A stretch of 63,851 nt of DNA, counting the filler, from an uncultured Methanosarcinales archaeon (GTDB lineage: Archaea > Nanobdellota > Nanobdellia > Woesearchaeales > CAYSVS01): NCBI GenBank assembly GCA_964434475.1. It is 6 parts of 6 records of this genome, joined end to end, with 100 filler letters (N's around TTAATTAATTAA, not from the genome) between each part and the next. Parts side by side here need not be neighbours in the genome. Positions count along the whole stretch, not along the records: positions 1 to 12,050 come from CAYSVS010000041.1; 5 more parts are not named here. One strand, given 5' to 3'. The number at the start of each line of letters is the position of its first letter. Positions within the stretch are counted from its first letter, which is position 1. This document shows positions 1-63,851 of this stretch, in pieces. Below the pieces are notes generated by a model. The model was not told where the DNA came from. It saw only the letters and a list, made by a program, of their open reading frames with translations, and did not search any database. Made by a program: the position numbers and the translations under genes.

Positions 1-145
1 AAATATCAAGTAGATATATAGAGTTTACGTTTTTGCTAATTTTGCAAAGTTCCCTCTATCAAATGAGCGAATGCGATACATAAAGAACAAGAAAAAAGGG
101 CAGTTTTCCGTAAAGTTTTAAATATTATTAAACTAAATTCTGTGT

Positions 146-1087
146 GTGGCACAAAAAAAGCAAAAACCTTGGAACAAAGGAAAAAAAGGATTGCAAGTTG
201 CTTGGAATAAAGGCAAGAAAGGAACTCATTTTTCTCCTAAAACTGAATTTAAAAAAGGCTCGGTACCTTGGAATAAAGGTAAAGGAAAATATATGTCGGG
301 AAGTAAAAATCCTTTTTATGGTAAGAAGCATTCAGAGGAAACAAGAAGAAAAATGAGTGAAGCTGCCAAAAAAAGAGTTAACGGAGGAATGTTTGGCAAA
401 AAACATTCTAAAGAAACAAAGAAAAAGATAAGCCATTCATCAAAAGGAAGAAAATCTCCGATGAAAGGAAAACATCATTCTAAAAAATCAAGAGTTAAAA
501 TGAGCCAATCTCAGAAAAAGTGGTTTGAAAATAATAATGTTTGGAATAAAGGAAAACCAATGCGTAAAGAATCTAGGCTTAAGCTTAGTGAAGCGCTTAA
601 AGGAAGAATTCCTTTTAATAAAGGAAAAACAAATGTTGGGATGTATGGAGAAGAAAAAGCTAAGGTTTTAGAGCAATTAAATAGAGAGCATATTTTAATC
701 ATGTATGCTTCAGGCACTTTTCCAAAACAAACAAATACAAAAATTGAAATATATATGAAAAAAGAAATGTTAAAGAGAGGATATCGAGAAAATATTGATT
801 TTTTTCATCAATTTAATTTTAATAATAAATTTATGTGTGATTTTGTATTTCTTAAACAAAAGATTGTTATAGAATGTGGTGGTGATTTTTGGCATGCAAA
901 TCCTGAAACATATGCTGGGAAAGAATTAAAGCAAGCACAATTAAATACTCTAAAAAAAGATAAAGCAAAAAATGCGTATATTTCTAAATTTGATAAAGGT
1001 TCTTGGAAACTATTGAGATTTTGGGAATGTGATATTAAAAAAGATGTTTCTAAGTGCGTTGATAAAATTGAAAAATATCTGAAATAG
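146..1087 (+). CDS. NUMOD3-repeat protein with C-terminal Vsr/DUF559-like endonuclease domain (cassette 1 cargo)
   Basis: Repeated PWNKGK and GKKHSxETxxK(M/I)S motifs; C-terminal CDFVF...VIECGGDFWH...LLRFWECDI. Flanked by IR AGGGCAGTTTTCC (97-109) / GGAAAACTGCCCT (1087-1099). Confidence 0.8.
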   Translation: MAQKKQKPWNKGKKGLQVAWNKGKKGTHFSPKTEFKKGSVPWNKGKGKYMSGSKNPFYGKKHSEETRRKMSEAAKKRVNGGMFGKKHSKETKKKISHSSKGRKSPMKGKHHSKKSRVKMSQSQKKWFENNNVWNKGKPMRKESRLKLSEALKGRIPFNKGKTNVGMYGEEKAKVLEQLNREHILIMYASGTFPKQTNTKIEIYMKKEMLKRGYRENIDFFHQFNFNNKFMCDFVFLKQKIVIECGGDFWHANPETYAGKELKQAQLNTLKKDKAKNAYISKFDKGSWKLLRFWECDIKKDVSKCVDKIEKYLK

Positions 1088-1125
1088 GAAAACTGCCCTA
1101 TCTGTTTTTTTAGCCTAAAAAGATT

Positions 1126-1161
1126 ATTTCACTTAAGAACGCGATCGCTCTTATATACCCT
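1126..1161 (+). repeat. Cassette junction S1 (collapsed form)
   Basis: ATTTCACTTAA-GAACGCGA-TCGCTC-TTATATACCCT. Same 8+6 core as S3 but without the inner arms and loop. Confidence 0.75.
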
Positions 1162-1231
1162 GACTTACGAACGAAATGTAGTGAGGAAGGTGCGTAGCGT
1201 TAGCGGAGCAAGTAAATTTAAGCGTGAAAAA

Positions 1232-1522
1232 TTACTCTCTTTCTTGCATATAGTCTACTACTATAGTTATTATTTTTTTTGTAATTTCATTGCAATTCTT
1301 AAATGAAATTTTATCTAAGATTTCGATTCCATATTTTCTAATTAAGTCACTGATTAAAGCGTGAATAAATGATTGAGTTGCTGATTCAATTTTTTCAAAA
1401 TCTAGAGTTATTTCTTCCTTTTTATTTAACATAGGAATTATTTTATTGATTCTAATATCTCTAGCTATATCTTTATTCTCAGCAAAGCTCCCGACTAAGG
1501 GGTGTAGTTTTATTGTAGTCAT
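1232..1522 (-). CDS. STAS-like domain protein (DUF4325 family; cassette 2)
   Basis: ITLDFEKIESATQSFIHALI motif; overlaps the stop of the upstream ATPase gene. Confidence 0.75.
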   Translation of the reverse strand: MTTIKLHPLVGSFAENKDIARDIRINKIIPMLNKKEEITLDFEKIESATQSFIHALISDLIRKYGIEILDKISFKNCNEITKKIITIVVDYMQERE

Positions 1523-2484
1523 ATAAATCTTGGCCTCCTATATTTTGCTTTTTTTCTTTCTCTCACAGTTTTTATATATGTTTCTCTAATTAAATCTAAT
1601 AAAATTGAAAACTTTTTTGTTGCGTCTAGTGATATGTCTATTCCTACAATGGTTCCATTCCAAAAAGGAAGATTTTCATCTTTAGAATGTCTATCTTTAA
1701 ATGGGTCTGAATATAATCTAATGTGTTTTTGTTCAGGTTTACTTTTTAGTAGTTTATACATGGCATTCCCGCTATATATCACAAAAAAGTCACGATTTAC
1801 CTTAGCAATTGACTTAATAAAAAACAATCCTGCTCCAGCATTAAATTCTGAGCCTCCCTCTTTTGTTGTAGTTCCAGTTATTCCTGGCGTCAGTGCTAGT
1901 TGAATTGCTTTTAAGTGAGTTGATGCAGGATAAGAATAACTGATTGCTTTTTTAATTCCAATACCTGTATCCACTATACCAATCCTAATAGTATTGCTTT
2001 TTTTATAGTATTGGGCTGAAAGTATTGCACCAGAGTTAGATTTAGAGTGTTCCAATACATTTCTCACTAACTCACTGACTATATATTTAATAGGTTCTAC
2101 TTGTTTAGGTTCTAGGTGTAATAAGGGAATCATTTCAGTAATAAAATTAGTCAATTCTGTTGAATTTTTTATTTGTGTTAGAGGTATGAATCGTCCAGCA
2201 GGTTCATGTTTTGTAACTTTTATATTTGATTCAATTCCTAAGAACTTAAATAAACCCATTCTCTCAAGATAATGTTTTGATGTTGCTTCAATTTTTTCAC
2301 AATCTATATTTGAAGATTTTACTTTTAGGCCAAGAGAAGCTAACATAGATAAAACTACTGGATGAATCGAAATCCATTTTTTATTTGCTGTAATTTCTAA
2401 TTTATCGGGGCGAGAACTATCAAATTTTCTAATAAATGGATCAATATTTCCTAAAAATGCACTATTTGGAAGGTGTATTTTCAT
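1519..2484 (-). CDS. Histidine-kinase-like (HATPase_c/anti-sigma-type) ATP-binding protein (cassette 2)
   Basis: N-box SELVRNVLEHS, G1 box IVDTGIGI, G2 box GAGL. Start placed at the ATG at 2484 (MKIHLP). Confidence 0.8.
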   Translation of the reverse strand: MKIHLPNSAFLGNIDPFIRKFDSSRPDKLEITANKKWISIHPVVLSMLASLGLKVKSSNIDCEKIEATSKHYLERMGLFKFLGIESNIKVTKHEPAGRFIPLTQIKNSTELTNFITEMIPLLHLEPKQVEPIKYIVSELVRNVLEHSKSNSGAILSAQYYKKSNTIRIGIVDTGIGIKKAISYSYPASTHLKAIQLALTPGITGTTTKEGGSEFNAGAGLFFIKSIAKVNRDFFVIYSGNAMYKLLKSKPEQKHIRLYSDPFKDRHSKDENLPFWNGTIVGIDISLDATKKFSILLDLIRETYIKTVRERKKAKYRRPRFI

Positions 2485-2586
2485 ATTACCGGGAAATATA
2501 ACAGTATTTATAAATGTTTTGTTTTTACCGGGAATCCCGGGCAATATATGTTTATTCTAATTCCCGGTAAATTCGCGCTTAAATTT

Positions 2587-2622
2587 ATTGAACTTAAGAT
2601 CGGCATGCCTCTTAAGTTCTCC
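2587..2622 (+). repeat. Cassette junction S2 (collapsed form)
   Basis: ATTGAACTTAA-GATCGGCA-TGCCTC-TTAAGTTCTCC; hairpin with a 2-nt bulge. Confidence 0.8.
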
Positions 2623-2738
2623 GCCAGTTACAAAGTTCTGGCGGATTGCGATCGCAAAGTAAAATTTAGGTTTCCAGTCAATTTCTACTGAAGGTAGACT
2701 ATATTTTAGGGAATTCTCTATGTTTAAAAATAAATAAT

Positions 2739-2930
2739 CTATTTTCCTTTTATCTCAGGAACAATGTCCAAAACGATTGTTTTTTCAGAATTTGTTAGTT
2801 CTTGATTTAAAACTAGTTTCTTGATAATATCTTTTAAAACTTTGTTTTCATTAGATAAACTACCAACTTGAGATTGAGCTTCATCTCTTTGACGTCTTGC
2901 AGTTATACCTGGCCATGGATTATTATACAT
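2739..2930 (-). CDS. Small hypothetical protein (cassette 3)
   Basis: 63-aa ORF with ATG start and an upstream GTGA motif; no family recognised. Confidence 0.45.
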   Translation of the reverse strand: MYNNPWPGITARRQRDEAQSQVGSLSNENKVLKDIIKKLVLNQELTNSEKTIVLDIVPEIKGK

Positions 2931-3137
2931 AATATCACTACAATGCTATTAGAAATAATACTTTATAAAACTAATCTAATTAATTTTCATTAAGTCGTTT
3001 ATTTATAAATAAAATCAAAAAGTATAAATATGACATAATACAATTTATGTAATAATGGCAAAAAGGGGATTAGCTAGTTTTCTTAGTAATCATACATTAG
3101 ATTTAAATTTATTCCTCATTTATAATGGGGTAGAAAA

Positions 3138-3827
3138 ATGAGTTCATGTATACGTAATAGAGAAATTTGTACCCCTGTCAATGATTTTATGTCGACATTT
3201 AGGACTGTTCTTGATAGCTTTTTTGTTAAGAAAGATCATACAATCAATGCACAATTAGTTATGAATGAATTAAAACAAAAAAAAATCAATATAGAACAGA
3301 TTAAGATTTTTCTAGATACTTTACCCAAAGAAGAATGGAGCATAAAAACTTTCCTTGATAATATTGAAAAACTTAATGATTTTTTCGGAATAAGTGATGA
3401 GGAAATTAATAAGTGGAGTGTGAATCAATTAAACGAAAAAGATGTCTTGGAAATAAGATTTAGAGTTGTTGTTGAATCTATGATAGAATATACTAGATTT
3501 GCATCTGAATTTTATGATGCTTTAAAATATAATACTAATAACCAACTTTCAATGGCAAAAATTAAATTGCTCAATGAATTAATGATGGTCTTTAAATATA
3601 TAAAAGAACAATCAAAAATGATATCGGAGCATTTTAAAAACCGCAAATACAGTATAAAAAATCTAAATGATTTAAATGTGGCCAGACTACCTATTGAATT
3701 TTTAGTTTTAAGAATTCTTTATATAAGTATGAATCTAGCAAAATCTAATGACAAAATGATTGTACATTATGCCGAACTACTCAGCAAAGAAAGAATTTCT
3801 TTAATATATCAGAAAGTAGTTGCATAA
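3138..3827 (+). CDS. Hypothetical helical protein (cassette 3)
   Basis: 229-aa ORF overlapping the start of the next gene. Confidence 0.65.
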   Translation: MSSCIRNREICTPVNDFMSTFRTVLDSFFVKKDHTINAQLVMNELKQKKINIEQIKIFLDTLPKEEWSIKTFLDNIEKLNDFFGISDEEINKWSVNQLNEKDVLEIRFRVVVESMIEYTRFASEFYDALKYNTNNQLSMAKIKLLNELMMVFKYIKEQSKMISEHFKNRKYSIKNLNDLNVARLPIEFLVLRILYISMNLAKSNDKMIVHYAELLSKERISLIYQKVVA

Positions 3828-4587
3828 AATGAAAACGGCATCTGATGTAAATACAATTTTTGCATATAATGATTCATCTCACTTCTTTCATAGACCAGTC
3901 TGCTTACACATGGCAAAAAATATTCGAGGAAAATATGTTCTATTAGATAAAGTAAAAGCAAATTTCATACACACTTATAGAACATACATGACTGATTGTG
4001 AAATTATTATTGAAAAGTCAGTAAGGGAGTACAAACAAAAATTAAGTTCATCACCTTCTAAAACATATACTCCTTCTCTACTAGCCATATCAAAAAATGT
4101 AGATAGCATTATAGCTGGACATTTAAAAAAAATGTCAAATAATATGGACTTTAACATTAAAGCGATAAGAATATTTATCACTTTAATGCTGAGTGATTAC
4201 TCCATTCCAGAACTTGTAAAGAACGATACTGCTTTAGGCGACTTTAAGGAAAAATACCTACTTAAAGCTGAAGAAAGAGCAAAAGATTCACTAAATAAAT
4301 TTGTAAAGTTTTTCAAATCAAATGAATTTGAATTAATGAATATAGGACAATATGAAACTTATGACGAATGGGTAAAAAAAATAAAAAATAGTAAAAATAA
4401 CAGTATTTTTAAAAATAAAAAAGATTATGAGGACATAACTATTGCTGCAGAACTATTTGCATTTAATTCGGAAATAAGTAAATTAGCATTTTTCACAACT
4501 GATTCCGATTTTCAATACTCAACTCCAAAGATAAGTAAAGAATATAAACAAGAAATCGGAAACATAACGTTAATATCAAATAAATAA
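3820..4587 (+). CDS. Putative PIN-like domain protein (cassette 3)
   Basis: N-terminal SDVNTIF and C-terminal EDITIAAE...FFTTDSDF acidic motifs resemble the PIN fold. Confidence 0.55.
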   Translation: MHKMKTASDVNTIFAYNDSSHFFHRPVCLHMAKNIRGKYVLLDKVKANFIHTYRTYMTDCEIIIEKSVREYKQKLSSSPSKTYTPSLLAISKNVDSIIAGHLKKMSNNMDFNIKAIRIFITLMLSDYSIPELVKNDTALGDFKEKYLLKAEERAKDSLNKFVKFFKSNEFELMNIGQYETYDEWVKKIKNSKNNSIFKNKKDYEDITIAAELFAFNSEISKLAFFTTDSDFQYSTPKISKEYKQEIGNITLISNK

Positions 4588-4671
4588 TATTTACTATTAG
4601 TTTAAAAAATATTAATTTATTTTTGTTAAAAAAGAGAATTCCCTATTTATTTTTATAGAAACCTAAATTTT

Positions 4672-4841
4672 ATTGAACTTAAGAACGCGATTAGGCGATA
4701 GTTTTTAGGGTGCAGAGCTGATTGAGGCAGCCCACAATCCTCTGAGGTTAGGGTGGCGTAGCTGGTAGAATTTGGGAGAACGTAGGCGAAGCTACGAAGT
4801 GGCGAGCCGTAGTGAACCGCCTAATCGCTCTTAAGTTCTCC
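4672..4841 (+). repeat. Cassette junction S3 (full form)
   Basis: ATTGAACTTAA-GAACGCGA-TTAGGCG...loop...CGCCTAA-TCGCTC-TTAAGTTCTCC. Two inverted dif-like sites with 8- and 6-nt spacers. Confidence 0.85.
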
Positions 4842-5110
4842 CGACTACGAAGTGGGAGGGATTGCGAAGCAAAGTTGTGTTTAAGTTCCAATCAATTCGA
4901 GCGTGGCGAGTCAATATGTCCGAAGCACGGGGGGAGTTCAGTTCTTTCAAAAGAGCGAAGCGATACTTCAAGAACAAGAATAAAGGGGAGTTCCTATTTT
5001 TTATATTTCAAGGCAGGGCCATCATTTACAACCCTTTAATAGTGACAAAAACAGAAAGAGTTATAACTGGGCGTAGCTTTATACCAATATTAAACTCATA
5101 AGGTGATAAA

Positions 5111-5944
5111 ATGTCAAAATTAGAAACAATTACTGATAATTTACATGATGGATATAATCAATTAAAGAAAGGCACTTTCAGAAGTTCAAAACAGATTCAA
5201 ACCGAAAGGATGAATAATGAAGAACTAAGAAATAAATACTTTTATACTGCTAATGTAGCTACTTATGAACATGCAAAAGATGGTACTGTTAGTTTTTCTC
5301 TTGGCGATGATGTTGCATTTGAATCCGTCATAGGAAGTGAAAATATAGGACAATTCTGTAATGATTTATTAGAAGAAGGAGACCATACGCTTAGTGATTC
5401 TCAAGTAAAAAAACTATCCGAACTTGATAAGAAACATGTTGTAAAGGTTAAGTATAATGATTTAAGATTAAACGAACATCATAGTCAGCTAAGTTATTTA
5501 GAAATCAATACGACTAATTTTGATTCACTAAATGATTCAGAGAAAGCACTTGTTAATATGGTTCATGGAAATGACTATAAGAAGAAAATGGAAATGCTTT
5601 CTGATTCAGGTATAAAAACCACTAAAATTTATATGTTGTCTGAAAATTATGTTAAAAATAATGTTAAGAAAGGTTCATCTATTGCGCGGGCGTGTTGGCT
5701 CGGTAGTTTCTATTACATTTCCTACTTCGGTGCTAATCTCAATAGTGTGGGTAGTCACGAGCGTCTGCGTGGGGTAAATAATTCCGGCGCAGCCGGTGTA
5801 AATGCGAACGATAGTGAGCAAACACAAAAATATACTGATATTGGAATAATTAAACACTTTGATGAAAATCCAATTAGAGACCTAGATTTAGCTAATAAAT
5901 TAATGGGCAAACTTAATGACTTTTATCAAAGTTTAAAACAGTAA
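5111..5944 (+). CDS. Putative diversity-generating retroelement (DGR) target protein (cassette 4)
   Basis: C-terminal ARACWL...FxA...RLRGV variable-region-like segment rich in NNY codons, followed by a CCGGC-GCA-GCCGG hairpin. AGGTGA RBS upstream. Confidence 0.75.
   Translation: MSKLETITDNLHDGYNQLKKGTFRSSKQIQTERMNNEELRNKYFYTANVATYEHAKDGTVSFSLGDDVAFESVIGSENIGQFCNDLLEEGDHTLSDSQVKKLSELDKKHVVKVKYNDLRLNEHHSQLSYLEINTTNFDSLNDSEKALVNMVHGNDYKKKMEMLSDSGIKTTKIYMLSENYVKNNVKKGSSIARACWLGSFYYISYFGANLNSVGSHERLRGVNNSGAAGVNANDSEQTQKYTDIGIIKHFDENPIRDLDLANKLMGKLNDFYQSLKQ
5684..5796 (+). other. Putative DGR variable region (about 5684-5776) plus cis hairpin (5784-5796)
   Basis: GC-rich stretch within an AT-rich gene. 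About 13 codons are of NNT/NNC form, derivable from AAT/AAC by adenine-specific mutagenesis. Confidence 0.7.
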
Positions 5945-6115
5945 ATATTAAATATTCTTTCTTTTTTATTATTCTTGTCTGGCTTAATTGCTGGGCTACA
6001 CGCTTTTTTATTTTTAGGAACTCCCCTTTTAGAATAATTAAATTTCTTTACTAAGTAAAGTGTAACTGTCCGAAGGACTAGAACTCCCCCTATTTTTTAA
6101 AAGAACTTAAACACA

Positions 6116-6253
6116 ATTGAACTTAAGATCGGAATTATCTGAAGTTTTTTGGTGAGGCAGCCCACACCAAAAAATTTGGGAAACATTCGGTAAATCGCTT
6201 GGCGATTTAGCGTAAGCGACCGAATTTTCCTGATAATTCTTCTTATATCCTTT
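6116..6253 (+). repeat. Cassette junction S4 (full form)
   Basis: ATTGAACTTAA-GATCGGAA-TTATC...loop...GATAA-TTCTTC-TTATATCCTTT. Confidence 0.85.
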
Positions 6254-6471
6254 TCCCATACTCAAGTGTGGGAAAACTGCGTCCGCAGAGTGGAATTTGA
6301 GTTGAAAGCGTAGATTTCTTTTAGTTTTTCAGTATTTAGGGGTTCCGAGTTATTAAGGGGTGAGAAAAAAATCATATTTAGTTTACTAAATAGTATACTA
6401 AAAAGAGAAAGTTTAAATAAAAGATATCCCCAACAACTCTTGTGCGATTGCTGGGGATATGTTCGATTCCT

Positions 6472-6774
6472 TCAAATTAAATCAATTTTGTTTCTGTTTT
6501 TGTAAGCTACTTCATCACGGTATGTTATCCTTTCAAAGGATCCGTTTTGTTCGATTTCTCGTAAATCGGCTTCCACGTCTTTTTTTCTGTTGCGGTATCT
6601 TCTGTAGATTTCCTTTAAAAAAACTACACTGTTGTGATGTTTTAACCTCATCTGAAGGAACCGTTCGACATTTGTTTTCATTTCAAACACCTCATGGTCC
6701 TCCAAACCGGCTTTTTTTCCGTGTAAGGAATCTACGTATGCGAAAAAACAGATATATTTATAAATCTTTCGCAA
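6472..6774 (-). CDS. Hypothetical protein (cassette 5)
   Basis: About 100-aa charged ORF divergent from the HTH gene; start uncertain. Confidence 0.5.
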   Translation of the reverse strand: MRKIYKYICFFAYVDSLHGKKAGLEDHEVFEMKTNVERFLQMRLKHHNSVVFLKEIYRRYRNRKKDVEADLREIEQNGSFERITYRDEVAYKNRNKIDLI

Positions 6775-6832
6775 TTACTGGAACTAAATGGTTCTATTTT
6801 GGAACTATTGCTTATGGAAAAGAGGTGATACC

Positions 6833-7156
6833 ATGAGGAGGCTTGACAAAATGGAGGTCAAAACTGTAGACGATTCGGCTTTTTTTGAGATACTAGGAAA
6901 AAGCCAGAACACTAAAATATTGGAATTATTTATTGAACGAGATAGAGATCAATTTAATTTTAGTGAAGTCGCTGAAATGGCTAATGTGCAAAGGCAAAAA
7001 ATAAAAGAAATCCTGGATATTTATTGTAAGATTGGATTACTTTCAATTGCCAAAGAAAGAAAAAATAGAAAATTGTATGTTTTAAACAATTCGAATGCTT
7101 ATGCTAAGCATATTAAAAAAATATATCAGCTAATATTAAAAGAAAAAAACCTATAA
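6833..7156 (+). CDS. Winged helix-turn-helix protein (cassette 5)
   Basis: KILELF...FNFSEVAEMANV...KIGLL...LYVLN wHTH pattern; GAGGTGA RBS before the ATG at 6833. Confidence 0.75.
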   Translation: MRRLDKMEVKTVDDSAFFEILGKSQNTKILELFIERDRDQFNFSEVAEMANVQRQKIKEILDIYCKIGLLSIAKERKNRKLYVLNNSNAYAKHIKKIYQLILKEKNL

Positions 7157-7269
7157 TTTTTTAATTTTTAATTATTTTAAAGAAAGAATTTCATATGTGT
7201 AGTGTTAAATTATTTGAAGTGCTAGATTTATATATAATTATTATTTTTTATTCTAAAAAGGTAAATGAA

Positions 7270-8088
7270 ATGTTAGGAAGACACCATAGTGCATTGACAA
7301 TTGGAACTATTTTACCATTTTTAATTCCTTTAATATTTGTATCAAATGATAATGCCTTAATTTATGGGTTTACTTTCTTGATTGCGGCATTAATTGGATC
7401 ATTGACGCCTGATGCTGATTGTGGAGGTAATGCAACATTATACTATAGATTTGGTCCTATTGATTGGCTGATGAAAAAAGTAGTCATTAAATTGACCATT
7501 AAACTATATGAACAACCTTATTTGAAAAAACAGGTTCAAGAGGGATATAAAGTTCAAGAAGAGCACAGAGGAATTATGCATGCACCTGCGGGGATTATTA
7601 TCAGTTCTTTGATTTTGACTATTATTGGAGCAATTATCGCATATTTTGTTGAATTATTTAATATTACATATTTAATGATAATTTTTAGTGGTTTGTTGGT
7701 CGGACAATTTTTCCATTTGTTAGAAGATAGTTGTACTGTTTCGGGAATCAATTGGAAATTTCCTAAAGGAAAAAAAGAATTAAGTGGGAATATCTACACA
7801 TTTGATAAATTTCAAGATAAAAAAGATTATAGACCAGATCTATTTTTTGAAATTTTATCTGTATTAAACTTGGCGATATTCTTACTATTAGGCTTAGAAA
7901 AAATGACACTTGCATTATGGCAGTATTATCTAATCGTCTGCTTCACTATACTGATCATATGGCTATTTTTTCTTTGGTTATCTGGTATTTGGTCTGAATC
8001 AAAAGAAATTCCAAAAATATTCTTAATTGACAAGGAGAAATATAAAGAAATAAAGAAAGGATTAAGAAAATCAATAAAACAAAGGTGA
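7270..8088 (+). CDS. YdjM-like membrane metal-dependent hydrolase (cassette 5)
   Basis: MxGxxH, GSLTPDAD, HRGIMH and HLLEDxxTxSG motifs; several TM helices. Confidence 0.85.
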   Translation: MLGRHHSALTIGTILPFLIPLIFVSNDNALIYGFTFLIAALIGSLTPDADCGGNATLYYRFGPIDWLMKKVVIKLTIKLYEQPYLKKQVQEGYKVQEEHRGIMHAPAGIIISSLILTIIGAIIAYFVELFNITYLMIIFSGLLVGQFFHLLEDSCTVSGINWKFPKGKKELSGNIYTFDKFQDKKDYRPDLFFEILSVLNLAIFLLLGLEKMTLALWQYYLIVCFTILIIWLFFLWLSGIWSESKEIPKIFLIDKEKYKEIKKGLRKSIKQR

Positions 8089-8126
8089 ATTGATTCGTTA
8101 ATTTTATATTGTTTGTATGCTATTAA

Positions 8127-8912
8127 ATGAAAATGGTTAAGAAAAAAGATTTAGGACATTTGATATCTCCAGTACTCAAAGCAGGATTGAATATACCTAC
8201 ATGCGGTTTTGCAAGTGCCATAGCAGATGTTTTTGATGCACCATATAAAATTCAAAGACAAAAAAATTTAAAGAATTTTGTTGATCAAACAATAAAAAAA
8301 GTCAAAGAGTTAGATATAAAGATTTCAGAATTAGATTTTAAAAAAAGAATTAATGAGCCTGAATTTATACAATTATTTTCAGAGATTCTTAATAAAATTC
8401 AAAACGAAACAAGAGCGAAGATTAGACAAAGTTACTCAAATTTATTGACTAATTTATTAAAAGAAGAAGCAAATATTAATTTTAATAAAAAAATGTTTTT
8501 CGTAAAACTCTTGGAGAGTCTTAATGAAGATCACATCAAATTGTTGCATATATTTTATAAGGATAGAACTGTAAAAAATAGGCTGAAATTAGATACTTTA
8601 CATCAAAAAATGAACTGTTTCATAAAACGTAAAAGAAAAAAAGGAGACCCTGTTAGTTTATTTACTGATGATAAAAGCAAATATATTACTGTTCTTGATG
8701 AATTAAAAAGCTCATATATAGAATCATTAATAAGTGATTTAGACAGTAAGAAACTAATCAATATTGAAATGGATATTTCTTCGGAAGCTAATGTTGATGA
8801 AAACGAAGGTAATGTTACGGCAGTTGATTCCATTGACAATGATATATCTTATGAATATATGGGAACTCAATTAGGATTTGATTTCTATAAGTCAATAAAA
8901 GAATATAAGTAG
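8127..8912 (+). CDS. Hypothetical protein, possibly Abi-alpha/DUF4393-like (cassette 5)
   Basis: Helical core with YSNLL...FVKLLESLNEDHIKLL and a C-terminal wHTH-like TQLGFDF; resemblance only. Confidence 0.5.
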   Translation: MKMVKKKDLGHLISPVLKAGLNIPTCGFASAIADVFDAPYKIQRQKNLKNFVDQTIKKVKELDIKISELDFKKRINEPEFIQLFSEILNKIQNETRAKIRQSYSNLLTNLLKEEANINFNKKMFFVKLLESLNEDHIKLLHIFYKDRTVKNRLKLDTLHQKMNCFIKRKRKKGDPVSLFTDDKSKYITVLDELKSSYIESLISDLDSKKLINIEMDISSEANVDENEGNVTAVDSIDNDISYEYMGTQLGFDFYKSIKEYK

Positions 8913-9050
8913 TTTCTTATTTTAAAAATTGATAGACCTATTTTTTTACGTATTGTTTTTTTTCTCGCCCCTTACATTATTTTCTTTTGCTTTGCAAAAG
9001 GCTAGATTTACTCGGAACCCCTCATCTTTATTGTTAAGAACTCAAATTCC

Positions 9051-9139
9051 ATTGGATATAAGACCTATTATGCGCATTTCTTTTTCGCATAATGTGCGTA
9101 TAAAGTGGTTATTGCGCATAATTAGGTCTTAAGTGCTTG
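9051..9139 (+). other. Terminal dif-like recombination site S5 (candidate chromosomal attachment site)
   Basis: ATTGGATATAA-GACCTA-TTATGCGCATT (11-6-11, 9051-9078), an extra half-site TTTTCGCATAA (9082-9092) and an inverted copy ATTGCGCATAA-TTAGGTC-TTAAGTGCTTG (9111-9139). Confidence 0.75.
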
Positions 9140-9211
9140 ATTTTGGACGTATGTGTTATAGAATATGTGTGTCCTTTTAGCTCAGTTTAACATTGTTAAA
9201 TTCAGAACTGT

Positions 9212-9616
9212 TTAGTTTAGAAGATTGCTTAGCTCTTGTTTTATGTCAGGTATTCTTGTGCTTTGTATTGTCTTTGTCTGCTGGCGGATGCCATTTTCAT
9301 CTTTGCCGTACTGCGTATATTCTTTATTTATGTGTGTCTTGCATTTTGCTATAAATTTAGTATATCCTATATCTTTGTTAATCTTTATCTCTATTAGCCT
9401 TTCTATGCCATTATTATATTTTATCTTGTATTCTTCTGTGCAAGCTATTGATTTTCTTTTGGATATCTTAACTGCTTCGCAATACTCAGGATTATGTATC
9501 CTTTCGGAATAAAGTCTTTTGATATCCTTTAATGTTTTTACTTTATTGTTTTCAAGATAATTTAATATGCATTTTGCGGCATATTTCATATCTTTCTTTG
9601 TAATCTTTGAATTCAT
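9212..9616 (-). CDS. Hypothetical protein
   Basis: 134-aa ORF; no family recognised. Confidence 0.55.
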   Translation of the reverse strand: MNSKITKKDMKYAAKCILNYLENNKVKTLKDIKRLYSERIHNPEYCEAVKISKRKSIACTEEYKIKYNNGIERLIEIKINKDIGYTKFIAKCKTHINKEYTQYGKDENGIRQQTKTIQSTRIPDIKQELSNLLN

Positions 9617-9714
9617 GTTTTTGATATGGATAGTTTATTTAAAAATGTAGTGTGTTTTTTATTGTATAATCTATCATACAAAACATTATAAATACTCCCT
9701 TAATCAACATACTT

Positions 9715-10959
9715 ATGAAACTTATTGCTGATTTACATATTCATGGAAAATACAGCCAGGCAACTTCTAAAGAGCTTACTATCCCTAATTTAGAGAAATG
9801 GGCAAGGATAAAAGGTGTCAACTTGTTAGGCACTGCTGACTTTACACATCCAAAATGGATAGAGCATATCAAAGAAAACCTAGAAGAGGATGACACAGGA
9901 ATATTAAGAACAAAATCAGGCTTTCCTTTCATGTTACAGACAGAGCTTTCTTTAATCTACAGTCAGGGCGGAAGAGGCAGGAGAGTACATAATATTGTAC
10001 TTGCAAAAAATATAGAGGTAGTACAACAAATAACAGAGGCTTTGTTAAAAATAGGAAGAGTAGATTATGACGGAAGACCTATATTTGGCATGAGCTGCAT
10101 TGAATTTGTTGAGCTTATGAAAAGCATAGACAAAGATATAGAGATCATTCCAGCACACATATGGACTCCTTGGTTTTCTGTATTCGGAAGCAAAAGCGGT
10201 TTTGACACATTAGAAGAATGCTTTGGTGACCAACTAAAACATATACACGCATTAGAGACTGGATTAAGTAGTGATCCTGCGATGAACTGGCGTTTATCAC
10301 AATTAGACAAATATACATTGATAAGCAATTCTGATTTACATTCATTCTGGCCTTGGCGTATAGGTAGAGAAGCAAATATTTTTGAAATCAACAAATTAAC
10401 CTATGATAACATACTCCAGATTCTAAAAACAAAAGAAGGCCTAAAAGAAACTATAGAAGTGGATCCTGCATACGGTAAATATCATTATGATGGTCATAGA
10501 AAATGCAATGTGTGTTTAAAGCCGTCAGAAACTATGAAAATGCAAGGTATTTGTCCTGTATGCAAAAGACCATTGACTATAGGTGTAGAATATAGAGTAG
10601 AGCAATTAGCAGACAGACCGCAAGGATTTAAGCCAAGAAATGCTATTCCATTCAGAAGCTTAATACCTTTATCAGATATAATCTCAAAAATAAAAGGAAG
10701 AGCTGTTACAACTAAGACAGTCTGGGCTGAATATAATAACTTGATCAAGGAATTTGACAATGAATATAATATTCTATTGAATGTAGGGTCCCAGGAATTG
10801 AAGAAAGTGTGTGATGAAGAATTAGCAACAGCGATAGTCAATTCTCGATTAGGTAACATCAAAGTACAGCCTGGATTTGATGGTGAATACGGCACACCTT
10901 TATTTTCAGAAAGCGATAAAAGAGTATTTCATAATATAGAAAAAAACAAAAAGGTTTGA
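9715..10959 (+). CDS. Endonuclease Q family PHP-domain protein (TIGR00375-like)
   Basis: ADLHIHGKYS, GTADFTHP, PAHIWTPW, SNSDLHS, GKYHYDGHRKC and CPVC zinc motif. Confidence 0.9.
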   Translation: MKLIADLHIHGKYSQATSKELTIPNLEKWARIKGVNLLGTADFTHPKWIEHIKENLEEDDTGILRTKSGFPFMLQTELSLIYSQGGRGRRVHNIVLAKNIEVVQQITEALLKIGRVDYDGRPIFGMSCIEFVELMKSIDKDIEIIPAHIWTPWFSVFGSKSGFDTLEECFGDQLKHIHALETGLSSDPAMNWRLSQLDKYTLISNSDLHSFWPWRIGREANIFEINKLTYDNILQILKTKEGLKETIEVDPAYGKYHYDGHRKCNVCLKPSETMKMQGICPVCKRPLTIGVEYRVEQLADRPQGFKPRNAIPFRSLIPLSDIISKIKGRAVTTKTVWAEYNNLIKEFDNEYNILLNVGSQELKKVCDEELATAIVNSRLGNIKVQPGFDGEYGTPLFSESDKRVFHNIEKNKKV

Positions 10960-10965
10960 ATGATT

Positions 10966-11424
10966 TTATTTGACTATAACCTTTCCCTGTATTGCTTGGA
11001 AAGCTGCACTATATATCATAAATTCTCCTGTTTCTTCAAAGGTATAACTGACATTTTCACCAGGCGCTACTCTTTCAAGTTTGAAATTTTTTGAGCTATC
11101 ATAAGGTATGGGTTTGCCTAACAATCTATGCACTGCATGTCCGTTATTCTTCCACATAACTGTAGTTCCTTTGGTAATCTCTATCTCTATAGGGTCAAAT
11201 TGTTTGTTTAAATTTATTTCCCTATATTCTATTTCTTTTGGCTCCTCTATTTTAGGTTCTTGTTTATCTGGCTCAGAAACAGGTTCTTCAGATTCGGTTT
11301 CAGGAATAATCTCTGTTGGTACAGTCTCTTGTTCAGGTTCAACTATCGGCTCTTCAACAATCTCTTGTGGAGTACAGCCTACAATAAACATCATTAAAAT
11401 TAATCCTGTAAATATTCTTTTCAT
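10966..11424 (-). CDS. Lipoprotein with cupredoxin-like domain
   Basis: Lipobox IVGC, acidic Pro-rich linker, FDPxxIEIxKGTTVxWxN...H. Confidence 0.75.
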   Translation of the reverse strand: MKRIFTGLILMMFIVGCTPQEIVEEPIVEPEQETVPTEIIPETESEEPVSEPDKQEPKIEEPKEIEYREINLNKQFDPIEIEITKGTTVMWKNNGHAVHRLLGKPIPYDSSKNFKLERVAPGENVSYTFEETGEFMIYSAAFQAIQGKVIVK

Positions 11425-11460
11425 ATTATTATCACCTAAAAAAATAAAAGAAAAAAAGAT

Positions 11461-11931
11461 TTATTCTGTAACAGTTACAATAAGTCTGTTTCCATAGACA
11501 ACATCCATGAAAGTAAACTCGCCAGCAGTATCTAAAGGTATTTCAGTTATGTCTCCTTTGACCATTGACGCACTTCTGAAAATATCGCTGTCTCTTGATG
11601 AGATTGCGTGTCTGTTCTCATCCATAACCTTTAAGACTAAGCTTCCGCCTTTTTTGACTGTAACTTCTTCAGGTTTAAATCCTGATCTTGTTATTGTAAC
11701 ATCGACACCTTCTGGTGTTTCCATTTCTTCTGCTGTAGTTTCTTCTGTTTCTGGTGCTGCTTCCTCTTGAGGAACTTCTGGTGCTGTTTCTTCTGCCGGA
11801 GCTTCAGGTTGAGCCACAGGTTTTTCTGGTTGAGTAGTTTCAGCTGGTTCTGTTGCTTGCTTCTGTGCACAGCCAACTAGTAAAACAACCATTATAATTG
11901 CTAGTAGATATTTAATCTTCATCAAATTCAC
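11461..11931 (-). CDS. Lipoprotein with cupredoxin-like domain
   Basis: Lipobox LVGC, acidic linker, GFKPEEVTVKKG. Confidence 0.75.
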   Translation of the reverse strand: MNLMKIKYLLAIIMVVLLVGCAQKQATEPAETTQPEKPVAQPEAPAEETAPEVPQEEAAPETEETTAEEMETPEGVDVTITRSGFKPEEVTVKKGGSLVLKVMDENRHAISSRDSDIFRSASMVKGDITEIPLDTAGEFTFMDVVYGNRLIVTVTE

Positions 11932-12050
11932 CTCTGCGTTTTTTGTGATTTTATATATAATTATCTATCCTCTTTTATAAACTTTGTGTTTTTTAGGGTT
12001 CATCCGGAATAAGGTTCAAATAATATTTTAAATATGAGATTAATCATTCT

Positions 12051-12150
12051 NNNNNNNNNNNNNNNNNNNNNNNNNNNNNNNNNNNNNNNNNNNNTTAATT
12101 AATTAANNNNNNNNNNNNNNNNNNNNNNNNNNNNNNNNNNNNNNNNNNNN
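12051..12150. other. Artificial contig linker
   Basis: N44-TTAATTAATTAA-N44 (stop codons in all six frames). Confidence 0.97.
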
Positions 12151-12250
12151 GGACAAAACCCATTTTATTCTTTAAAAGCTCTAATCTAAGCTATGCACAT
12201 ACTAAGAAACGATAGTATTTTATATAATTTGTGATTGGAAAGGTGATAGT

Positions 12251-13690
12251 ATGAATATAAAAAGAATAGTCATAAGTATTGTATTGTTGGTGTTGCTTTC
12301 AAATATTGTTTTAGCTCAGAATACTGTACATCTTTATTTTTTCTATGGTGAAACATGTCCTCATTGTGCGCAGGAAGAGCTTTTTTTAGATGAGTTAGAA
12401 GATAAATATCCAGATCTAAAAGTGCACCATCATGAAGTGTATTATGATAGTCAGAATCAAAAACTGTTTAAGGAGATGGCTCAAGCTTTTGGTACAAGCG
12501 CAAGAGGTGTTCCAACAACATTTGTTAATGATAAAGTTTGGGTAGGGTATGCGCCAGCAAGAGCTTCAGAGATTGAAGAAAGAGTAAAAACATGCATAGA
12601 ACAAGGTTGTATTGATCCTTTGGAAAAGATAGGTAAAACATCAAGCAATGGTGAAATTTCGACAGATATGGAGACTGTTGTATCTGTCGAGCATTCTGGA
12701 AATGGCAATGAGCAAGAAGATAAAACTAAAGAATCTACAGATACAAATGTAGAACTGCCTTTTATTGGACAAGTAGATGCTTCAAAGATGTCTCTGCCTG
12801 CATTAACTTTGATCTTAGGATTTATAGACGGATTTAATCCTTGTGCTTTTTTTGTTCTGTTATTTTTGTTGAGTATGCTAATATATGCAAAATCAAGAAA
12901 GAGAATGCTTATAATAGGTGGAACTTTTGTATTATTTTCAGGCCTGATATATTTTATATTCATGGCAGCTTGGCTTAATATTTTTTTGCTTATTGGCTCA
13001 TTGAAAATGGTTACAACAATAGCGGGAACTGTTGCTGTAATAATCGCTGTAATTAATATTAAGGATTTCTTTTTATTCAATAAAGGTATAAGCTTATCTA
13101 TTTCTGATGAGGCAAAGCCAAAGCTGTTTCAGAGAATGAGAAATCTTCTTAGGGCAGATTCAATGACTAATATGTTGATAGGAACTATAGTCTTGGCAGT
13201 TGCAGCTAATATGTATGAATTGCTGTGCACAGCAGGATTTCCTATGGTGTTTACAAGGATCTTGACATTGAATAATTTTTCATCTTTTACATATTATATG
13301 TATTTAGTGTTTTATAATATTGTATATGTGGTGCCTTTGGCTGTTGTGGTAGGAGTATTTACTAAAACATTGGGTGCGAAAAAAATGACAGAATGGCAGG
13401 GCAGAGTGCTAAAATTATTGTCAGGGATGATGATGCTTTCTTTAGGATTGCTGCTATTGTTTGTGCCTGAGCTTCTGAATAATGTATTTATATCAGTCGG
13501 AGTCATAGCTTTTGCATTGTTTATGACATGGATAATAGTAACTGCAACAAAAGATGCATTGAAAGAACATGCTCAAGAAGATGAATGTGTTAAGATGTGC
13601 AAGGAAAATAAGAAAACAGACAATGATAAAAAGGATAAGGATTTAAACAAAGATGAGGAAGAAAAAGATAAATTTTCAAAGAAAGATTGA
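12251..13690 (+). CDS. Thioredoxin/glutaredoxin domain fused to DsbD/CcdA-like membrane domain
   Basis: Signal peptide, CPHC, DGFNPCA and ELLCTAGFP motifs; multiple TM helices. Confidence 0.85.
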   Translation: MNIKRIVISIVLLVLLSNIVLAQNTVHLYFFYGETCPHCAQEELFLDELEDKYPDLKVHHHEVYYDSQNQKLFKEMAQAFGTSARGVPTTFVNDKVWVGYAPARASEIEERVKTCIEQGCIDPLEKIGKTSSNGEISTDMETVVSVEHSGNGNEQEDKTKESTDTNVELPFIGQVDASKMSLPALTLILGFIDGFNPCAFFVLLFLLSMLIYAKSRKRMLIIGGTFVLFSGLIYFIFMAAWLNIFLLIGSLKMVTTIAGTVAVIIAVINIKDFFLFNKGISLSISDEAKPKLFQRMRNLLRADSMTNMLIGTIVLAVAANMYELLCTAGFPMVFTRILTLNNFSSFTYYMYLVFYNIVYVVPLAVVVGVFTKTLGAKKMTEWQGRVLKLLSGMMMLSLGLLLLFVPELLNNVFISVGVIAFALFMTWIIVTATKDALKEHAQEDECVKMCKENKKTDNDKKDKDLNKDEEEKDKFSKKD

Positions 13691-14001
13691 TTAAAGAGGT
13701 GGATTTGATGACTGATGATTCATGGGTAAAAGAAGAAGGCGATATTGTTGTTGTTGGTGTTAATAAAGATGCGGCGTCCAAAGTAAAAGAATTTGTTTTT
13801 GTGAAATTGCCTGAAAAAGGGAAGGATATAAAAAAAGGCGAAGAATACGTAAGCTTAGAAGCTGTAAAATGGAGCGGTCATCTTGAAAGCCCTGTAGAAG
13901 GAGAGATAGTAGAAGTGAATGATACTGTTTCAGACGATCCCAGCTTAATAAATAAGGATCCTGAGGGTAAAGGCTGGATTATGAAAGTGAAGTTGAAATG
14001 A
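13687..14001 (+). CDS. gcvH: Glycine cleavage H-like lipoyl carrier protein
   Basis: LEAVKW lipoyl-lysine motif, SPVEGEIVEVN, PSLINKDPEGKGWI. Confidence 0.85.
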   Translation: MIKEVDLMTDDSWVKEEGDIVVVGVNKDAASKVKEFVFVKLPEKGKDIKKGEEYVSLEAVKWSGHLESPVEGEIVEVNDTVSDDPSLINKDPEGKGWIMKVKLK

Positions 14002-15290
14002 AAAGAATCGTGATTATAGGGGGAGGAGCTGGCGGAACAGTTGCTGCTTTTGAATTAAGGAAATTGGACAAGGATGCTGCTATAACAATAATAGAAAAGA
14101 CAAAAAACACAGAATATTCTCATTGTGCTTTGCCTTATGTAATATCTGGAGAAATAAAGAATTTTGAATCTGTTTTTATGTTTGATGAAGAGGATTATGA
14201 AGACAATGACATCAATCTGTTGTTGAAAGAAGAAGTAAAAGCTATAGATACAAAAAAACAGCATGTTGTATTGAAAAATTCCAAGGTTAAGTACGATAAG
14301 CTTATAATCGCTACAGGGTCAAAGACTTTTGTGCCGGATATAGATGGCTTAAAGGAGTTTTATGCACTTAAAACAATAGAGGATGCGAAAAATATAGCAA
14401 AAGCAGCGAAAAAAGGCAGTACAGCAGCAATAATAGGATGCGGATATATAGGCATAGAACTGGCAGCTGCATTGAATGAAGTAGGCATGAATGTTAAGAT
14501 GATAGAAGCTTGCGAACATATTTTACCTGCGCAGTTTGACAAGAATATGGCAGATGAGATCAAAGAATATTTGTCTAAAAAAAATATAACCTTTTTTGAG
14601 GATACAAAAGTTAAGGAGATCAAGGATAACAAGGTAATCACAGACAAAAAGAAGATAGAATACGATATGCTTATCCTGAGCTGCGGTATAAGGCCTAATA
14701 TTGAATTAGCTAAAGGTTTGAAAAAAGATAAAGGCTTGATCGTAAATAAATATATGATGACTAGTGATAATAATATTTATGCCTGTGGAGATATTGTAGA
14801 AAGTACTGAAAAAAATACTGGAAAAAAGATAATGAGTCAGTTAGGCTCGACAGCATACAGACAGGCAAAAGTCATAGCTGATCATATATCTGGAAATAAA
14901 CAAGCATTTTCTGAAGTTGTCAATGCGTCTGTATCAAAAGTTGATGAAAAATATATTGGATGTGTCGGAATAACCCAAGAAAGGGCTCAGAAGCTGGGTA
15001 TAAAAACAGTAAATGCAGTATATAAAGGAATGCTTAAATCAAAATGTTATGGCAGTAAAGATAAACTTTCTCTTAAATTAGTATGCGACTCAAAAGGCAA
15101 ACTATTGGGTGGACAAGTAATAGGAACAAAAGATGTTTCTGGCAAGATTGAAGCATTGTCTCTAGCGCTTCAAAAAGAAATGAATGTAAAAGAGTTGGCT
15201 AAGGCAGAGATGCCTTATAATCCTGCAGCTGCTTCATTATATAATCATATGGTAATTGCAGCTGAAATATGCATGAAAAAGTTGGGATAA
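13998..15290 (+). CDS. FAD-dependent NAD(P)H oxidase / CoA-disulfide reductase family oxidoreductase
   Basis: GGGAGG FAD motif, single-Cys SHCALPY, GCGYIG NAD motif, IYACGD. Confidence 0.9.
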   Translation: MKRIVIIGGGAGGTVAAFELRKLDKDAAITIIEKTKNTEYSHCALPYVISGEIKNFESVFMFDEEDYEDNDINLLLKEEVKAIDTKKQHVVLKNSKVKYDKLIIATGSKTFVPDIDGLKEFYALKTIEDAKNIAKAAKKGSTAAIIGCGYIGIELAAALNEVGMNVKMIEACEHILPAQFDKNMADEIKEYLSKKNITFFEDTKVKEIKDNKVITDKKKIEYDMLILSCGIRPNIELAKGLKKDKGLIVNKYMMTSDNNIYACGDIVESTEKNTGKKIMSQLGSTAYRQAKVIADHISGNKQAFSEVVNASVSKVDEKYIGCVGITQERAQKLGIKTVNAVYKGMLKSKCYGSKDKLSLKLVCDSKGKLLGGQVIGTKDVSGKIEALSLALQKEMNVKELAKAEMPYNPAAASLYNHMVIAAEICMKKLG

Positions 15291-15291
15291 T

Positions 15292-16122
15292 ATGCAAGAA
15301 CTTCCAGACTGGTTCAGGATAAAAGATTTTGACAAAGAAGCTTACAAGAAAACATTGGATATTATCCAGGATACTGATCTTAATACTGTCTGCATATCAG
15401 CCAACTGTCCGAATAGGTATGAATGTTTCTCTAATGGGGCTGCAACTTTTATGATACTTGGTGATGTGTGTACACGGAATTGTAGATATTGTAACATTGA
15501 ATCCGGAAAGCCTGGAGAAGTTGATAAGGATGAGGTTAATAAGATAGTTGATGCAGTGAAAAAACTAAAGCTAAGATATGTTGTAATAACATCTGTTACA
15601 AGAGATGATCTTGATGATAAAGGTACAAAGCAGTTTGTGGATGTGGTCAATGCATTGAAGAAGATAGGATGCAAGGTTGAGGTGCTTATTCCAGATAATG
15701 TTGATGTAATTGAGATAATAGATGCAAAGCCTGATGTTATCAACCATAATCTGGAGGTTGTAAGAAGATTGTTTTATGGATTAAGGCCGCAGGGTGATTA
15801 TGACAAAAGCTTGAGATTATTGAAGAAAGTAAAGCAGATTAATCCAGACATGAAAACCAAATCTGGTATTATGGTAGGATTGGGTGAATCTGATGAAGAT
15901 ATTGTTCGATCTTTGGAAGATCTAAAGCAGGCAGATGTTGATATTGTTACAATAGGCCAGTATCTGCAGCCTACAGATAAACATGCAGATGTTGAAAAGT
16001 TTTATAAACCAAATGAGTTTGAATCAATAAAAGAGAAGGCTCTTGCTAAGGGTTTTAAGAATGTTTTTTCTGGACCTTTAGTAAGAAGCAGTTATAAGGC
16101 TGAGGAAGCATGTGGAGACTAA
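15292..16122 (+). CDS. lipA: Lipoyl synthase
   Basis: CX4CX5C (CISANCPNRYEC), CX3CX2C (CTRNCRYC), C-terminal RSSY. Confidence 0.95.
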   Translation: MQELPDWFRIKDFDKEAYKKTLDIIQDTDLNTVCISANCPNRYECFSNGAATFMILGDVCTRNCRYCNIESGKPGEVDKDEVNKIVDAVKKLKLRYVVITSVTRDDLDDKGTKQFVDVVNALKKIGCKVEVLIPDNVDVIEIIDAKPDVINHNLEVVRRLFYGLRPQGDYDKSLRLLKKVKQINPDMKTKSGIMVGLGESDEDIVRSLEDLKQADVDIVTIGQYLQPTDKHADVEKFYKPNEFESIKEKALAKGFKNVFSGPLVRSSYKAEEACGD

Positions 16123-16859
16123 TAAAATTAAAGGAAAATTCTGGAGCTATGAATATGGCATTAGATGAAGCCATGATGCTTGCTAGGCAGCAAGGTAAAG
16201 TTTCAAATACATTGAGATTTTTTACCTGGAATCCTGCATGTGCAAGCATAGGTTTTTTTCAAAGCTTGGACAAGGAAATAGATATTGACAAGACAAAAGA
16301 ATTAGGAATTGATGTAGTAAGAAGATATACTGGTGGAGGAGCTGTATTTCATGATGCTGAATTGACTTATTCATTTGTTCTTGACGAAAAGGATGCAAGC
16401 GATGATATTATCGAGTCTTATCATAAGATTTGCAAAGGAATAATATTTGGATTGGAAAAATTAGGGATAAAAGCTGAGTTCAAGCCTATAAATGATATCA
16501 TAGTTAATGGAAAAAAGATATCTGGGAATGCACAGACAAGAAAGAATAAGGTTATACTTCAGCATGGAACCATACTGTTAGATGTTGATGTAAATAAAAT
16601 GTTTTCTATATTGAATGTGCCTGATGAGAAAATAAAGGATAAGATGATTCAGGCTGTAGAGCAAAGAGTGACAAGCCTGAATAAGGAAATGGGCAAAGAT
16701 ACAGCTATTGAGATTGTCCAGGATGCTTTAATTGAAGGCTGGAAAAAAGCGTTTGATGTTGAATTTGAAGAACAGGATTTTACTGAATATGAATTAGAAC
16801 AAGCGAAAAAACTTTATGAAAATAAGTACAATACAAAAGAATGGTTGGAATGGCGTTAA
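16110..16859 (+). CDS. lplA: Lipoate-protein ligase catalytic subunit
   Basis: NMALDEA, RRYTGGGAVFHD, KKISGNAQ, QHGT. Confidence 0.92.
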   Translation: MWRLIKLKENSGAMNMALDEAMMLARQQGKVSNTLRFFTWNPACASIGFFQSLDKEIDIDKTKELGIDVVRRYTGGGAVFHDAELTYSFVLDEKDASDDIIESYHKICKGIIFGLEKLGIKAEFKPINDIIVNGKKISGNAQTRKNKVILQHGTILLDVDVNKMFSILNVPDEKIKDKMIQAVEQRVTSLNKEMGKDTAIEIVQDALIEGWKKAFDVEFEEQDFTEYELEQAKKLYENKYNTKEWLEWR

Positions 16860-17125
16860 AAAATATAGATTATAAGGTTGAAGGCGGAAAATTATTGCGT
16901 TTGGAAATTGATATTGATAATGGTGTGATTATACAAATTAAGATTACTGGTGATTTTTTTATGCATCCAGAAGAATCTATAATCTTAATAGAGGAAGCAT
17001 TGAAAGGAATTAATGTTGAGAATGTTGCTCATGTAGTGAGAAATGTAATAATATCTCGCGACATCAAGGTGATAGGATTTACTGCAGAGGATTTGGAGAA
17101 AGCTATAGTTCAAGTTAGTCTTTAA
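16850..17125 (+). CDS. Lipoate-protein ligase C-terminal domain protein (LplB-like)
   Basis: YKVEGGKL...IKITGDFFMHPEE. Confidence 0.85.
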   Translation: MALKNIDYKVEGGKLLRLEIDIDNGVIIQIKITGDFFMHPEESIILIEEALKGINVENVAHVVRNVIISRDIKVIGFTAEDLEKAIVQVSL

Positions 17126-17383
17126 GTTTTTCTTTTAATTACAAACTGGGTTTTATACCTCTTTGCTTTGCAATGGTTTTCAGTTTGTAATCTTAAAAAT
17201 TCCGATTGCGTAGCAAAAAATCTAGCGTATACCTTGTAGTTTGTTACGACGGGAAGTTAGATTTTAGGATTTTTCATTGATTTTCTTCATCTTTGCAAAA
17301 CTTGATTATCTTTTCAGTAATGTTATTAAATCATTGTTCTCCTATACTTAACTTTTATATCTATTCCTCTTTTTCTTTATATT

Positions 17384-18571
17384 ATGTCCAAGTTATTTGA
17401 TAGGTTACAATCACAGAGCGAGTTTAAGCATAAGGTGTTGGACAAAGCTTTGTCAAGTTTTGTCTTTAGCTTGTCAAGAGGAAATTATCACACAGTGTTT
17501 GTGGATACCCACGCAGGAGCTGGAATTTATGGAGGAGAGCCTGGAGGAAGTCCAGTCATTGCCATGCATCATACTTGGGGTTTGATAAACAATGGTGCTC
17601 CTTATAATCCTATGTTTAGCTTATTCTGTGAAAAAGAGCAAGGTATTGCTAAACAGCTGAAAGAAATGCTTGAAGGGGAATATCCTGATTATTCTAGGCA
17701 TTATAGAGTATTAAACTGTGATTCTAATGATTTGGCTGCGAAGATTGTTGAAAAGTATAAGGATAGAGCTGCATTCTATTTTATCAATCCTTTGGGAATA
17801 GTATATAAGAATATTATTGAAAACATAAATGAAAAACACCAAGCTCCTATTGAAATCCTTGCGAGGTTTAGTCCTAAAGAATATCTTAGGCATGCTGGAA
17901 GATGTGTACATAAGATAGGCGAGAAAGAAAGATGGAGCAATGCTGTGAACACTTTTATTCAGCAGTTGAAAGAAGACAAGATTTATGGCGGAAATGTCAT
18001 GTATACAATATTGAGCGATTATTTTGGCTTAGGGTTAGGGTCTGATATTCATGTAAATAACCCTTTGCCTGATTCGGTTTTAGAAGAGGTTGAAGATGAA
18101 CTAAGAAAATATTTTCTCTCAAATTTTATAGAGCATCCTATTAGAGGAGCCTTTAACATGAGTCTTCCTGTTATGAGAGAAGGAAAGCTTGACTATAATC
18201 TTTATTTTCACTGCACTCATTATAAGCCTGTGAAACTGATGAATGACAAACTGTATGATCTGCTTCTTGAAGATTATAAGCTGCATAGTAATTCTCATTT
18301 TAAGATGCTTAAACAATTTGATGATGACGAAAAATTGTATGGAAAAAGGGTGCAAGAAAAGCTAAAGCCAAAAATAAAGGAATTGCTTCAAGGCAAAAGA
18401 AATATGGTTGTTGATGATTTAATCTTTCAGCTGATAAAAAAATATACCTTCAAGATAAAAACAAAACATGTAAGAACTGCTTTAAGGCAGCTGCAGAAAG
18501 AAGATTATCTTAGTATACCTGGCGGAAAGTTCAATGCAAAGACAGACATTTACCCAGTAAGTTTAATATGA
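17384..18571 (+). CDS. TcmP (three-Cys-motif partner)-like methyltransferase-fold protein
   Basis: SEFKH, FVDTHAGAG, GSPVIA, FYFINPLG; C-terminal wHTH-like region. Confidence 0.65.
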   Translation: MSKLFDRLQSQSEFKHKVLDKALSSFVFSLSRGNYHTVFVDTHAGAGIYGGEPGGSPVIAMHHTWGLINNGAPYNPMFSLFCEKEQGIAKQLKEMLEGEYPDYSRHYRVLNCDSNDLAAKIVEKYKDRAAFYFINPLGIVYKNIIENINEKHQAPIEILARFSPKEYLRHAGRCVHKIGEKERWSNAVNTFIQQLKEDKIYGGNVMYTILSDYFGLGLGSDIHVNNPLPDSVLEEVEDELRKYFLSNFIEHPIRGAFNMSLPVMREGKLDYNLYFHCTHYKPVKLMNDKLYDLLLEDYKLHSNSHFKMLKQFDDDEKLYGKRVQEKLKPKIKELLQGKRNMVVDDLIFQLIKKYTFKIKTKHVRTALRQLQKEDYLSIPGGKFNAKTDIYPVSLI

Positions 18572-19753
18572 TTGATGTAGAATTTCTTTACTGTATTTTT
18601 CTTTACACTTAAAATATTGCGCAGCTATGTATCCAATAGAAGCAAGTGTCTCTTTTCTAGGTTGTATATTCAAATTTTTTAAGTTAAATCCTTTTGAATA
18701 TGCTAAGAATGGAACCTGTTCTCTATTATGAAAACCATACATCTTTCCTGGCTTGTATTCTTTTTGCTTCATTCCGTGATCAGCAGTGAATATTATTATG
18801 TCTTTGTTGTCCAATCTTTTAATCATCAAAGGAATGGCTTTGTCTATCTGTTCTAAGCATTTTATAACTCCTTTGACATCTCTTTTGTGTCCATATAGGC
18901 TGTCTGTATCAACAAGATTAGCAAAAATAAATGCGTTTTCAGTTGTATTTTCAAGTGTTTTCAGTATGTTTGTTAAATTATAACCATTAGTATCCTTATT
19001 CTTTGGATGTATGTGTTCTAATCCATAGCCTAATTCTTTATCTTTTATGCTGAGATTGAATCCTTTGCCTATAAGATCAGCTGGTTTTCCTATGCTTATC
19101 TTTTTTACATCAAGCACATCCAGTAATGTTTTCCCAGGTAATTCTATAACAAAGTCTTTTCTGTTGGCAGTTCTTGTAAACCCATTTTCATCTCTTATAT
19201 ATGGTCTTGCTATGGTTCTGTTTATTTCAAATATTTTCATCTCTAGAGCAAGCTCAAGTGCATTTTTGCATATAGAATATTGTTCATCTATCTTTATCTT
19301 GTTTTCATCCATTGCGATTTGGATTATAGGATCGCATATACTTGAGTATAATATCGGAGCGCCGGTCTTTATGTGTTCTTTATGATTAAGTTTAATGGCT
19401 TGCATGCCTTCTGCTATCTGGTTAAACATTATTTTTCTGCCTATTTTTTGTTCTAATGCTGTAATGAATTCATCAGGAAAACCATTATGAAATAAGTCAT
19501 ATTTTTTCAAGTCTATTATGCCCACTATCTCTCTGTGGCCTATTACACTGTCTGCATCTTTGGACTCTTGTTCTAATGAAGTAACCACTCTTTTTGGGCC
19601 TATGATACTTAAATTATTGCTCTTAAGAAAATTATTTAATTCAAAGTATTTGTTGAAATTAGGCAGTTCTACTTCTTTTCTGTATTCTTTTAGATATGAT
19701 TCTAGTGTTGGTTTTCCTAGCGCATCTATGACTATTGTGATGAGTCTTGACAT
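18563..19753 (-). CDS. deoB: Phosphopentomutase
   Basis: IVIDALG, DSVIGHRE, TIARPY, RTANRKDF, NLVDTDSLYGHKRD, TADHG. Confidence 0.88.
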   Translation of the reverse strand: MSRLITIVIDALGKPTLESYLKEYRKEVELPNFNKYFELNNFLKSNNLSIIGPKRVVTSLEQESKDADSVIGHREIVGIIDLKKYDLFHNGFPDEFITALEQKIGRKIMFNQIAEGMQAIKLNHKEHIKTGAPILYSSICDPIIQIAMDENKIKIDEQYSICKNALELALEMKIFEINRTIARPYIRDENGFTRTANRKDFVIELPGKTLLDVLDVKKISIGKPADLIGKGFNLSIKDKELGYGLEHIHPKNKDTNGYNLTNILKTLENTTENAFIFANLVDTDSLYGHKRDVKGVIKCLEQIDKAIPLMIKRLDNKDIIIFTADHGMKQKEYKPGKMYGFHNREQVPFLAYSKGFNLKNLNIQPRKETLASIGYIAAQYFKCKEKYSKEILHQSY

Positions 19754-20011
19754 TTTAATAATATTTGCTGTTGCTTTCTTTTAAATATTATTGTTATGGA
19801 GAATAATTGTATGTTGTGTATGTTTTTTTCAGTTAATCTATTATATTAACTTATATTTGTAGCTGCTATGGTTTCTTGCCTATAGGATAAACTTGAACAA
19901 AATGATAGATGTTAAGATAGATTCAGAAATGCATAAAGAATACAGAAAGGCAACACCTGAAGAATGCTATTCGATAGATAATCTTATATGTGGTTTTCAT
20001 GATCTGCTTGA

Positions 20012-21112
<1,101 letters not shown>

Positions 21113-21122
21113 ATGAAGGGCT

Positions 21123-21782
21123 ATGAAAAGAAAAGATATTGTTTTAGCTGGTGTATTTGTTTTTCTTATATTTTTTATAGTTATACTTTCTAATTTTAAA
21201 CTGCTTTTCTTTGACACTGATTTTTATTTTGATGAATTCGAAAAAAATCAAGTTTATGAAACATTTAACACACATCATTATGAGTTAGCGAAAACATTGG
21301 ACCAATTGGGCAATTATCTCGCTTTTTATCAAGGCGATGATGCTCTTTATTTGACCATAAATAACAATTATGTGCTTACTCCTTTAGAGCAGGAGCATAT
21401 GAAAGATGTGAGAGATCTTGTGCAAAAATCATTTTTTGTGTTGAGATTAAGCATGATTATGTTTTTAGTGATGCTTCTGATAAATGTAGATAAGATAAAG
21501 AAGAATAATAAATTATTGAAGTCTGTATTCAGCTATTCAGGTATAGTTTTGACAGGATTTTGTTTGATTTTGCTGCTGATGTCTTTTTTTAGTTTTGATA
21601 TCTTATTCAGTATATTCCATAATATCTTTTTTTCAGGCAATTGGATGTTTCCAAGTTCAAGTGCTTTAGTTATGCTTTTTCCTGCGAGATTCTTTTTTGA
21701 TGCAGGCTTTGTAATATTGACAAGAAGCTTTTTATCCGGCATAGGCTTTATTTTGATTGGTCATATTATGCCGGGGAGGTAA
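21123..21782 (+). CDS. DUF1461/TIGR01906 family membrane protein
   Basis: EHMKDV, FHNIFF and W..P...L..LFP motifs. Confidence 0.8.
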   Translation: MKRKDIVLAGVFVFLIFFIVILSNFKLLFFDTDFYFDEFEKNQVYETFNTHHYELAKTLDQLGNYLAFYQGDDALYLTINNNYVLTPLEQEHMKDVRDLVQKSFFVLRLSMIMFLVMLLINVDKIKKNNKLLKSVFSYSGIVLTGFCLILLLMSFFSFDILFSIFHNIFFSGNWMFPSSSALVMLFPARFFFDAGFVILTRSFLSGIGFILIGHIMPGR

Positions 21783-21786
21783 AAAA

Positions 21787-22458
21787 ATGCAGACACCAAT
21801 AATAATCGTAAATTTCAAGACATATGATTCAGCTTACGGCAAAAGAGCTATAGAGCTTGCAAAATTATGTGAGAAGGTTGCAAAAACCACAGGCAGTCAT
21901 GTTGCTGTTGCAGTATCTGCTGTTGATCTTTGTACTGTTGCAGAGGAAGTAAACATACCTGTATTGGCTCAGCATATAGATGATATTGAGTTTGGGAGTC
22001 ATACAGGCTACATAGTTGCAGAGGATGTAAAAGAAGCAGGTGCTGCAGGTACTTTACTTAATCATTCAGAGCATAGGCTAAGGATGGATGTATTGGAAAA
22101 GAGCATAAAGCGCGCTAAAGAGAATAATCTTATCACTATTGTTTGTGCAAAGGATGCTGTTGAAGCAAAAGCTGTAGCGGTTTTTGAGCCAGATTTTATT
22201 GCAATAGAGCCGCCTGAACTTATAGGGGGAGATGTTTCAGTAAGCAAAGAGGATCCTGAGATAATATCTGATACAGTAGAAAATGTTAAATTCGTGAATC
22301 CTAACATTCCTGTGCTAGTTGGTGCAGGAATAAAGACAACAGAAGATGTGAATAAAGCTATAGAATTAGGAGCAAAAGGTATTTTAGTAGCAAGCGGAAT
22401 AACTAAGTCAGAAGAGCCGGACAGGGCATTATTGATGATGATTAAAGGGATGGAGTGA
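21787..22458 (+). CDS. tpiA: Triosephosphate isomerase, archaeal type
   Basis: VNFKTY, LNHSEH, IEPPELIG, GAGI, LVASG. Confidence 0.95.
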   Translation: MQTPIIIVNFKTYDSAYGKRAIELAKLCEKVAKTTGSHVAVAVSAVDLCTVAEEVNIPVLAQHIDDIEFGSHTGYIVAEDVKEAGAAGTLLNHSEHRLRMDVLEKSIKRAKENNLITIVCAKDAVEAKAVAVFEPDFIAIEPPELIGGDVSVSKEDPEIISDTVENVKFVNPNIPVLVGAGIKTTEDVNKAIELGAKGILVASGITKSEEPDRALLMMIKGME

Positions 22459-22976
22459 TTTATATGAAGATACTTATGGTTATAGCAAAACAAGGTTTTA
22501 AAGATCAGGAATTTCAGAAGCCGTATGAGATATTTCAAAAAAATGATGTTCTTGTCGATATCGCAAGCACTTCAGAAGGTGAATGTAAAGGAGCAGACGG
22601 CAGTAAAGTTGATGCAAATTTGGCTTTTAGTGATGTTAACATTGTAGACTATTCTTGTATTGTTGTAATAGGCGGACCAGGTTCTCCAGCATTGGTTAGC
22701 TTGTCTGAATTAGAACGTTTATTGCATAAGGCTCAAGAAAATGATATAGTCATTGCTTCGATCTGCTATGCAGGAGTTGTGCTTGCAAAAGCTGGCGTGT
22801 TGAAAGGCAAGAAAGCGACAGTTTGGAATGGCGATGGAAACCAAAGCCCTATTCTAGAGCAAAATGATGCAGAATATGTTGGTGAAAGCGTTGTAGTGGA
22901 CGGCAAAGTTATTACAGCAAACGGACCAAGTGCAGCAGAGGAGTTTGGCGATAAGATTATTGAAATTATTGGATAA
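22455..22976 (+). CDS. DJ-1/PfpI family protein
   Basis: GFKDQE, GGPG, ASIC, ITANGP. Confidence 0.9.
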   Translation: MIYMKILMVIAKQGFKDQEFQKPYEIFQKNDVLVDIASTSEGECKGADGSKVDANLAFSDVNIVDYSCIVVIGGPGSPALVSLSELERLLHKAQENDIVIASICYAGVVLAKAGVLKGKKATVWNGDGNQSPILEQNDAEYVGESVVVDGKVITANGPSAAEEFGDKIIEIIG

Positions 22977-22996
22977 TATTTCCTTATCTTTGGATG

Positions 22997-23573
22997 CTAT
23001 TTCTTATACTCTATTATTTCTTCATTAAAGTCATTTTCCTGCATTTCTTTAAGATGCCTGATCATTTTATCGTATTCTGGAAGGTTTCCTATCTCATCAT
23101 TCAATCTTTTCATCTCATCTATTCCTTTGACAACTCTTCTTTTATCTTCTGCTCTTATAGCTTCCTCTACATCTCTTGAGATTTCCTCTATCTTTCTCTC
23201 TATATCCTTCCTTTGTATCTCTTCTTCCTTTTGTATCACTTTTTGCTCAAACAATTCTTTTTCTTCCTTTTGCTTGTTCACTTCTGACATCTGTATAAAG
23301 ATAAATAATATTATGAATATTGTAATTCCCCATTTTATCCATCTTTTTCCTATCTTCCTTTTTATGGGCTTTGGCTTAAAAAATCCTTTTATGCCTTTCT
23401 CTCTCAATACTTTGTAAACCTTTATTTCTTCAGGTATTCCTTTGAAATGCCTATATCCTACTTTTGCTGTAGGTATCTCGCTTTTGTTCATAGCAAGATA
23501 TACTGATTCTGTAAAATATATGCTCCCAGGATCTGAGATGCCTTCTAATCTTGATGCTATATTAACAGCTTCA
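22997..23573 (-). pseudogene. 3' part of a class III adenylate/guanylate cyclase gene, truncated at a probable IS end
   Basis: The frame upstream of the ATG at 23491 reads EAVNIASRLEGISDPGSIYFTESVY...FKG (cyclase catalytic motif) and then breaks off at GAGAACTTTGCATAATT. Confidence 0.75.
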
Positions 23574-23624
23574 GAGAACTTTGCATAATTGCTGTTTAGC
23601 TTAGCTTTTTAGATTAATTGCACA
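23574..23624. mobile_element. Probable IS terminus at contig end
   Basis: GAGAACTTTGCATAATT matches the reverse complement of 38-54 (GGGAACTTTGCAAAATT) at 15/17 positions and interrupts the cyclase gene. Confidence 0.5.
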
Positions 23625-23724
23625 NNNNNNNNNNNNNNNNNNNNNNNNNNNNNNNNNNNNNNNNNNNNTTAATTAATTAANNNNNNNNNNNNNNNNNNNN
23701 NNNNNNNNNNNNNNNNNNNNNNNN
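23625..23724. other. Artificial contig linker
   Basis: N-run with TTAATTAATTAA. Confidence 0.97.
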
Positions 23725-23778
23725 TGTACTGGAGAATATAGATGCGATGATTTCAAGAATTATTAGCTATGCACATAC
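23725..23778. mobile_element. Repeated element end (probable IS terminus)
   Basis: 54 bp identical to 35299-35352; terminal AGCTATGCACATAC also at 12189-12202; all lie at contig starts. Confidence 0.7.
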
Positions 23779-23820
23779 GTTTCTTATATTGTAACAATAT
23801 ATAAATGTTGGTTACAAAAA

Positions 23821-24318
23821 ATGAAACTAATTAATTTCAAAGAAAATAAGTTTTCAAAAGACATATTTTTAGTACTTACTGCACTAATGGGTTTTATCTT
23901 CATAGTATCCTTTAGCGCATTATATGTCTCAGATGCAATAAAAAACAACAATGCTTGCGGATGTGTTATACCCATACCCTATATGATACTGATGCTTTCC
24001 TCTTTAGGATTGTTCATAGGAAGTTTAGCATTTTACATACTGATATCAAAACATCTTAATGAAAAAAAAGAGATAAGTAAAAACATAGAATTAACATTAA
24101 AGTTTCTTGAAAAAAATGAAAAAAGCATAGTAAGGTCACTTATAAAAAACAAAGAGCCTATACAGCAAAGCAAACTCGAATCTGAAACAGGAATGCATAA
24201 GGTTAAGATCCATAGGACATTAGACAAGCTTATTCAAAAAGGCATAATAGAAAAATTACAGGAAGGTAAGATAAATAAGATAAAACTAAAAGAAGAGCTA
24301 AAAGATATATTCAATTGA
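23821..24318 (+). CDS. Membrane-anchored winged-helix transcriptional regulator
   Basis: Two TM helices with CGC, then IQQSKL...KVKIHRTLDKLIQKGIIEK. Confidence 0.8.
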   Translation: MKLINFKENKFSKDIFLVLTALMGFIFIVSFSALYVSDAIKNNNACGCVIPIPYMILMLSSLGLFIGSLAFYILISKHLNEKKEISKNIELTLKFLEKNEKSIVRSLIKNKEPIQQSKLESETGMHKVKIHRTLDKLIQKGIIEKLQEGKINKIKLKEELKDIFN

Positions 24319-24663
24319 TTAGCTAAAATCCTCTATTGCTTTCATTACAAGCTGGACATACATCAAAGCTGGTCCACCGCCCATCAATGCTGCAATCTTA
24401 CATACATCCATTATCTCCTCTTTCTTTGCGCCTACATCCAATGCATTCTTCACATGAAATGCGATACACCATTTACAGTGCGCTGTGACAGACAAAGCTA
24501 TTGCTATCAACTCTTTCTGCTTCTTGTCCAGACCGTTAGGCTTTTCTGCTGCTTCCATAAAAGCCATAAACCCTTTCATAAATTCAGGCTCTTGTTTACC
24601 TAACTTATCCAAACTTTCATTGACCTCATCCAATAATTTTTTCATATCTTCCATAATCCTCAC
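24319..24663 (-). CDS. Carboxymuconolactone decarboxylase/AhpD family protein
   Basis: KELIAIALS...HCKWCIAFH...MGGGPA. Confidence 0.9.
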   Translation of the reverse strand: MRIMEDMKKLLDEVNESLDKLGKQEPEFMKGFMAFMEAAEKPNGLDKKQKELIAIALSVTAHCKWCIAFHVKNALDVGAKKEEIMDVCKIAALMGGGPALMYVQLVMKAIEDFS

Positions 24664-24751
24664 CTCACATATAAATCAATAAAAATTCCTGTTGTCCCAA
24701 CATAGCTATCAATCCAAAATACATTATCCCCAAAAAAGTATTGCTTACCAT

Positions 24752-25591
24752 TTATTTTACCTCTTCAACTATAAAATCTGCAATCTGATTAAAAATTTCT
24801 TTATATTTTTCATCATATGCAACAATAGGTTTTAGTGCAGTTAAAGCATTTACAAAATTTTTATCATAAGGTATTTTAGCTAAAACATCTTCTTTATAAT
24901 ACCCTGGATTAATATCGTATTTATTCAATATTACGGAATAAGGAATATTGAAATGCTCTACAATAGTCAATACTCTTTTCAAATCAGATATCCCTGAAGG
25001 TGTTGGCTCTGTAACAGCAATAACATAATCGCTTCCAACAATCGAAGCTATCACAGGACAGCCAATACCTGCAGCAGCATCTATTATCATATAATCCGCA
25101 TCTTGTTGTTTTGCCAAATCCTTAACTTTAGCAACAATCTTACCGCTGCCTGACTGCCCTACCTCCAACTGTCCTGTAATTATAGGAAATCCATATTTAG
25201 TTGTTGCTGTACCTATTTTTGCATTTTTTACATCAACAAGTTTTATCGCGTTGAAAGGACAAACCACTGGACATACTCCACAACCCTCGCATCCAAATTC
25301 TTTCAAATAAGGCTTGCCGTCTTTCCATCCTATCGCATCAAAATAACATATGTCTTTGCATTTACCGCATCCTGTACATTTGTCCATATCAAACTTAGCA
25401 ATCTGCTTTACAGATATAGAATGTTCATCCTTAAATTCTTCTATCCCTAAAATTAAAGCAAGATTAGCAGCATCAACATCACAGTCAGCACAAACTACCT
25501 TTTGGGTTTTTGCCAAAGTAACAGCTAATGAAGCAGTTATACTGCTTTTCCCCACTCCTCCTTTGCCTGACAATACAGTTATCTGTTTCAT
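24752..25591 (-). CDS. MinD-superfamily P-loop ATPase with inserted 4Fe-4S ferredoxin domain
   Basis: SGKGGVGKS, DCDVDA, two CxxCxxCxxxC motifs. Confidence 0.92.
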   Translation of the reverse strand: MKQITVLSGKGGVGKSSITASLAVTLAKTQKVVCADCDVDAANLALILGIEEFKDEHSISVKQIAKFDMDKCTGCGKCKDICYFDAIGWKDGKPYLKEFGCEGCGVCPVVCPFNAIKLVDVKNAKIGTATTKYGFPIITGQLEVGQSGSGKIVAKVKDLAKQQDADYMIIDAAAGIGCPVIASIVGSDYVIAVTEPTPSGISDLKRVLTIVEHFNIPYSVILNKYDINPGYYKEDVLAKIPYDKNFVNALTALKPIVAYDEKYKEIFNQIADFIVEEVK

Positions 25592-26400
25592 CTCAAATCC
25601 CTTGCTATCTTAACTATAGATTCATGCTCTATTGGCTTTGCGTTTGCATAAGCATCAACTATATCTTTACTGTAAGGAACTTTTGCTAATATTTCTTTGT
25701 CAAGCGCTTGCTTGACTAGATAATCATCTCCGTCATATCTATTTAGCACAACGTCATACTTTGTTCCTAGTTTGTTCAACAGACCAAGTATTAATTTTAA
25801 ATCGTGCACACCCAAAGGAGTTGGTTCTGTAATAGCCAAAACATAATCACAGTCCACCAATGCACTAATTACATCGCAATGCGTTCCTGCAGCAGTATCT
25901 ATAATAATAAAATCATAAACATCTTCATCTATTTTCTCTTTGACTGCAGAAACAACAAACTCAGAAACAGACTCATTTATCTTTAGTTCGCCTGATAAAA
26001 AATCAATATTATATTTGCTGCCTTTGTATATACTGCCTATGTCTTTTTTTGTCCAGGATATTGCATCAACAGGACATTCTAGAAAGCAGGCACCACAGCC
26101 ATTGCATTGCTGCTCCATAAATATGGGGTTCTGACCTTTGACTGAAACTATCGCATTTTGCCTGCACACCTTGCCACATCTTCCGCACTTTGTACATATA
26201 TCATAATTCCATCCAGGAATCCTTTGTTCAACGTCTGCAAACTTCTGTCTTTCTATACCCAAAAGAAGATGATCATTCGGACAATCAACATCCATATCAA
26301 CAAGCAATACTTTTTTAGTTTTCGCCAACTCAAACGCCAAAGCAGTAGCTATGGTTGATTTGCCCGTTCCGCCTTTTCCGCCAGTTATACCTATCTTCAT
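25588..26400 (-). CDS. MinD-superfamily P-loop ATPase with inserted 4Fe-4S ferredoxin domain
   Basis: GGKGGTGKS, DMDVDCPN, two ferredoxin motifs. Confidence 0.92.
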   Translation of the reverse strand: MKIGITGGKGGTGKSTIATALAFELAKTKKVLLVDMDVDCPNDHLLLGIERQKFADVEQRIPGWNYDICTKCGRCGKVCRQNAIVSVKGQNPIFMEQQCNGCGACFLECPVDAISWTKKDIGSIYKGSKYNIDFLSGELKINESVSEFVVSAVKEKIDEDVYDFIIIDTAAGTHCDVISALVDCDYVLAITEPTPLGVHDLKLILGLLNKLGTKYDVVLNRYDGDDYLVKQALDKEILAKVPYSKDIVDAYANAKPIEHESIVKIARDLR

Positions 26401-27158
26401 TCGGAATTATCGCCTTCTTCTTTTTCAACACCATAACCCTTACCTTCTCCAGGAGAGCATTTACTTTCGCCTTGCTCAAGCTTATCTTTCATGTAATCTT
26501 TAACAACATCATCAACCTTGCCGCTCACGCCAACAACAATCTCAATACCAAAACTTTTGAACATATCAACAGCCATAGGTCCAGCACCTCCTGCTATAAC
26601 AACATCAACACCTTTTTCCTTAAAAAATTCAGGAAGATAACCTTGCTTATGGCCTGGGTTCGCCAGTTCTTGTTTATTTACTATCGTATTATCTTCAATC
26701 TCAAATAATGTAAAGACAGGACATCTGCCAAAATGCGCAGATACTTGATCATTGTCTGCAGCTACCGCTATTGTTTTACTTTTTTTTGCTGTAAGTTTAG
26801 GCATAGTATGTCCTGGAACAGTAACACCTAATGGTTTAAGCTTTTCTGCCCTGAAATTTTCGATAGCATTTTTCACGCTTCCTTCAGCCTGATAAACTTT
26901 CAAGCCAAGCTGGCTTAAAACCCTATATGCGTTAGGCCCAAGATTTCCTGTGATAATCGCATCAGGCTCAAGATCTCCAACAACCTGCCCAGCCTGTATA
27001 CCTGCACCATGACCTTGTAAAGCAGCTTGATTTTCTACAGCTTCAAAGTCTTCTGTTTCTGTATTATAGACAAGGAAATATTTACACCTTCCAAACCTTG
27101 GATCAACATCACTATCAAGCTTATTTTCTGTTGCAGTTATCACTAGTTTCATTTTCAA
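26397..27158 (-). CDS. NifB/NifX-family protein (two tandem domains)
   Basis: RFGRCKYF and HFGRCPVF repeats. Confidence 0.88.
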   Translation of the reverse strand: MKMKLVITATENKLDSDVDPRFGRCKYFLVYNTETEDFEAVENQAALQGHGAGIQAGQVVGDLEPDAIITGNLGPNAYRVLSQLGLKVYQAEGSVKNAIENFRAEKLKPLGVTVPGHTMPKLTAKKSKTIAVAADNDQVSAHFGRCPVFTLFEIEDNTIVNKQELANPGHKQGYLPEFFKEKGVDVVIAGGAGPMAVDMFKSFGIEIVVGVSGKVDDVVKDYMKDKLEQGESKCSPGEGKGYGVEKEEGDNSE

Positions 27159-27445
27159 TGCTCCTCTTCTATATTTTTAACGACATCCTTGTTCAGATTA
27201 TCTTCAAGTTCTTTAGCCATAGCTTTATCGTGTTTTCTTACCCATTCCAAAAGCATAGCCATATGTTCTTTTTCTTCATTAGCATTATGCTGCAATATTT
27301 TTTTAAGCTCTTCGTCTTTTGTAGCATCTACCCTTTCTTCATACCAATTGATGGCTTCTATCTCCTCAATCATGCTTTGCCTTGCTCTTTCAAGATCTTT
27401 AGTCCTTTCACTCAAGTTTTCTCTTCCTTCATGTTCTCCAGTCAT
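27155..27445 (-). CDS. Short ferritin-like protein (encapsulin-cargo type)
   Basis: RARQSMIEEIEAINWY...HNANEEKEH. Confidence 0.88.
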   Translation of the reverse strand: MTGEHEGRENLSERTKDLERARQSMIEEIEAINWYEERVDATKDEELKKILQHNANEEKEHMAMLLEWVRKHDKAMAKELEDNLNKDVVKNIEEEH

Positions 27446-27759
27446 TTTTCATCCTCCAAAAATGTTTTAACAGCATCCTTTACGGTTATATCCTGCACCA
27501 TAATGTATTTGATTTTCTTTTCATCAAGAATTGAAGTCATATTTGGACCAAACTTACCGCCAATAACAACATTAACTTCCTTGTTCGCCAGCATCTGCGC
27601 AACACTTACGCCTGCTCCTCCTCCTCCAACAACAAAGGGGTTCTTTATTGCTTCTATCAATTTGTCGTCTTCAAAAATCAAATAAAATTCAGCTCTGCCG
27701 GTTATAGGGCTCACTAAAGCTTCTTCCTTATCGCTTGAACTAGCTATAGCTATCTTCAT
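27442..27759 (-). CDS. NifB/NifX-family protein
   Basis: MKIAIAS...GRA...NPF..GGGAG...KFGPN. Confidence 0.88.
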   Translation of the reverse strand: MKIAIASSSDKEEALVSPITGRAEFYLIFEDDKLIEAIKNPFVVGGGGAGVSVAQMLANKEVNVVIGGKFGPNMTSILDEKKIKYIMVQDITVKDAVKTFLEDEK

Positions 27760-28262
27760 TCTTCAACCTCCATAAGTTTTTCAACTGTCCATCCCTGAAG
27801 CATGGAAACAAAAACCATCACAATAGTTAATACAACAGCATAAGCCAAGCCAAAATAATATATGAACAAAGGCAGTAATGCAGGCTTTATAGCTCTATTG
27901 TATAGGAAAGTTGCTATCAAACCATTTTTTACCTTATGCTTCTGCAGTTCATTAAGCAAAGGATACCACATATATATCGGACCAGTTGATATTATTCCTG
28001 TTATCGTAGCATAAAAATATCCTAAAATTCCTGAATCCTTGCCTAGATATTTAACTAAAGTATCTGGCTTTGTAAAATAATTGATTACAAACATCAAACA
28101 GAATATGAATAATAATATTGGAATAATCTTTATCAATATATTTTTGAAAAAATATAAGCTTGAAACAACAGCTTCAAAATTAAATATTCCAACAACTGCA
28201 TAAAACAATATAACTATCAAAAAGAAATACAATCCTGTCCTGCTTTGCTCGCTTGTTCTCAT
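27756..28262 (-). CDS. Predicted permease subunit
   Basis: Hydrophobic; GIISTGPIYMWYPLL motif. Confidence 0.8.
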   Translation of the reverse strand: MRTSEQSRTGLYFFLIVILFYAVVGIFNFEAVVSSLYFFKNILIKIIPILLFIFCLMFVINYFTKPDTLVKYLGKDSGILGYFYATITGIISTGPIYMWYPLLNELQKHKVKNGLIATFLYNRAIKPALLPLFIYYFGLAYAVVLTIVMVFVSMLQGWTVEKLMEVEE

Positions 28263-28681
28263 AATATCGCCATTATTCCTACAGTTATTATAGCAGTCAA
28301 TATTGAAAATAAAAATGCTATTATGTTCCGTGTTATTGCAAACTTCTTTCCAAGAAGCACAGATTCTGCAGGCAATTGGACCAATCCTACAGTAACCCAC
28401 GCTACAATAAATGCTGTGACAGCTAATAAAGAAACTCCTTGAGCAAGCATCTCTCCTCCTAAAATGTAACTAGTCACAGGATTTCCTGCTAATATACTGC
28501 CCAAAGAACTGCCTATCAAAGGATCAAATATATTACTTCCAGTAAATAATGTTGTGTATGCCTGCTTGGGAATCAATGTATTCGCCAAGCTAACTAAAAG
28601 TATTACTCCTAATATAATAGGCAATATTTTCCATAAAGGCATTACTGATTTTTTTAGTGCTTGCTTAAATTCTTGATTCAT
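28259..28681 (-). CDS. Predicted permease subunit
   Basis: GSILAGNPVTSY, WVTVGLVQLPAE. Confidence 0.8.
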   Translation of the reverse strand: MNQEFKQALKKSVMPLWKILPIILGVILLVSLANTLIPKQAYTTLFTGSNIFDPLIGSSLGSILAGNPVTSYILGGEMLAQGVSLLAVTAFIVAWVTVGLVQLPAESVLLGKKFAITRNIIAFLFSILTAIITVGIMAIL

Positions 28682-28986
28682 TCTAATTCAGCTAGTCGTT
28701 TCTTTATGTCATCAAGTTCTTCTTTAAGTAATTTTTGTTCTTCCTCTAAAGCTTTTGCGTCTTGTTCAAGATATTGCTTTTCCTGCTCTTTTGTCGGCTG
28801 AATAGGTTGTACAGGCTGCACTGGCTGCATCAGCATCCTTCCGAAACTTCCTCTGAAACCCATACCTCTACCAAAGCCTCTTCTAGAGTTTGCAAATCCA
28901 GGCATATCATAGCCATTACAATATCCTAATCCTCTTCCAGTTCTTGGACCCATTCTGTTTGGGCCAGATGAATCTCCTCTTGGCAT
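28678..28986 (-). CDS. DUF5320 family protein
   Basis: MPRGDxxGP..GPRTGRGLGYC, Gly/Arg-rich segment, C-terminal coiled coil. Confidence 0.85.
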   Translation of the reverse strand: MPRGDSSGPNRMGPRTGRGLGYCNGYDMPGFANSRRGFGRGMGFRGSFGRMLMQPVQPVQPIQPTKEQEKQYLEQDAKALEEEQKLLKEELDDIKKRLAELE

Positions 28987-29025
28987 TTTTATCTACCTCC
29001 TAAATATTTATTTGTTGAAATGTGT

Positions 29026-29568
29026 CTAGGCTCTTGTCATCATCTTGCCGCACTTAGGACATTTTCTGTCAACACAAGGCGTTCCTACTATATGTGCAGT
29101 TTCATAACCGCATTCAGGACATTTGCATGATCCTCCAGGACCTTCTGCAAAACCTTGCATCCTGCCTCTGCCGCCTGACTGTAGTCTACCGACACCTCTA
29201 CCAGCACCAGCAATTCTACCTCTTAATCCTCTTCCAGTTCTAGGACCTCTTCCTGCAGGTCCTGTTTGATCTCCTCTTGGCATTTTTATCATACCTCCTT
29301 CAATTTTTATTACTTTTCCATTGATAATAGCGTCAGCAACCTTTTGCCTTGCTCTTGCCAATGTTCTTTGAAATGTACTTTGATGAATATCCATCTTTTT
29401 TGCAGATTCTACTTGGCCTAAATTTTCATAATCTTTTAACCTTATAGCTTCATACTCGCCAACAGTCAATATCACTTCCTGCAATGCAGATAAAGGCACT
29501 GCCTGCGGCTTAAAATAAACATGATTAGGCATCCGCATTATTCTTCTATATCGTCTTGGTCTTACCAT
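29026..29568 (-). CDS. DUF134 domain DNA-binding protein with C-terminal zinc motif
   Basis: MVRPRRYR, EYEAIRLKD, TFQRTLARAR, IEGG; CKCPECG...CPKCG. Confidence 0.9.
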   Translation of the reverse strand: MVRPRRYRRIMRMPNHVYFKPQAVPLSALQEVILTVGEYEAIRLKDYENLGQVESAKKMDIHQSTFQRTLARARQKVADAIINGKVIKIEGGMIKMPRGDQTGPAGRGPRTGRGLRGRIAGAGRGVGRLQSGGRGRMQGFAEGPGGSCKCPECGYETAHIVGTPCVDRKCPKCGKMMTRA

Positions 29569-29683
29569 AATTTCACCATTTTCTTTCCACATTATGCATA
29601 TATATGCAGAACTATTTAAAGATTATGGTTTTTGTTTATAAATAGAGAAAGATTTAAAAGAATCAATAAAACATTGGTAAAAT

Positions 29684-29845
29684 ATGAAATGCGAAATATG
29701 CAATGCAAAACTTGCTGAAACTTTTTTGGGCAAAATAAAAGGCACTATAGTAAAGGATGAGAAAGGAAAAAAGCATGCGATATGCTTTGACTGCCAGAAG
29801 AAGTTCAAAAACAAAGCAGAAACACTAGAAGCTTTGAAGAAATAA
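29684..29845 (+). CDS. Small CxxC...CxxC zinc-binding protein (53 aa; not in the ORF track)
   Basis: MKCEICNAKLAETFLGKIKGT...AICFDCQKK. Confidence 0.7.
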   Translation: MKCEICNAKLAETFLGKIKGTIVKDEKGKKHAICFDCQKKFKNKAETLEALKK

Positions 29846-29859
29846 TTTTTATTCTCCAT

Positions 29860-29932
29860 GCCTCTGTAGCATAGTAGCTATTGCGTCGGTCTCGTAAACC
29901 GAAGGTCGGGAGTGCAACTCTCCCCAGAGGCT
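29860..29932 (+). tRNA. tRNA-Thr(CGT)
   Basis: Acceptor stem GCCTCTG/CAGAGGC, anticodon arm TCGGT-CTCGTAA-ACCGA, T arm GGGAG-TGCAACT-CTCCC; no encoded CCA. Confidence 0.92.
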
Positions 29933-30025
29933 TATATCCCTACAGTATAGATCTTTTTTTGTAGTTTACACATAAAATAAGACAAAAAATGTTTATATCA
30001 TATTATTTCTTATAAAAACAATAAA

Positions 30026-30240
30026 ATGAAACAAACAAAAAGATTAGGAGATGTCAAATATTTTATTAATCGAGTAACTCAAGAGATTGAATTACTTCTG
30101 ATGGATAAGTTATATAATTCAGAAAAACTCCACAAAATGCTTCGTGAAAGAAGAATCTACAGCTTCGCTCCTATAAAAAAGAACTAGGCAAAAAGTCAGT
30201 TAAGAAAGCAGCTTAGAGACTGCTTTGACTATGCTCCACA
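30026..30240 (+). pseudogene. Degraded IS5-like transposase fragment
   Basis: Reads MDKLYNSEKLHKMLRERRIYSFAPIKKN*AKSQLRKQLRDCFD, resembling the DKGYD region of DDE transposases, with an internal stop. Confidence 0.5.
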
Positions 30241-30264
30241 TAAAACCTGATTAAACGAAGATTT

Positions 30265-30292
30265 ATTTCGCATAATAGGTGTTATATTCAAT
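30265..30292 (-). other. Second dif-like recombination site
   Basis: Minus strand ATTGAATATAA-CACCTA-TTATGCGAAAT; 24/28 identical to S5. Confidence 0.78.
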
Positions 30293-30428
30293 TTTTGGAT
30301 TACTTATTTTTAGAAAGAGAGAGGGGCTTAGTCCTTCGGACATTTTGCCTTTTACTTCGTAAAAGAATTTATAGGAAGGGGCGTCAAGATAGTCTTTTTC
30401 TGCGAAAAAGAAATTTATTAGGGGCGTT

Positions 30429-30920
30429 TTAAACATAAAAATAGATTATTAAACTCCATAAAATCAAAATCAAATTTGTTATTGATGTGTAAAACCAAGG
30501 AAATTTATATTTTCTTATTCTACAAAACCAAATATAAACTAGCAAAATCCACTCTACAAATATCAATATTAAATATTCTTTTACAATAGGAAAAACCCAA
30601 TTCAAAAATAAACCAAAAAGCAAAACTAAGAAAAAACCTACTACTAACTCTAACAGAAAAAACACAAAACCTTTCTCTTTCGTAGAAAATAGATGATTTC
30701 CAAATATTTTACTATAACCTTTACCACCCTCATACACAATTCCCGGAATCATCGCTCCAATTGTTAATGTAAAAAACCATACTAAAAATGTCAATAAAAC
30801 ATTTATATGAGAAATAATTGTATCTTTCATTAACCATAAAAGTAAAACATAAACTCCAGTAATGAGAAAAATAACAAGTTCAGTCCACCATTTAATTTTT
30901 TCTTTATTATTTTTTCCCAT
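30429..30920 (-). CDS. Hypothetical membrane protein (about 5 TM helices)
   Basis: Hydrophobic 163-aa ORF, last gene of the RM operon. Confidence 0.7.
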   Translation of the reverse strand: MGKNNKEKIKWWTELVIFLITGVYVLLLWLMKDTIISHINVLLTFLVWFFTLTIGAMIPGIVYEGGKGYSKIFGNHLFSTKEKGFVFFLLELVVGFFLVLLFGLFLNWVFPIVKEYLILIFVEWILLVYIWFCRIRKYKFPWFYTSITNLILILWSLIIYFYV

Positions 30921-30927
30921 AGTGATC

Positions 30928-31410
30928 TTATAATTTCGGCGTCAAACTGGAATAATCAATACAATCTCTCGCTTTATCCCACTTCGCTATTTGCATAAAT
31001 TTATTTGTTTTTGTTCCAAACTTCAATAAATCTTCTCTTTTCAAGACATTAATAATATGTGATAATCTGCCTAATCCTTTAGAAGAAACTAAAAAAGATT
31101 CTATTGGATCTATTAATTGAGTGTATCCCCAAAGCTGTCCTAAATCTTTGAGAGTTAAATCTGTGTCTTTCACTTCAACAAAAACAAGTTTAAACTCATC
31201 GCCTCTTTTCAAAATTCCTACAATATCTACTTTTATTTGTAAGCCTATTGCTTCTTTACATTGGATGCCTTTACTTTTCAAAACAACATCTAAGTTTCTT
31301 CTTGAAGTTTCATAAGTAGTCTGAACTGTATAACCTTTGTATTTATCAGTTAAGTAATTCTGCAACCATTCTTTTATTTCAGGATAAAGTTTTTCTTCTT
31401 CTTTACTCAT
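30928..31410 (-). CDS. Small PD-(D/E)XK nuclease-fold protein
   Basis: EEKLY...VDIVG...FVEVK...GQLxGY motif. Confidence 0.7.
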   Translation of the reverse strand: MSKEEEKLYPEIKEWLQNYLTDKYKGYTVQTTYETSRRNLDVVLKSKGIQCKEAIGLQIKVDIVGILKRGDEFKLVFVEVKDTDLTLKDLGQLWGYTQLIDPIESFLVSSKGLGRLSHIINVLKREDLLKFGTKTNKFMQIAKWDKARDCIDYSSLTPKL

Positions 31411-32314
31411 CGTAACCTAACTCCTTTGACATATCTTTCCAACTATCAAAATGTTTTCTAACTTTTGTGGGTAATTTCGTACTTTTTTCTTCTGGATGTT
31501 TTGGTTTTTTCCTGTTTATTTCCTTAGTCTCCCAATAAAATTTATGATGTGCTTCTGAAATTGGTTTATCCTTATATTTTTTAGAATCTTTTGATGCTTC
31601 TTTCCAATTTTTTCTGTTTAAGTCAGCAAATCTCTTTAGAAGCTTATTTTTATGGTCAATATTAAAACCTACTTTTTCAAATTCTTCTGCCCATACTTTT
31701 ATTTGATGTTCTTTATTCCAAAATTCTTTTGAACCTTCATTATATTTTTTCAAATTTGGATCAACTATGTTTGGATGAGCAAACCTAATTGTTTGAACTG
31801 GAACATCTAATTCTTTTAGCAAATTCGCAATATCTATGCACAAATCCCAATTAACCATTATTTCAACATAAACTCTATTTTCATAATCTTTCCATGCAAC
31901 ATTACTTTTTCTTATATGAGCTGTTACGTCGGCAATTCCTCTTAAAAATTCTAATTTTATGTCTTTTGTTGCAGAAAATATTTCTGTTGGTATTCTTACA
32001 TCTCTCCAGCTTACATGGTTTTTCAAATATGTGTTAATAGTTCTTATCAAATAATCTCCATTTGGTTTTGAAAAAGAAATATGGGCGATGTTTGGTCTTG
32101 AGGTGTCCCATTCCATATCTGCTCCAACAAGAATTTTTAATCTTCCAACAATATCTAATAAACTTGACTTTACTGATTGTTGGGTATTCTCTCCTTCAAT
32201 CACTAAATTTTTATGTGGAATATCTATGATAATCTCCGTATCTCTATTTCCTCTAATTATTTGTCCTTTCCCGACAATCATTCCCAATAAATAAGCTATA
32301 TCTGCATTTAACAT
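31403..32314 (-). CDS. LAGLIDADG-like two-motif protein with degenerate catalytic residues
   Basis: IAYLLGMIVGKG and IPxxIF...EFLRGIADVTA. Confidence 0.6.
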   Translation of the reverse strand: MLNADIAYLLGMIVGKGQIIRGNRDTEIIIDIPHKNLVIEGENTQQSVKSSLLDIVGRLKILVGADMEWDTSRPNIAHISFSKPNGDYLIRTINTYLKNHVSWRDVRIPTEIFSATKDIKLEFLRGIADVTAHIRKSNVAWKDYENRVYVEIMVNWDLCIDIANLLKELDVPVQTIRFAHPNIVDPNLKKYNEGSKEFWNKEHQIKVWAEEFEKVGFNIDHKNKLLKRFADLNRKNWKEASKDSKKYKDKPISEAHHKFYWETKEINRKKPKHPEEKSTKLPTKVRKHFDSWKDMSKELGYDE

Positions 32315-32318
32315 TTTT

Positions 32319-33119
32319 TCACTTCCTAAATATGAGTATGAACTCATGAACTTTATTTACTCTAAATACAAATGGATAACCAAGAGGACGCATATTATTA
32401 TACTCTTTTTGTCTATCCCAAATAATCATATCATCTAATTCAAAACCAATTTCTTGCATTTTGTTTATCATATCCATATGAAATGGATAAAACTTTGCTT
32501 TTTTTCTAATGTCCATTACCACAACGATACAATATTTTCCTTTCTTTAAAACTTTATAGACGCCTTCAAATCCTGTTTTGAGTTTATTTAAGAATTCTTG
32601 ATAATCTGCGATATTTCCCAAGTCATCTTTTGAATTACTATAATTTCTTATTTCTTTTCTATCGGCTGACCTTTTGGCGTTTAGAATATCCCAATATGGC
32701 GGAGATGTAATAACTAAATCAACAGAATCTTCTTTTAATGTTTTAGGAATATCAAAAATAGTTTTATTATAAATTTCTGGCTTAATTAAATCCTCTGGCT
32801 TTTGTTCTAAATTTAACTGAGTTTCTTTTATTCTATTTTCAGATAATTTAATGTATTCTTTAGAAAGTTCAAATCCTATTCCTTTTCGACCTAATTTATA
32901 GGCAGATACGACCGTACTTCCACTTCCTAAAAACGGATCTAAAACAACTTCCCCTTTATTTTTAGTGTGAATTTGAATTAATCTTGATGTTAATTGAGTT
33001 GGAAACATAGCAGGATGTTTTAATTTCCTTTCTCCGTTGGTTTTTTCAATATCTTTCCAAATACTAAAAGAGTATTGTAACCATTCTTTCCCTGTTAAAT
33101 TATTCATTCGTTCTCCCAT
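32319..33119 (-). CDS. Amino-DNA methyltransferase (probably N4-cytosine)
   Basis: HPAMFP, DPFLGSGST, TSPPY. Confidence 0.9.
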   Translation of the reverse strand: MGERMNNLTGKEWLQYSFSIWKDIEKTNGERKLKHPAMFPTQLTSRLIQIHTKNKGEVVLDPFLGSGSTVVSAYKLGRKGIGFELSKEYIKLSENRIKETQLNLEQKPEDLIKPEIYNKTIFDIPKTLKEDSVDLVITSPPYWDILNAKRSADRKEIRNYSNSKDDLGNIADYQEFLNKLKTGFEGVYKVLKKGKYCIVVVMDIRKKAKFYPFHMDMINKMQEIGFELDDMIIWDRQKEYNNMRPLGYPFVFRVNKVHEFILIFRK

Positions 33120-33120
33120 T

Positions 33121-34788
33121 TTACCACAAACTTTTTTCAGACATTATTTGCTTTAATGCCATGTTTATTTTATCTTGTTCAGTTTTAGTTAATCCATATA
33201 GCTTATAGACCTTTTTATCCAATTCAGGCAATAATTTTTTTATATTACCTTGATTAATTTCTCTAACAAGACTAATAATCTCTTTTTGTTTTTCTTTAGT
33301 AACTTTTTTAATTGGAATTTTGCCTAAATAAACTTTATCTGTGTGCATGGTTAATTTTGATTTATTGAAAACTGCATACATCAAATAGAAATTTATCAAT
33401 TTAGAATTTAACAAGCCATAGATATAATCTAATTCGTAAGATTTGTCTTTAAGAATAATGTTACTTACAGTATCAAAATTCAAATTTCCTTTTTCGTCTA
33501 TTGCGGAAATAATCCCTGCTTCTCTTGAAAAGATATTCTGAAGAATTATTTTTCTCTTTTGAAGTTCTCCTAATTTCGAAGAATCATTCATTAAACATTT
33601 AGCATCAATAAAAAAACCATTTGTAAAAAAAGACTTTGAAATATCATTACCCTTAATAATTGAAACATTTTCCTTGCCCTTTGATTTAGATATAATCTTA
33701 GAATTTGGACTTATAGAAATTCCTCTAAAAATGTCTGCAATATTTTCTAAATTGTTTCCTTTAATTTTATCTATCAACTCATAATAAGACTTATCTTCAA
33801 ACATCAAAAAAGTATTATATTTTTGAAAAGTTTTTTGAGGAACAAAAAATTCTTTATCCTTATCAAATAACTTGATTAAAACCTTATTATTTTGTATTTG
33901 TTCTTTTTTAGTTGTTTTTTGTATGAATAAAACAACCTGTTCTCCTCGAACATCTTTAAAACAAGTACTTAAATCAAGTATATGTAATATTTTGGAATTA
34001 TTTAATAAAAATTCCCTTAATCTTGAATATGAGTTTACTCTAATTAATGTTTTAGGCAAAACAAAAGCCATCACTCCACCCTCTTTGAGAAGCTCATAAG
34101 ATTTAGCAATAACTAAAGAAGCAGCATTTGTGCTACCATTAGCAATATGAGAGAAGAAAGATTCAGAAACATCATAATCTCTTTTATTCTTTAAAGTTAC
34201 ATAAGGGGGATTTCCGATTATAAAATCAAAGCCGCCCTCATCAAGAATTTCCGAAAATTGTTTTTTCCAATCAAAAGCTTTTTTATCCATAAGTTTATTC
34301 TCAACAATAGAATTCCCTATTTTAATATTTTTTTCAAGAATGTTTAGTGAGTTTGAATCTTGACCATTTCTTAACCATAAATTTATTCTTGCTATCTTTG
34401 TTGCAGAATTATTTAAATCAACACCAAAGATGTTATTTATTGCATTAGGATTCTTTTGTTTTAAATGATTATATGCAGTTACTAAAAAAACACCACATCC
34501 ACAAGTTGGATCTAAGATTTTAGAATCTGCTTTAATATCAAGAAAATTGACCATATAATTAACGATTTCTTGCGGAGTGTAAAACTGCCCTAAATCCTTT
34601 TTTTCTTGTTCTCTTATTAATTTTTCAAATAAAACTCCAAGGGTATCTTCTTTAATCTTTGCTATTTGTTCTTGTTCAATTTTTTTAACTACTTTTTTAA
34701 TGATTTTATCTTGATATGGTAAGGACTCCAAAGTATCTCTACTTAAATGAAAATTCTCTTGCGTTGGATGAACTAAAATAGTGTCCAT
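33121..34788 (-). CDS. N6-adenine DNA methyltransferase (gamma class) with TaqI-like TRD
   Basis: GQFYTP, LDPTCGCGVFL, GNPPY, GLLNSKL. Confidence 0.92.
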   Translation of the reverse strand: MDTILVHPTQENFHLSRDTLESLPYQDKIIKKVVKKIEQEQIAKIKEDTLGVLFEKLIREQEKKDLGQFYTPQEIVNYMVNFLDIKADSKILDPTCGCGVFLVTAYNHLKQKNPNAINNIFGVDLNNSATKIARINLWLRNGQDSNSLNILEKNIKIGNSIVENKLMDKKAFDWKKQFSEILDEGGFDFIIGNPPYVTLKNKRDYDVSESFFSHIANGSTNAASLVIAKSYELLKEGGVMAFVLPKTLIRVNSYSRLREFLLNNSKILHILDLSTCFKDVRGEQVVLFIQKTTKKEQIQNNKVLIKLFDKDKEFFVPQKTFQKYNTFLMFEDKSYYELIDKIKGNNLENIADIFRGISISPNSKIISKSKGKENVSIIKGNDISKSFFTNGFFIDAKCLMNDSSKLGELQKRKIILQNIFSREAGIISAIDEKGNLNFDTVSNIILKDKSYELDYIYGLLNSKLINFYLMYAVFNKSKLTMHTDKVYLGKIPIKKVTKEKQKEIISLVREINQGNIKKLLPELDKKVYKLYGLTKTEQDKINMALKQIMSEKSLW

Positions 34789-34928
34789 TATTTAACCTCT
34801 TTTTTTACTTCTTTTTCCATATAATTTTGAAATTGTTTGGAAACAATCCATCCTTTTTTATCGCACTGCTCTTTAAATTTATCATAAATTTCAGAATCCA
34901 CAAATAAAGTTACTCTTTTTTTAGCCAT
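34788..34928 (-). CDS. Ribbon-helix-helix regulator (46 aa; not in the ORF track)
   Basis: MAKKRVTLFVDSEIYDKFKEQCDKKGWIVSKQFQNYM; TAATG overlap with the MTase start. Confidence 0.75.
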   Translation of the reverse strand: MAKKRVTLFVDSEIYDKFKEQCDKKGWIVSKQFQNYMEKEVKKEVK

Positions 34929-34939
34929 CATCATCCCCT

Positions 34940-34957
34940 TTATGTAAGCTTACATAA
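34940..34957. promoter_or_regulatory. Perfect 18-bp palindrome, candidate operator of the RM operon
   Basis: TTATGTAAGCTTACATAA between a TATA-like tract and the RHH start. Confidence 0.55.
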
Positions 34958-35197
34958 GATTATTAACAAACATCTATATAAATCTATCGCACACTTGTCT
35001 AGTGGTAAGTGTAAAAGACGCCCCTAAATGTTCTTTTCAGAAAAGAACCAAAACAAGACGCCCCTTCTATCTTCTTTTTTTAGAAAAAAGAAGCAAAAAA
35101 TCTGACGCCCCTCTCTCGTCCTTCGGACATATACACTCCCTGCGGTCGAATTTATCAGTAATCCAAAAACTCTAAAATTTTCCTACGGAACGTTGCA

Positions 35198-35297
35198 NNN
35201 NNNNNNNNNNNNNNNNNNNNNNNNNNNNNNNNNNNNNNNNNTTAATTAATTAANNNNNNNNNNNNNNNNNNNNNNNNNNNNNNNNNNNNNNNNNNNN
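35198..35297. other. Artificial contig linker
   Basis: N-run with TTAATTAATTAA. Confidence 0.97.
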
Positions 35298-35298
35298 T

Positions 35299-35352
35299 TG
35301 TACTGGAGAATATAGATGCGATGATTTCAAGAATTATTAGCTATGCACATAC
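35299..35352. mobile_element. Repeated element end (probable IS terminus)
   Basis: Identical to 23725-23778. Confidence 0.7.
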
Positions 35353-35396
35353 CAAAAACAGAAACTTTTTTAAATAAGGTCAAATTTCTGGCTATT

Positions 35397-35912
35397 ATGG
35401 CAAGATTAAGAAAAGCTAGTACATATAGAAGAACAGAAAGACCTTATACAAGATTCAGTAAATATAGGTCTAAGAGTTATGTTAGAGCTAAGCCTAACTC
35501 AAATATAGTTAAGTTTGATCTAGGAGATCCTTCTAAAGAATTCACGCATATGATTGAACTAAAATCTAAAGAATTTCTACAGATAAGACACAATGCTCTA
35601 GAAGCTGCCAGACAGACAGCAAACAGATGCCTTGAAAAAAGAGCAGGAAAAGGCAACTATCATATGAAGATTAGAGTATACCCTCATCATATCCTAAGAG
35701 AAAATCCTCTTGCTAGCGGAGCAGGAGCTGATAGGATGAGTACAGGCATGAAAAAATCATTCGGCAAGATTATCGGCTGTGCAGCTCAGATAAAAGAAGG
35801 TCAGACAATAATCTCTGCAAGAGTAAATAAAGCTCAAGTGCCTATAGCTAAACTTGCATTAAAGAGAGCGAGCCAGAAGTTTCCCTGCAAATGCACAATA
35901 GTTGAGGCTTGA
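35397..35912 (+). CDS. rpl10e: 50S ribosomal protein uL16 (L10e)
   Basis: QIRHNALEAAR, YPHHILREN...AGADRMSTGM...FGK. Confidence 0.96.
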   Translation: MARLRKASTYRRTERPYTRFSKYRSKSYVRAKPNSNIVKFDLGDPSKEFTHMIELKSKEFLQIRHNALEAARQTANRCLEKRAGKGNYHMKIRVYPHHILRENPLASGAGADRMSTGMKKSFGKIIGCAAQIKEGQTIISARVNKAQVPIAKLALKRASQKFPCKCTIVEA

Positions 35913-36036
35913 AACAAATGATGATGATGATTTTGTTCAATTTATTTGAAGTTATCAAAACATCTATGTTCTAAACGTAAATTATATCAGCATTAAGCGG
36001 TTATGAAAAAATAATAGAGAAAGTAACAAAATGATT

Positions 36037-37005
36037 CTATTTTTTCTTTAACATTTTTTTTATCTTTTCATTGAATTCTTCATAGCTGATAACATCATAC
36101 TTCTTAGACATCTTCTTCAACTGCTTATTATCCTTTAACATGTCTACTTTGCTGAAATACACAAGCATAGGCTTATCCAATTTTTTGGTTTCATCATACA
36201 ATTTTTTCTGTTGATCTAGAGGATAACTTGCTTCTGTAAGATCAAACATATAGACAATGACATCAGCAAGATATTTTAATGCCAAATATGCCTGTTTCTC
36301 AGGCATGTTCATCTTATTGAACCTGTTCAATGTTCCAGGAGTATCAATTACCTGTATCTTTTGAGGATATATCTCAAAATATCCTATATTGATACCTTTT
36401 GTTGTAAAAGCATAGTTTGATATCTCTGCTTTCGCTCCTGTCAATTTTGTCAGCAACGTTGTCTTGCCCACATTAGGAAAACCTGCAATAGCTATTGTCT
36501 TAAATTTTGTCTTGATGGTTGGAAAGTTTCGAATCACTTTCCTAGCTTCTTCTAAGAAGACGAATGCATCTTTTACTTGTTTCATCAAAGAGCTAATCCT
36601 ACCATAATATTGTTTTCTATAATTGTTCATTGCCCTTATATCCTTGCATCTGCCTATCTTCTGAGAATATAATGCATTAAAATCAGCAACCTTTTTTCTT
36701 GCCCATATCAATGCTGCAACAGATTTTTTTAGCATACCATAATCTATAGTCGCCTTAACAAGATTAGCATAAAAATCATCCATCTGATTGACATGAGGGA
36801 ATTTTTCAATTATATCCTTAAGCTCAGCTGAAAGTATATCTGCGATGATGTTTATCTTAAGTAGTTCGATATTTCTTGATTTGATTATTCTTTCTTCTTT
36901 TGATTTCTTCTGTCTTGCTAATGACGCTTTATTCTGAGCTCTTTTTATAGCTTTATCTAGATAAAATTGATAATTCTCTATCTTCTTTATATCTGTAAAA
37001 GCCAT
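36037..37005 (-). CDS. NOG1-family GTPase
   Basis: YGRISS, GFPNVGKT, YAFTTKG, DTPG, SKVD. Confidence 0.92.
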   Translation of the reverse strand: MAFTDIKKIENYQFYLDKAIKRAQNKASLARQKKSKEERIIKSRNIELLKINIIADILSAELKDIIEKFPHVNQMDDFYANLVKATIDYGMLKKSVAALIWARKKVADFNALYSQKIGRCKDIRAMNNYRKQYYGRISSLMKQVKDAFVFLEEARKVIRNFPTIKTKFKTIAIAGFPNVGKTTLLTKLTGAKAEISNYAFTTKGINIGYFEIYPQKIQVIDTPGTLNRFNKMNMPEKQAYLALKYLADVIVYMFDLTEASYPLDQQKKLYDETKKLDKPMLVYFSKVDMLKDNKQLKKMSKKYDVISYEEFNEKIKKMLKKK

Positions 37006-37075
37006 GGAAAACTTTATAAATGCTGAATATATAAATCTATCGTAAAAGAAACAGTATTGAAAAAGAGGTTAAATC

Positions 37076-37813
37076 ATGGGCATTATGGGTTTTTTATGGC
37101 ACAGACATTATAATATAGTCAGAGCTTCAAGAGATTTTGTAGCTAAAGAATATAAAAACATTCTAGACGAAGCAAAATTATTGCAAAAAGAAGTTTCTAT
37201 ACTTAACAAGATAAAGAAGGATATGCGTTCTGGTCCACAAGGATTTAATTTTAGAAATGTAATAGATAATATCATAGGTATACTTGACGATGCTAGATTA
37301 CACTGTAATAAGCTAAAGAATATCATGATTGATCAGGATAAAGTACTCAAAGATATGCATAGGCTGATGGTAGATATAGAAAAAGGAGAAAATAGAAGAG
37401 ATAAGATCAAAGTTTTCTTGCAGCTTAGACAGGATTTTGAAAAATTCAAAGAAGAACACAATTTAGAATATATCGAACTTGAAACAAAATTGTATGATGA
37501 TGTAAATTATGCCAGCCATCAGATAAATAATCTGAAAAATTACAGATGGATTACAGCAGATTTCAATGATCTGTTCAAGTATATAAAAAAGATCCAAAAG
37601 ATGATAAGAATACTTAAGGATATAATCAGACACGAAACAAAGATGGTTTATCAGATATCAGCAAGGATAGATAATATATATGAAAAAGAGATTAAAGCCA
37701 TACAAACAGAACATGAAAGACAGCAATCAGAGAAAGAAAAAAAGAAAAACGAACAGAAAAGACAAAAACTTAGGTCTATGTTCAAAAAAAGAAGACTAGT
37801 TTATAATCACTAA
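37076..37813 (+). CDS. Hypothetical coiled-coil protein
   Basis: 245-aa ORF with GAGGT RBS. Confidence 0.65.
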   Translation: MGIMGFLWHRHYNIVRASRDFVAKEYKNILDEAKLLQKEVSILNKIKKDMRSGPQGFNFRNVIDNIIGILDDARLHCNKLKNIMIDQDKVLKDMHRLMVDIEKGENRRDKIKVFLQLRQDFEKFKEEHNLEYIELETKLYDDVNYASHQINNLKNYRWITADFNDLFKYIKKIQKMIRILKDIIRHETKMVYQISARIDNIYEKEIKAIQTEHERQQSEKEKKKNEQKRQKLRSMFKKRRLVYNH

Positions 37814-38071
37814 CTATCTTTTATACAGAACAACAACATTACCCACAACATCTATTAACTCGGATCTTGTTTTCTCAGCAACTTCGTTAGCGCATTGTTT
37901 TCTATCTTTATCTTCTACAAAACTCCTTAGAAATCTTACTTTCACAAGCTTCTTCGCTTTCAGATTCTTTCTTATCTCGTCCAAAATATTATGAGTCATC
38001 CCATTTTTGCCAATCCTTGCAACTGGCTCCATGTACTTTGCTTTATCCCTAAGTTCTTTCTTTGAAGACAT
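37814..38071 (-). CDS. YhbY/CRM-domain RNA-binding protein
   Basis: PVARIGKNG, LVKVRF, VGNVVVLY. Confidence 0.9.
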   Translation of the reverse strand: MSSKKELRDKAKYMEPVARIGKNGMTHNILDEIRKNLKAKKLVKVRFLRSFVEDKDRKQCANEVAEKTRSELIDVVGNVVVLYKR

Positions 38072-38301
38072 TTTAATATTTACATATCAAGCATATTTAA
38101 AAAACTTTACATCTTTTCTTAAATAATATATACTTTATTACTTATTAGGGTTTTTATTTTTAGATTAAAATAGTATAGCTGTTATTTTTTGGCATGTCAA
38201 TAACATCTTGAAAAATCTTTAAGGTATTGCTGACTGCTTTGCTTTCCCATAGGGAGCATCATAGAGCATAAGGAGTTTTAACCTTAAGTATGCTATACAG
38301 A

Positions 38302-39102
38302 CTATTCTTTCTTTATCAAGCTAAGCATATCGCTTGCTATGTAAGAATATCTGAACTTTTTATAAAGAAAATCTCCTATCTTGCCATTGTTTTTTGCAGC
38401 TAAATATGCTGCTTTGAAATTGTCTTTTGTCTGTGCTAAATATCCTGCTGTTATACCAGCCAAAACATCCCCTGTTCCAGCTACAGACATGCGTTCGTTT
38501 CCAGTATTGTTTGTTTTTATCTTGTTTTTTGATATTATGTAATCAATAGGACCTTTTAGCAGGATAATATTATTGTTTATGTATTTTTGAAGCTGTTTTA
38601 ATCTTTGTTTTTTATCTTTTATCTTATTCAATTTTTTTAATTTAGAATTTTTTAGAAAAATATCTAATTCTTTTTCATGAGGAGTAAGTATAGCATTATT
38701 TACATCTGTTAATGAAATAGCTTTTATCGCGTCAGCATCAATAACTAAAAGCTTGTCTATTGTTTTTATTAATTTATTTACTATCTGTTTTGACTTTAAT
38801 GTTATTCCATTGCCTATAAGAATTACATCGTGTTTTTCTGCAAGTTTCTTTATTTCTTTGTAATGTTTTAATGAAATATAATCTCCTTTTAATTTTGCGG
38901 TTACCAGATCAGGAGATAGTTTATTTACAGCCCAAGCTGCTTTTTCAGGACAAGCTACAGTAACCCAATCCACTCCGCTTCTTAGGCAGGCTATACCTGC
39001 TAACGTTAGACAGCCAACATATTCCTTGCTTCCACCGATTATCAAAACTTTGCCATTATCGCCTTTTTTTGATGTTTTCTTATGTTTTAACATCAGTTCC
39101 AC
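38302..39102 (-). CDS. nnrD: ADP-dependent NAD(P)HX dehydratase
   Basis: KGDNGKVLIIGGS, VIDADA, LTPH, LLKG, GTGDVLAG. Confidence 0.9.
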   Translation of the reverse strand: MELMLKHKKTSKKGDNGKVLIIGGSKEYVGCLTLAGIACLRSGVDWVTVACPEKAAWAVNKLSPDLVTAKLKGDYISLKHYKEIKKLAEKHDVILIGNGITLKSKQIVNKLIKTIDKLLVIDADAIKAISLTDVNNAILTPHEKELDIFLKNSKLKKLNKIKDKKQRLKQLQKYINNNIILLKGPIDYIISKNKIKTNNTGNERMSVAGTGDVLAGITAGYLAQTKDNFKAAYLAAKNNGKIGDFLYKKFRYSYIASDMLSLIKKE

Positions 39103-39856
39103 CTGCTGGCAAGAATCTTATGATCTCGTCAAGATCATCATAATCTAATGCTTTTCTTATCTTTTTTGCACTATCTGAAGCTTTGTTTCTTCCTTGTTTT
39201 ATTATGATATGGTTTTCTGAATTATGCTTTATCGCTTCTACTGGCCCGCCTATCAATTGTTTATCTTTTGTTATGCCTATAGCAAGCTCTAGCTTCGGCC
39301 TTAGAATTGTTTTTTTTCCTCTTATCATAAATGCACCTTTTGCGATATATTCTCCAGATTGAGCTTCTTTGCTGACTTGGCTTGGCTCTACATAAAAAAC
39401 ATCACTTGAACTTAATCCTAATTTCCAAGCTTTTGAGTATGATGCAGCTGCCTGTGCTGTCTCTTTTAATGTATCTTTTGGAACTTTGCCTTCTGTCTTT
39501 ATAACAAAAAACGGACTTCCTGGAGCTTCTGTATGGAAAACAACATCATTCTCATCAGTATGTTTTTTTATTATTATCTCGTTTGTTGTAGCATCTTTTC
39601 CGCCTATAACTAAAAAACCTTCACTTGAATAAAACCATCTAAATTTCTCATACCATTCCCTTTTTCTTTGCTGTTTTTCTTCAGGTATGTTCTGCTCAGC
39701 TTTTGCTTTCTTCTTTTTTTCCTGCTCAAGTTTTTTCAGGGATTTTTCTAAAGCTTCTTCTGCACCTTTTATCTTCTTCTTTGCTTTTTTTGCCTTGTCA
39801 AAATATACGCCAGCATTCTCTTCTACAGACTTGTTGAGAAATATGTTTATTTTCAT
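39080..39856 (-). CDS. NFACT RNA-binding domain protein (DUF814)
   Basis: WYEKFRWF, GGKDATTNE, GAFMIRG. Confidence 0.9.
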   Translation of the reverse strand: MKINIFLNKSVEENAGVYFDKAKKAKKKIKGAEEALEKSLKKLEQEKKKKAKAEQNIPEEKQQRKREWYEKFRWFYSSEGFLVIGGKDATTNEIIIKKHTDENDVVFHTEAPGSPFFVIKTEGKVPKDTLKETAQAAASYSKAWKLGLSSSDVFYVEPSQVSKEAQSGEYIAKGAFMIRGKKTILRPKLELAIGITKDKQLIGGPVEAIKHNSENHIIIKQGRNKASDSAKKIRKALDYDDLDEIIRFLPAGGTDVKT

Positions 39857-41115
39857 TCTAATAACCACTTCCATACCGGCAAGACTATTATCTTTTTATT
39901 GTCTATATTTAACTTATCTTCTTGGTCATAAGTTAAAATCAATCCTTTTTTAAGCTTAAATTTATCCATGGCTTCCAATAATCCTTTTATTTCTCGATTC
40001 TTATTATCTTCATTAATACTATAACATATTTGTATGACATTTAGTATTTTCAAATCTTTCTTGACAACAAAATCGCATTCTCCTTTATCTTTTGAATAGT
40101 ATAACTCAAACTTTCTTCTTTTTATTTCAATAGCTGCCAGATTTTCTAAAAGCTTACCTTTATCATGAGAAAATCTAAAACCAACAGAAGCGATAAATCC
40201 ATTATCGATGCAAAATGTTTTCTTAGGGTTTTGCGATTGTTTTTTTAAAGAATAATCAAATTTATTAGAAAAAAAGAACAAGAATGCAGCTTCAAACGAA
40301 CTGACTACATTCTTAACAGTTGCAATATTCTTAACATCACTTATTTTTGACAGTGTCCTTAAACTTACTTGTGAAGTAATATTTGAGATAAGATAAAGAG
40401 ATATTTCCTTAACTTGTTTTGTTAAATTAGGATTGAATCTCTTGATAATATCCCTATATAATATATTTTTATACAGTTCAGAAACAATTACAGGTTTGTT
40501 AGTGATAACTCTTTGTGGGAATCCTCCTGACTCTAAAAATGTCTTGAATTCTTTTCGTATTCTTGATTGTTTTTCCAGATCAACATTCCAATTAAGGATA
40601 TCTATTTTTTTCGCATCAAGAAATTCCTTGAAACTAAACGGAAACAATTCAAAACTTACAGACCTGCCTGTCAAAACAGAAGATATCTCTTTGCTTAACA
40701 GTTTAGAATTTGATCCTGTTATAAAAATAGTATATTGCCTTTTTATCCTATCTATCCATCTCTCCCAATTATCCACTTCCTGAATTTCATCAAGGAACAA
40801 AGTACATCCCTTTTTCTTGTGTTCAATAATAAAGTCCATTATTTTCTGAAAATCAGAAGTTTCGAAATTGATCAACCGTTCATCATTAAAGTTTATATAT
40901 AGAAATTCTTTATCTTCAAGGTTAAACTTATCTTTCAATATTTTTAATAAAGAAGATTTACCGCAACGCCGGATTCCTGTAATGATTATTGGCATTTTCA
41001 AATCTTTAAGTGCAATTATATCTTTAGTTATTTCTCTATCTATCAAATCCTCGCTTTTTCTAAAATATTTTTGCTGTTCAAATAACACATAATAAATATC
41101 CTGCCTGTCCATCAA
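39853..41115 (-). CDS. AAA_14 ATPase with DUF4143 domain
   Basis: GIRRCGKS, LDEIQ, TGS, GGFP, LEN, ECDFV, IQI. Confidence 0.9.
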   Translation of the reverse strand: MMDRQDIYYVLFEQQKYFRKSEDLIDREITKDIIALKDLKMPIIITGIRRCGKSSLLKILKDKFNLEDKEFLYINFNDERLINFETSDFQKIMDFIIEHKKKGCTLFLDEIQEVDNWERWIDRIKRQYTIFITGSNSKLLSKEISSVLTGRSVSFELFPFSFKEFLDAKKIDILNWNVDLEKQSRIRKEFKTFLESGGFPQRVITNKPVIVSELYKNILYRDIIKRFNPNLTKQVKEISLYLISNITSQVSLRTLSKISDVKNIATVKNVVSSFEAAFLFFFSNKFDYSLKKQSQNPKKTFCIDNGFIASVGFRFSHDKGKLLENLAAIEIKRRKFELYYSKDKGECDFVVKKDLKILNVIQICYSINEDNKNREIKGLLEAMDKFKLKKGLILTYDQEDKLNIDNKKIIVLPVWKWLLE

Positions 41116-41282
41116 GATAGTAAAACATCAAATATATTTAAATGTTTCGAAAGTGATATAAAAATTGTTACACTTTATTTCAAAAGTGATACAGAACTTG
41201 TTACACAGCAAATAGAAGTAAACAAAATCAGAAAAAAAGAAATGTTACGTTCTATTGTAACATATTAAAAGTAAAAAGAAAT

Positions 41283-41576
41283 CTATCCTTGCACTTGCTG
41301 TTGTTGCTGAGCTGCTTGAAGACATTCAACAGCCACTAGATTAATACTTTGGTTTCCAACATACAATGGCACTTGTTGGCATGTTGCAGCCTGCTGAGCC
41401 AACTGCATCACAGCTTGTTCATAGCCGTATTGCGCTCCTTGCTCAAAAATGCTCAATTGTTCCTGTTGTTTAGCTGCATTGTATCTTCCCATGGCAATAT
41501 ATCCAGCTAAGATAACAACAACCAAGATCAATCCGAAAATCAACCAATTCTGTTTTTTTGGCTTCATAAACATCAC
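41283..41576 (-). CDS. Small membrane-anchored hypothetical protein
   Basis: N-terminal TM helix, GAQYGY, two Cys. Confidence 0.7.
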   Translation of the reverse strand: MMFMKPKKQNWLIFGLILVVVILAGYIAMGRYNAAKQQEQLSIFEQGAQYGYEQAVMQLAQQAATCQQVPLYVGNQSINLVAVECLQAAQQQQQVQG

Positions 41577-41636
41577 CTTTTAGATTACTTTATTGTTTAT
41601 ATTATAAATATTTCTATAATAAAGAAAATAAAAAAT

Positions 41637-42893
41637 TCATTGAAGCACCCATTTCCACAATGGGATGAAATCTATACCTTTCTCTTTTTTGGATATGTCT
41701 TTTGTAATGATTATCAATTCTTTTGTTTTGGATTTGAACTTTTTCTTAAATTCTACTAATCCTCTTATTTCTCTATCATCAATATCGTTAGTATATGAAA
41801 CATTTATTGCAGAAAGTGTGTTATCCTTATGCTTAACAACAAAGTCAACTTCATTTTTATCTTCCCAATAAAATATATCTTTACCTTTTTTTTTAAGATC
41901 CATATAAACTAGATTTTCTGCCAATCTACCTTGATCTTGGGAGAACTTGAATGAAACTGCATTTCTGATCCCATTATCTATACAGTATATTTTTTTGTTT
42001 CTTATTTCCTGTTTCTTCAAAGAATATGAAAAAAAATTAAGTTGAAATATCAAAAAAGCTTCATCTAAATATGAAAGATAGCTTTTCACAGAATCTATTG
42101 ACATGTCTAGCTGCTTCTTTATAGAATTAAGCGATATCTTTTTACCTACATTTGTCAGGCAAAAAACAGCCAATCGTCTTAAAAGATTAACATCCCTTAT
42201 CCCATGCCTTATGACTATATCTTTATACAAAATATCTTCAAAATAATCCTTAAGCTGTTCTTCATTCTTTGAAAGGATTATCTGCGGAAAACCTCCTATT
42301 GAGAAATAAAAGTTAAATTTTTTAAGAATCTTTATCTTGTTTCTGATGAAATCTGCATCAGATTCAGGAATCTTAAAATCATCAAATATCAAAAACTCTT
42401 TGAATGTTAAAGGATATATTCTAAATGATATATGCCTGCCTGTAAGTTTTGTGCCAAATTCCCTGCTTAACAACTGAGAGGATGAGCCTGTAACAAAAAT
42501 ATGTGCTAGTTCAAGATCACGCATTTTTCTTACCCATTGTTCCCATTGCGGAATGTTCTGAATCTCATCCAAGAATAGATATGGCTTTTTTTTAGGATTG
42601 AAATGCAGCTGATATGTTTTCCATATTAGTTCTAACAGTTCTACATTATAATTGCCTATAAATGCAGGATCTTCAAAATTTATATAAATATAACCATCAT
42701 CTTCTAATCCAAGCTCCCGTATAATCAAGAACAGGAGAGAAGATTTGCCTGATCGCCTTACACCCACAAGATCTATGATTTCTTTAGATATATTTTTAAT
42801 AATCTGTTTTGATATTTCTCTAGGTTTTAATTCTTGCTTGACTTTTTTTCTCCAGTTTTCTATTACTTCCAAAATTTGTTGTTCTAATATCAT
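41637..42893 (-). CDS. AAA_14 ATPase with DUF4143 domain
   Basis: GVRRSGKS, LDEIQ, GGFP, AEN, EVDFV. Confidence 0.9.
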   Translation of the reverse strand: MILEQQILEVIENWRKKVKQELKPREISKQIIKNISKEIIDLVGVRRSGKSSLLFLIIRELGLEDDGYIYINFEDPAFIGNYNVELLELIWKTYQLHFNPKKKPYLFLDEIQNIPQWEQWVRKMRDLELAHIFVTGSSSQLLSREFGTKLTGRHISFRIYPLTFKEFLIFDDFKIPESDADFIRNKIKILKKFNFYFSIGGFPQIILSKNEEQLKDYFEDILYKDIVIRHGIRDVNLLRRLAVFCLTNVGKKISLNSIKKQLDMSIDSVKSYLSYLDEAFLIFQLNFFSYSLKKQEIRNKKIYCIDNGIRNAVSFKFSQDQGRLAENLVYMDLKKKGKDIFYWEDKNEVDFVVKHKDNTLSAINVSYTNDIDDREIRGLVEFKKKFKSKTKELIIITKDISKKEKGIDFIPLWKWVLQ

Positions 42894-42987
42894 AATTTAT
42901 AGAAAAGTCTAATTTATTTATATGTGTTTCGGTTATAACCTATAAAAATTTAAATAATTGTAGGTTATAACCGACAATTATGAAGAA

Positions 42988-44868
42988 TCAATGCGTTTGC
43001 CAAGATGAGCCATCGCAAATATAGAGTACATCAGTATCATACTTATACCACATCCTTCCTCTATCGTTTGCAGTTGTACAATGTCCTGCTGGAGGTGCTG
43101 ATGTTCCTGCATCTATCTGAGTATAGTCATAATTACCATCTGTCGGATCTCCTACTTGTAAAGTTGAGTTTGGTGTTGTTTGAGATATTCCTACATTGCC
43201 ATTAGCAGAAATTGTAATTAAATTCCCTAATATATTTCTAGATACTAAATTTGCAACGTCTTGACTTTTTACATCAATACCCAAATATTGCCAACCACAA
43301 TAATCTTGATAACATGAACCACCACTTACGCCAGTATCATTAAACCTTATATAAATTTGATCTGGACGTTCATTATTAGGTGAAATTGTAATTTTTCCTG
43401 AAACAATTGGATTAATACCACTATCTGAATCAATCTGTGTCCAATTTATACCATCATATGAATAGTATGCTCTAACAGTAGTGTTACCTTGATTACCACC
43501 TGCATTTCTCCAGACTCCTTTAGCATAAAATTCATTAATACCCTTACCTACTAATTTGTATGTAATAGATGTAGGATTTGATCCTCCTCCTGATTGCGTT
43601 GTTGGATTTGATAAAATATAATAATTATCATTTGAAGCTTTACCAGCAATACGTAAATTAGAGTAGGAATATGCTGAGTGTAAAGATGCTTTTTCTTCGC
43701 CATTGCTAGAGTCTGATTGATCAACTTGTTGCCATATCCATTTTTGATTTGAATAGATGCTTCCATTAACATCTAATTTAGAACTTGGATTTGTCGTGCC
43801 GATACCCACATTGCCGCCAGCAGTTATCCTCATCTGTTCTGTGCCATTTGTATTTAATGACATATAAGTACCACCACCTAAAAAAAGTCTACTGGTTGTA
43901 GTAAGCCAATCCTGACCTAAACTCATATTAGTCCAAGTATTTCTTACTTCAACGACTGCATTTCTTCCAACGTGCGTATTCTCAACTAAAAGACCATAAA
44001 AATTAGAATCAATATCTTCTGTGATTTGCAACTTACTTTCTGGATTAGTTGTGCCTATACCTATTTCACCGTCAGATGTAATAACCATCCTTGATGTAAG
44101 GGCATCTCCAGTAGGTTGTGTGAAAAAACGAATATCTCCAGCATCGTCTGCACCATCCCTATAGAAATCGATAGAAGATACTATTTCCGCTTCTCCTGCC
44201 TGGCGATTTATTACAGATAGTCTTCCAAGAGCTCCAGTTGCATCCCTGTCTCCAGTCAAATATACAGATGCATCACCGCCGACACCTTGATCAGAATCGA
44301 CTTTTATAGAAGGGTATTGGCTTCCAGTCACTTCCAAAGTATTTGTTGGAGCAGTCGTGCCTATTCCAACATTGCCATTATTCGATATTTTCATAAGCAT
44401 ATTTGACTGATTTGCATGAATAAAAGCCCATCCACCATTAAGATTAGATGTAGTACTATTGAAATAAATAGTCCTGTCTGCATCTATTTCTGGACGTATC
44501 TCTGCCCAACCTGATGCAACATAATAACGTGCAGCTCTAACATATCCTCCTACATCCAAAGTATATTCAGGATTTGTTTTTGCTATACCAACCTTATAAC
44601 TTAAATTTGAGGGAAAAAGATTTTCGCCTGTAAGGTTCCAATATGTGCTTCCACCGCCTACTGCCCAGCTTGTTTGGCAATCGCCATCCAAACATACTTC
44701 CGGTGTATGAAGCTTATCAGTTACGTTCACATATCCTGTGAACTTATAATCTCCAGCAGGAAACTCTCCTGGTAAGATCTCTGCAGCAGGATGGCTTATC
44801 TCAGCCAAAACAATTGAACTTAAGATTAGTAAAAATAGACCTAATATTGTTAATTTATCTCCCCTCAT
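42988..44868 (-). CDS. Secreted surface/fibre-like protein with GNVGIGTTxP repeats
   Basis: Signal peptide; five (N/K/E)(V/I)GIxxTxP repeats; C-terminal C...GRMWY...LYICDGSSW. Confidence 0.75.
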   Translation of the reverse strand: MRGDKLTILGLFLLILSSIVLAEISHPAAEILPGEFPAGDYKFTGYVNVTDKLHTPEVCLDGDCQTSWAVGGGSTYWNLTGENLFPSNLSYKVGIAKTNPEYTLDVGGYVRAARYYVASGWAEIRPEIDADRTIYFNSTTSNLNGGWAFIHANQSNMLMKISNNGNVGIGTTAPTNTLEVTGSQYPSIKVDSDQGVGGDASVYLTGDRDATGALGRLSVINRQAGEAEIVSSIDFYRDGADDAGDIRFFTQPTGDALTSRMVITSDGEIGIGTTNPESKLQITEDIDSNFYGLLVENTHVGRNAVVEVRNTWTNMSLGQDWLTTTSRLFLGGGTYMSLNTNGTEQMRITAGGNVGIGTTNPSSKLDVNGSIYSNQKWIWQQVDQSDSSNGEEKASLHSAYSYSNLRIAGKASNDNYYILSNPTTQSGGGSNPTSITYKLVGKGINEFYAKGVWRNAGGNQGNTTVRAYYSYDGINWTQIDSDSGINPIVSGKITISPNNERPDQIYIRFNDTGVSGGSCYQDYCGWQYLGIDVKSQDVANLVSRNILGNLITISANGNVGISQTTPNSTLQVGDPTDGNYDYTQIDAGTSAPPAGHCTTANDRGRMWYKYDTDVLYICDGSSWQTH

Positions 44869-44921
44869 GAAATACCACCTTTTTTTGTAATTTTTATCAA
44901 TCATAATATATAAAGCTTTCT

Positions 44922-45374
44922 TTATGAAAGCTCTCCTTTTAATCTTTTTCTTATGTTTTCTATTTTTTGCGAGTTAAGATCATTCAATATCTCTTTACAC
45001 CTTGATACAAATCTTTTGACATCATTCTCATTAGTCAGTTCAATCTGCTTAAGATAATATTGAACTTTAATTCTATCTGATTTCAAATTTATCAAGAATT
45101 TAATTTGATTATCATCAAAACCAAACAAATCCATAAGTTCAATACTACAATCATGAATTTCACACCTTATCCCACACCTTATCAACAATGCATAATAAGC
45201 ACTGTAACATGCATAGTAGCCAGTTATCAGCTTCCATTTACCTTTATTTACAAGCATACTTTCCAATGTATCGTCTGCATCCTTGAGATAAGAATCGCTT
45301 AGATGCTGCTTCTCTTCAACAATCTGGATGCCTTTCTTCTGTTCACTGCACCATTTGATTTTTTCAAGGTTCAT
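44922..45374 (-). CDS. HEPN domain protein
   Basis: YYACY, HDCS, RxxxQY; directly downstream of an MNT gene. Confidence 0.8.
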   Translation of the reverse strand: MNLEKIKWCSEQKKGIQIVEEKQHLSDSYLKDADDTLESMLVNKGKWKLITGYYACYSAYYALLIRCGIRCEIHDCSIELMDLFGFDDNQIKFLINLKSDRIKVQYYLKQIELTNENDVKRFVSRCKEILNDLNSQKIENIRKRLKGELS

Positions 45375-45982
45375 TTGTGCACCTCAATAAAAAAATCGAT
45401 CAGTTTAGAGACATCTCCAAATAAAATATGGTTATGCATGATTTCTATAGCCAAAGGATTTTTCTTCTTCAGCAGGCTTTTAAGTTCAGAAAAGGACACA
45501 TAGTGTTCATTGATCTCTAAATTTTGTCTATTTCTAAAATATTTGATCTTCTTCTTATCGTAATTTCCTACAATAACAATGTCTAGATCAGAGGTTTTTG
45601 TGTATTTGCCTGAAGCATAAGAGCCAAAGATAATGATACTGTTGCAATAGCCTAAAAGCTCCTGAATTATTGGAGATATTATCTTGTTTTCATTCATAAA
45701 AACCAAGGATCTTTGATTTTCAACAATGTTTAACAGGATTTTAGTCTGTTGTTTTCTTAAATCTAGATAAAACAACTTATTCTTTCCGTCTTTTACATAA
45801 GAGACAAGATTCAAGGCAACCAATTTATCCATATATCTGGAAACAGTCTGTTGAGGGAATCCAGAAAGCCTTGAGATGGTGCTTCCAGTCATTTTAGCAT
45901 CATAATCTCTAGAAAAAGGTTTTAGTGTATTTACCCATTTTTGAGTAATGTTACTCATTTTTAAGTCGTTTAGTTCTTTCAT
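45371..45982 (-). CDS. wHTH plus minimal nucleotidyltransferase (MNT)
   Basis: FGSYASG...SDLD. Confidence 0.88.
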   Translation of the reverse strand: MKELNDLKMSNITQKWVNTLKPFSRDYDAKMTGSTISRLSGFPQQTVSRYMDKLVALNLVSYVKDGKNKLFYLDLRKQQTKILLNIVENQRSLVFMNENKIISPIIQELLGYCNSIIIFGSYASGKYTKTSDLDIVIVGNYDKKKIKYFRNRQNLEINEHYVSFSELKSLLKKKNPLAIEIMHNHILFGDVSKLIDFFIEVHK

Positions 45983-46058
45983 GATATTGATCCTTCTTTT
46001 GTTTCAATTTTAGGAACAGATGTCCTAATTTTGTTAACATCTAAAAAAAATAAAAAAA

Positions 46059-46725
46059 TTATGTGCAAGTAATTCCATCATCAAACCTTACCCAATTTGC
46101 TCCATTACAGAAGCAAGGCGCGCTCTCTGATTCGTCGTAATATATCGTACCTTCATGACCTGCATCACAACTTTCATCTGGTGAGTCTGTGGGCTCAAGC
46201 ATCAATGTGTTGTTGATATGCACAGTAGCTTGCGGCAACATACTATTGCCTCTACTAAACGCAACATCTCCTGAATTCTCAATTCTCATGAACTCATTGC
46301 TATCGTACTCAAATGTTAGATCCCCATTAGAATTTTGCTTAAAGTTCCAAGGATACCCGCCTGAGGTATAGCCAGTATTGCCTATCTTCAAACCAGTTGT
46401 TGCGTTTATGTGCAATGCAGCGCTTGGATTTGTAGTTCCTATTCCTAAATTACCATCCTTATCCAGTCTCATCTGTTCAGCATATAAAACACCAGCACCT
46501 TGTCTTTGACCAAAAACAAAATCACCACGACCATCAACATCAGAATCTACAAATGCAAAATAACCTATAGGATTCGCACCCGTATCACCAGTCATCTGGA
46601 ATTTAATTCCTGCCAATCCTGCATCAGTATCGTTAGTATTTCTTACTGTAATAAAAGTTCCGTTTGGATAATAATAGTTTCCTGATGAAGTATACGGACT
46701 GCCAAAGTTATCTTCAACCCATAAT
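46059..46725 (-). CDS. 3' part of a second GNxGIGTTNP-repeat surface protein (cut by contig end)
   Basis: GNLGIGTTNP; C-terminal C...EGTIYYD...CFCNGANW. Confidence 0.7.
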
Positions 46726-46825
46726 NNNNNNNNNNNNNNNNNNNNNNNNNNNNNNNNNNNNNNNNNNNNTTAATTAATTAANNNNNNNNNNNNNNNNNNN
46801 NNNNNNNNNNNNNNNNNNNNNNNNN
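46726..46825. other. Artificial contig linker
   Basis: N-run with TTAATTAATTAA. Confidence 0.97.
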
Positions 46826-47384
46826 TTATTTTTATATTTTTTTTAGGAAAAATTTTTGTAAATCTTTCTATATGTTCGCAGAATTTAATTCTGTCTTTAT
46901 AATATAAATATGAAGCTGCAATATTTCTTTTAGGGATTTTTTTATTTTGTTTTCTTAGTTCTTCTATATCTAATGCTTTTTTAAAATTATTGATAGTTTC
47001 ACCATGGGCTATTAAACTATGAGAATGATAAGAATATAAAAAATCGACGGGTTCTCTGAACATAGCTATAATTTTAGCATCTTTATTGAAGCGATATATG
47101 TTTTTTGCAGCAGTTTTTGAATATAGATAATTGGTTGAACCTTCTCCTTCATATATATATTCTTTTTTTTGAGGAAACAATTTCATGTATTCTTTCAATG
47201 TTCTTATTGGAAAAAATCTTTTTTTTCCGTGTTGTTTATCGCTTTCTTTATGAAAATCTGTGCAAAAAAAATGTGGTTCTTTGAATTCTGACATATATAT
47301 TTTGGGATGTTGCTTGAGAAATTCGTAAAGTGCTGTTGTTCCGCATTTAGGCTCACCTACTATGAATAAGTTTGGTTTTTTCAT
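46826..47384 (-). CDS. Sulfotransferase (5' part, cut by contig end)
   Basis: PNLFIVGEPKCGTT 5'-PSB loop, KEPHFF, REPVDFLYS 3'-PB motif. Confidence 0.9.
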
Positions 47385-47394
47385 TTGTTTTATT

Positions 47395-48555
47395 TTATAT
47401 TAACTCTTTATATATCTTTTGCATATTATTCTTGTAATTTTCTTTATTGTATTCTTTTTTTATTTTTTCCTGATTTTTTTTAAGTTTGTGTGCAGGTATA
47501 TTATGTCTGATAGCATTTATTATATCATCTGCTATAATTTTAGGTTTTATATCTCTAAAAAAAAAGCCGTTATTTCCTTCGTCTAGCCATTCTACTATAC
47601 CTCCGCGACTTGTGGTGATTACAGAAGTTCCGCAAAGTATTGATTCTATTCCTACTAATCCGAACTGTTCTAGCCAAACGCTTGGCATGACAAATAATGA
47701 TGATTCTGCATATAATCTTGATAATTTAGAATGTTTCATTTTTCCATGCATAATGATATTATCTGAAATTTTATTTTGTTTAATAAATTGTTCAATCTTT
47801 TCTTTTTCTTCACCTTCGCCGACTATATGTAATTTGATGTCTGGAATCTTTTTTTTGATATAAGGGATGCTTTTGATCAATAATCCTATGCCTTTTTGTT
47901 TAGTTAAAGATCCAACAAAAAGCAAACTGTTTTTCTTTTTCTTAACTTTTTTTGCTTCAGGTAGCTTAACGAAAAGCGGCACATAGTTTACATTTTTGAA
48001 TTTGTGTTTTACTAAATATTTTTTTAATGTTTTAGAAGGAGATATAAATTTGTTAACTATCTTTTTTTGCAATGGATTTTTGAGGAATATTATTTTGTAT
48101 ATTAGATACTTCCAAAAAGAAATGCAATTTTTATAACATTTGGGACCTATGCCACCTTCACACACCTTTAATGTGTTTTTTTTCACGCACCACATAGTTG
48201 GACAGATAACTCCATAATCATGTATTGTTCTTACAACTTTTTTGTTTTTACAAGCTAATAAAATTGTTAAAGGATATCTGTCTATGTTGTGCAAGTGAAT
48301 TATGTCTGGATTAATCTTTTTAATATATTTTTTTATTGAGAAATACGCTTTAGGAAAAATAAATATCCCTTGTAGATATCTTAATACTTTTATCCTGCTT
48401 TCTTTGATTACTTTTATGTTATTTTCATTAAATTTTTTATTTCCTAAACTTAATATATTAAATTTAATTTCTTCAAGGCTTTTTATTTGGTTAGTTATTG
48501 CTGTATTAACGCCTCCTATTTTTCCATAAATGTCGTTTATTATTAGAACTTTCAT
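47395..48555 (-). CDS. GT4 glycosyltransferase
   Basis: IHLHN, TIHDY, FVGSL..QKG, PSVWLEQFGLVGIES. Confidence 0.9.
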   Translation of the reverse strand: MKVLIINDIYGKIGGVNTAITNQIKSLEEIKFNILSLGNKKFNENNIKVIKESRIKVLRYLQGIFIFPKAYFSIKKYIKKINPDIIHLHNIDRYPLTILLACKNKKVVRTIHDYGVICPTMWCVKKNTLKVCEGGIGPKCYKNCISFWKYLIYKIIFLKNPLQKKIVNKFISPSKTLKKYLVKHKFKNVNYVPLFVKLPEAKKVKKKKNSLLFVGSLTKQKGIGLLIKSIPYIKKKIPDIKLHIVGEGEEKEKIEQFIKQNKISDNIIMHGKMKHSKLSRLYAESSLFVMPSVWLEQFGLVGIESILCGTSVITTSRGGIVEWLDEGNNGFFFRDIKPKIIADDIINAIRHNIPAHKLKKNQEKIKKEYNKENYKNNMQKIYKELI

Positions 48556-49571
48556 TTTATCAATTCCAAAACCGCATCTGCAAACGCTTTTATATCTTTT
48601 TCTGGAACAAGAGTTCCGTTCTTTACAACTTCTGGGTGAGGTCCTATGTTGAATGCCACCACAGGTTTTTCGCATGCTTGAGCCTCAACAACAGGCATAT
48701 TAAAACCTTCCCATAATGTTGCAGTAGTATAGACACTGCAAGCTCCGTAATAATCCGGAAGCTCTTCATCAGCGACAAATCCTGTAAATATTATCTTTTT
48801 TGGATCAACATTGTCAGCTAGCTTTTCTAATTTTTTACTGTAGTTTCCGAATGTTTTTTTCCCAACTATTATCAATCTTGCTTCTGGTTTTTCTTTTAAT
48901 ACGAGGTTGAATGCTTTAATCAGTAAATCTATGCCTTTGTGTGGAGATATTCTTCCAACATATAAGCATATAGGATTATTACCAAGTTTATATTTTTCTC
49001 TTATTTTTTTACCAGATACGCCCTTATGAAACCTTTTTCTGTCTATTGAATCATATACAATCTCGCTATTAATGCCTGTTTCTTTTTTAAGAACTTTTCT
49101 TAGATAATCGCTTATGCTTATTGCTTTGTCTGCTTTTTTTGCTGTGTAGTTGGTCAATAGCCTAAATAACCTCATATAAGTTCTTTCAAGAAAACTTTCA
49201 AACAATTCAGGATGGCCTATGCCGTGATTATGGTATACATACTTTACTTTGTATTTCTTTTTTGCATATATACCGAGCCAATTCATAGGATAGAAATGGC
49301 TTATTATTTTATCATAATCTTTAAGCATTTTACCATATTTTTTTATTTTAAAATAATCCAAGAAAAATAATAGTCTATATAATCTTTCAAAGAATGGTTT
49401 TTTTGGCATTCCCATCTGTATTAATTTTGCTCTTTTTGGTTTCATGCCTGCTTTTAAGCAAAATATGGTTACTTCGTGTCCTTGTTCTATGAATTCTTCT
49501 GCTTGTAATTCAACAACTCTATCGATTCCACTAAAAGATGAAAACGTTGGCGTTAGTATTGCGATTTTCAT
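48552..49571 (-). CDS. GT4 glycosyltransferase
   Basis: YVGRISPHKG, EGFNMPVVEA. Confidence 0.92.
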   Translation of the reverse strand: MKIAILTPTFSSFSGIDRVVELQAEEFIEQGHEVTIFCLKAGMKPKRAKLIQMGMPKKPFFERLYRLLFFLDYFKIKKYGKMLKDYDKIISHFYPMNWLGIYAKKKYKVKYVYHNHGIGHPELFESFLERTYMRLFRLLTNYTAKKADKAISISDYLRKVLKKETGINSEIVYDSIDRKRFHKGVSGKKIREKYKLGNNPICLYVGRISPHKGIDLLIKAFNLVLKEKPEARLIIVGKKTFGNYSKKLEKLADNVDPKKIIFTGFVADEELPDYYGACSVYTTATLWEGFNMPVVEAQACEKPVVAFNIGPHPEVVKNGTLVPEKDIKAFADAVLELIK

Positions 49572-49604
49572 AATAACTCACAAATATGGATTTGTTTATA
49601 TATT

Positions 49605-50498
49605 TTACTTCAAATTAATCAAATACAGTGATGAATCTGATAGCTGTATTTCTGTTATGATGCTTAAACAGAAAGCAGCTAAAGGATTTTTTCCTATGTC
49701 TTTCATTATGTGGTTATATATTTTCCTGTATCTTTTATTTCTTGACAGATATTCTTCTATATCTAGTTTGTTTATCTTGTCAAAAGATTCGTTGAAATAA
49801 TCATTAACTTTTTTTAAAACCTTAAAATCAGGAAGCTTTTTACTTTTTTCTAAAACATCTGTATAAAGGTGATAATAGTTTCTTACAACCCCCCATAAGC
49901 TTAAAGCTATAGTATAATATGGAAAATTTTTGTTGTCAAACAATTTTTGTTTTTTTATTATCCTGATTATCAAGTCTCTTTGTTTTAATACATTGATTCT
50001 TAGCTCTTTTAGTTCTTCTTTAGATTCAAATTTATTTTTATTGATGTCTGTGATTATTATCTCTTGCATCATTTTTATTGTATATATTATTTTCTGCACC
50101 AATGAATGCACATTGATGTCTTCATAATTATATATGCTTTTGATGAAGCAATTGTTTTTATCGTCATAGAATATCTCAAATCCATACATTGTGTTTACTG
50201 CTCTAACAAGGTTTGTTATTATCTTCTTATTATTGAAATTTATCTTTATGGTGTCAAATCCGCCCCTATACAGGCTTCCTAATAAGCTGCGATAAGCTTC
50301 TGGACTATCGTATTGCAGGTTTATTGCTATACTTTCTTCATGTTTTTTAGCTTGTCCTGCAGGTTTTATAATTATCTTGTTATCTATATCTTCTAAATCT
50401 AAATCATCACTAAAATCTAATCTATTCTCTTTTATCCATTTTTTAGGCAATGAAATAGTATATGCTCCATTTCCTTGTTTTACGATTTTTCTTATCAT
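49605..50498 (-). CDS. AbrB/PhoU-type phosphate uptake regulator-like protein
   Basis: RKIVKQGNGAYTISLPKKW N-terminus; Y..GFD.I. Confidence 0.8.
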   Translation of the reverse strand: MIRKIVKQGNGAYTISLPKKWIKENRLDFSDDLDLEDIDNKIIIKPAGQAKKHEESIAINLQYDSPEAYRSLLGSLYRGGFDTIKINFNNKKIITNLVRAVNTMYGFEIFYDDKNNCFIKSIYNYEDINVHSLVQKIIYTIKMMQEIIITDINKNKFESKEELKELRINVLKQRDLIIRIIKKQKLFDNKNFPYYTIALSLWGVVRNYYHLYTDVLEKSKKLPDFKVLKKVNDYFNESFDKINKLDIEEYLSRNKRYRKIYNHIMKDIGKNPLAAFCLSIITEIQLSDSSLYLINLK

Positions 50499-50564
50499 TT
50501 TTATATAATGTTATATAATTTATATAAATAATCCTTAAATATTTAAAAGTTTTACTGATTTTTT

Positions 50565-51446
50565 ATGGATAGATTAGATAAACTTGAGGCACAATCAATA
50601 TATATAATAAGGGAAGCGTTTAATCAGTTTAACAACTTATGTATGCTTTGGTCTATAGGCAAAGATAGTACAGTTATGCTTTGGTTGACAAGAAAAGCTT
50701 TCTTTGGGCATGTACCTTTTCCTTTGGTGCATATTGATACTTCATTTAAGATTCCTGATATGATAAAGTATAGAGATGAGCTTGCCTTAAAGTGGGGCTT
50801 AAATATGATTTATGGTCAAAATAAGAAAGCATTAGAGGAGAAAAAGACCTTTCCTGGTGGTAAGATATCTCATCTTCAATGTTGTAAAGCATTAAAGACT
50901 GAAGCTTTGAGAAAAACATTATCTGGAGAATGGCCTAGATATAGGATGGACCATACTAAAAAAGAATATGTTGTTGATAAGAATAAAGAGCCTTATACTG
51001 GAGTTATAGTGGGTGCAAGATCAGATGAAGAAGGTTCAAGATCAAAAGAAAGATACTTTAGTCCTAGAGATAAGAAAAACGAATGGGATGTTGGTGATCA
51101 GCCGCCTGAATTATGGAATCAGTTCAAGACAGACTTTGCTCCTGGAACACACATTAGGATCCATCCTTTGCTGGATTGGACAGAGTTTGATATATGGGAA
51201 TATATACATAGAGAAAACATCCCTATAACCAAATTATATTTTGATCAAGGAAAAGGTAAGAGATACAGATCTTTAGGATGCTACCCTTGCACTACTCCTG
51301 TTGATTCTACTGCAAAAAACACTGCAGAGATAATAGAAGAACTAAAATCCGGAAAATTTGTCAATATTGCTGAAAGAAGCGGAAGAGAACAGGATAAAGA
51401 AGATGGCGGTGGATTAGAAACATTAAGAAGAGAGGGGTATATGTGA
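50565..51446 (+). CDS. cysD: Sulfate adenylyltransferase subunit 2
   Basis: SIGKDS, HIDT, RSKER, RSLGC, LRREGY. Confidence 0.95.
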
Positions 51447-51646
51447 GAGAAAGAAAAAGAAGATCTATAGCTAAAGCGATTAGTTGGAGGGTTCTTGCTA
51501 GTATAATCACAATGAGTCTTGTTTTCATATTTACAGGCAGGCTGTTGCTTTCTCTTGAAATAGGGTTTACAGAAATAATAGTTAAGATGGCTTTTTATTT
51601 TGTGCATGAAAGGACGTGGCTTAATATAGGATGGGGTACATACTGA
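51443..51646 (+). CDS. DUF2061 family small membrane protein
   Basis: [10 protein letters not shown]...YFVHERTW. Confidence 0.88.
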
Positions 51647-53427
51647 TGGAACGTGAAAATATGAATATAGTAATAGTAGGACATGTTGATCATGGTAAAA
51701 GCACAGTAATTGGTAGAATGCTTGCTGATACTGGTGCTTTACCAAAAGGTAAGCTTGAACAAGTTAAGGAGAAGTGCAAAAGAGAATCTAGAGAATTTGA
51801 ATATGCTTTTTTGTTGGATGCATTAAAAGATGAGCAAAGTCAAGGTATAACAATAGATAGTGCGAGATGTTTTTTTAAGAGTAAAAAAAGAGACTATATT
51901 ATAATAGATGCGCCAGGACATATTGAATTTTTGAAGAATATGATATCAGGAGCAGCAAGAGCAGAAGCTGCTTTGCTTGTAATTGATGCTGATGAAGGTA
52001 TACAAGAAAATAGTAAACGCCACGGTTATATGTTATCTATGCTTGGAATAGATCAGGTTGTTGTATGTGTAAATAAGATGGACTTGGTAGATTATGATAA
52101 AAATGTTTTTGAAAAGATAAGACAAGAATACACTGGATTTCTTAAGAAAATAAACATAATTCCAAAGACTTTTGTTCCTGTTTCTGCTTTAAAAGGTGAT
52201 AATATTGTAACTGATTCAGAGAACCTTTCATGGTTTAAAGGAAAAAGTGTGATTGAAGCACTGGATAGTTTTGAAAAAGAACAGCCAGATCATAAAAAAC
52301 CTTTTAGGATGCCTGTGCAGGATGTTTATAAATTTACCAAGCAGGGAGACAATAGAAGGATAGTTGCAGGCAGGATAGAGTCTGGCTCGATAAATGTAGG
52401 TGATAAGGTTATATTTCTTCCAAGCAATAAGCGTTCAACAATAAAGAGTATTGAAGGCTTTAATCTGCCTAATCAAGAAACCATAAGTGTAGGTTATTCT
52501 ACAGGATTTACTTTGGCTGAGCAGATATATATCAATAGGGGAGAATTGATGTGTAAAGAAAATGAACTTCTTCCGAAGACAAGCAGCATGTTCAGAGCTA
52601 ATATTTTTTGGATGGGAAAGCAGCCTATGCAGCTAAATAAGGAATACATCTTGAAGATACATACTGCAAGAGCTACAGTTAAATTAAAAGAGATCAAGAA
52701 TGTGTTGGATGCTTCAGAACTAGATAGTTCAAAGAAAGATATTATTGAAAGGCACGAGGTTGCTGATTGTATATTTGAGACAGTATCTCCTTTATCTTTT
52801 GATCTTGTAGGTGATATGAAGTCAACAAGCAGGTTTGTTATAGTTGATAATTATGATATCGCTGGCGGAGGAATAATTGCTGAAAGCAGGGAAGATACTG
52901 AAAGTCAAGTAAGGCAGCAGGTTTTTTTACGTGAAAAGAAATGGGATCATGGCCTGATAAATTTTAATGACAGAGCTTTGACGTATGGTCAAAAGCCAAG
53001 CTTGATATTGTTGACAGGTCCAAGTGGAACAGACAAGAAAGGGTCTGCAAAAATATTAGAGAAGATGCTTTTTGAGTCAGGAAGGAAAGTTTATTTTCTT
53101 GGTATAGGCAATCTTCTCAGAGGATTGGATTCAGACATAGATAAAGAAAAGAGAGAAGAGCATATAAGAAGATTGGGTGAAGTATCTAACATATTGATTG
53201 ATGCAGGATTGATAGTTATAGCTACAGCATCTGATCTTAATGAAGATGAATTGAAGATATTGCAGACAATAAATACAAAAAACAACATGTTTATAGTTAA
53301 TTGCGGTTCAAAGATCTTGGACTGCAACATGATAGATCAGGATATAAATCCAGAAGATACTTCAGAAGCTAATGCTTTGAAGATTCTGGGCATGCTTAAG
53401 TTCAAGAATCTAATGTTTAGCTTATAG
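51646..53427 (+). CDS. cysN: Sulfate adenylyltransferase subunit 1 with degenerate C-terminal APS-kinase domain
   Basis: [23 protein letters not shown]; the C-terminal P-loop is degenerate (GPSGTDK). Confidence 0.92.
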
Positions 53428-53432
53428 ATAAA

Positions 53433-54023
53433 ATGACAGATAATGTGCACTGGCACCATCACAAGATAACGCGAGAAGAAAGAGAGAAACAACTTAAACA
53501 AAAGTCTTTTTTACTTTGGTTTACAGGCTTAAGCGGATCAGGAAAGAGTACTGTTGCTATGGATTTACAAGAAAAGCTGCATTCTATGGGAAAGCTTAGC
53601 TATGTTCTTGACGGAGATAATATTAGACACGGTCTTAATAGCAATCTTGGTTTTTCTGCAGATGACAGAAGCGAGAATATAAGGAGGATAGGCGAAGTCG
53701 GCAAACTTTTTGTGGATGCAGGTTTTATTACTATAGCCTGCTTTATCTCTCCGTATAAGAAAGATAGGGATAAGGTGCGTGAAAAACTAGGAGAAGATTT
53801 TATTGAAGTATATATAGAATGTGATGTAGATAGATGTGAGCAGAGGGATCCTAAAGGGCTATACAAGAAAGCCAGGGCAGGAGAGATAAAAAACTTTACA
53901 GGAATAAGCGCTCCTTATGAAGCTCCTGAAAATCCTGAGATAAAAATAAACACGGGCTGCACTGAAGTTGGAGCTTGTTCAGATATGGTTATTGATAAAC
54001 TAAAAAAAAAGGGATTGTTATGA
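53433..54023 (+). CDS. cysC: Adenylyl-sulfate kinase
   Basis: [38 protein letters not shown]. Confidence 0.96.
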
Positions 54024-54784
54024 TAGATGTAGATCTTTTGATAAATGTTGCCAAGCAAGCAGGAAAAGAGATTTTAAAAATATATGGGACTGATTTCGAG
54101 ATAGAACAAAAAAAAACAGACAGTTTTGATGAAGGAGAAAGTCCTCTAACTAAAGCAGATACTGCATCTAATGATATTATAATAAGATCATTAAAAGAAA
54201 AATATCCTGATATTCCTATACTTTCTGAAGAGAATAAAGAAGTAGATTATCAAGAGCGTAAGGATTGGAAGCGTTTTTGGCTTATAGATCCTTTAGATGG
54301 GACTAAGGAGTTTATCAAAAGAAATGGCGAATTTACTGTTAATATAGCTTTGATTGATAATAAAAAGACTGTTTTTGGTGTTGTTTATGTTCCTGTTACT
54401 GATGTTGTTTATTATGGGAATGATTGTGGAAGCTATAAAATAGAAAATGGAGAAAAGATAAAATTGCCTGTTTTGAATTATAAACGTGAAAAAATTATTG
54501 TAGTTGCTTCAAGGTCACATTTTAATGATGAAACAAAAGAGTATGTGGAAAGTTTAGGGAAAGAATATGAATTAGTGTCTAAAGGTAGTTCTTTAAAATT
54601 ATGTATTGTTGCAGAAGGAAAAGCAGATATCTACCCAAGACTTGGTCCAACAATGGAATGGGATACTGCTGCTGCTCATGCTATAGTTAAGTTTGCAGGT
54701 AAGAATGTATATGATTTTAAAACACATCGTGAATTACAATATAATAAAGAAAGTTTATTAAATCCCTGGTTTATCGTTAAATGA
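54020..54784 (+). CDS. cysQ: 3'(2'),5'-bisphosphate nucleotidase
   Basis: [25 protein letters not shown]. Confidence 0.95.
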
Positions 54785-55876
54785 ATGAAACAAATAAATG
54801 AAGGAAAAGCTAGGTTAAACATTTCTACAGGTAAGATTAGCAAAAAACTTCCTGTATTTTATAATCCTGATATGGAACTTAATAGAAGCATATCTATAGC
54901 TTTGCTTAATTCTGTTTCAAATAAAGATATGCAGATAGCTTTGCCTTTGGCAGGCAGCGGTATCAGAGGAATACGATTTTTGTTGGAACTTAAAAAAAGC
55001 AAGATAAAGAACATAGGTTTCAATGATATGAATCAAAAAGCTATAGATTCTATAAAGACAAATCTGGAGTTAAATAAGATAAAAATATCAGATAAAATAA
55101 ATATCCATAACAAAGACGCAAATCTATTTATTTTAGAAAGCAATGGTTTTGACTATGTAGATATAGATCCCTTTGGTTCTCCTAATTTTTTATTGGATAG
55201 TGCTTGCAAAAGGATGGCTCGTGGAGGCATATTAGCTGTAACAGCAACAGACACAGGAGCATTAGCTGGAACCTTCAAAGCAGCTGGTATAAGGAAGTAT
55301 TGGGCAAAGCCTATGAAAAATGAATTGATGCATGAGACTGCATTGCGCATCCTTATTAGAAAAGTGCAGCTTATAGCAGCACAGTATGAAAAAGCTCTCA
55401 TCCCTATATACTGCCATGCTACATTGCATTATGACAGAGTATATTTTAAGGTAGAGAAAGGCAGGCAAAAGGCTGATGCTTTGTTGAAAGAACATAAGTA
55501 TATTTTGTATTGCGATAAATGCATGGAACGTAAAGTTAGTGAGTATAATTTAAGTGTTTGCAGCTGCGGCAATAAGTTTAGTTATGCTGGTCCTTTATGG
55601 GCTGGAAAATTATGGGATCCTAAATTAGCTTTAAAGATGGCCAAGGACAGTCATGTTAAGTTATTGAATATTATATCTAATGAATCTAAGATAAACTCCA
55701 TAGGATTTTATGACATACATAAGTTGGCAAAATTATATGGATTCGCGATACCTAGAATTGATCTATTAGTTGATATGGTAATCAAAAAAGGTTACAAAGC
55801 TTCAAGGACGCATTTTTCAGGGTATTCTATAAGAAGTGATATAGGACTGAAACAGTTAGTGGAATTGCTAACTTAG
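54785..55876 (+). CDS. trm1: tRNA (guanine26-N2)-dimethyltransferase
   Basis: VFYNP, SGIRGIR, DIDPFGSP, TATD, GPLW, RTHF. Confidence 0.93.
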   Translation: MKQINEGKARLNISTGKISKKLPVFYNPDMELNRSISIALLNSVSNKDMQIALPLAGSGIRGIRFLLELKKSKIKNIGFNDMNQKAIDSIKTNLELNKIKISDKINIHNKDANLFILESNGFDYVDIDPFGSPNFLLDSACKRMARGGILAVTATDTGALAGTFKAAGIRKYWAKPMKNELMHETALRILIRKVQLIAAQYEKALIPIYCHATLHYDRVYFKVEKGRQKADALLKEHKYILYCDKCMERKVSEYNLSVCSCGNKFSYAGPLWAGKLWDPKLALKMAKDSHVKLLNIISNESKINSIGFYDIHKLAKLYGFAIPRIDLLVDMVIKKGYKASRTHFSGYSIRSDIGLKQLVELLT

Positions 55877-55957
55877 GGATTATAATTGGCGATTTCATGA
55901 CAAATCGCAGGTTACAATCGACAAATTTATAAATAATCATCGATTATAACTTGTGAA

Positions 55958-57241
55958 ATGAAAGAAAATGTTGAAATTGCTCTTGAAAAACAGAACCCTT
56001 GGTGGTTTAATAAAGAGATTAAATCAGGCATACCTCGCTTAGAGTACTATCCTAATGTTCTCAAGTATATGAAAACTAAAGAGATTTTACTTATACTTGG
56101 AGCAAGAAGAATAGGCAAGTCAACACTACTTTATCAGATTATAGATCAGCTTAAAGTAAAACCAAAATCTATACTTTTTATTAATTTTGATGAACCACTA
56201 TTTCAAAGCAAAACAGATGACCCTGAGTTTTTACAGAACTTAATAGGAGAATATATTATAAAAAATAAAGATATTAAACATTTTTATGTTTTTATTGATG
56301 AAGTACAGAATTATAATTACTGGGTACAAACATTAAAAATATTCCATGACGCCACCCCAAACATTAAATTTATTTTGACTGGTTCGACTTCAACTCTTAT
56401 TGAAAGCGGCATAAGCACCCGTATTTCAGGCAGATATTTTTCAACCTTAGTCTATCCATTATCCTTCAAAGAATATCTTCTTTTTAATGACGTGAAAAAT
56501 CCATATATGCTTGAGAAAAAGATACTATTTAACCAATATTTAAAATATGGAGCCTTTCCGAGAGTTGTGCTTGAGGAGGATAAAATATTAAAGCAAGAAT
56601 TATTGAAAAACTATTTTCAGACAATTTATCTCAAAGATATAGTTTATCCTCATAAAATCAGGAATAATAAAGACGTATTTGATTTGTTATATTTTATTCT
56701 TTCTAATATTGGAAAATCTATATCTTATAATAAGATTGGGCAAATTTTAGGTATATCTCCTGAGACTGTAAAAGAATATTTATTTTATGCAGAGCAGGCT
56801 TATATGCTTTATTCTATAAATAAGTTTGATTATTCTGTAAAAAAACAGCTATCAAATCCTAAAAAAATATACTGCATAGATACAGGCTTGGTAAACAACC
56901 TTTCATTTCAGTTCTCTGAGAATAAAGGGCGCTTGTTAGAAAATCTTGTTTTTATCACATTAAAACGAAAGTTTGATGATATTTTTTACCACAAAAATGG
57001 CAGCGAATGTGATTTTGTGATAAAGACAAATCTTAAAATTAAGTATGCAATTCAAGTTAGTCTATCTTTAAAAGATTTAGATGTGCGTAAAAGAGAAGTT
57101 AAAGGTTTACTTGATGCAATGAACACTTACAAATTGAAAGAGGGATTGATTATAACAGAAAATGAAAAGGAAACAATCGAAGTCTGTGGTAAAATCATAC
57201 ATGTTTTTCCAATTTATGAATGGATTGAAAAACAAATGTGA
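55958..57241 (+). CDS. AAA_14 ATPase with DUF4143 domain
   Basis: QNPWW, GARRIGKS, IDEVQ, LEN, ECDFV, IQV. Confidence 0.9.
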   Translation: MKENVEIALEKQNPWWFNKEIKSGIPRLEYYPNVLKYMKTKEILLILGARRIGKSTLLYQIIDQLKVKPKSILFINFDEPLFQSKTDDPEFLQNLIGEYIIKNKDIKHFYVFIDEVQNYNYWVQTLKIFHDATPNIKFILTGSTSTLIESGISTRISGRYFSTLVYPLSFKEYLLFNDVKNPYMLEKKILFNQYLKYGAFPRVVLEEDKILKQELLKNYFQTIYLKDIVYPHKIRNNKDVFDLLYFILSNIGKSISYNKIGQILGISPETVKEYLFYAEQAYMLYSINKFDYSVKKQLSNPKKIYCIDTGLVNNLSFQFSENKGRLLENLVFITLKRKFDDIFYHKNGSECDFVIKTNLKIKYAIQVSLSLKDLDVRKREVKGLLDAMNTYKLKEGLIITENEKETIEVCGKIIHVFPIYEWIEKQM

Positions 57242-57311
57242 GAATATTCTGTGTTTTTTTACACGATAATGTCTTTTATAAAATGTTATAATAAATAAGA
57301 AAATAAATTAT

Positions 57312-57590
57312 TTAACCCAAAGCAAGATCCATTTTAGCTACTTCTGATGACTGAACGCCTTCTAATTCTTTCATCTTTTCAGCAGTCTCATCAAATTGTC
57401 CGCCTTCAACTTCGTACATAGCAAGTATAAGCAGAGCTTTTAATCCAAAAGCTATAGGTTCTTCTTTGCTTTGCATCTCGCCTATAGCTCCTGCTTCTTT
57501 TGCTATAGCTAATGCTTTTTCTTTAATAGGTTCTAAATCAACTTCTGGTGATTCAGGCATAATCTTGAATGTAATTATTGCTTTCGCCAT
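57312..57590 (-). CDS. ef1b: Elongation factor 1-beta
   Basis: KIMPESPEVDL...EPIAFGLKAL. Confidence 0.93.
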   Translation of the reverse strand: MAKAIITFKIMPESPEVDLEPIKEKALAIAKEAGAIGEMQSKEEPIAFGLKALLILAMYEVEGGQFDETAEKMKELEGVQSSEVAKMDLALG

Positions 57591-57616
57591 TTTTTATTTA
57601 CCTCTCTATATTCTAT

Positions 57617-57790
57617 TCAGTTAGGTCCTTCAAATCCACATTCAGGACATTTGTATTTTGTTGCTAGTTTTCTGCAGTTTGCACATCTTATTATTTCAGA
57701 TTTGCCGCAATTAGGGCATTTGAAAACCGCAGATCCACCAATATTGGTAATCCTTACTTTGCATGATGAACAGTATATCTTTTCCGCCAT
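57617..57790 (-). CDS. Zinc-ribbon protein (DUF1610 type; not in the ORF track)
   Basis: CSSC...FKCPNCG...IxRCANCRK...YKCPECGFEGP; usual position upstream of ef1b. Confidence 0.88.
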   Translation of the reverse strand: MAEKIYCSSCKVRITNIGGSAVFKCPNCGKSEIIRCANCRKLATKYKCPECGFEGPN

Positions 57791-57857
57791 TATAATAACC
57801 TCCTATCTTTTTGAATCTTGATAGATTATTTATAAAGATTTCTATTTGAAATTGAGA

Positions 57858-57898
57858 ATGTACGATTTGAAAATTCTTGCAATTTCTATATTTATTAA
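57858..57898. mobile_element. Repeated element end (probable IS terminus)
   Basis: 41 bp identical to 63799-63839; both copies lie at contig ends. Confidence 0.65.
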
Positions 57899-57998
57899 NN
57901 NNNNNNNNNNNNNNNNNNNNNNNNNNNNNNNNNNNNNNNNNNTTAATTAATTAANNNNNNNNNNNNNNNNNNNNNNNNNNNNNNNNNNNNNNNNNNNN
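57899..57998. other. Artificial contig linker
   Basis: N-run with TTAATTAATTAA. Confidence 0.97.
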
Positions 57999-58330
57999 AA
58001 TATTTAGAGGTTTAGCCAAGGCTAGAGTTTAAATCTGCACAACTCCAGTATAACTAGCTATCTTTTTATAGTTGCTATAGCATTTTCTGCTGCAATCTAT
58101 ATATAATCTGCAAGCTTTCAATATCCTTATGTCTGCTTTCGATAGATTTGAACCTTTAAGTGCCTTTTTTAGTTTTTGTATTATATTATCCTTGATGTTT
58201 GTCTTTTGATTAGATTTCAAAAATGTTTTTGGAGATAAAGCTTATGATCTTGATTGGTTACATAAACTTATATTCAAATCAGGATGTAATTCTTTAATTA
58301 ATATAAAACAAGAAGAAATACCCTTAGAAA
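57999..58330. pseudogene. Transposase debris
   Basis: Plus-strand fragment FGDKAYDLDWLH (IS5-like); short broken frames at a contig start. Confidence 0.4.
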
Positions 58331-58649
58331 AAATAGTAAAAAAGGTACTAAGTTTTTGCGAGACAATAAACTATATAGTAAAAAGAGTATTTAGTTCTAT
58401 TTTACATATTAGAAACTTAGCAACTCAGAAAATTGAGTTGTTATTCCTATTTATAAAATATAATCTTGAAATAATTATCAAGATATCAAAAAATATCTTT
58501 TGTACTCTTTTGTTTTCCCTCTATTTTTCAAAAAATAGCTATTAAATTCAGTCAAATGATCATATTGCCTGCTTGAAATTCAAAACTGTTCTATATAGTC
58601 ATGCAATCGAAACCTTTTTAAACGCAGGAATGTATATATAATTAAAAAG

Positions 58650-58922
58650 ATGGCGATAAATACGACAATGTTGACTTTTGATCCAGTTATGTACAGTTTA
58701 CAAGGTGTAGTTAATCAGCTTGAGGTTCTTGTAGGAGGTATGTTTGGTTTATATCTATTCTTTATCATATATAAGGTCATAGAGATGAAAAGACAAAAAA
58801 AGGTACTGAAGGATATTAAGCACGATATAAGTTTGGTGAAGAAGAAACTGATGATAAACGAGATAAAAGAGAGAGATAAACGGTTTCAAAATGAAAATTT
58901 CGATAAAAAAAGAAATATTTGA
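58650..58922 (+). CDS. Small membrane protein
   Basis: One TM helix plus a basic coiled coil. Confidence 0.6.
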   Translation: MAINTTMLTFDPVMYSLQGVVNQLEVLVGGMFGLYLFFIIYKVIEMKRQKKVLKDIKHDISLVKKKLMINEIKERDKRFQNENFDKKRNI

Positions 58923-59520
58923 TAAGTTCAACCTAAAATTAGGTGTGATTGCTGCAAAAAATATAGACAATAAGCCCAATAATGATGTTTTTCATCTTCT
59001 TGAAGAGACACAGCGATTGACTAAGCTTAGGTTTAACCCAGATAGTATAAGTACACATCATCTTATTTCTCCTGTAAATACAATATATGAAGAATTCGGC
59101 TATAAGCCGCATAAATACAAGAGCAGCGTGGAAGAATTGATGCATAGCGCATTGAAATCAGATATTAATGTTTCAAATCTTATGATAGATATATGTAATT
59201 ATGTTTCATTGAAGCATATTATTCCTATCGGTGCAGTAGACACAGATAAGATAAAAGGAGATATAATAATTTCTATAGATAAGGATGTCATCATAGAAGA
59301 CAAAGAAAAAAAATTGTTTGAAGCTTGGTTCTTTAAGCAAAAAAATGCTAAGATAACATCAAAGACAAAGAACGCTTTGATACTTATAGCAGGATTAAAG
59401 CCTGTAAGAAGGTCCAAACTTGATAAAGTATTATATGATATAGAACAATTGCTTATACCTTTCTCAAAAGAGATAAGAACAATGGTGTTGGATAAGAATG
59501 AACAAAAAAGTATTGTTTAA
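58891..59520 (+). CDS. B3/B4 (PheRS-beta editing-like) domain protein
   Basis: KYKSSVE, IDICNYVSLKHIIPIGAVD. Confidence 0.8.
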   Translation: MKISIKKEIFDKFNLKLGVIAAKNIDNKPNNDVFHLLEETQRLTKLRFNPDSISTHHLISPVNTIYEEFGYKPHKYKSSVEELMHSALKSDINVSNLMIDICNYVSLKHIIPIGAVDTDKIKGDIIISIDKDVIIEDKEKKLFEAWFFKQKNAKITSKTKNALILIAGLKPVRRSKLDKVLYDIEQLLIPFSKEIRTMVLDKNEQKSIV

Positions 59521-59686
59521 GCTGATTAAAGCCCACGGTAATGAATTGATTTTCATATTTGTATTAATATTTGTCGCAGTAGTAATCATAACCAACAGAT
59601 TGCTGCAGGATGTTATAGTCTTTGCGTTAATCTTATATATACTATATCTGTTCTATTTCAATGAAGGATTCGGTCATGGTGGATGA
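59498..59686 (+). CDS. Small membrane protein
   Basis: 62 aa, two TM helices, overlaps both neighbours. Confidence 0.55.
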   Translation: MNKKVLFKLIKAHGNELIFIFVLIFVAVVIITNRLLQDVIVFALILYILYLFYFNEGFGHGG

Positions 59687-61380
59687 TTGTGGATTTCAAA
59701 GAAAAAATTATTGAATTATTAAAGAAATATATTAAGCTGGATGAACTTTACTTAGAGATACCTAAAGACAATAATCTCGGTGATTATGCTTTTCCCTGCT
59801 TTATTCTTGCAAAAGAGATGAAAAAGAATCCTGTGGTGATTGCAAAAGATTTAGAAAAAAAGATTTCAAAACCCTATTTTATCTCTGACATAAAAGCAAC
59901 AGGTCCTTATCTAAATTTTTTTGTTGATAAATCTTTGTTGTTTAAAGAGACGCTAAAAAAGATATCAAAAGAAAAAGACAATTATGGCAGTGGAAAAAAT
60001 AAGAAGCAGAAGATAATGATAGAGTACAGCCAGGCAAATACGCATAAGGCATTTCATGTAGGTCATCTTCGAGGCACTTCACTAGGAGAAGCTTTGGCTC
60101 GGATTCTGAAATTTTATGGATATGATGTTGTACAGGCGAATTATCAAGGAGATACTGGGGCGCATGTATCTAAATGGCTTTGGTGCTGCCTTAAATATCA
60201 TAAGAATGAAAAACCTCCTAAAGATGAAAGAGGAAAATGGATAGCTTCAATATATGTTGAAGCTATTCAGAAACTGACAAAAAATCCAGAACTCCAGGAA
60301 CAGGTTGATGAGATAAATTATAAGCTCGAGAATGACATGGACAGTAAGCTCACTTTACTATGGAAAAGGTCAAGAAAATGGAGTCTTGATGAGTTTGAAG
60401 AGATATATAATGATCTTGACGCGCATTTTGACTATTATTTTTTTGAGAGAGAGATGGAAGATCCTGGAAAGAAGATGGTTGATAAAATTTTGAAGAAAGG
60501 CTTGGCAGAAAAATCAGAAGGCGCAATCATCATCAACCTGGAAAAATATTGTTTAGGTGTCTGGGTTTTGTTGAGAAAAGATGGAACAACTTTGTATTCT
60601 GCAAAAGATCTGGCTTTAGCTGAAAAAAAATTCAATAAGTTTAAGATAGACAAAAGCATATATGTTGTTGGTAATGCACAGTCATTGCATATGAAGCAGT
60701 TGTTCAAGACATTGGATCTCATGGGCTTTAAACAGGCTAAGGATTGTTATCATCTGTCTTTTGATGAGATAAGGCTGCCTACTGGTAAGATGAGTTCAAG
60801 GACAGGAGTAAACATACTCTACACTGATTTGAAGAAGGAACTATTTGAATACACTGAAAAGGAGACAAGAGCTAGGCATAAGGATTGGTCTGAAAAAAAG
60901 ATTAAAGAGATAGTGGATAAGGTTGCTTTGGGAGCTATGAAGTTTGATATACTCTTGAAAGATAGCAATAAGATCATAGTTTTTGATATCAAGAAAGCGT
61001 GTGATTTTGAGGGTGAAACAGGACCATACGTGCAATATGCACATGTAAGATGCTGCAGTATCCTGGATAAGTATGGGCAAAAACTGAAAGATGATGTAGA
61101 TTTTTCTTTGATAAAAGAAAGATCAGCATCAGAAGTGGTCACTTTATTGTCAAAGTTTGATGATATAATCAAGCAAAGTTGTGATAACTATAAGCTTAAT
61201 ATTCTAGCAAGATACTTGATAGATCTAGCGCAAAAGTTTAATGAATTCTATCATGAGTGCCATGTTATCACAGACGATAAAAAACTTACGGAAACAAGAC
61301 TATTGATAGTAGACTGCGTAAGGCAGGTATTAAATAACGGTTTGAAATTATTGGCTATAGATGCTCCTGAAAGAATGTGA
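59683..61380 (+). CDS. argS: Arginine--tRNA ligase
   Basis: GDYAFPCF, HVGH, KMSSR, GETGPYVQYAHVR, PERM. Confidence 0.96.
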   Translation: MIVDFKEKIIELLKKYIKLDELYLEIPKDNNLGDYAFPCFILAKEMKKNPVVIAKDLEKKISKPYFISDIKATGPYLNFFVDKSLLFKETLKKISKEKDNYGSGKNKKQKIMIEYSQANTHKAFHVGHLRGTSLGEALARILKFYGYDVVQANYQGDTGAHVSKWLWCCLKYHKNEKPPKDERGKWIASIYVEAIQKLTKNPELQEQVDEINYKLENDMDSKLTLLWKRSRKWSLDEFEEIYNDLDAHFDYYFFEREMEDPGKKMVDKILKKGLAEKSEGAIIINLEKYCLGVWVLLRKDGTTLYSAKDLALAEKKFNKFKIDKSIYVVGNAQSLHMKQLFKTLDLMGFKQAKDCYHLSFDEIRLPTGKMSSRTGVNILYTDLKKELFEYTEKETRARHKDWSEKKIKEIVDKVALGAMKFDILLKDSNKIIVFDIKKACDFEGETGPYVQYAHVRCCSILDKYGQKLKDDVDFSLIKERSASEVVTLLSKFDDIIKQSCDNYKLNILARYLIDLAQKFNEFYHECHVITDDKKLTETRLLIVDCVRQVLNNGLKLLAIDAPERM

Positions 61381-62316
61381 TTACAGCATTTCTATAACTG
61401 GCTTAAGAAAAGAATATTTTATCTTATCTACCTTATATGCTTTTTTCAGATATTTTATAGCTTTATGGTTGTCATCTAATATGTTGCAGCATGTTCCTGC
61501 TCTTATATAGATATCTCCTTTTATCATATTTGGAATCTCTATATTTTTGTATATGTTCAATGCTTTTTCAATACCTTTCTTGCTGTCTTTTAAACCATTG
61601 ATCATATCATATACTGCTTTGTCCATCATTGCATTTGCTTTTAGTATTATGGTCATAGGATCTTTGTTTAATTCATATGCTTTTGTAAACGCTTTTACTG
61701 CGTCTTCGTATTCATTGCAGTCTAACATACAAACTCCTATTTTAGTGTATATCTCTGCTCCTTTATTCTGGATAAACTCGTCATCTCCAATAATCAGGTT
61801 ATATTTTTCATCAAGTATCTCTTCTATTGGTATTATTCTTGTTGTATTATCGTATTTTTTAGACTTAAAGCAGCAATCAACAAGCTTAAGATATGCTTCT
61901 CCCAGATCTTTTAGGTTTTCTGGAAATTTTAAGATTATAGATTCTATGATGTTATCCAGTGTCTTTTCTGCAATACTGAATTCATTATAGTTTATCATAG
62001 CATCTACGTACTTGAAAGCATCAGTTATCTCTGAAAGATCTTCTATACCCTTTTCATATTTTTCGACGAATGAGAACATAAAGTCAAACAGAAAATTTAT
62101 GCTTTCTTGGTTATGTGTTGTTTTCTTACCATTATTATTTTCTACTAAAATGTTGCTATGTCCTGATTCCTTTATCTTTAATATTAGTTCTGCCGGACTA
62201 TTAACAGTATATAGTTTTCTTTGTTTAGTATCTTTGACTAAGAAATATGCCAATTTATCTATGTTTTCTTCTTTATAGCAGCTTGCTAATATGTGCATAT
62301 AATCTTCTTCCATCAT
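61381..62316 (-). CDS. TPR-repeat protein
   Basis: IYTKIG...YEDAVKAFTKAYEL and a second TPR-like repeat. Confidence 0.75.
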   Translation of the reverse strand: MMEEDYMHILASCYKEENIDKLAYFLVKDTKQRKLYTVNSPAELILKIKESGHSNILVENNNGKKTTHNQESINFLFDFMFSFVEKYEKGIEDLSEITDAFKYVDAMINYNEFSIAEKTLDNIIESIILKFPENLKDLGEAYLKLVDCCFKSKKYDNTTRIIPIEEILDEKYNLIIGDDEFIQNKGAEIYTKIGVCMLDCNEYEDAVKAFTKAYELNKDPMTIILKANAMMDKAVYDMINGLKDSKKGIEKALNIYKNIEIPNMIKGDIYIRAGTCCNILDDNHKAIKYLKKAYKVDKIKYSFLKPVIEML

Positions 62317-62616
62317 ATCATATAAACTACGCTTATTTATAAAAATAACTGTTAAGTAGTAACAAAAGATTAAAGTTTAATGCAGATAATCTTTAGATAT
62401 TTTATCATCATAAAGATTATCATATGATAAGAATTCGATAGGCAGGATATATTTGCTTTGTTTTAGTTCTCCTGGCGTTTCACCACTTTCAATATCTGAT
62501 TCTTTTATCCTATCTTCTAATTTGTCTAATGTTTTTGTTATCCAATCTTCCATGATTATATATTCGTAAGATGGCTTGTTAATTGTTATGAATAGAAAAA
62601 ACAGATGTATATACAT

Positions 62617-63729
62617 TTAATTTAAATTTACATCTGAAAAATTATGCTTTAAGCTCTTGTAAAAATTATTATATTCTTTATTTTCACTAAGTATGCTATT
62701 ATATTTTTGAGCAAAATTCATTGCAAAAGATGTATTGTTTTTTCCTAAATTTTCCTTGTCCCTGATCATATATATAATTACATCTTTTATTTTATCGATT
62801 CCTTGTTTTCCTGTTTGGTCTATTTCAGCAATCATCTTATAGTATTTTTCGTAATTATGATCTTCTATTGCGCTATAGAAGTTTTCTCTGATTCCATCTT
62901 CTGATAATAAGTGTTGTATCCTATTTTGTTTCTTTTCATGTTTTTGTTTCTCGATATTTTTCATCCTTATTTGATATAATGTGGGACTGAGAAACCTTAG
63001 TATATTTGTCATGATCTTCCTTGATTTATCAGAATGTAGTTCTGGTTTTTTTCCTATCATCAACCCATTTCTTTCTCCATATCTTATTATGTCCTTTGTT
63101 TTTTTTGATGTTGTATCATCAAGCTTTTTTGTTCTGAAGTATCTGTTGAAATCTATTAGGTCTATCATTTCTTTTAAAGGAATCATGTCTGTGCTTATCT
63201 TGAATTCTTTTTTAAGTGCATCTGCAAATTCCCTGGCTTCTTTTTGCCTTTTTATGAGTTTCTCTTTACTTTTGAAATATTTTTTAAAATCCTTATAATT
63301 CTGTCCAAGTATTATATTTCCAATTTTATCTATATTTTGTTCGTAATCTTTAAAGATCAAAGGTGCGTATATGGAAAATAAACCTAATGATAATGCTAGA
63401 GAGTTTATTCTTTTATCTCCTAAGTTATTTTCCCAAGTATCAACAATGTAATCTGTAATCTCATAGCCTTTTTTATCATTAAAGGTTGTATAGTTAAGGA
63501 ATTGTTTGATTACCTCGTTTTCAAGTTCATCTACGGATTTAACATTATTTAGCATATCTATTTCTTTATTCTTCATTTGTTCTTTAAATCCTTCTAAATG
63601 GCTTTCTAAGCCTTGAGATTTAGAAAAAAAGAAGTTATTGTTCTGATAAATACTTGTAGAAAAAACATGAATCTTAAGTCTTGCTTTCTGTTTTTCTCCT
63701 TCACTAAATATTATTCTATCTATGTCCAT
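62617..63729 (-). CDS. Hypothetical protein
   Basis: 370-aa ORF with GGAGG RBS. Confidence 0.7.
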   Translation of the reverse strand: MDIDRIIFSEGEKQKARLKIHVFSTSIYQNNNFFFSKSQGLESHLEGFKEQMKNKEIDMLNNVKSVDELENEVIKQFLNYTTFNDKKGYEITDYIVDTWENNLGDKRINSLALSLGLFSIYAPLIFKDYEQNIDKIGNIILGQNYKDFKKYFKSKEKLIKRQKEAREFADALKKEFKISTDMIPLKEMIDLIDFNRYFRTKKLDDTTSKKTKDIIRYGERNGLMIGKKPELHSDKSRKIMTNILRFLSPTLYQIRMKNIEKQKHEKKQNRIQHLLSEDGIRENFYSAIEDHNYEKYYKMIAEIDQTGKQGIDKIKDVIIYMIRDKENLGKNNTSFAMNFAQKYNSILSENKEYNNFYKSLKHNFSDVNLN

Positions 63730-63798
63730 ATTCCCTCCCTTTTTTTCAATATATTAATGTCTATACTGATATATAAATGTTTTCTTTTTTAAATGAAT

Positions 63799-63851
63799 AT
63801 GTACGATTTGAAAATTCTTGCAATTTCTATATTTATTAATTTTGCAATATT
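63799..63851. mobile_element. Repeated element end (probable IS terminus)
   Basis: Matches 57858-57898. Confidence 0.65.

Follow-up and report, generated by a model that had tools for sequence, protein, structure and literature searches.

The attC sites of integrons have R''/R' cores reading RYYYAAC/GTTRRRY, with the crossover in R', and both attC and the site of CTX phage fold as one strand; in the latter, two inverted dif-like sites fold into one hairpin. The CTX phage of Vibrio belongs to the IMEX, which use host XerCD at dif, whereas XerS/difSL are single-recombinase systems with the site beside the gene; they serve to resolve chromosome dimers and are free of cassettes. The pdif modules of Acinetobacter plasmids are, in the accessible parts of the literature, accessory genes between Xer-type 28-bp sites, several in a row, that depend on host XerC/XerD. 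According to Ghaly 2022, archaeal MAGs commonly contain cassette arrays that lack an integrase, and published archaeal IntIs have the IntI extra domain and canonical attC/attI sites. Integrase-less arrays and a phylum-wide spread are traits that the locus described here shares with integrons, including the archaeal ones (Ghaly et al. 2022).

The array that we analysed resembles the bacterial integron and seems to be a relative of it that has not been described before. As in integrons, promoter-poor accessory-gene cassettes stand in a row, each with ends that pair, and in relatives the platform site adjoins the gene of a Xer-related 'simple' tyrosine recombinase. Unlike in integrons, the core is TAA-6-TTA instead of AAC/GTT, the crossover would lie at the tip of the paired ends, each cassette end carries a half-site rather than a whole attC standing at one end, the ends are conserved modules of 110-170 nt, and the array-adjacent integrase, whose gene stands at the far end and points the same way as the array, lacks the IntI domain and falls below the IntI cut-offs. 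With IMEX, the array shares 11-6-11 cores, post-insertion hybrid sites and tandem arrangement and, as in CTX phage, its terminal site in the window consists of two inverted dif-like sites able to fold into one hairpin. It differs from IMEX in that a dedicated paralogue is the most likely enzyme, the sites lie elsewhere than at chromosomal dif, the cassettes are of single-gene scale and are not phages, and the setting is archaeal; a term search of the accessible text of a review of archaeal tyrosine recombinases found no mention of IMEX. The row of accessory genes between Xer-type sites recalls pdif modules but these, in the accessible literature, alternate in site orientation, are bacterial and plasmid-borne, and have neither conserved structured ends nor own-module complementarity beyond the site. 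We consider it probable that the region is the distal part of an integron-like gene-cassette platform built from Xer/dif-type parts. Our literature searches found no description of such a platform, in keeping with the original prediction, which knew of none from DPANN archaea.

Layout of the array

The window, that is the whole stretch of DNA that was analysed (63,851 nt, filler included), starts within the array, with bases 51-100 matching the inner portion of a left-end module. Reading it directly, we found five junctions with a common layout, in which a closing arm (at 1126, 2587, 4672, 6116 and 9051) leads into a stretch that opens with GA, contains an inner palindrome or stem-loop and closes with TC; next comes an arm beginning with TTA (at 1151, 2612, 4831, 6243 and 9129; Table 1). 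This confirms the layout that had been predicted, and supports the accompanying claims that the locus is an array of independent gene cassettes and that its core arms, an 11-nt arm ending in TAA and an arm starting with TTA, are of Xer/dif type. We counted 10 copies of the core octamer ACTTAAGA in the window, where 4.5 would be expected, and 7 of them fall within 1-9139. Folded as single strands, junctions 2, 3, 4 and 5 gave z-scores of -4.2, -2.7, -7.5 and -5.3, respectively, and junction 1 folded no better than its shuffles (z +0.5).

Table 1. Cassettes, junctions and terminal sites found in the window
Feature	Coordinates	Strand	Details
Cassette 1, left tip cut by window start	1..1136	+	Inner left-end module 1-109; gene for NUMOD3 + DUF559/Vsr-like endonuclease 146-1087; inverted boxes GGGCAGTTTTCC at 98 / GGAAAACTGCCC at 1087; right-end arm ATTTCACTTAA 1126-1136
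Junction 1 spacer, 14 nt	1137..1150	+	8+6 composite palindrome GAACGCGA/TCGCTC
Cassette 2	1151..2597	+	Opening arm TTATATAC; atypical left end; genes DUF4325 1232-1522 and HATPase_c 1519-2544, minus strand; closing arm ATTGAACTTAA 2587-2597
Junction 2 spacer, 14 nt	2598..2611	+	GATCGGCA/TGCCTC
Cassette 3	2612..4682	+	Left-end module: arm TTAAGTTC, hairpins hp2/hp3, box AAAATTTAGGTTTC; R1 76.8 bits at 2606-2697; ORFs, no family: 2739-2930 (minus), 3138-3827, 3820-4587; right end: GAAACCTAAATTTT and arm ATTGAACTTAA 4672-4682
Junction 3	4683..4830	+	8-nt spacer 4683-4690; 6-nt spacer TCGCTC 4825-4830
Junction 3 inner module, non-coding	4691-4824		Own arms TTAGGCG...CGCCTAA
Cassette 4	4831..6126	+	Full left-end module 4831-4997; R1 60.9 bits; ORF, no family, 5111-5944; right-end module 6015-6126; closing arm ATTGAACTTAA
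Junction 4	6127..6242	+	8-nt spacer GATCGGAA; 6-nt spacer TTCTTC
Junction 4 inner module	6135-6236		Arms TTATCTG...CCTGATAA; hairpin loop GAGGCAGCCCAC
Cassette 5	6243..9061	+	Arm TTATATCC, hp2/hp3, boxes; R1 71.8 bits; genes 6472-6774 (minus), 6788-7156, YdjM-like 7195-8088, Abi_alpha-like 8127-8912; closing arm ATTGGATATAA 9051-9061
Terminal hybrid site, attI-like	9051..9139	+	Cassette arm + GACCTA + dif-type arm TTATGCGCATT (9068-9078); then 32 nt, inverted copy ATTGCGCATAA (9111-9121) + TTAGGTC + TTAAGTGCTTG (9129-9139)
Sixth cassette, solitary	30282..35200	minus	Left-end module about 35200-35000, Ns at 35197-35296 masking its tip; cargo of restriction-modification genes 30429-34788; right-end module 30371-30287, with arm ATTGAATATAA up to 30282 and CACCTA TTATGCGAAAT after it

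The internal junctions of the window have either a 14-nt spacer or 8 and 6 nt flanking an inner module, and none is a plain 6-nt core; the two terminal sites (9051-9078 and, on the minus strand, 30292-30265) are 11-6-11. Tyrosine recombination does not normally yield spacers of 14 nt, and this counts against the platform reading. Among 21 left-end junctions of the family, five are plain 11-6-11 cores, ten have an inner module, three a 14-nt spacer and three a spacer of 10-12 nt. We take the plain core as the basic junction of the family and the 14-nt and long spacers of the window as derived. The spacer with an optional inner stem-loop that had been predicted therefore stands as a description of the layout in the window, but not as the basic form, and the inner stem-loop of the long spacers is a conserved, mobile-looking and non-coding mini-cassette with its own arms. 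The letters of the junction 1 spacer recur on both sides of the junction 3 inner module, and junction 4 has counterparts 90-99% alike in short contigs of the source sample at depth 15-31, and matches of up to 88% identity in other genomes.

Cassette places can occur more than once in a genome, with two in the window and two in G176. A tRNA-Thr gene lies at 29860-29932, 350 nt beyond the sixth cassette. In five relatives, we looked for an empty site at the L10e / tRNA-Thr locus, and found that the neighbourhood is not syntenic.

Cassette ends and own-cassette complementarity

The 8-nt opening and closing arms are exact complements in cassettes 3, 4 and 5. The informative case is cassette 5, in which TTATATCC at 6243 is complementary to GGATATAA at 9054, whereas the arms that meet inside junctions 4 and 5 do not match each other in this way. 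In cassette 2 the arms match only in part (TTATATAC versus GAACTTAA), with a perfect 12-nt box deeper inside (TAAATTTAAGCG at 1213, its complement at 2577). Beyond the arms, complementarity continues into three to four more boxes of 9-16 nt, whose letters vary between units yet agree within one unit.

We measured this pairing in 13 cassettes (4 from the window and 9 from relatives) as chained colinear complementary blocks, plain local alignment having been dropped because it catches the best box only. Cognate left and right ends had on average 42.5 complementary nt, against 18.1 (sd 10.3) for non-cognate pairs; the cognate partner topped its row in 10 of the 13 cases, and none of 20000 permutations reached the observed sum. 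An exact 8-nt arm complement was present in 8/13 cassettes, with four different arm sequences, and own-complementary arms were absent in the other 5/13. These results bear out the prediction of own-complementary arms in cassettes 3-5 and of a partial fit in cassette 2, and extend the proposal that a circularised unit would rebuild a stem. Because cassettes with own-complementary arms exist (cassette 5, L189, L192, L200), we place the putative crossover between the arms. Mismatches beside the boxes were G.T rather than A.C in 104 versus 68 cases, a difference too weak and too dependent on composition to assign the folding strand.

Inverted ends on each unit, together with tips that often read TTAA and the multi-copy nature of the units, would also be expected of tandem non-autonomous inverted-repeat transposons, MITE-like and with cargo, moved by a DDE transposase encoded elsewhere in the genome. 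We regard this as very improbable, as no target-site duplication pattern fits all units (the tips of cassette 5 are TTAT/ATAA), neighbouring units join at their tips across a 6-nt core of fixed length, and binding by a transposase would not explain box matching specific to each unit. Moreover, we found no transposase domain in the window ORFs scanned and no transposase beside those arrays of relatives that we read, where the recurrent neighbour is instead an integrase.

The left-end module (about 170 nt) consists of two hairpins followed by three boxes, and the right-end module (about 110 nt) of the complements of the arm and of the left-end boxes; the tips are TTAnnnnn at the left and the complementary nnnnnTAA at the right. 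In the hairpins, hp2 and hp3, 95.8% of cells are paired versus 85.5% in shuffles and at most 60% in slid controls, with compensatory changes in 9 of 15 pairs. Of the 21 copies, 18 retain a T.G (G.U) wobble, which is confined to one strand. Such covariation and one-strand wobble, the high identity of the module across the phylum, and long-range 5'/3' boxes that recall processing stems would suit structured RNAs, with leader and trailer pairing for processing or stability and the array being a gene cluster that carries them. On the other hand, cargo genes can have either orientation with respect to the end modules, in the window and in relatives, the modules have recombinase-type arms at their tips and an integrase gene next to them, and the same cassette is found in other surroundings in G134. 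Nor is there a matching Rfam family: in the Rfam 15 scan only a tRNA-Thr reached its gathering threshold, and the E-value mode over 1-9400 returned a single chance match (E 0.86). We therefore find it improbable that RNA structure accounts for the modules, and an RNA role for part of the module could coexist with recombination.

The boxes beside the arms read RYYYAAA/TTTRRRY, one letter off the R boxes of the generally known attC consensus, and this, like the frequency of integrase-less arrays in archaeal MAGs mentioned above, would favour the remnant of a canonical integron (CALIN), of the kind already reported in Archaea. However, the AAC/GTT triplet is missing in 5/5 window cassettes, in agreement with the original claim that the sites are not canonical attC, and the crossover is placed between the arms and not in an R-type box. 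The associated integrase, described below, also lacks the extra domain that published archaeal IntIs have and scores below the IntI cut-offs, which makes a CALIN the least probable of the explanations that we considered.

Spread in the phylum and the array-adjacent integrase

BLAST searches of 400 genomes from the same DPANN phylum gave matches to parts of the 9.2-kb array, cargo genes as well as junction modules, in 200 of them. A scan of DPANN genomes with a covariance model had been suggested originally, and we ran it with R1, a model of the left end with 90 positions; the right half of junction 1, unalignable by MAFFT, was left out of both alignment A5 and R1. The model matched 50 of 151 genomes of the phylum, with up to 10 copies, and 0 of 151 genomes of another archaeal phylum. 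By these matches, the cassette system is widespread in the phylum and not peculiar to the window locus. Cassette 2 with its ends was found in G134 at 76% identity in different surroundings, and its gene pair occurs without cassette ends in 11 other genomes. The cargo of relatives comprises diverse accessory genes in both orientations.

ArgRS identity to the best relative is only 58%. The exact arm had 120 single matches across a genome contig collection, all at chance level, with the sole archaeal one in an Sm-like gene, and two matches in 201 genomes of the order of G239, both within genes, versus four control matches. The cassette 1 protein gave only distant NUMOD3 matches in metagenome contigs. 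Among contigs of the source sample, which drop rare variants, none lacks a cassette and none connects both ends of the same cassette; two back-joints (4875 to 75 and 6303 to 6059, with other letters between) are best read as other family junctions in other genomes.

In four relatives (G174, G221, G176 and G398), base-by-base reading revealed an integrase gene adjoining the last right end of the array and co-oriented with it, so that array, attI-type platform and integrase gene, the combination typical of integrons, occur together; in the window the site is present and the gene is not. Elsewhere adjacency was judged from upstream sequence: a cassette-type arm, 6 nt and a dif-type arm precede 21 of 40 recovered integrase ORFs. 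The architecture of the terminal hybrid site of the window recurs upstream of class-B integrase genes in relatives. Many integrase genes lie just inside contig ends on their upstream side, as expected beside repeats.

These integrases are distinct from both XerA and IntI. Class-B proteins scored 198.8 and 192.1 bits on the XerA model NF040815 (cut-off 220), on which a true XerA reached 264.3 bits. Against the IntI model TIGR02249 (cut-off 265) their scores were 169 and 184 bits, with a match in two stretches that skip model positions 184-240. With class labels assigned by eye, the tree requires two changes between the two classes, a number that none of 500 shuffles equalled; two array-adjacent integrases, L236 and L238, fall outside the two main class-B clades. 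For the true XerA of the phylum, a separate palindromic dif lies upstream of the gene at a distance of 50-300 nt, and this dif stood without a cassette in 7/7 loci read in relatives. Having dif beside the gene recalls XerS/difSL, the class-B integrase having the hybrid site in the position that dif occupies beside xerA. The array-adjacent integrase is a small Xer-like paralogue of XerA without the IntI extra domain.

The original prediction had named host XerA, acting in trans, as the probable enzyme. That a tyrosine recombinase is the likely enzyme, and that neither its gene nor a Rep gene lies in the window, is supported by our domain scans, which found no such domain in window ORFs of at least 100 aa nor in the scanned ORFs of at least 50 aa from 1-12000. 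No integrase gene follows the terminal hybrid site at 9051-9139. Host XerA itself is no longer the best guess, since the arrays of relatives abut a dedicated paralogue and XerA has its own dif. For the same reason we think it unlikely that the cassettes are IMEX-like integrative elements that use host XerA at dif-like sites with no dedicated enzyme. The arms do conform to the 11-6-11 layout of Xer sites, the phylum's own dif has arms similar to the outer arm of the terminal site, the window lacks an integrase, and the single strong Xer-like gene of G221 is the one beside its array. Yet the dif-adjacent XerA and the array-adjacent integrase are different paralogues, often in the same genome (G174, G072, G314, G238, G043), the cassettes sit at several places per genome and not at one terminus site, and their arms differ from dif arms.

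How the platform may work and what it may mean

In the integron-like platform that we favour, neighbouring cassettes would meet arm-to-arm over a short central region, in the plainest case a dif-like 11-6-11 core. A Xer-like tyrosine recombinase, paralogous to host XerA, would cut at the arm/spacer borders and excise a cassette as a circle, whose two ends would rebuild one palindromic site, and it would insert circles at the hybrid site beside its own gene. The paired boxes may fold as a single strand, or they may keep both ends of a cassette in contact. The window array keeps the terminal hybrid site with no integrase beside it, and therefore any movement would need an integrase encoded elsewhere.

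Tentatively, this DPANN phylum may hold a second, independent invention of the integron principle, with a dedicated XerA paralogue, a half-cassette/half-dif platform site, and a four-helix pairing of the ends that would imply folded-strand or self-synapsing recognition. Such a system could be a living intermediate between dimer resolution and integron capture, as well as a main route of accessory-gene exchange in these reduced genomes.

The genomes of DPANN archaea are tiny and their lifestyle is host-dependent and, to our knowledge, little has been established about the ways in which they acquire and rearrange accessory and defence genes. With 90 positions, R1 already detects the end modules and offers a handle for mining cassettes from metagenomes. 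If our reading is true, accessory genes would have a major route in this cassette platform, which between a third and half of the genomes sampled from one phylum carry. It would also mean that the special domain of the integron integrase is dispensable for gene-capture arrays, which could be assembled directly from Xer/dif parts; this would bear on the origin of integrons from Xer-like ancestors.

Junctions, cargo and spread of the cassette family

Direct reading of the sequence bore out the five junctions of the original prediction, as well as its gene blocks, which are unrelated and in mixed orientation, with cargo on both strands. At each junction in the window, an 11-nt arm ending in TAA is followed by a stretch that begins with GA and ends with TC, and then by an arm starting with TTA. 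The octamer ACTTAAGA has 10 copies in the window (4.5 expected), 7 of them within the first 9.1 kb. Furthermore, the module profiles described below revealed a sixth, solitary cassette of the family, which carries restriction-modification genes and lies 350 nt from a tRNA-Thr gene. A mask of N, interrupted midway by the letters ttaattaattaa, hides the left tip of this cassette, and the cassette's flank, ATTGAATATAA CACCTA TTATGCGAAAT, is similar to the terminal site of the array.

Features of the window and copies of the inner module in relatives
Feature	Position	Strand	Content	Sequence elements
Junction 1	1126			arm ATTTCACTTAA
Cassette 1			NUMOD3 + DUF559/Vsr-like endonuclease	complementary block GGGCAGTTTTCC
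Junction 2	2587			arm ATTGAACTTAA
Cassette 2		minus	DUF4325 + HATPase_c pair	
Junction 3	4672			arm ATTGAACTTAA
Cassette 3			3 ORFs, no family	complementary blocks AAAATTTAGGTTTC / GAAACCTAAATTTT and TAGGGAATTCTCT
Junction 4	6116			arm ATTGAACTTAA
Cassette 4			1 ORF, no family	complementary blocks GTGTTTAAGTTC, GGGGGAGTTC, AAAGGGGAGTTCCTA
Junction 5	9051			arm ATTGGATATAA
Cassette 5			block including YdjM-like and Abi_alpha-like genes	complementary blocks GGAATTTGAGTT, AGGGGTTCCGAGT
Left-end covariance-model matches	2606-2697; 4825-4910; 6237-6328			
Inner module, window	4691-4824; 6135-6236			
Inner module, relatives' loci	L189, L191, L192, L195, L196, L199, L200			
Terminal site	9051-9139			ATTGGATATAA GACCTA TTATGCGCATT ... 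ATTGCGCATAA TTAGGTC TTAAGTGCTTG
Sixth cassette	30282-35296	minus	two methylase genes + three ORFs without family	
Sixth cassette, right-end module	30371-30287	minus	profile match	
Sixth cassette, left-end module	about 35173-35106	minus	profile match	
Sixth cassette, masked left tip	35197-35296			
tRNA-Thr	29860-29932			
AAA_14 + DUF4143 ATPase paralogues	39853-41115; 41637-42893; 55958-57241		three inside 18 kb	

Two side observations concern the surroundings. A 1105-nt contig of depth 292 (vs about 9 for the genome) from the probable source sample covers bases 1-55, which indicates that the assembly broke off at the left end of the window, in a highly abundant repeat. The gene at 9715-10959, originally labelled EndoQ, scores 204.7 bits against TIGR00375, short of the 326.6 required, and no Pfam family matches it at E 0.01; EndoQ is a plausible but tentative label for it.

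To place these junctions within their family, we read 21 left-end junctions. Five are plain, consisting of ATTGnnnTTAA, 6 nt (TCGCTG, TTCCTG, TTCTTG, TTCATG or GCCCTG) and TTAAGTTCnTT, and match the 11-6-11 layout given for Xer sites in the available text of Cortez 2010. Ten have, between the arms, 8 nt, a conserved non-coding module of ~100-135 nt and 6 nt, the form of window junctions 3 and 4. Three, including window junction 2, have 14 nt, the 8-nt and 6-nt stretches being directly joined, and the remaining three have 10-12 nt; window junction 1, outside this list, is of the 14-nt form too. The GA...TC spacer is present in the window as predicted, but it is thus derived from something simpler, a plain 11-6-11 core being the basic site. 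Likewise, the predicted optional inner stem-loop exists, and it looks like a gene-less mini-cassette with its own arms (TTAnnnn...nnnnTAA), in which a first hairpin, varying in stem and kept in position, is followed by AATTTGGGA and a second hairpin. This inner module is the most conserved part and the deepest-covered in the mat samples (15-31 vs about 9 for the genome, the latter in the probable source sample). Candidate roles are a small RNA gene, a recombination accessory or an empty cassette; none of the modules matched an Rfam family.

The left arm is followed by two hairpins, which covariation supports: 95.8% of cells are paired vs 85.5% in shuffles, 9 of 15 pairs have changed on both sides (30 cells vs 7.6 in shuffles), and slid controls do not exceed 60%. 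Of the 21 left-end copies, 18 retain one T.G pair, a hint at the folding of one particular strand. C-GNA-G loops, a very stable DNA mini-hairpin motif, account for many of the small loops.

The window ArgRS is at most 58% identical to that of any of 400 sampled genomes of the phylum. A BLAST search with the whole array matched 200 of these 400, some through cargo; the matches listed are mostly junction modules, which are 75-96% identical and often multi-copy within a genome. Using profiles built from the ends of window cassette 4 and the inner part of junction 4, we found the same three modules, with order and orientation kept, in 15 relatives' loci. The covariance scan suggested with the original prediction, run with a model of the left end (arm, two hairpins and first box; 21 sequences), found up to 10 copies per genome in 50 of the phylum's 151 genomes searched, and none in 151 genomes from the phylum of a Thalassarchaeaceae MAG. 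Short contigs 90-99% alike, from the probable source sample and two sister samples, cover the junction modules alone; they come from the probable source study and do not constitute independent support. This coverage, together with the depth of 292 at bases 1-55, fits a repeat family that breaks assemblies. The record of one locus (L107, genome G005) is titled Methanosarcinales archaeon, the genome was grouped with the phylum of a Woesearchaeota MAG, and the title may be a mislabel.

We found the gene pair of cassette 2 in 12 other genomes, with a nucleotide identity of 64-76%, one locus (L178) being from an unpublished genome. Eleven of the copies have unrelated surroundings without cassette ends. 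In the genome G134, the matching stretch begins 4 nt ahead of the left arm and extends into the right end, is preceded by a cassette-type arm, a spacer and TTATATTTCCC, and has different neighbours. All 12 copies (L174-L185), like the window (2525-2570), have the palindrome ACCGGGAATCCCGGT immediately ahead of the longer gene, followed in most by a second CCCGG repeat; this palindrome is probably the pair's own operator. Elsewhere, relatives' cargo includes peptidases, CAP, LemA, NUDIX, a 2'-5' RNA ligase-like protein, an MFS transporter, a HAD hydrolase, TrmB regulators, a HEPN + nucleotidyltransferase pair and a PPDK-like protein.

Complementarity between the ends of a cassette

Cassette 5 is the decisive case. 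As originally claimed, it opens with TTATATCC (6243), an exact complement of the arm GGATATAA (9054) that closes it, and the two arms inside junction 4, like those inside junction 5, do not pair with each other. This pattern places the exchange point between the two arms of a junction, with a half-site at each cassette end. Beyond the arms, blocks of the left end have exact complements on the cassette's own right end, in reversed order.

We measured this as the sum of colinear exact complementary blocks of at least 8 nt in the 13 cassettes with both ends placeable (4 from the window, 9 from relatives). Cognate ends gave a mean of 42.5 nt vs 18.1 (sd 10.3) for non-cognate ends, the cognate partner was top of its row in 10 of 13 cassettes, and none of 20000 permutations reached the observed total. 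The 8-nt arms are exact complements in eight cassettes, drawn from four arm sequences (TTAAGTTC, TTATATCC, TTAGTTTC and TTAAATAC), and are not complementary in five, window cassette 2 among them. Positions flanking the blocks pair no more often than expected at random (225 Watson-Crick pairs in 792), and the blocks would thus form discrete helices instead of a single long stem. When folded as single strands, four of the five window junctions are more stable than their shuffles (z -2.7 to -7.5), and junction 1 is not (z +0.5).

A probably dedicated integrase beside the arrays of relatives

An ORF and domain search confirmed that no tyrosine recombinase is encoded in the window. In relatives, arrays end at a co-oriented tyrosine recombinase gene of ~270-285 aa, and the last right-end module is followed by a cassette arm and, 6 nt further on, by a second type of arm (for example TTACATGAAGT or TTAAACGAAGT), often repeated as an inverted copy, before the gene starts. 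We read this order base by base in four genomes (G174, G221, G176 and G398). The terminal site of the window has the same architecture, without the gene.

To the loci of G174 and G221 we added 40 integrase loci from 25 genomes, and 40 of these 42 yielded an integrase ORF. By upstream sequence, judged by eye, 21 of 40 fall into class B, the array-adjacent Xer-like paralogues, with a cassette-type arm, 6 nt and a second arm at most 330 nt upstream, and 7 into class A, the dif-adjacent true XerA, with a near-palindromic 11-6-11 site such as ACTTCGCATAA TATATC TTATACGAAGG; two more are class A-like by an upstream small ORF, eight are unlabelled, and two, shorter and of a different type, were left out. 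Class A passes the NCBI XerA equivalog cut-off (264.3 bits vs 220). Class B stays under it (198.8 and 192.1 bits), and also under the integron-integrase cut-off of 265 (169 and 184 bits), aligning to that model in two stretches, with the IntI-specific domain left out. The nearest solved structure to the integrase is P. abyssi XerA. A tree of 38 proteins has class A in two tight groups, and class B in two deep clades and two single rows; placing the labels on it takes 2 changes vs 7.9 in shuffles, with 0 of 500 shuffles as low. Both classes are found together in G174, G072, G314, G238 and G043. In G221, the array-adjacent integrase alone exceeds 100 bits.

The original prediction had host XerA, acting in trans, as the probable enzyme. 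Since class B adjoins the arrays and fails the XerA cut-off, a dedicated integrase paralogue is the likelier one. As for contig ends, 14 plus-strand integrase matches start at most 2.2 kb from the contig start, and for 8 further minus-strand matches the contig ended at most 2 kb upstream, as expected from upstream repeats.

In seven loci (L206, L205, L202, L203, L210, L211, L239), a dif-like 11-6-11 site lies 50-300 nt upstream of the genome's own XerA gene, in some genomes with a small membrane-protein ORF in between. A gene next to its site is the arrangement known for XerS/difSL, which the phylum's XerA resembles in this respect. In one class-B clade, a ~35-nt motif, CCACTCCC.CACTGGACAA.T.CGGATAG..TAT.TAAAT, directly precedes the start codon (L208, L209, L213, L214, L217, L230), and ACTGGACA repeats lie upstream of other integrases (L226, L233, L234, L236). 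The motif is likely a promoter or operator element of the integrase gene.

Proposed mechanism and relation to known systems

Our data show the anatomy of the cassettes, the rules by which their ends pair, the spread of the family and the gene that neighbours it. Building on these, we propose that the class-B integrase would bind both core arms and swap strands at the borders of arm and spacer. The cassette would be excised as a circle, with its own arms and boxes facing each other, and the circle would insert at the hybrid site beside the integrase gene. The matched boxes differ among cassettes and match within each, and therefore call for more than protein binding as their explanation. We prefer to read them as ends that would pair as one strand. 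Both attC sites and the CTX phage site fold as one strand, the latter making one site of two inverted dif-like sites, and the inner-module junctions and the terminal site of the window have this two-inverted-sites form. Alternatively, pairing of the boxes may hold the two ends of one cassette to each other. In favour of ordinary double-strand Xer chemistry are the plain 11-6-11 cores, which are double-stranded, and the missing IntI domain. Single-strand pairing, the reading we prefer for the boxes, and double-strand Xer chemistry may both be in use.

The system works like an integron, yet it departs from integrons in two of the three features compared, the integrase domain and the attC core; the archaeal integrons described in the available text of Ghaly 2022 have canonical IntI, attC and attI. 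Its sites are of the Xer type, but the enzyme is most likely not the host Xer, and the likeness to IMEX arrays and pdif modules is limited to the sites. In the available text of a review of archaeal tyrosine recombinases, the terms IMEX and DPANN do not occur, and that of a survey of tyrosine recombinases places Xer-related proteins from candidate phyla in a 'Cand' group, for which it mentions no cassette system. A full-text search covering few subscription journals found no published DPANN arrays combining a Xer-like integrase with dif-core cassettes.

Altogether, the predicted finding is real, with host XerA corrected to a dedicated paralogue and the plain 11-6-11 core taken as the basic site. 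We consider it likely that these arrays represent an integron-like cassette platform on Xer/dif-type sites served by its own integrase paralogue, a platform that is widespread and apparently undescribed.

Follow-up and report, generated by a model that had tools for sequence, protein, structure and literature searches.

Why do two of the five gene-cassette junctions in this archaeal array lack the long hairpin carried by S3 and S4? Positions 1-9139 of the window, by which we mean the whole stretch of 63,851 nucleotides that was analysed, are the distal part of an integron-like gene-cassette array of a DPANN archaeon of the Woesearchaeota type. Five junctions, S1 to S5, were located within 1126-9139, and 2 of the 5, S1 and S2, are collapsed. 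The best explanation of the whole, which we consider probable but by no means secure, is that S1 and S2 are full sites from which the hairpin was lost in a structure-driven manner, a loss that probably fixes old cassettes in the array.

Junctions and cassettes in the window

The following features were identified in the array.

1126-1161 (+): S1, collapsed junction; left arm ATTTCACTTAA at 1126-1136, 14-nt centre GAACGCGATCGCTC at 1137-1150, right arm TTATATACCCT; the centre is followed by TTATATAC; L boxes and inner module absent
2587-2622 (+): S2, collapsed junction; left arm ATTGAACTTAA at 2587-2597, centre GATCGGCATGCCTC at 2598-2611, right arm TTAAGTTCTCC; the centre is followed by TTAAGTTC
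4672-4841 (+): S3, full junction; arm ATTGAACTTAA, 148-nt centre, arm TTAAGTTC
4683-4830: centre of S3; 8-nt left central part GAACGCGA, L'' TTAGGCG, branched inner module, L' CGCCTAA, 6-nt right central part TCGCTC
6116-6253 (+): S4, full junction; its 116-nt centre is a three-way junction, and its right arm TTATATCC is of the dif type
6127-6242: centre of S4, GATCGGAA-[TTATCTGA...CCTGATAA]-TTCTTC
9051-9139 (+): S5, terminal (T-type) site at the array end; ATTGGATATAA-GACC-TATTATGCGCA ... ATTGCGCATAA-TTAGGTC-TTAAGTGC
4831-5004 (+): conserved structured leader after the right arm, with mini-hairpins with C-GNA-G loops and two copies of GGGGAGTTC; from nhmmer and alignments with compensatory stem changes
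53-109, 2611-2704 and 6240-6306: shorter copies of the leader
2661-2674 (+): AAAATTTAGGTTTC, one half of an inverted repeat private to its cassette (given as an example), located immediately within the cassette start; the other half is GAAACCTAAATTTT at 4658-4671, directly before S3
146-8912 (strand unspecified): interval of the cassette payload genes listed below
146-1087: NUMOD3 plus Vsr/DUF559 endonuclease
1232-2544 (minus strand): HATPase plus DUF4325 pair
2739-5944: ORFs without assigned function
Between these ORFs and YdjM in the list: small wHTH-like ORF
7195-8088: YdjM
8127-8912: Abi_alpha

Each cassette joint is a predicted recombination site with two outer arms of the archaeal dif type (ATTGnnnnTAA and TTAnnnnn). 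The centre of a full junction is predicted to fold on one strand as a mimic of a dif core, in which a central stem with a 2-nt bulge lies between an R box and an L box, and a branched module caps the hairpin in the predicted structure. The folding energies, computed for single-stranded DNA with z-scores from shuffled sequences, were -29.9 kcal/mol for S3 (z -3.1), -31.8 kcal/mol for S4 (z -7.4), -19.0 kcal/mol for S5 (z -5.8) and -7.2 kcal/mol for S2 (z -3.8), and S1 was indistinguishable from its shuffles (-2.7 kcal/mol, z -1.2). A consensus fold was built from 11 sequences, S4 among them, that came from the window and 10 genomes. Of its 27 predicted pairs, 18 showed compensatory double changes, and a 2-nt stretch of its left arm stays unpaired. 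The C:G to G:C swap in the window was one of these compensatory changes. The inner modules of S3 and S4 have the motifs GAGGCAGCCCACA and AATTTGGGA in common.

Cassette ends were complementary at the arms in 32 of 65 cassettes, compared with 7 of 65 in the control. The private inverted repeat listed above has a second, inner pair (I16). It was also noted that the type of centre seems to be linked to the hairpins that follow it, in a small sample that is confounded by lineage. No tyrosine recombinase gene was detected in the window, either with Pfam on 66 ORFs or with tblastn using two XerA proteins (no match at 1e-8), and Rfam identified a single tRNA at the gathering score, without any further meaningful match in positions 1-10000 at E-values up to 5.

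The 14-nt centre of S1 was identical to the flanks of the S3 bracket at 14 of 14 positions, in agreement with an earlier note on this DNA, in which S1 was described as S3 with the bracket removed. The note likewise paired S2 with S4, for which the 14-nt geometry (8+6) held and the sequences agreed at 11 of 14 positions. The agreement between S1 and S3 exceeds chance, yet it gives no evidence that S1 descends from S3 itself. GCGA/TCGC is the commonest stem base in the whole family, and the collapsed core recurs elsewhere. The core of S1, GCGATCGC, was also present in 3 other genomes (4 in another count) and that of S2, GGCATGCC, in genome G112, while a full-length counterpart of the S2 core, CATCGGCA-TTAACCG..CGGTTAA-TGCCTG, was identified in genome G157.

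The window is a metagenome bin of short contig pieces and assemblies break at junction repeats, which might suggest an assembly artefact or a chance resemblance. However, an independent assembly of the source run matched positions 55-3246 with zero differing letters and zero gaps, and S1 and S2 are therefore not the artefact of a single assembly. Furthermore, the stems should by our reasoning be much shorter than the assembly word sizes, and the class occurs far above the control level, in 41 of 400 genomes, some of the contigs being as long as 1.0-1.1 Mb. We give this explanation almost no weight. Among sequencing runs, the stretch was present only in the probable source run. None of the contigs from this run joined across the bracket of S3 or S4, but contigs drop rare variants and are thus uninformative about mixed populations.

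Collapsed sites in other genomes and their endpoints

Collapsed sites are a recurrent class in a sample of 400 genomes from the phylum, in which the collapsed-site pattern gave 86 matches in 41 genomes, compared with 10 with the reversed control. BLAST matches to the junction or the leader were obtained in 102 of the 400 genomes. The window's own two-arm pattern, in the AAG/CTT form, matched 3 of the 400, which was below the reversed control (14 genomes). In genome contigs, only chance matches were obtained with a 14-base arm pattern, the sole match in Woesearchaeota being located within an Sm-protein gene. Three pattern scans of viral contigs gave 0, 0, and 1 match, the latter a chance match inside a phage gene. 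The inner-module pattern hit 3 loci in metagenome contigs that were taken as chance; L122, the one inspected, was G+C-rich and had no surrounding junction.

The core lengths of 75 collapsed sites were tallied by hand: 2 nt (5 sites), 4 nt (6), 5 nt (3), 6 nt (21), 7 nt (2), 8 nt (24), 9 nt (11), 10 nt (1), and 11 nt (2). The 24 sites with 8-nt cores have the 8+6 geometry, 21 are shorter by 2 nt, 11 are longer by 1 nt, and the remainder are further off. Nearly all cores are palindromic and nested on the same stem bases (G/C, GC/GC, GCG/CGC, GCGA/TCGC), and scraps of the inner (L) arm persist in some of them, as in GGGC-TAA-GCCC and GCGA-A-TCGC.

The nested series and the leftover scraps bear out the proposal in the earlier note that short sites arise from full ones by deletion, and the direction from full to collapsed is well supported. 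A reversed direction, with ancestral short palindromes and long brackets that represent a small mobile hairpin element inserted at their centres, would fit with the motifs common to the inner modules of S3 and S4 and with the recurrence of module motifs across genomes. However, insertion cannot account for the nested cores and the scraps, the bracket stems vary by compensatory changes and have no fixed ends, and the module was not found outside junctions at the loci examined. We consider such a reversal highly improbable.

As to the mechanism, the earlier note proposed that removal of the loop may be enzymatic. In such a scenario, a recombinase seated on the L arms would cleave at the edge of each of them and excise exactly the loop, either as a controlled step or as a by-product of its activity, and the cassettes would thereby be locked in place. 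The 8-nt core, with endpoints at both arm boundaries, is the commonest single class, both S1 and S2 show such exact endpoints, and the inner arms look like binding arms for a recombinase, as they read TTA.../...TAA and, in S5, even ATTGCGCATAA. Against this, 51 of the 75 collapsed sites have other endpoints, and variable endpoints were what the note itself had named as refuting its proposal. In the GGGC...GCCC family, the cores are GGGCCC or GGGC-TAA-GCCC, and the exact GGGCGCCC does not occur. Tyrosine recombinases have an established polarity, cleaving behind an arm on whichever strand has that arm 5' of the centre, so that only one of the two endpoints per strand is a cleavage position. Moreover, if R'' and L', the like-oriented arms, underwent Xer-type exchange, a 6-nt centre would be expected, unlike those of S1 and S2; sites with 6-nt centres constitute a separate class, which fills the arrays of genomes G221, G149, and G337. 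Endpoints that are variable yet symmetric argue against one precise enzymatic cut, which we regard as unlikely, and for structure-driven loss of the hairpin.

According to the latter explanation, S1 and S2 would have lost by deletion everything inside the hairpin, L boxes and module included, and kept only the R arms with four central-stem base pairs on each side. The deletion would be driven by structure, not chemistry, as replication or repair crosses the base of a partly unzipped hairpin. Such a bypass would keep equal numbers of stem bases on either side, giving perfect palindromes of variable length, and would need no direct repeats on either side of the hairpin. The arm boundary might be the commonest endpoint because recombinase on the L box blocks the passage. 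A site that has no L box and an almost zero folding energy would probably recombine poorly or not at all.

Alternatively, the short palindromic sites could be working sites, either as minimal hairpins or as a duplex dif-like core with the small palindrome looped out, in which case the extruded core would leave a 6-nt spacer from C-ATC plus T-G. Short sites dominate whole arrays, with 16 of 23 junctions collapsed in G112, and their cores remain perfect G+C-rich palindromes in genomes with a G+C content of about 30%. Perfectly matched arms are kept in 11 of 18 cassettes that are flanked by two collapsed sites, in several arrays, which would also fit with functional short sites. The same cores furthermore recur across genomes, and the identical core GGAATTCC was found in at least 8 distant genomes, which suggests that collapsed sites could spread as such without arising anew each time. 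However, the L box, which is covarying and conserved in full sites, is missing, the folding energy of S1 is close to that of shuffled sequence, a core range of 2-11 nt sits badly with a fixed geometry, and short sites are rare near the terminal site (1 of 10). On balance, working short sites are not a likely explanation. Homologous cassettes were represented by 3 weak protein matches only.

The terminal site and the order of junctions

The left arm of S5, ATTGGATATAA, is identical to the left arm of the Pyrococcus abyssi dif site at 11 of 11 positions. Sites of the S5 type (xACC-TATTA) gave 20 matches in 15 of the 400 genomes and 0 in the control, and occurred four times in genome G176. In other genomes, a gene for a XerA-type recombinase starts 100-170 nt downstream of the terminal-type site in 9 of 19 copies examined. 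The arm match and the xerA gene beside sites of this type in other genomes support the reading of S5 as a special terminal site. Three array-adjacent recombinases scored 236, 222, and 192 bits against the XerA model NF040815 (cut-off 220); against the integron-integrase model TIGR02249, two stretches only were matched, at 165-187 bits (cut-off 265).

In 4 of 4 mixed arrays, the full sites were located toward the R'/terminal end and the collapsed sites away from it, which fits with the idea in the earlier note that the sites farthest from S5 would be the oldest. The exact rank P values were 0.1, 0.008, 0.2, and 0.0018 for these arrays, which were chosen after fetching and for three of which (G112, G208, and G134) the terminal end was assigned from site polarity, the terminal site and xerA being absent from the stretches analysed. 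The order of sites was CCAAA in the window, CCCAAAAAAA in G208, and CCCCA in G134, and the array in G112 contained 16 collapsed and 7 full sites, the final five of which were full. Among junctions at most 3 places from a terminal site in other genomes, 9 of 10 were full. One junction next to a terminal site, in G176, is collapsed.

These patterns are compatible with a scheme in which new cassettes would enter at the terminal site, beside the XerA-type recombinase gene in relatives, and cassettes with worn sites would be unable to leave and accumulate at the far end of the array. It is plausible that collapse would lock cassettes in place. More tentatively, spontaneous collapse might act as a one-way ratchet that converts mobile cassettes into fixed chromosomal genes on DPANN platforms of the XerA type with a dedicated terminal site, the arrays being ordered by age, mobile near the recombinase and domesticated far from it. 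If so, there would be a built-in path from the mobile gene pool to the core genome that is legible in the sequence alone. If collapsed junctions are dead, they would be markers of exchangeable versus fixed accessory genes in tiny symbiotic archaea, and the order of full and collapsed sites would provide a relative clock along the array.

Relation to integrons and Xer/dif systems

Integron attC sites and cassette arrays, including archaeal integrons and CALINs, are described by Ghaly et al. (2022; PMC9668308). As in the attC arrays described there, tandem cassettes are split by imperfect inverted repeats that fold as single strands (R box, central stem with unpaired bases, L box), the bases that open a cassette can pair with those that close it, and many arrays have no nearby integrase. 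The attC architecture, an R''-L''...L'-R' imperfect inverted repeat with conserved AAC/GTT, extra unpaired bases on the R''-L'' side and a variable middle, was recognized in the junctions; the relatives have the canonical AAC...GTT (TAAC...GTTA), whereas the sites in the window read AAG...CTT, in the paired variant TAAG...CTTA. With five junctions at 1126-9139 and no recombinase in the 12,050-nt contig piece, the array corresponds to a CALIN, defined by at least two successive attC sites and no integrase close by, only if its sites count as attC.

Other features differ from these integrons. The platform recombinase in the relatives is of the XerA type and lacks the IntI-specific insertion, and an IntI-type integrase with the IntI-specific domain was found neither among the ORFs in the window nor among the recombinases adjacent to the arrays of relatives. 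In the relatives the recombinase is located past the terminal site at the R' end of the array, whereas intI and attI are located at the R'' end; a special terminal site beside xerA, in the 9 of 19 copies, might resemble attI but for this placement. Moreover, each cassette here opens with a leader (about 170 nt) that is conserved and structured, and carries long inverted repeats of its own. In the literature searched, archaeal integrons are described, and XerA-run arrays, the conserved leader, and hairpin collapse were not found.

Fused cassettes in class 1 integrons arise when attC is lost in part or completely, and these structures are described as rare (PMC4670013). S1 and S2 similarly lack the L boxes and the module found in S3, S4, and the family consensus, and as in fused cassettes a recombination site between two cassettes has been lost and the cassettes left joined, with reading frames that are not fused. 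In contrast to that account, loss is frequent here, as in the array with 16 of its 23 junctions collapsed, and it follows a positional gradient. What remains is a symmetric palindromic remnant between two complete outer arms.

The archaeal Xer/dif system, with XerA and an 11-6-11 dif site, is described by Cortez et al. (2010; PMC2958812). In addition to the identical left arm of S5, the right arm of S4, TTATATCC, is close to that of the P. abyssi dif site, and the dif geometry is seen in both half-sites of the full junction and in the sites with 6-nt centres in other genomes. The arms and half-sites fit, but the centres of S1 and S2 are 14 nt and not 6 bp. Whereas dif occurs once per chromosome, in the replication terminus, the sites here are numerous in a genome and form arrays in which they flank accessory genes, and most of them carry a palindromic or hairpin insert centrally. 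Nothing in these sites points to a part in chromosome-dimer resolution.

Plain dif-like cores, short palindromes, and long folded hairpins are three forms of site with common arms in these genomes. IMEX and the dif modules of Acinetobacter plasmids use the host Xer system and consist of gene modules that have no recombinase of their own and Xer-type sites at their borders, the sites being plain duplex dif-like sequences. The cassettes in the window likewise have no recombinase of their own and Xer-type borders, but differ in their folded sites, leaders, and collapse, none of which has to our knowledge been reported for IMEX or the Acinetobacter modules. The three forms with common arms may have a bearing on a possible origin of attC-type sites and integron integrases from Xer/dif.

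Collapsed and full junctions in array 1

Array 1 (1126–9139) is located on the first contig piece (1–12050) of a metagenome bin. The window DNA has a G+C content of 32%, and its genes for ribosomal protein L10e, NOG1, Trm1, and NFACT indicate a Woesearchaeota-like DPANN host. Because the six contig pieces are strung together by linkers, gene order across the linkers is meaningless.

Junctions of array 1 and linkers in the window
S1, collapsed: left arm ATTTCACTTAA at 1126–1136, centre GAACGCGATCGCTC at 1137–1150 (14 nt), then TTATATAC
S2, collapsed: arm ATTGAACTTAA at 2587–2597, centre GATCGGCATGCCTC at 2598–2611, then TTAAGTTC
S3, full: 4672–4841, same arms as S1 and S2, centre of 148 nt
S4, full: 6116–6253, same arms as S1 and S2, centre of 116 nt
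S5, terminal: ATTGGATATAA-GACC-TATTATGCGCA ... ATTGCGCATAA-TTAGGTC-TTAAGTGC, where array 1 ends
Linkers, N44-TTAATTAATTAA-N44: 12051–12150, 23625–23724, 35198–35297, 46726–46825, 57899–57998

The sites share a common plan. After a left arm ending in TAA come a single base, paired with the final base of the centre, then two unpaired bases and a G+C-rich stem of 4 bp. Full sites continue with inner arms (TTA.../...TAA) and a branched module. The second half mirrors the first and leads to a right arm that starts with TTA. Excising S3 from its inner TTA through its inner TAA leaves a sequence identical to the S1 centre (14 of 14 positions), and the same excision in S4 leaves one that shares 11 of 14 positions with the S2 centre. 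The earlier note had described the distal junctions as full junctions minus this bracket; that observation is confirmed by these matches and by a second, separate assembly of the source run (Logan), which reproduces 55–3246 without difference. The S1 core was also present in three other genomes (G225, G134, and G083), and the S2 core in G112, with the corresponding full form in G157. S1 and S2 look like worn-out versions of a recombination site that folds, imitates dif, and belongs to an integron-like array.

Bases 1–55 were found in the source run on a contig of 1105 nt with a word depth of 292, versus about 9 elsewhere, and belong to a repeat present at very high copy number in the community. 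Copies of junction and leader pieces with 85% to 95% similarity were present on other contigs of three runs.

Folded as single-stranded DNA, S3, S4, and S5 had energies of −29.9, −31.8, and −19.0 kcal/mol (z of −3.1, −7.4, and −5.8 versus shuffles) and S2 one of −7.2 kcal/mol (z −3.8); S1, at −2.7 kcal/mol, folded no better than shuffles. A BLAST search with 4640–5000 over a 400-genome sample of the phylum matched 102 genomes (identities up to 85%), a tally that counts the unpublished genome G244, the sequence of which was otherwise left out. The consensus fold of S4 and ten full sites from other genomes contained 27 pairs, 18 with compensatory double changes, one of which is the window's swap from C:G to G:C beside the arms. 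This pair was G:C (TAAG...CTTA) in all five sites of array 1 and C:G (TAAC...GTTA) in all relatives examined and in a second platform in the window. TAAG...CTTA is an array-wide paired change at or beside the presumed crossover point, and the TAAC...GTTA of the relatives corresponds to the inverse-core/core pattern of integron attC sites. Chimeric full sites at 15565–15660 in locus L148 (G043) and 10248–10400 in locus L145 (G208), in which the left and right inner arms belong to different sub-families and are unpaired, suggest exchanges within the module.

The left arm of S5, ATTGGATATAA, is identical to the start of the P. abyssi dif oligonucleotide, which ends in TTATATCTAAA (PMC2958812), and the right arm of S4, TTATATCC, is close to that end; judged by sequence, the junction arms are dif arms. 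Archaeal integrons and attC clusters without integrases have been published, Nanoarchaeota included (PMC9668308). We found no paper on XerA-run arrays, the leader, or hairpin collapse; the supplement of PMC9668308 could list some of the arrays as CALINs.

Endpoints of the collapse

The pattern ATTG-4-TAACATC-(2 to 14)-TGTTA gave 86 matches in 41 of the 400 genomes, and its reversed control 10. Of the 85 rows listed, nine that lacked a palindrome and looked like chance matches were dropped, as was a row belonging to the unpublished G244, leaving 75 sites.

Core length between ATC and TG in 75 collapsed sites
2 nt: 5 sites
4 nt: 6 sites
5 nt: 3 sites
6 nt: 21 sites
7 nt: 2 sites
8 nt: 24 sites
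9 nt: 11 sites
10 nt: 1 site
11 nt: 2 sites

The 8-nt core, which corresponds to the 8+6 geometry of S1 and S2, was the most frequent class, yet it accounted for only about one-third of the sites. Almost all cores were palindromic and nested on shared stem bases (G/C, GC/GC, GCG/CGC, GCGA/TCGC), the GGAA/TTCC cores formed a similar series, and scraps of the inner arms were retained in some (GCGA-A-TCGC, GGAA-A-TTCC, GGGC-TAA-GCCC). The nesting and the scraps set the direction, and an origin of the short sites by deletion rather than insertion is well supported by this comparison of sequences.

The earlier note had suggested that the deletion may be an exact removal of the loop by a recombinase. 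The endpoints vary, which it had itself named as evidence to the contrary, with the 8+6 geometry in 24 of the 75 sites, and the exact product GGGCGCCC was absent from the GGGC...GCCC family among them. Tyrosine recombinases follow an established polarity: a strand is cut after the arm that precedes the centre in its 5'-to-3' direction. Applied to an S1-type deletion, this polarity allows cleavage at no more than one of the two ends on any one strand, so enzymatic removal of the loop predicts a different class, with a 6-nt centre, which is the expected product of exchange between like-oriented arms, outer left and inner right. G221, G149, and G337 have whole arrays of such sites, in which the arms are those of the other classes and the 6-nt centre resembles the right-hand central region of full sites. 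A single exact enzymatic cut is thus an unlikely origin of S1 and S2. Plain slippage between direct repeats is disfavoured because the endpoints are symmetric; we propose synthesis across the base of a hairpin unzipped by n bp, which would retain n bases per side.

Loci L140 (G221), L144 (G149), and L154 (G337) contained only plain dif-like sites, with 11-nt arms around a centre of 6 nt, and each array terminated beside a xerA gene. A series from duplex dif-like to folded attC-like sites within one family is possible.

Position along the arrays and the terminal site

Junction wear is common, directional, and position-dependent.

Order of collapsed (C) and full (A) junctions from R'' to R', the side of the terminal site
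Window array: C C A A A; exact rank p 0.1
G208: C C C, then seven A; exact rank p 0.008
G134, contig 68: C C C C A; exact rank p 0.2
G112: 16 collapsed and 7 full, the last five full and the other two interspersed; exact rank p 0.0018

These four mixed arrays were chosen after fetching, and in the three that run off their contigs the terminal end was inferred from site polarity. Ten junctions lie at most three positions upstream of a terminal site (in G356, G270, G315, G148, G157, G398, and G176); nine of them were full and one was collapsed. By analogy with attI, the terminal site would be the entry point of new cassettes. The gradient fits the suggestion that the collapsed sites, being farthest from S5, are the oldest. 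It also fits a sorting model, in which cassettes whose sites are dead just stay where they are. Collapse may plausibly lock cassettes in place. The nearest published analogue of the worn junctions comes from class 1 integrons, where loss of attC in rare cases leaves cassettes fused (PMC4670013).

Sites of the S5 type (arm, CACC, TATTA) numbered 20 in 15 of the 400 genomes and none in the control; this tally counts the unpublished G360, which was not among the 19 copies examined. In 9 of these 19 copies, a xerA homologue started 100 to 170 nt downstream. Three array-adjacent recombinases scored as archaeal XerA, without the middle of the integron-integrase model. No recombinase was identified in the 2.9 kb after S5 on the contig piece or in the remaining window, and no leader followed S5. 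Given the neighbouring xerA genes in relatives and the XerA scores, we consider S5 an orphan counterpart of a recombinase-proximal site, and "dif-like anchor" is a fair description of it.

Leaders, cassettes, and a second platform

All junctions other than S5 have, after the right arm, a leader (about 170 nt) made of small hairpins with covarying stems and C-GNA-G loops. Such loops are characteristic of highly stable mini-hairpins of DNA, which points to folded DNA rather than RNA. Candidate roles are recombinase accessory sequences, an origin of second-strand synthesis, or a promoter. The non-coding leader (4831–5004; loci L125–L159) retained about 80% to 85% identity across the phylum-level sample (102 of 400 genomes), whereas the single cassette protein that could be matched in the retrieved loci had drifted to 28%.

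Private inverted repeats were located just within both ends of each cassette (e.g. 2661–2674 with 4658–4671). Among 65 cassettes from 11 arrays, 32 began with four variable arm bases exactly complementary to those at their end, compared with 7 of 65 for the two arms of a single junction and a mean of 3.3 (maximum 10) for shuffled partners. It is the cassette bounded by S1 and S2 whose arms fail to match each other.

Payloads and the second cassette platform
146–1087: cassette payload, a NUMOD3 + Vsr/DUF559 endonuclease, of defence or selfish type
1232–2544, opposite strand: cassette payload, a HATPase and STAS-like DUF4325 gene pair, of defence or selfish type
30273–35197, minus strand: second platform, on contig piece 23725–35197
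35113–35173 and 30330–30377: leader pieces of the second platform
From 30292, minus strand: terminal-type site with the canonical TAAC, versus TAAG in array 1
29860–29932: tRNA-Thr, about 360 nt from the second platform

The payload of the second platform consists of two DNA methylases (Eco57I/N6 type and N6_N4) and three unknown ORFs.

Follow-up and report, generated by a model that had tools for sequence, protein, structure and literature searches.

The window (63,851 nt, the whole stretch of DNA analysed) carries tandem gene cassettes whose two ends are complementary to each other. The best explanation of the whole is probably that these are small mobile cassettes inserted by site-specific recombination at an Xer/dif-like core. 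It is very likely that the paired ends are the halves of a palindromic attachment site, split on insertion, in a cassette system driven by a recombinase, and it is plausible, with chances close to even, that the folded form is + strand single-stranded DNA (ssDNA). The cassette observation is general, and the system is common in DPANN archaea.

Table 1. Cassettes, long-range repeat pairs and junctions of the array (window positions)
Feature	Position	Strand	Remarks
Cassette 1	1..1128	+	left part cut off by window start; closing ATT 1126-1128
Cassette 1 cargo	146-1087		NUMOD3 / Vsr-like homing-endonuclease-like protein
Cassette 1 inner repeat pair	97-109 with 1087-1099	+	13 nt, perfect
Cassette 2 outer repeat pair	1211-1228 with 2572-2589	+	18 nt; start AGT, end ATT
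Cassette 2 cargo	1232-2544	-	DUF4325 and HATPase proteins
Cassette 3 outer repeat pair	2658-2674 with 4658-4674	+	17 nt; end ATT
Cassette 3 second repeat pair	2707-2719 with 4633-4645	+	13 nt
Cassette 4 outer repeat pair	4873-4888 with 6103-6118	+	16 nt; end ATT
Cassette 4 middle repeat pair	4930-4939 with 6081-6090	+	10 nt
Cassette 4 inner repeat pair	4982-4996 with 6015-6029	+	15 nt
Cassette 5 outer repeat pair	6289-6303 with 9039-9053	+	15 nt; end ATT
Cassette 5 second repeat pair	6338-6350 with 9010-9022	+	13 nt
Cassette 5 third repeat pair	6354-6371 with 8957-8974	+	18 nt
Junction A	1126..1210	+	ATT 1126-1128, left arm 1129-1138, GC spacer 1139-1148 (10 nt), right arm 1149-1158; then hairpin 2 and GNA mini-hairpins (1192, 1203) as far as 1210
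Junction B	2587..2657	+	ATT 2587-2589, left arm 2590-2599, spacer 2600-2609, right arm 2610-2619; hairpin 2 ~2620-2645, palindromic mini-hairpin 2646-2657
Junction C	4672..4872	+	ATT 4672-4674, left arm 4675-4684, right arm 4829-4838; hairpin 2 ~4839-4859, mini-hairpin 4864-4870
Junction C spacer	4685-4828	+	structured insertion, 144 nt
Junction D	6116..6288	+	ATT 6116-6118, left arm 6119-6128, variant right arm 6241-6250; hairpin 2 6251-6276, mini-hairpin 6277-6288
Junction D spacer	6129-6240	+	structured insertion, 112 nt
Junction E (last site of array)	9051..9136	+	ATT and left arm 9051-9063, central hairpin 9064-9126, right arm 9127-9136

An earlier, sequence-only reading proposed that nested long-range inverted repeats close each cassette. 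Re-reading its nine pairs by script gives stems of 10-18 nt with no non-pairing position, and the six G·T pairs (AGT/ATT four times, 1225/2575 and 6361/8967) are as described, the G or T always being on the + strand. That reading omitted a tenth pair, in cassette 1, and the pairing of the arms; in cassette 5, 6241-6250 and 9054-9063 are exactly complementary. The outer repeat of cassette 1 has its partner to the left of the window. Pairing the two ends of the same cassette gives DNA duplex energies of -16.4, -28.8, -35.6 and -38.8 kcal/mol, against -9.6 to -21.3 kcal/mol for non-cognate ends and means of -9.5 to -12.7 for shuffles. The AT-rich stem of cassette 2 (-16.4) is matched in energy by its best shuffle (-16.6) and is thus distinguished by position only. 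Minimum-energy folds of whole cassette strands contain all nine stems.

The same organization is found in a curated set of 52 cassettes from the window and from 11 loci of relatives (L146 and 10 loci from nine DPANN genomes). All 52 start with AGT and a segment X, and end with the reverse complement of X (rcX), ATT and an arm; 43 distinct X (12-mers) are represented. The outer stems, of 11-18 bp, comprise 690 Watson-Crick, 7 G·T, 4 A·C and 9 other pairs. A further nested exact inverted repeat of at least 9 nt, usually 53-61 nt after AGT, is present in 49 of the 52 (non-cognate controls, 84/304). The AGT start and ATT end of the outer repeat, taken as constant in the earlier reading, hold in 41 of the 41 cassettes found in that register. 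The next commonest end-triplet rows (36) are the same ends shifted by one base, and no AAT/ATT or AGT/ACT pair occurs among 135 hits.

Sequences mostly differ between cassettes, as was first described, but the end modules of cassette 4 recur with other cargo (L146, L164, G178, G151, G223), and the left module of its outer repeat is the same in L146, G178, G151 and G223. Of 250 genomes sampled from the phylum, 81 have BLAST matches to the end module, 29 of them (as counted from the hit table, and including G246) at E 1e-10 or better. This occurrence in many genomes, the multi-copy module families of the source community, a unit in G074 apparently without cargo and the terminal inverted repeats of each unit are what MITE- or foldback-like cargo elements mobilized by a transposase would show. 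Such an origin is scarcely credible here. There is no target-site duplication: each junction has a single spacer, and the spacers flanking a cassette differ. Neither the window nor the 99 proteins of related loci yielded a transposase; the recombination-type matches among the latter are three tyrosine recombinases and one serine resolvase. The MITE case, which the earlier reading named as a possible refutation, fails on these two points. Moreover, a transposase would require conserved repeats, whereas these vary, and the units always adjoin a recombinase-type core site.

The arms indicate where exchange would take place. In 29 of the 52 cassettes the 10-nt arm that follows ATT is perfectly complementary to a segment 39-109 nt ahead of the AGT of the same cassette, and in 7 more it matches at 9/10 positions; cassette 2, with arms complementary at 7/10 only, is an exception. 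The 5 variable nucleotides of the right arm correspond to the arm at the far end of the same cassette at 28 of 34 junctions, and to the arm of the same junction at 7. Pairing is therefore kept despite sequence change, as had been claimed. Because the arms pair cassette-wise and not within the junction, the crossover is placed in the short GC spacer between them. An integrated cassette would accordingly appear as a gene unit with one half of its own palindromic attachment site on either side.

Most junctions of the relatives resemble ordinary double-stranded core sites: they are ~28 nt long, and a GC spacer of 6-8 nt separates arms of 10-11 nt. Spacers differ between neighbouring sites within one array. 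Spacer insertions of 110-190 nt, with conserved loops on covarying stems, occur at window junctions C and D and in L211 and L218, with the stems retained. Hairpin 1 has a 10-bp stem, which is conserved, then a 2-nt bulge and an inner stem in which 5/7 pairs and, in a further comparison, 12/29 pairs show compensatory changes. Junction E has neither hairpin 2 nor an AGT module after its right arm, where ordinary genes follow; the first 11 nt of its ATT plus left arm (9051-9063) are identical (11/11) to the P. abyssi dif left arm printed in PMC2958812. A dif-shaped pattern search of five DPANN genomes gave no more matches than the control.

These short, dif-like junctions do not need folding (archaeal dif is 11-6-11 according to a review, PMC8371274), and they could be recombined as duplex arm-spacer-arm core sites with no single-stranded intermediate. 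The inverted repeats would then be symmetric accessory-protein sites or cruciform-prone sequence of an excised circle. In keeping with this, every long-range stem can form on both strands; the claim that the repeats fold on one strand only was overstated, as the - strand makes the same stems (12-17 of 15-18 pairs). The G·T strand bias also proposed holds for the six wobbles of the window but shrinks to 7:4 in the outer stems of the larger set. The earlier reading regarded a lack of strand bias in a larger set as refuting, and the 7:4 ratio, outside AGT/ATT, comes near to that. A purely double-stranded process is nevertheless unlikely. A protein site should keep its sequence, whereas 43 of the 52 outer repeats differ yet stay complementary, and within cassettes the arms covary in their variable half. 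Sites with the 110-190 nt insertions cannot serve as duplex core sites, and the differences between neighbouring spacers argue by inference against a two-strand exchange dependent on spacer identity.

Strand-specific signals exist, namely the GNA mini-hairpins and the invariant AGT/ATT. The mini-hairpins reported at 1192, 1203, 4864, 4955 and 6070 are all present. By strand, C-GNA-G mini-hairpins number 10:1 in the non-coding zones of the window, 8:0 in L146, and 8 and 20 in the remaining 54.7 kb of the window; across 34 junctions (3672 nt) the count is 60:2, a bias that would be meaningless in duplex DNA. The + strand folds are also the more stable under RNA parameters (-74.5 vs -61.8 at junction C, -67.7 vs -60.0 at junction D). 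Wobble pairs in the junction folds are 12:0, which is partly due to base composition, since shuffles average 11.7 vs 5.5 and reach a difference of at least 12 in 12% of cases.

Greater + strand stability, the tolerance of RNA for G·U pairs and the conserved loops of the spacer insertions would also fit a folded + strand transcript of the array, in which a processing stem closes each cassette, as in archaeal rRNA operons, or the junctions encode small structured RNAs. This is very unlikely: no Rfam family matches, the cargo genes lie on both strands, which uncouples the structure from their transcripts, and the arms resemble a recombinase site in units exchanged between genomes with differing cargo. 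In addition, the C-GNA-G triloop is the classic hyper-stable DNA mini-hairpin and not a favoured RNA loop.

A candidate recombinase is encoded beside related arrays. In G178, G151 and G223 the gene for a Phage_integrase and SAM_4 protein of 273-278 aa lies 150-180 nt to the right of the last site, co-oriented; in G178 and G223 it is the sole full-length Xer-like gene found. The proteins score 222, 236 and 192 bits with NCBIfam XerA_Arch (cut-off 220), and among solved structures their best match is P. abyssi XerA (4A8E, E 4e-37). An ATT and arm site lies 136-169 nt upstream of 3 of 13 further XerA-like genes; 10 of the 13 are at most 1.9 kb from a contig end on the upstream (site) side. Arrays away from an XerA-like gene are the G114 array and the second locus of G178. 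The window holds no recombinase gene, and its array continues past the left end.

The second-best solved relative of these proteins is IntI4, and small tandem cassettes separated by imperfect palindromes raise the question of an ordinary integron or CALIN of the type known from Archaea, hairpin 1 being the attC site. The ..TAAC / GTTA.. arms of the relatives recall attC R boxes. The phyla in which attC sites have been reported include Nanoarchaeota (PMC9668308). Such an identity is highly improbable, however. The integron-integrase model scores 165-187 bits (cut-off 265), matching in two stretches, and at only 273-278 aa the recombinases are without the IntI-specific domain. Most sites, at ~28 nt, are smaller than attC, the window arms have AAG/CTT and not AAC/GTT, cargo orientation is mixed, and the crossover is at the palindrome centre rather than in an R' box at the base.

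For the split-site system preferred here, the following mechanism is proposed. Each excised circle would contain one long branched palindrome of ~150-400 nt with contiguous halves. From the outside to the centre this would comprise one to three outer stems of free sequence, the invariant ATT/AGT, a pair of 10-nt arms, one per side, and a short GC-rich spacer, with a one-sided branch of hairpin 2 and C-GNA-G mini-hairpins between the right arm and AGT. A XerA-type tyrosine recombinase, presumably the one encoded beside the arrays, would exchange strands within the spacer, so that insertion splits the palindrome. The left end of the cassette would receive the right arm, branch and AGT-X..., the right end ...rcX-ATT and the left arm, and the nested repeats would be the two halves. 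Free sequence with kept complementarity in dozens of cassettes implies that each transfer cycle includes at least one step in which the site is recognized in folded form. The likeliest such form would be + strand ssDNA at the integration step, an extruded cruciform being the alternative. Integron attC sites and CTX phage attP are precedents for a folded integration substrate; CTX ssDNA folds into a dif-like attP, a folded + strand used as Xer substrate. The cargo need not form a 1-3 kb loop, as first suggested, because in a circle the halves adjoin and make up a single local palindrome. Excised circles probably exist; an excised or circular junction was not found in any contig.

No description of this system was found in the literature searched, but it shares features with several known ones. 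Acinetobacter pdif modules are likewise discrete gene modules with Xer-type sites at their ends, giving arms as inverted repeats. Their flanking sites are plain 28-bp sequences in alternating orientation, whereas in the present system every site has the same orientation and the inverted repeats reach far past the arms in free sequence. IMEX elements exploit Xer at dif (PMC5357621). IMEX and CTX share with the array a Xer-family recombinase, dif-like arms and tandem integration next to one site. The array differs in its 0.4-3 kb cassettes without replication or phage genes, dozens per array, in stem sequences particular to each cassette, and in an archaeal host with a single XerA. The pattern search in five genomes does not support equating the site with chromosomal dif. 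In the single modules xerS/difSL and archaeal xerA/dif (PMC5357621), the recombinase gene directly adjoins its own site and the central region exceeds 6 bp (11 bp in difSL), as here; those modules resolve chromosome dimers and are without cassette arrays.

Integrons share tandem arrays of small cassettes poor in promoters, next to a tyrosine-recombinase gene and a primary site, sites free in sequence and conserved in pairing, strand-specific structural signals, and the carriage of a few site bases at the 5' cassette end. The fold had been called a feature not found in integron cassettes; the topology does differ, but the principle is not wholly separate. Unlike integrons, the array has an XerA-type recombinase without the IntI extra domain, encoded downstream and co-oriented, a crossover at the centre or apex of the palindrome and not in the basal R', a site of 150-400 nt divided roughly in half between the two cassette ends, a one-sided GNA hairpin branch and cargo in both orientations. 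The array is apparently the footprint of a Xer-type system that is integron-like yet not an integron.

An array of five gene cassettes fills the window's first 9.15 kb and continues past the window's left end. The cassette cargo includes HNH and homing-type nucleases, Abi_alpha and pieces of a DrmA-like ATPase, and the genes lie on either strand. Downstream of the array are ordinary archaeal genes, namely those for an EndoQ-like PHP protein (TIGR00375), cupredoxins, lipoate and glycine-cleavage functions, L10e, NOG1, Trm1 and an ArgRS, the nearest named homologues of which belong to 'Candidatus Woesearchaeota' and 'Nanoarchaeota' MAGs (50-57% identity), which identifies the host as a DPANN archaeon. 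The only sequencing run in which the window's DNA is listed is a microbial-mat metagenome, its probable source, and no RNA run is listed. The window start is probably an assembly break. Many contigs from the same microbial-mat metagenome match the cassette end modules only, which indicates that the module family is highly multi-copy in the community. When contigs were aligned to the window none skipped a cassette at its spacers, further copies of the end modules were seen, and the joints listed had short sides that are unreadable as excisions. Features with coordinates, including genes outside the array, are collected in the table.

Coordinates of features in the window and in related loci
Feature	Sequence	Positions	Remark
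Window start	window	1-55	on a 1105-nt contig, depth 292; remainder about 9
End modules	window	55-93, 4869-4990, 6144-6291	the only parts matched by many further mat contigs
Pair closing cassette 1	window	97-109 with 1087-1099	tenth long-range pair
Octamer GCGATCGC	window	1141-1148, 2649-2656	junction A spacer; junction B mini-hairpin
BLAST query	window	4588-5110	
Variant right arm, junction D	window	6241-6250	exact complement of the variant left arm of junction E
Variant left arm, junction E	window	9054-9063	
Last left arm	window	9051-9061	11/11 identical to P. abyssi dif left arm
tRNA	window	29860	only Rfam match at gathering threshold
Restriction-modification cluster	window	31403-34788	outside array; N6_N4 and Eco57I / N6 methylases, unassigned 314-aa neighbour
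AAA_14 / DUF4143 ATPase genes	window	39853-41115, 41637-42893, 55958-57241	three paralogs outside array
44-base N runs, in pairs	window	12051-12150, 23625-23724, 35198-35297, 46726-46825, 57899-57998	about every 11.5 kb; masked stretches
Spacer element	window	4685-4828, 6129-6240	
Spacer element	L211 (G114)	6550-6708, 12482-12650	
Spacer element	L218 (G201), - strand	about 2940-3123	
Spacer element	L146	2024-2101	
Apparently cargo-less unit	L205 (G074)	about 1290-1420	left-module loop passes directly into right-end module and next site
Serine resolvase gene	L218 (G201)	1041-1658	amid cassettes; Resolvase, E 1e-40
XerA-like gene	L217 (G178)	6164-6994	
Gene 3'-end copies, 41 nt	L217 (G178), reverse strand	10606-10645, 18812-18850	
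Terminal-site copies	L217 (G178), reverse strand	12847-12990, 18693-18815	second copy of the terminal site

Each cassette opens with AGT and an outer repeat, X, and closes with the reverse complement of that repeat, rcX, followed by ATT and a recombination arm. The nine nested long-range pairs that the sequence-only reading had described in cassettes 2 to 5 were verified by script; they are 10-18 nt long, have no non-pairing positions and include six G·T pairs. All of them reappear when each cassette is folded as DNA over its entire length, and a further pair closes cassette 1. Cognate ends pair best, at -16 to -39 kcal/mol versus about -10 to -21 for foreign ends or shuffles, with the exception of cassette 2, the stem of which is AT-rich and is remarkable by position only, not by energy.

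A BLAST search with a window segment as query found matches in 81 of 250 sampled phylum genomes, 29 of them at E 1e-10 or better, and the follow-up covered 12 regions in 10 genomes; G246, one of the 29, was not used further. A metagenome pattern scan returned 74 loci, of which three are true (the JGI contigs L144, L146 and L164), and in these contigs the end modules of cassette 4 carry three other cargos. The exact arm-gap-arm pattern was found in none of 400 genomes of the phylum, the arms of the relatives being TAAC/GTTA, and its three matches in viral contigs are all chance occurrences in coding sequence. The 16-nt arm pattern gave chance matches only over the genome contigs, and the two loci among 120 with a loose right-arm-like motif downstream are likewise chance, from bacterial MAGs without an array. 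A scan for inverted repeats adjoining arm-like sequence gave dozens of AGT-X ... rcX-ATT-arm units, from which 52 cassettes were curated (four from the window, one from L146 and 47 from ten loci of nine genomes); cross-pairs among duplicated cassettes were left out, as was a single doubtful pair in L215.

In these 52 cassettes the outer stems are 11-18 bp long and comprise 690 Watson-Crick, seven G·T, four A·C and nine other positions. The repeat sequence varies while the pairing is retained, as 43 of the 52 outer-repeat 12-mers are distinct. The end triplets AGT and ATT occur in 41 of 41 cassettes of that register, and the next commonest rows (36) have the same ends shifted by one base; the perfectly paired combinations AAT/ATT and AGT/ACT are absent among the 135 scan matches, the other rows of which are mostly singletons. 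In 49/52 cassettes the outer stem encloses one or more additional exact inverted repeats of at least 9 nt, typically 53-61 nt past AGT, versus 84/304 non-cognate controls, so that nested closure is the norm.

The junctions that follow the cassettes (A to E, left to right) have the order ATT, a 10-nt left arm, a GC-rich spacer, a 10-nt right arm, a second hairpin (hairpin 2), C-GNA-G mini-hairpins and AGT, the last being the opening of the next cassette's outer repeat. Hairpin 2 is variable in sequence, has a loop of the ..ACGAAG.. type and is followed by one or two mini-hairpins. The central spacer is 10 nt in junctions A and B, and junctions C, D and E carry it together with a stem-loop insertion of 63-144 nt. 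The general layout is arm, GC spacer of 6-10 nt, arm, and most sites of the relatives are about 28 nt. In G114, which has 16 cassettes and mostly short junctions (L211), the left arm ends ..TAACA, the spacer is an 8-nt GC sequence and the right arm begins TGTTA.., followed by hairpin 2, a mini-hairpin and AGT. Seven aligned sites of this kind share a conserved outer stem of 10 bp and a bulge of 2 nt, and their inner stem is compensatory in 5 of 7 pairs.

The arms indicate where strands are exchanged. In 29 of the 52 cassettes the arm that follows ATT is perfectly complementary to a sequence lying 39-109 nt ahead of the same cassette's AGT; the remainder match at 9/10 positions in seven cases, at 8/10 in eight and at no more than 7 in eight. 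In 28 of 34 junctions the right arm's five variable bases fit the left arm at the opposite end of the cassette to which they belong, and in only seven do they fit that of their own junction. The pairing within a cassette is exemplified in the window by the variant arms of junctions D and E; the arms of cassette 2, complementary at 7/10, are an exception. Arms thus pair mostly by cassette and seldom by junction, which places strand exchange between the arms, in the spacer. With the crossover there, the long-range repeats and arms together make up a single palindromic site, the halves of which are split centrally by insertion.

In some junctions a conserved structured element, about 80-190 nt long, lies precisely within the recombination spacer. 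Its closing stem of 11 bp shows compensatory changes (12 of 29 pairs), and it contains a hairpin with a conserved loop; it has no Rfam match, and a small RNA, a regulatory fold and a tiny mobile insert are all conceivable identities. The octamer GCGATCGC, known as the cyanobacterial HIP1 palindrome, occurs twice among the junctions. A reading as HIP1 was rejected because the host is archaeal, and the octamer is simply one GC palindrome among those used at such positions.

The strand claims of the sequence-only reading fared differently. Folding on one strand only is contradicted, as the long-range stems form on both strands. The proposed bias of G·T pairs towards the + strand holds for the invariant AGT/ATT ends; among the other outer-stem wobbles the excess is slight, at seven G·T to four A·C in the larger set. 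Folds of the junctions have 12 G·T pairs on the + strand and none on the - strand; shuffled junctions have 11.7 versus 5.5, with a difference of at least 12 in 12% of shuffles and none with zero on the - strand. The listed GNA mini-hairpins, whose d(GCGAAGC)-type relatives are unusually stable in DNA, are present, and the C-GNA-G mini-hairpin is the clear strand signal: + and - strand counts are 10:1 in the non-coding zones of the array, 8:0 in L146 and 60:2 in the 34 junctions, with 8 and 20 in the window's other 54.7 kb. The branch that bears these hairpins is found on one side of the palindrome only. Since cargo lies on either strand, the strand signals are not tied to cargo transcripts.

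Arms and outer stems are free in sequence and keep their complementarity, which points to recognition of the site through its fold, because a protein that reads sequence would conserve it. Sites with stem-loop insertions of 110-190 nt in the spacer, moreover, cannot be duplex core sites. Terminal inverted repeats might also mark a TIR transposon or MITE, but each junction has a single spacer and flanking spacers differ, hence there is no target-site duplication, and Pfam scans of the window and related loci matched no transposase family. An ssDNA transposon of the IS200/IS605 type would have a Y1 HUH transposase and conserved subterminal hairpins but no terminal inverted repeats; the same scans gave no Y1_Tnp match, and the units do have such repeats. 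Retrons, group I and II introns, bridge RNA and bulge-helix-bulge processing were provisionally set aside for want of a matching gene or model. An Rfam E-value scan of positions 1-9700 gave three chance-level matches.

For a site read as a fold, the simplest account would place folding in the excised form, in which the halves are contiguous, and insertion would be open only to units with matching halves. All integrated cassettes would then be self-complementary without folding over kilobases in the chromosome. It is also possible that long-range pairing in a single-stranded array joins the half-sites of a cassette for excision. Neighbouring spacers in one array differ. This would be compatible with the exchange of a single strand followed by resolution through replication, the route taken by integrons and by CTX phage on integration.

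The recombinase gene is absent from the window. In G178, G151 and G223 a tyrosine recombinase gene (273-278 aa) lies 150-180 nt after the array's last site, in the same orientation, and in G178 and G223, both closed genomes, it is the sole full-length Xer-like gene found. Among solved structures P. abyssi XerA is closest (4A8E, E 4e-37), followed by V. cholerae IntI4, which matches in two stretches. The NCBIfam model XerA_Arch (NF040815) gave 222, 236 and 192 bits (cut-off 220), and the integron-integrase model TIGR02249 gave 165-187 bits in two stretches (cut-off 265). Arrays are also present away from a XerA-like gene. Among 13 other XerA-like genes in array-bearing genomes, three have an ATT+arm site 136-169 nt upstream and ten lie at most 1.9 kb from a contig end on the site side, as expected if upstream repeats break assemblies. 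In G178 about 8 kb with the cassette and the XerA-like gene lie between copies of a gene 3'-end and of the terminal site, and the recombinase module may itself be on an integrated element. Upstream of the XerA-like genes in L212, L223, L228, L231, L232 and L233 a common motif, ..CACTGGACA.., is found 20-60 nt before the start codons and is followed by TATA-like TTATAAAT / TTTAAAT; together these are probably a promoter and regulator site.

The last left arm of the window equals the left arm of P. abyssi dif as given in PMC2958812. According to reviews, the xerA/dif module is present in some archaea and difSL has a central region of 11 bp (PMC5357621), and archaeal dif is of the form 11-6-11 (PMC8371274). 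The site beside XerA could be the chromosomal dif, at which dimers are resolved; a search of five DPANN genomes for a dif-shaped pattern gave two matches versus two in the control.

Taken together, these features might represent, as a tentative reading, an undescribed 'inside-out integron' of DPANN archaea, with a housekeeping-type, structure-specific XerA, a branched-hairpin site in + strand ssDNA, crossover at the apex and a self-complementary clasp on each cassette, which could unite the cassette's own two half-sites for excision. Capture of cassettes as folded DNA has so far been an integron hallmark; here the same logic (free sequence, kept pairing, strand signals and arrays beside a tyrosine recombinase) appears with a XerA-type enzyme and a central crossover, in the small genomes of DPANN archaea. 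If confirmed, it would explain the exchange of accessory and defence-like genes among reduced symbionts, provide AGT-X...rcX-ATT-arm as a simple rule for finding cassettes and bear on how integron attC recombination evolved from Xer/dif; the system would then be integron-like gene capture invented independently, or else offer insight into how attC recombination originated from Xer/dif. No account of XerA-linked cassette arrays in DPANN was found in the literature searched; the supplements of PMC9668308 and subscription journals could hold overlapping arrays. Ghaly et al. (PMC9668308) describe integrons of archaea in which the integrases are IntI-type and the attC sites canonical.

Among known systems, Xer/dif-dependent IMEX share with the array the Xer-family recombinase, seen in relatives only, and the dif-like core of inverted arms of about 11 nt around a short central region. 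Both IMEX elements and pdif modules have the enzyme family and arm shape in common with the array; the size of its cassettes, its length and a structured clasp that is free in sequence set it apart from them. Integrons are alike in functional logic. Their attC sites are about 57-141 nt long, with R''/L''/L'/R' boxes and a conserved AAC...GTT; the arms of the relatives are ..TAAC / GTTA.., with most sites about 28 nt, and those of the window AAG/CTT. The array departs from integrons in IntI domain, central crossover and mixed cargo orientation, and perhaps also in its mostly 28-nt sites. The integron integrase has an IntI-specific additional domain that the relatives' array-adjacent proteins lack. 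Integron crossover takes place in R', at the hairpin base, and leaves the entire attC with the upstream cassette; here the crossover lies between the arms.

Follow-up and report, generated by a model that had tools for sequence, protein, structure and literature searches.

In integrons, attC sites are imperfect hairpins that have AAC/GTT core boxes and extrahelical bases and are cleaved at AA|C on the folded bottom strand, and the cleavage point of attC and attI alike is AA|C...GTT. The attP(+) site of CTX phage is a folded hairpin as well, and pdif elements comprise C and D modules in alternating orientation. To our knowledge, integrons, Xer/dif and the elements that exploit Xer have been regarded up to now as kindred but distinct systems. 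Integrons with IntI and canonical attCs, together with integrase-less attC clusters (CALINs), have been described in Archaea (Ghaly et al. 2022, PMC9668308), and Data S1 of that paper includes Woesearchaeales MAGs with four attCs and zero IntI. The xerA/dif modules are known in some archaea (PMC5357621), and XerA binds and recombines a P. abyssi dif carrying the arm ATTGGATATAA (PMC2958812). IMEX and pdif systems are bacterial according to PMC5357621 and the pdif literature, and pdif sites alternate in orientation (PMC13141974). A literature search returned no account of cassette arrays linked to a XerA paralogue and to a dif-like primary site in DPANN archaea.

Here we describe such a locus in a stretch of 63,851 nucleotides, referred to as the window. 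We consider that positions 9051-9139 (J5) probably are the terminal site of an integron-like array in a Woesearchaeota-type (DPANN) archaeon, and that J5 would be an attI-like, dif-derived site run by a XerA paralogue. The window consists of joined contigs, which makes its long-range layout uncertain. Its gene content is archaeal (ribosomal protein L10e, NOG1, EF-1 beta, Trm1), and tRNA-Thr alone was found in it by Rfam at the gathering threshold.

A dif-like site at the end of the array

Direct reading of 9051-9078 gives the exact 11-6-11 geometry that a first-pass annotation of this DNA had reported. The parts of the site and of its surroundings are:

9051..9139, + strand: J5, the terminal array junction, an imperfect hairpin made from two inverted dif-like cores and read here as of the primary (attI-like) type.
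9051..9061, + strand: outer arm of J5, ATTGGATATAA, the final 11 nt of cassette 5, matching the left arm of P. abyssi dif at 11/11 positions.
9062..9078, + strand: central region GACCTA (9062-9067) and inner arm TTATGCGCATT (9068-9078), together the 'primary interior'; compare 30265-30281 (reverse complement) and the recombinase-side site of the relative G402.
9082..9103, + strand: a further pair of G-type half-sites, lying in the loop of the hairpin: TTTTCGCATAA (9082-9092) and TGTGCGTATAA (9093-9103).
9111..9139, + strand: inverted mirror copy, with inner arm ATTGCGCATAA, the 7-nt spacer TTAGGTC (one extra T) and arm' TTAAGTGCTTG.

Both likenesses to tested Xer sites that the annotation had proposed hold up. 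The outer arm is identical to the left arm of the P. abyssi dif oligonucleotide (PMC2958812, Methods), the whole 28-mer agreeing with that dif at 20/28 positions in reverse-complement register, and the likeness to the XerC arm of E. coli dif holds against GGTGCGCATAA (PMC3025954, Methods). Judged by its sequence, 9051-9078 is a dif-like, Xer/dif-type site. It has the 28-bp 11-6-11 core of the archaeal XerA/dif system (Cortez et al. 2010, PMC2958812), and the recombinase family is common to both; in contrast to that system as described there, a site of the J5 type is neither unique nor fixed in place, is asymmetric (a variable arm and a G-type arm) and is bound to a cassette.

The motif ATTGNNNNTAA-N6-TTANNNNCAAT occurs twice in the window at one mismatch or fewer, at 9051 (the J5 core, with one mismatch) and at 30265, against 0.13 expected, and two of 100 shuffles reach this number; at up to three mismatches there is no enrichment in the window (18 matches, 22 expected). 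Matches to TGCGCATAA with at most one mismatch number 11 in the window, and four of them lie inside the 54 nt of 9068-9121. As single-stranded DNA, 9059-9131 folds into a single hairpin of -19 kcal/mol (z -6.2 for the + strand and -6.9 for the - strand), a value equalled by 0 of 200 shuffles, which bears out the proposed pairing of the inverted copies. The half-site at 9082 and the copy with the 7-nt spacer are both present, but they are not extra sites, as had been thought: they are parts of one hairpin, its loop and its second strand respectively, and this hairpin is number five of the series J1-J5. A fourth half-site, at 9093-9103, had been overlooked. To the right of J5 lie an unrelated ORF of 134 aa on the other strand (9212-9616) and then housekeeping genes.

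Five junctions of one design

Positions 1-9139 hold five junctions (J1-J5) that follow one design: an 11-nt arm, a central region starting with GA, a stem with its loop, a central region on the return side that is shorter by 1-2 nt, and an arm'. The general forms are ATTGNNNNTAA for the arm and TTANNNNC for the arm', and the central region begins with GA in the window and with CA in relatives. The spacers are GAACGC at J1 (1137), GATCGG at J2 (2598), GAACGC at J3 (4683), GATCGG at J4 (6127) and GACCTA at J5, in keeping with the earlier statement that each starts with GA. The junctions other than J5, and the cassette next to it, are:

1126..1158, + strand: J1, ATTTCACTTAA-GAACGCGATCGCTC-TTATATAC, a minimal junction with a weak fold (z -0.95).
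2587..2619, + strand: J2, ATTGAACTTAA-GATCGGCATGCCTC-TTAAGTTC, a minimal junction in which two nucleotides, TC, bulge out (z -3.5).
4672..4838, + strand: J3 hairpin, with arm ATTGAACTTAA, GA[AC]GC, stem GATTAGGCG/CGCCTAATC, a loop module with TGAGGCAGCCCACA, and arm' TTAAGTTC (z -3.2).
6116..6250, + strand: J4 hairpin, with arm ATTGAACTTAA, GA[TC]GG, stem GGAATTATC/GATAATTC, the loop module of J3, and arm' TTATATCC (z -7.4).
6127..9061, + strand: cassette 5 according to the arm/spacer model: first the interior of the J4 hairpin and the arm', next a pair of small hairpins and a start repeat that reaches 6371, then the genes, the end repeat (8957-9050) and finally the arm.
6788..7156, 7195..8088 and 8127..8912: genes of cassette 5, respectively wHTH, YdjM and an Abi_alpha-like gene (below the cut-off).

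The arm is thus the same at J2, J3 and J4, and J1 equals J3 minus a 132-nt loop insert, whereas the arm' takes four forms in the window (TTAAGTTC, TTATATCC, TTATATAC and TTAAGTGC). A further element, ATTGAACTTAAGATCGG, is common to J2 and J4. Folding is better than that of shuffles for J2, J3 and J4 but not for J1. Each cassette in the window has its own long, imperfect terminal inverted repeats, and in cassette 5 these are 6241-6371, which pairs with 8957-9063. The outer arm of J5 is part of this repeat: it pairs with 6243-6250 at J4, where the arm' is its complement. The arm' of J5 in turn complements the left arm CACTTAA of J1. In addition to leader and terminal repeats, the cassettes hold from one to three or four ORFs each, with a homing-endonuclease-like (NUMOD3/DUF559) gene and an Abi-like gene among the cargo.

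Homologues of the cassette-2 protein occur in 6 of 120 genomes, and five of them are near full length (66-78% identical) with no junctions beside any, which counts against the integron-like reading. Twelve cassette and flank proteins, used as tblastn queries against every retrieved locus, gave no matches. The loop element TGAGGCAGCCCACA is absent from all 401 genomes of the class. A metagenome scan for the loop module yielded three loci, of which two are chance matches (62% GC) and one, L146, is a true relative. A scan of contigs with ATTGAACTTAAGAWCG was set aside, as nearly all of its matches (at least 120) are chance ones in bacteria and the sole Woesearchaeota match lies inside an Sm-protein gene. 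Among the sequencing runs searched, the stretch is present in its probable source sample only, and the junction modules are multi-copy in the community. In the assembled contigs of three runs, no joint left by cassette excision or by an empty site was found, a result that bears neither way.

Primary sites and arrays in relatives

The second dif-like core in the window borders a cassette of its own:

30265..30292, + strand: second dif-like core, ATTTCGCATAA-TAGGTG-TTATATTCAAT, inverted with respect to 9051-9078 and matching it at 24/28 positions.
30293..35169, - strand: restriction-modification cassette bordered by the 30265 site, with terminal inverted repeats at 30292-30432 and 35010-35169.

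This cassette runs into the N linker at 35199-35298, and the next-best matches in the window to either 28-mer have at least eight mismatches. The core at 30265-30292 is identical over 26/26 nt (TTCGCATAATAGGTGTTATATTCAAT) to a site in G402. A contig ends 42 nt away from that site, and a recombinase gene follows 92 nt downstream of it; the J5 28-mer agrees with this G402 site at 23/28 positions. The G402 recombinase has 262 aa and matches Phage_integrase (Pfam, 4.5e-41); among solved structures it is closest to XerA of T. acidophilum (5hxy, 9e-40) and of P. abyssi (4a8e, 1e-39). No tyrosine recombinase was detected in the window itself, where 0 of 71 ORFs match Phage_integrase and a tblastn search with the G402 protein has no match below E 1.5.

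Of 120 genomes of the order of G353, 87 yielded the recombinase, a count that includes G481, from which no sequence was used. Upstream of the best 30 recombinase matches, a strict detector (AAC[ATC]NN[TCG]ATT whose following 9 nt recur inverted within 150 nt) picks out a primary site at 22/30 loci, against 94 of 3000 shuffles (3%). Five further loci (L155, L158, L159, L172, L181) have an arm-CANNTA-TTA core lacking the hairpin that the detector asks for; L168 and L180 have no site upstream of the recombinase gene, and L156 offers 2 nt upstream only. The primary site lies about 90-150 nt before the gene, and up to about 285 nt before it in two loci. At 16 of the 30 loci a contig ends within 450 nt upstream, as is expected beside variable arrays.

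On long contigs of two relatives the array itself lies next to the gene. G448 has six junctions (6638, 6945, 7359, 8078, 8908 and 10623), a primary site at 17566 and the recombinase gene at 17643, and in G409 four junctions (11141, 13392, 15292 and 16986) precede a primary site at 17585, with the gene starting from 17709. Both arrays are co-oriented and end at the primary site, which the recombinase gene follows, and six other loci have a junction within 1.5 kb upstream. The layout of attI next to the integrase gene is found in relatives (22/30 by the strict detector, and the G448 and G409 arrays), whereas the window is without a recombinase gene. The junctions of G448 and G409 read ATTGNNNNTAA-CATCGS-GMTTAA...AAGTT and belong to the same family as those of the window (GAWCGS-GATTA...AGTTTTT). 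Contig C11 of G402 carries GA-type junctions like those of the window (ATTGAACTTAA-GATCGC). Across junctions the stems covary (GAG/CTC, CCG/CGG, AAA/TTT, AAG/CTT, GCG/CGC, ACG/CGT, CAA/TTG).

The arms of neighbouring junctions indicate where exchange would take place. In G448 the arm' of a junction complements the next arm at 7/8 positions or more in 6/6 pairs, and in the window the match is 8/8 at J2 to J3, J3 to J4 and J4 to J5, that is, at 3/4 pairs. Beside the primary site, arm complementarity is seen in 5/5 loci (L160, L167, L171, L174, L181), and the arm ATTGTATTTAA of the last G448 cassette, which holds six genes, abuts the primary-site central region together with the adjoining repeat. 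Since arms travel with the cassette on the left, arm' with the cassette on the right and the primary interior with the recombinase gene, it follows from arm adjacency that the crossover would fall between arm and central region (TAA|CA in relatives, TAA|GA in the window), and the hairpin interior would then belong to the cassette on the right. This border is the canonical cleavage point of a tyrosine recombinase monomer bound to the arm. A crossover there also suits the earlier suggestion that integration needs homology at a few overlap bases only.

Adjacency fails at J1 to J2, where 5/8 positions match, and at three of the four G409 pairs, 1/4 being complementary.

Other placements of the exchange were considered and rejected. 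A crossover 3' of the hairpin, by which the left cassette would own the hairpin, disagrees with the position of the relatives' arrays on the outer-arm side and with central regions that are self-complementary within each hairpin, and a classical exchange in the middle of the palindrome disagrees with hairpin interiors that are each intact. A reading as IS200/IS605-type elements or MITEs explains neither the dif core nor the recombinase link.

Two observations set J5 apart from the primary sites just described. There is no recombinase gene beside it, unlike in relatives, and it forms a strong full hairpin, unlike the 30265 site and the G448 and G402 primary sites, all of which fold no better than shuffles (z -1.5 to 0); on this count it could equally be an ordinary cassette junction whose interior resembles a primary site.

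J5 might accordingly be an attC-type junction that happens to have a dif-type interior, in an array truncated or decayed on its right, with the ORF at 9212-9616 as the remnant of a sixth cassette and with no insertion point at all. We regard this as unlikely. It would agree with the hairpin of J5, which is complete with its arm' TTAAGTGC like those of J3 and J4, with the complementarity of that arm' to the left arm of J1, with the G448 and G402 primary sites folding differently, and with a right flank that is not followed by a recombinase gene. However, the J5 core does not resemble J1-J4 but the G402 and 30265 sites, and in 9140-35198 no end arm of the form GCACTTAA followed by GA or CA is found to the right of J5. 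Moreover, primary sites in relatives can also be full hairpins with an arm', as in L177, L164 and L170. Because the relatives have an interior of the primary type beside a dedicated XerA-paralogue gene, J5 is most likely attI-like. The array does end here, as the first-pass annotation held; its further claim, that this end is the insertion point, is supported in part, by the likeness to the relatives' primary sites.

The recombinase and the probable place of the chromosomal dif

A tree of 44 recombinases (L159 was excluded for want of an intact ORF, and the midpoint root serves for drawing only) splits into two clades with 100/100 support. Clade I has 33 rows, among them G402 and all array-linked recombinases, and Clade II has 11. 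Against P. abyssi XerA, Clade II scores 195 and 176 bits and Clade I, which is more distant, 140 and 136 bits. Symmetric dif-like sites with TKCGYATAA arms precede at least 4 of the 11 Clade II genes (L190, L191, L192, L201). As Clade II is closer to XerA and has these symmetric sites, the chromosomal dif probably lies beside Clade II genes. The inner arms of J5 are of the same type as the arms of the Clade II sites, as would suit a primary site that arose from dif. The enzyme of the array, previously taken to be the housekeeping XerA, is likely a separate XerA paralogue, since the array-linked genes are of Clade I. Aligned with IntI4, the G402 recombinase matches in two stretches and has 19 residues where IntI4 has 66.

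The genomic setting of J5 was compared through the PHP-domain gene to its right (9715-10959). Of 401 genomes of the class, 208 contain a homologue of it, the nearest being those of G353 (77% identical) and G402 (76%). In G353 no dif-like site lies upstream of this gene; a gap of 48 bp separates it from the preceding genes, which we take from their ORF translations to be rpoA'-rpoA''-L30e-nusA. In G402 the gene comes after unrelated genes, again with no dif-like site upstream. The site is thus absent from the syntenic position in both of these relatives, between which the left-hand synteny differs. The first-pass annotation had named such an absence as refuting its reading, and it argues against a conserved chromosomal attachment site at this locus.

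According to the reading of that annotation, 9051-9078 would be the true dif of the chromosome, at which the housekeeping XerA resolves dimers and IMEX-type cassettes have piled up, as at Vibrio dif1. The 11-6-11 geometry, the outer arm identical to that of a tested dif, the inner arm of the type TKCGYATAA that stands before the start codon of at least 4 of the 11 Clade II genes and the existence of xerA/dif modules in some archaea are all what one would expect of it. Yet a dif is expected once per chromosome, at the replication terminus, and this site is not single-copy: the window holds copies at 9051 and 30265, and two inverted copies 21 kb apart in the joined window argue against a unique chromosomal dif. 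That neither G353 nor G402 has such a site before its PHP gene points the same way, and in relatives, sites that combine a variable outer arm, CANNTA and a single G-type arm track Clade I, while Clade II has symmetric sites of its own. In addition, the outer arm differs by genome and matches the neighbouring cassette, which is unexpected of a fixed dif. J5 is therefore probably not the chromosomal dif, and we give this reading rather little credence.

Very improbable, finally, is a locus devoid of site-specific recombination, with palindromes that are terminators, operators for a factor binding TGCGCATAA or MITE-like repeats and with cassettes swapped by homologous recombination, for although long shared leaders at the borders could supply homology, the loop-module relative L146 adjoins a possible transposase-like ORF (read from its first residues) and the junction modules are multi-copy in the community, it leaves unexplained the exact switch between arm and spacer, where the complementary arms are specific to each cassette (G448 6/6), the arm identical to that of a tested Xer site and the fixed recombinase link (22/30 against 3% of shuffles).

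Discussion

The reading of J5 as an attI-like terminal site suggests a mechanism in which a folded junction would be a dif-type 11-6-11 core with extrahelical bases (in relatives, CA[TC]GG on top and CC-TG at the bottom), the design of attC and of CTX attP(+). A cassette would run from its central region through the hairpin and arm' to leader and genes and end in its own arm, and a crossover at the point where arm meets central region (TAA|GA) would join cassettes. J5 would be the mixed product of an exchange of this kind: cassette 5 supplies the outer arm, and the central region, like the inner arm TTATGCGCA, is of the primary type. Most likely it acts, or acted, as an attI-like insertion point. 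The Clade I recombinase presumably catalyses the exchange, the substrate would be a folded single strand, and one strand would be exchanged. By analogy with attI, we infer that cassette 5, which adjoins J5, may be the newest.

More broadly, we put forward tentatively, with confidence just short of even, that DPANN archaea run an integron that is independent of IntI: a XerA paralogue would capture cassettes at a dif-derived attI, via folded dif-shaped hairpins with the cleavage point AA|C.

The loci of relatives resemble integrons in combining a recombinase gene, a primary site and a co-oriented cassette array, with the gene pointing away from the array. As in integrons, cassettes in the window carry imperfect hairpin sites with bulged bases (here 1-2) and accessory or defence-type cargo, and many integron arrays likewise are without a nearby integrase. 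The crossover would correspond too: TAA|CA of the relatives contains AA|C, the position at which integrons cleave attC on its folded bottom strand. Unlike integrons, the enzyme is a XerA paralogue of 260-280 aa without the IntI-specific insert; the sites are full dif-type 11-6-11 cores; the window has TAAG...CTTA instead of AAC...GTT (relatives have TAAC...GTTA); the hairpin, following the arm/spacer model, precedes the genes rather than lying downstream, an integron cassette being a mostly promoterless ORF with its attC behind it; and cassettes are often multi-gene (1-4), with cassette-specific terminal inverted repeats of 100-130 nt and a shared leader.

IMEX and the CTX attP(+) offer a second parallel. 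They too are mobile units without a recombinase of their own, in which two inverted dif-like sequences yield one folded Xer core with an imperfect centre, homology is limited to one side of a single cleavage point and copies build up in tandem at one site. The units described here, in contrast, are small archaeal gene cassettes instead of phages or islands, and they likely have a dedicated paralogue and a site of their own. Acinetobacter pdif modules resemble them in having accessory genes bounded by 28-bp Xer-type sites, with inward arms that are alike in kind, although these are plain duplex sites on plasmids, whereas ours are co-oriented hairpins, chromosomal, and in relatives beside a recombinase gene.

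One type of locus would thus unite integrons, Xer/dif and Xer-exploiting elements, having folded dif cassette sites, a dif-like primary site and a XerA paralogue without the integron domain. If this is true, tiny symbiotic archaea (genomes of about 1 Mb, the sizes of relatives) maintain a variable stock of accessory and defence genes, and there is a concrete route from the resolution of chromosome dimers to gene capture. It would also explain the frequent assembly breaks just upstream of the recombinase gene (16/30 loci). If the IntI-independent reading holds, these arrays would represent either the integron principle invented a second time, independently, out of Xer/dif, or a still-living view of how integrons arose from it, and they could explain integrase-less attC clusters in Nanoarchaeota; the Woesearchaeales clusters of this kind in PMC9668308 may be arrays of the type described here.

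Cassettes may carry promoters of their own, as the shared leader suggests. The leader of a cassette on contig C11 of G402 resembles 4829-5000 and 1-112 of the window, and the gene behind it differs.

Elements shared among the cassettes

Cassettes that carry unrelated genes, in the window as well as in the related genome G402, have a leader in common, and within it lie the sequences TTGTGTTTAAGTTC, GGGGGGAGTTCAGTTC and AGCGAAGCGATAC...AGAACAAGAATAAAG. The leader may contain a promoter. It is listed here with the other elements of this section and with an interrupted gene in a relative.

Cassette elements and an interrupted recombinase gene
Window 4829-5000, window 1-112 and L211:1589-1740 (L211, a locus outside the window): cassette leader, ~115-150 nt
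Window 4692-4823 and 6136-6235: loop module of the J3 and J4 hairpins (two junctions of the array), with conserved TGAGGCAGCCCACA ... AATTTGGGA
Window 1232-2544: cassette 2 gene pair, DUF4325 (STAS-like) and a histidine-kinase-type ATPase
G178:C1, about 217.2-217.9 kb: L185, a Clade I (array-linked) recombinase gene interrupted by three stop codons, on a 910-kb contig

The closing stems of the J3/J4 loop module covary. Its sole metagenome relative (L146) lies just 5' of an ORF that, judged from its first residues only, looks like a transposase gene, and the module is also found in other contexts in X2 and X3, two sequencing runs.

The ATPase of cassette 2 has weak matches to the N-terminal part of DrmA. 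As a protein query it finds 66-78% identity in 5 of 120 genomes of the order, a level equal to the maximum reached by housekeeping proteins. At L204-L206, three of these five loci, nucleotide alignments (63-71% identity) also cover the adjoining DUF4325 gene. These comparisons suggest that the pair spread horizontally in recent times.

Recombinase genes and their sites

Four Clade II genes (L190, L191, L192 and L201), which encode the paralogue closest to XerA, have symmetric dif-like sites immediately 5' of the start codon, for example TTACGCGTATAA-GGTACA-TTATACGCGTA. It is probably here that these archaea have their genuine xerA/dif modules. At L185 a primary-type (attI-like) site is still present upstream of the interrupted gene, and the locus looks like a decayed recombinase platform.

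Contig boundaries and flanking sequences

The window is at least two contigs joined, with TTAATTAATTAA between two N runs at 35199-35298 serving as a stop-codon linker; the first contig ends at 35198, within the junction on the far side of the restriction-modification cassette. Window 1-55 falls on a 1105-nt contig with a depth of 292 in the probable source run, as against ~9 for the rest, which marks the junction to the left of position 1 as a high-copy repeat.

At window 29930-29942 the 3' end of tRNA-Thr runs straight into a dif-type arm, TTATATCC, and a 53-codon ORF separates this arm from the 30265 site, the second, inverted copy of the dif-like core. This may be what is left of another unit. 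To the right of J5, the dif-like terminal site, GGACGTATGTGT...ATATGTGTGTCC (9146-9175) pair on the + strand only and largely by G-T pairs, a pattern that would be more in keeping with a helix of RNA than with one of DNA.
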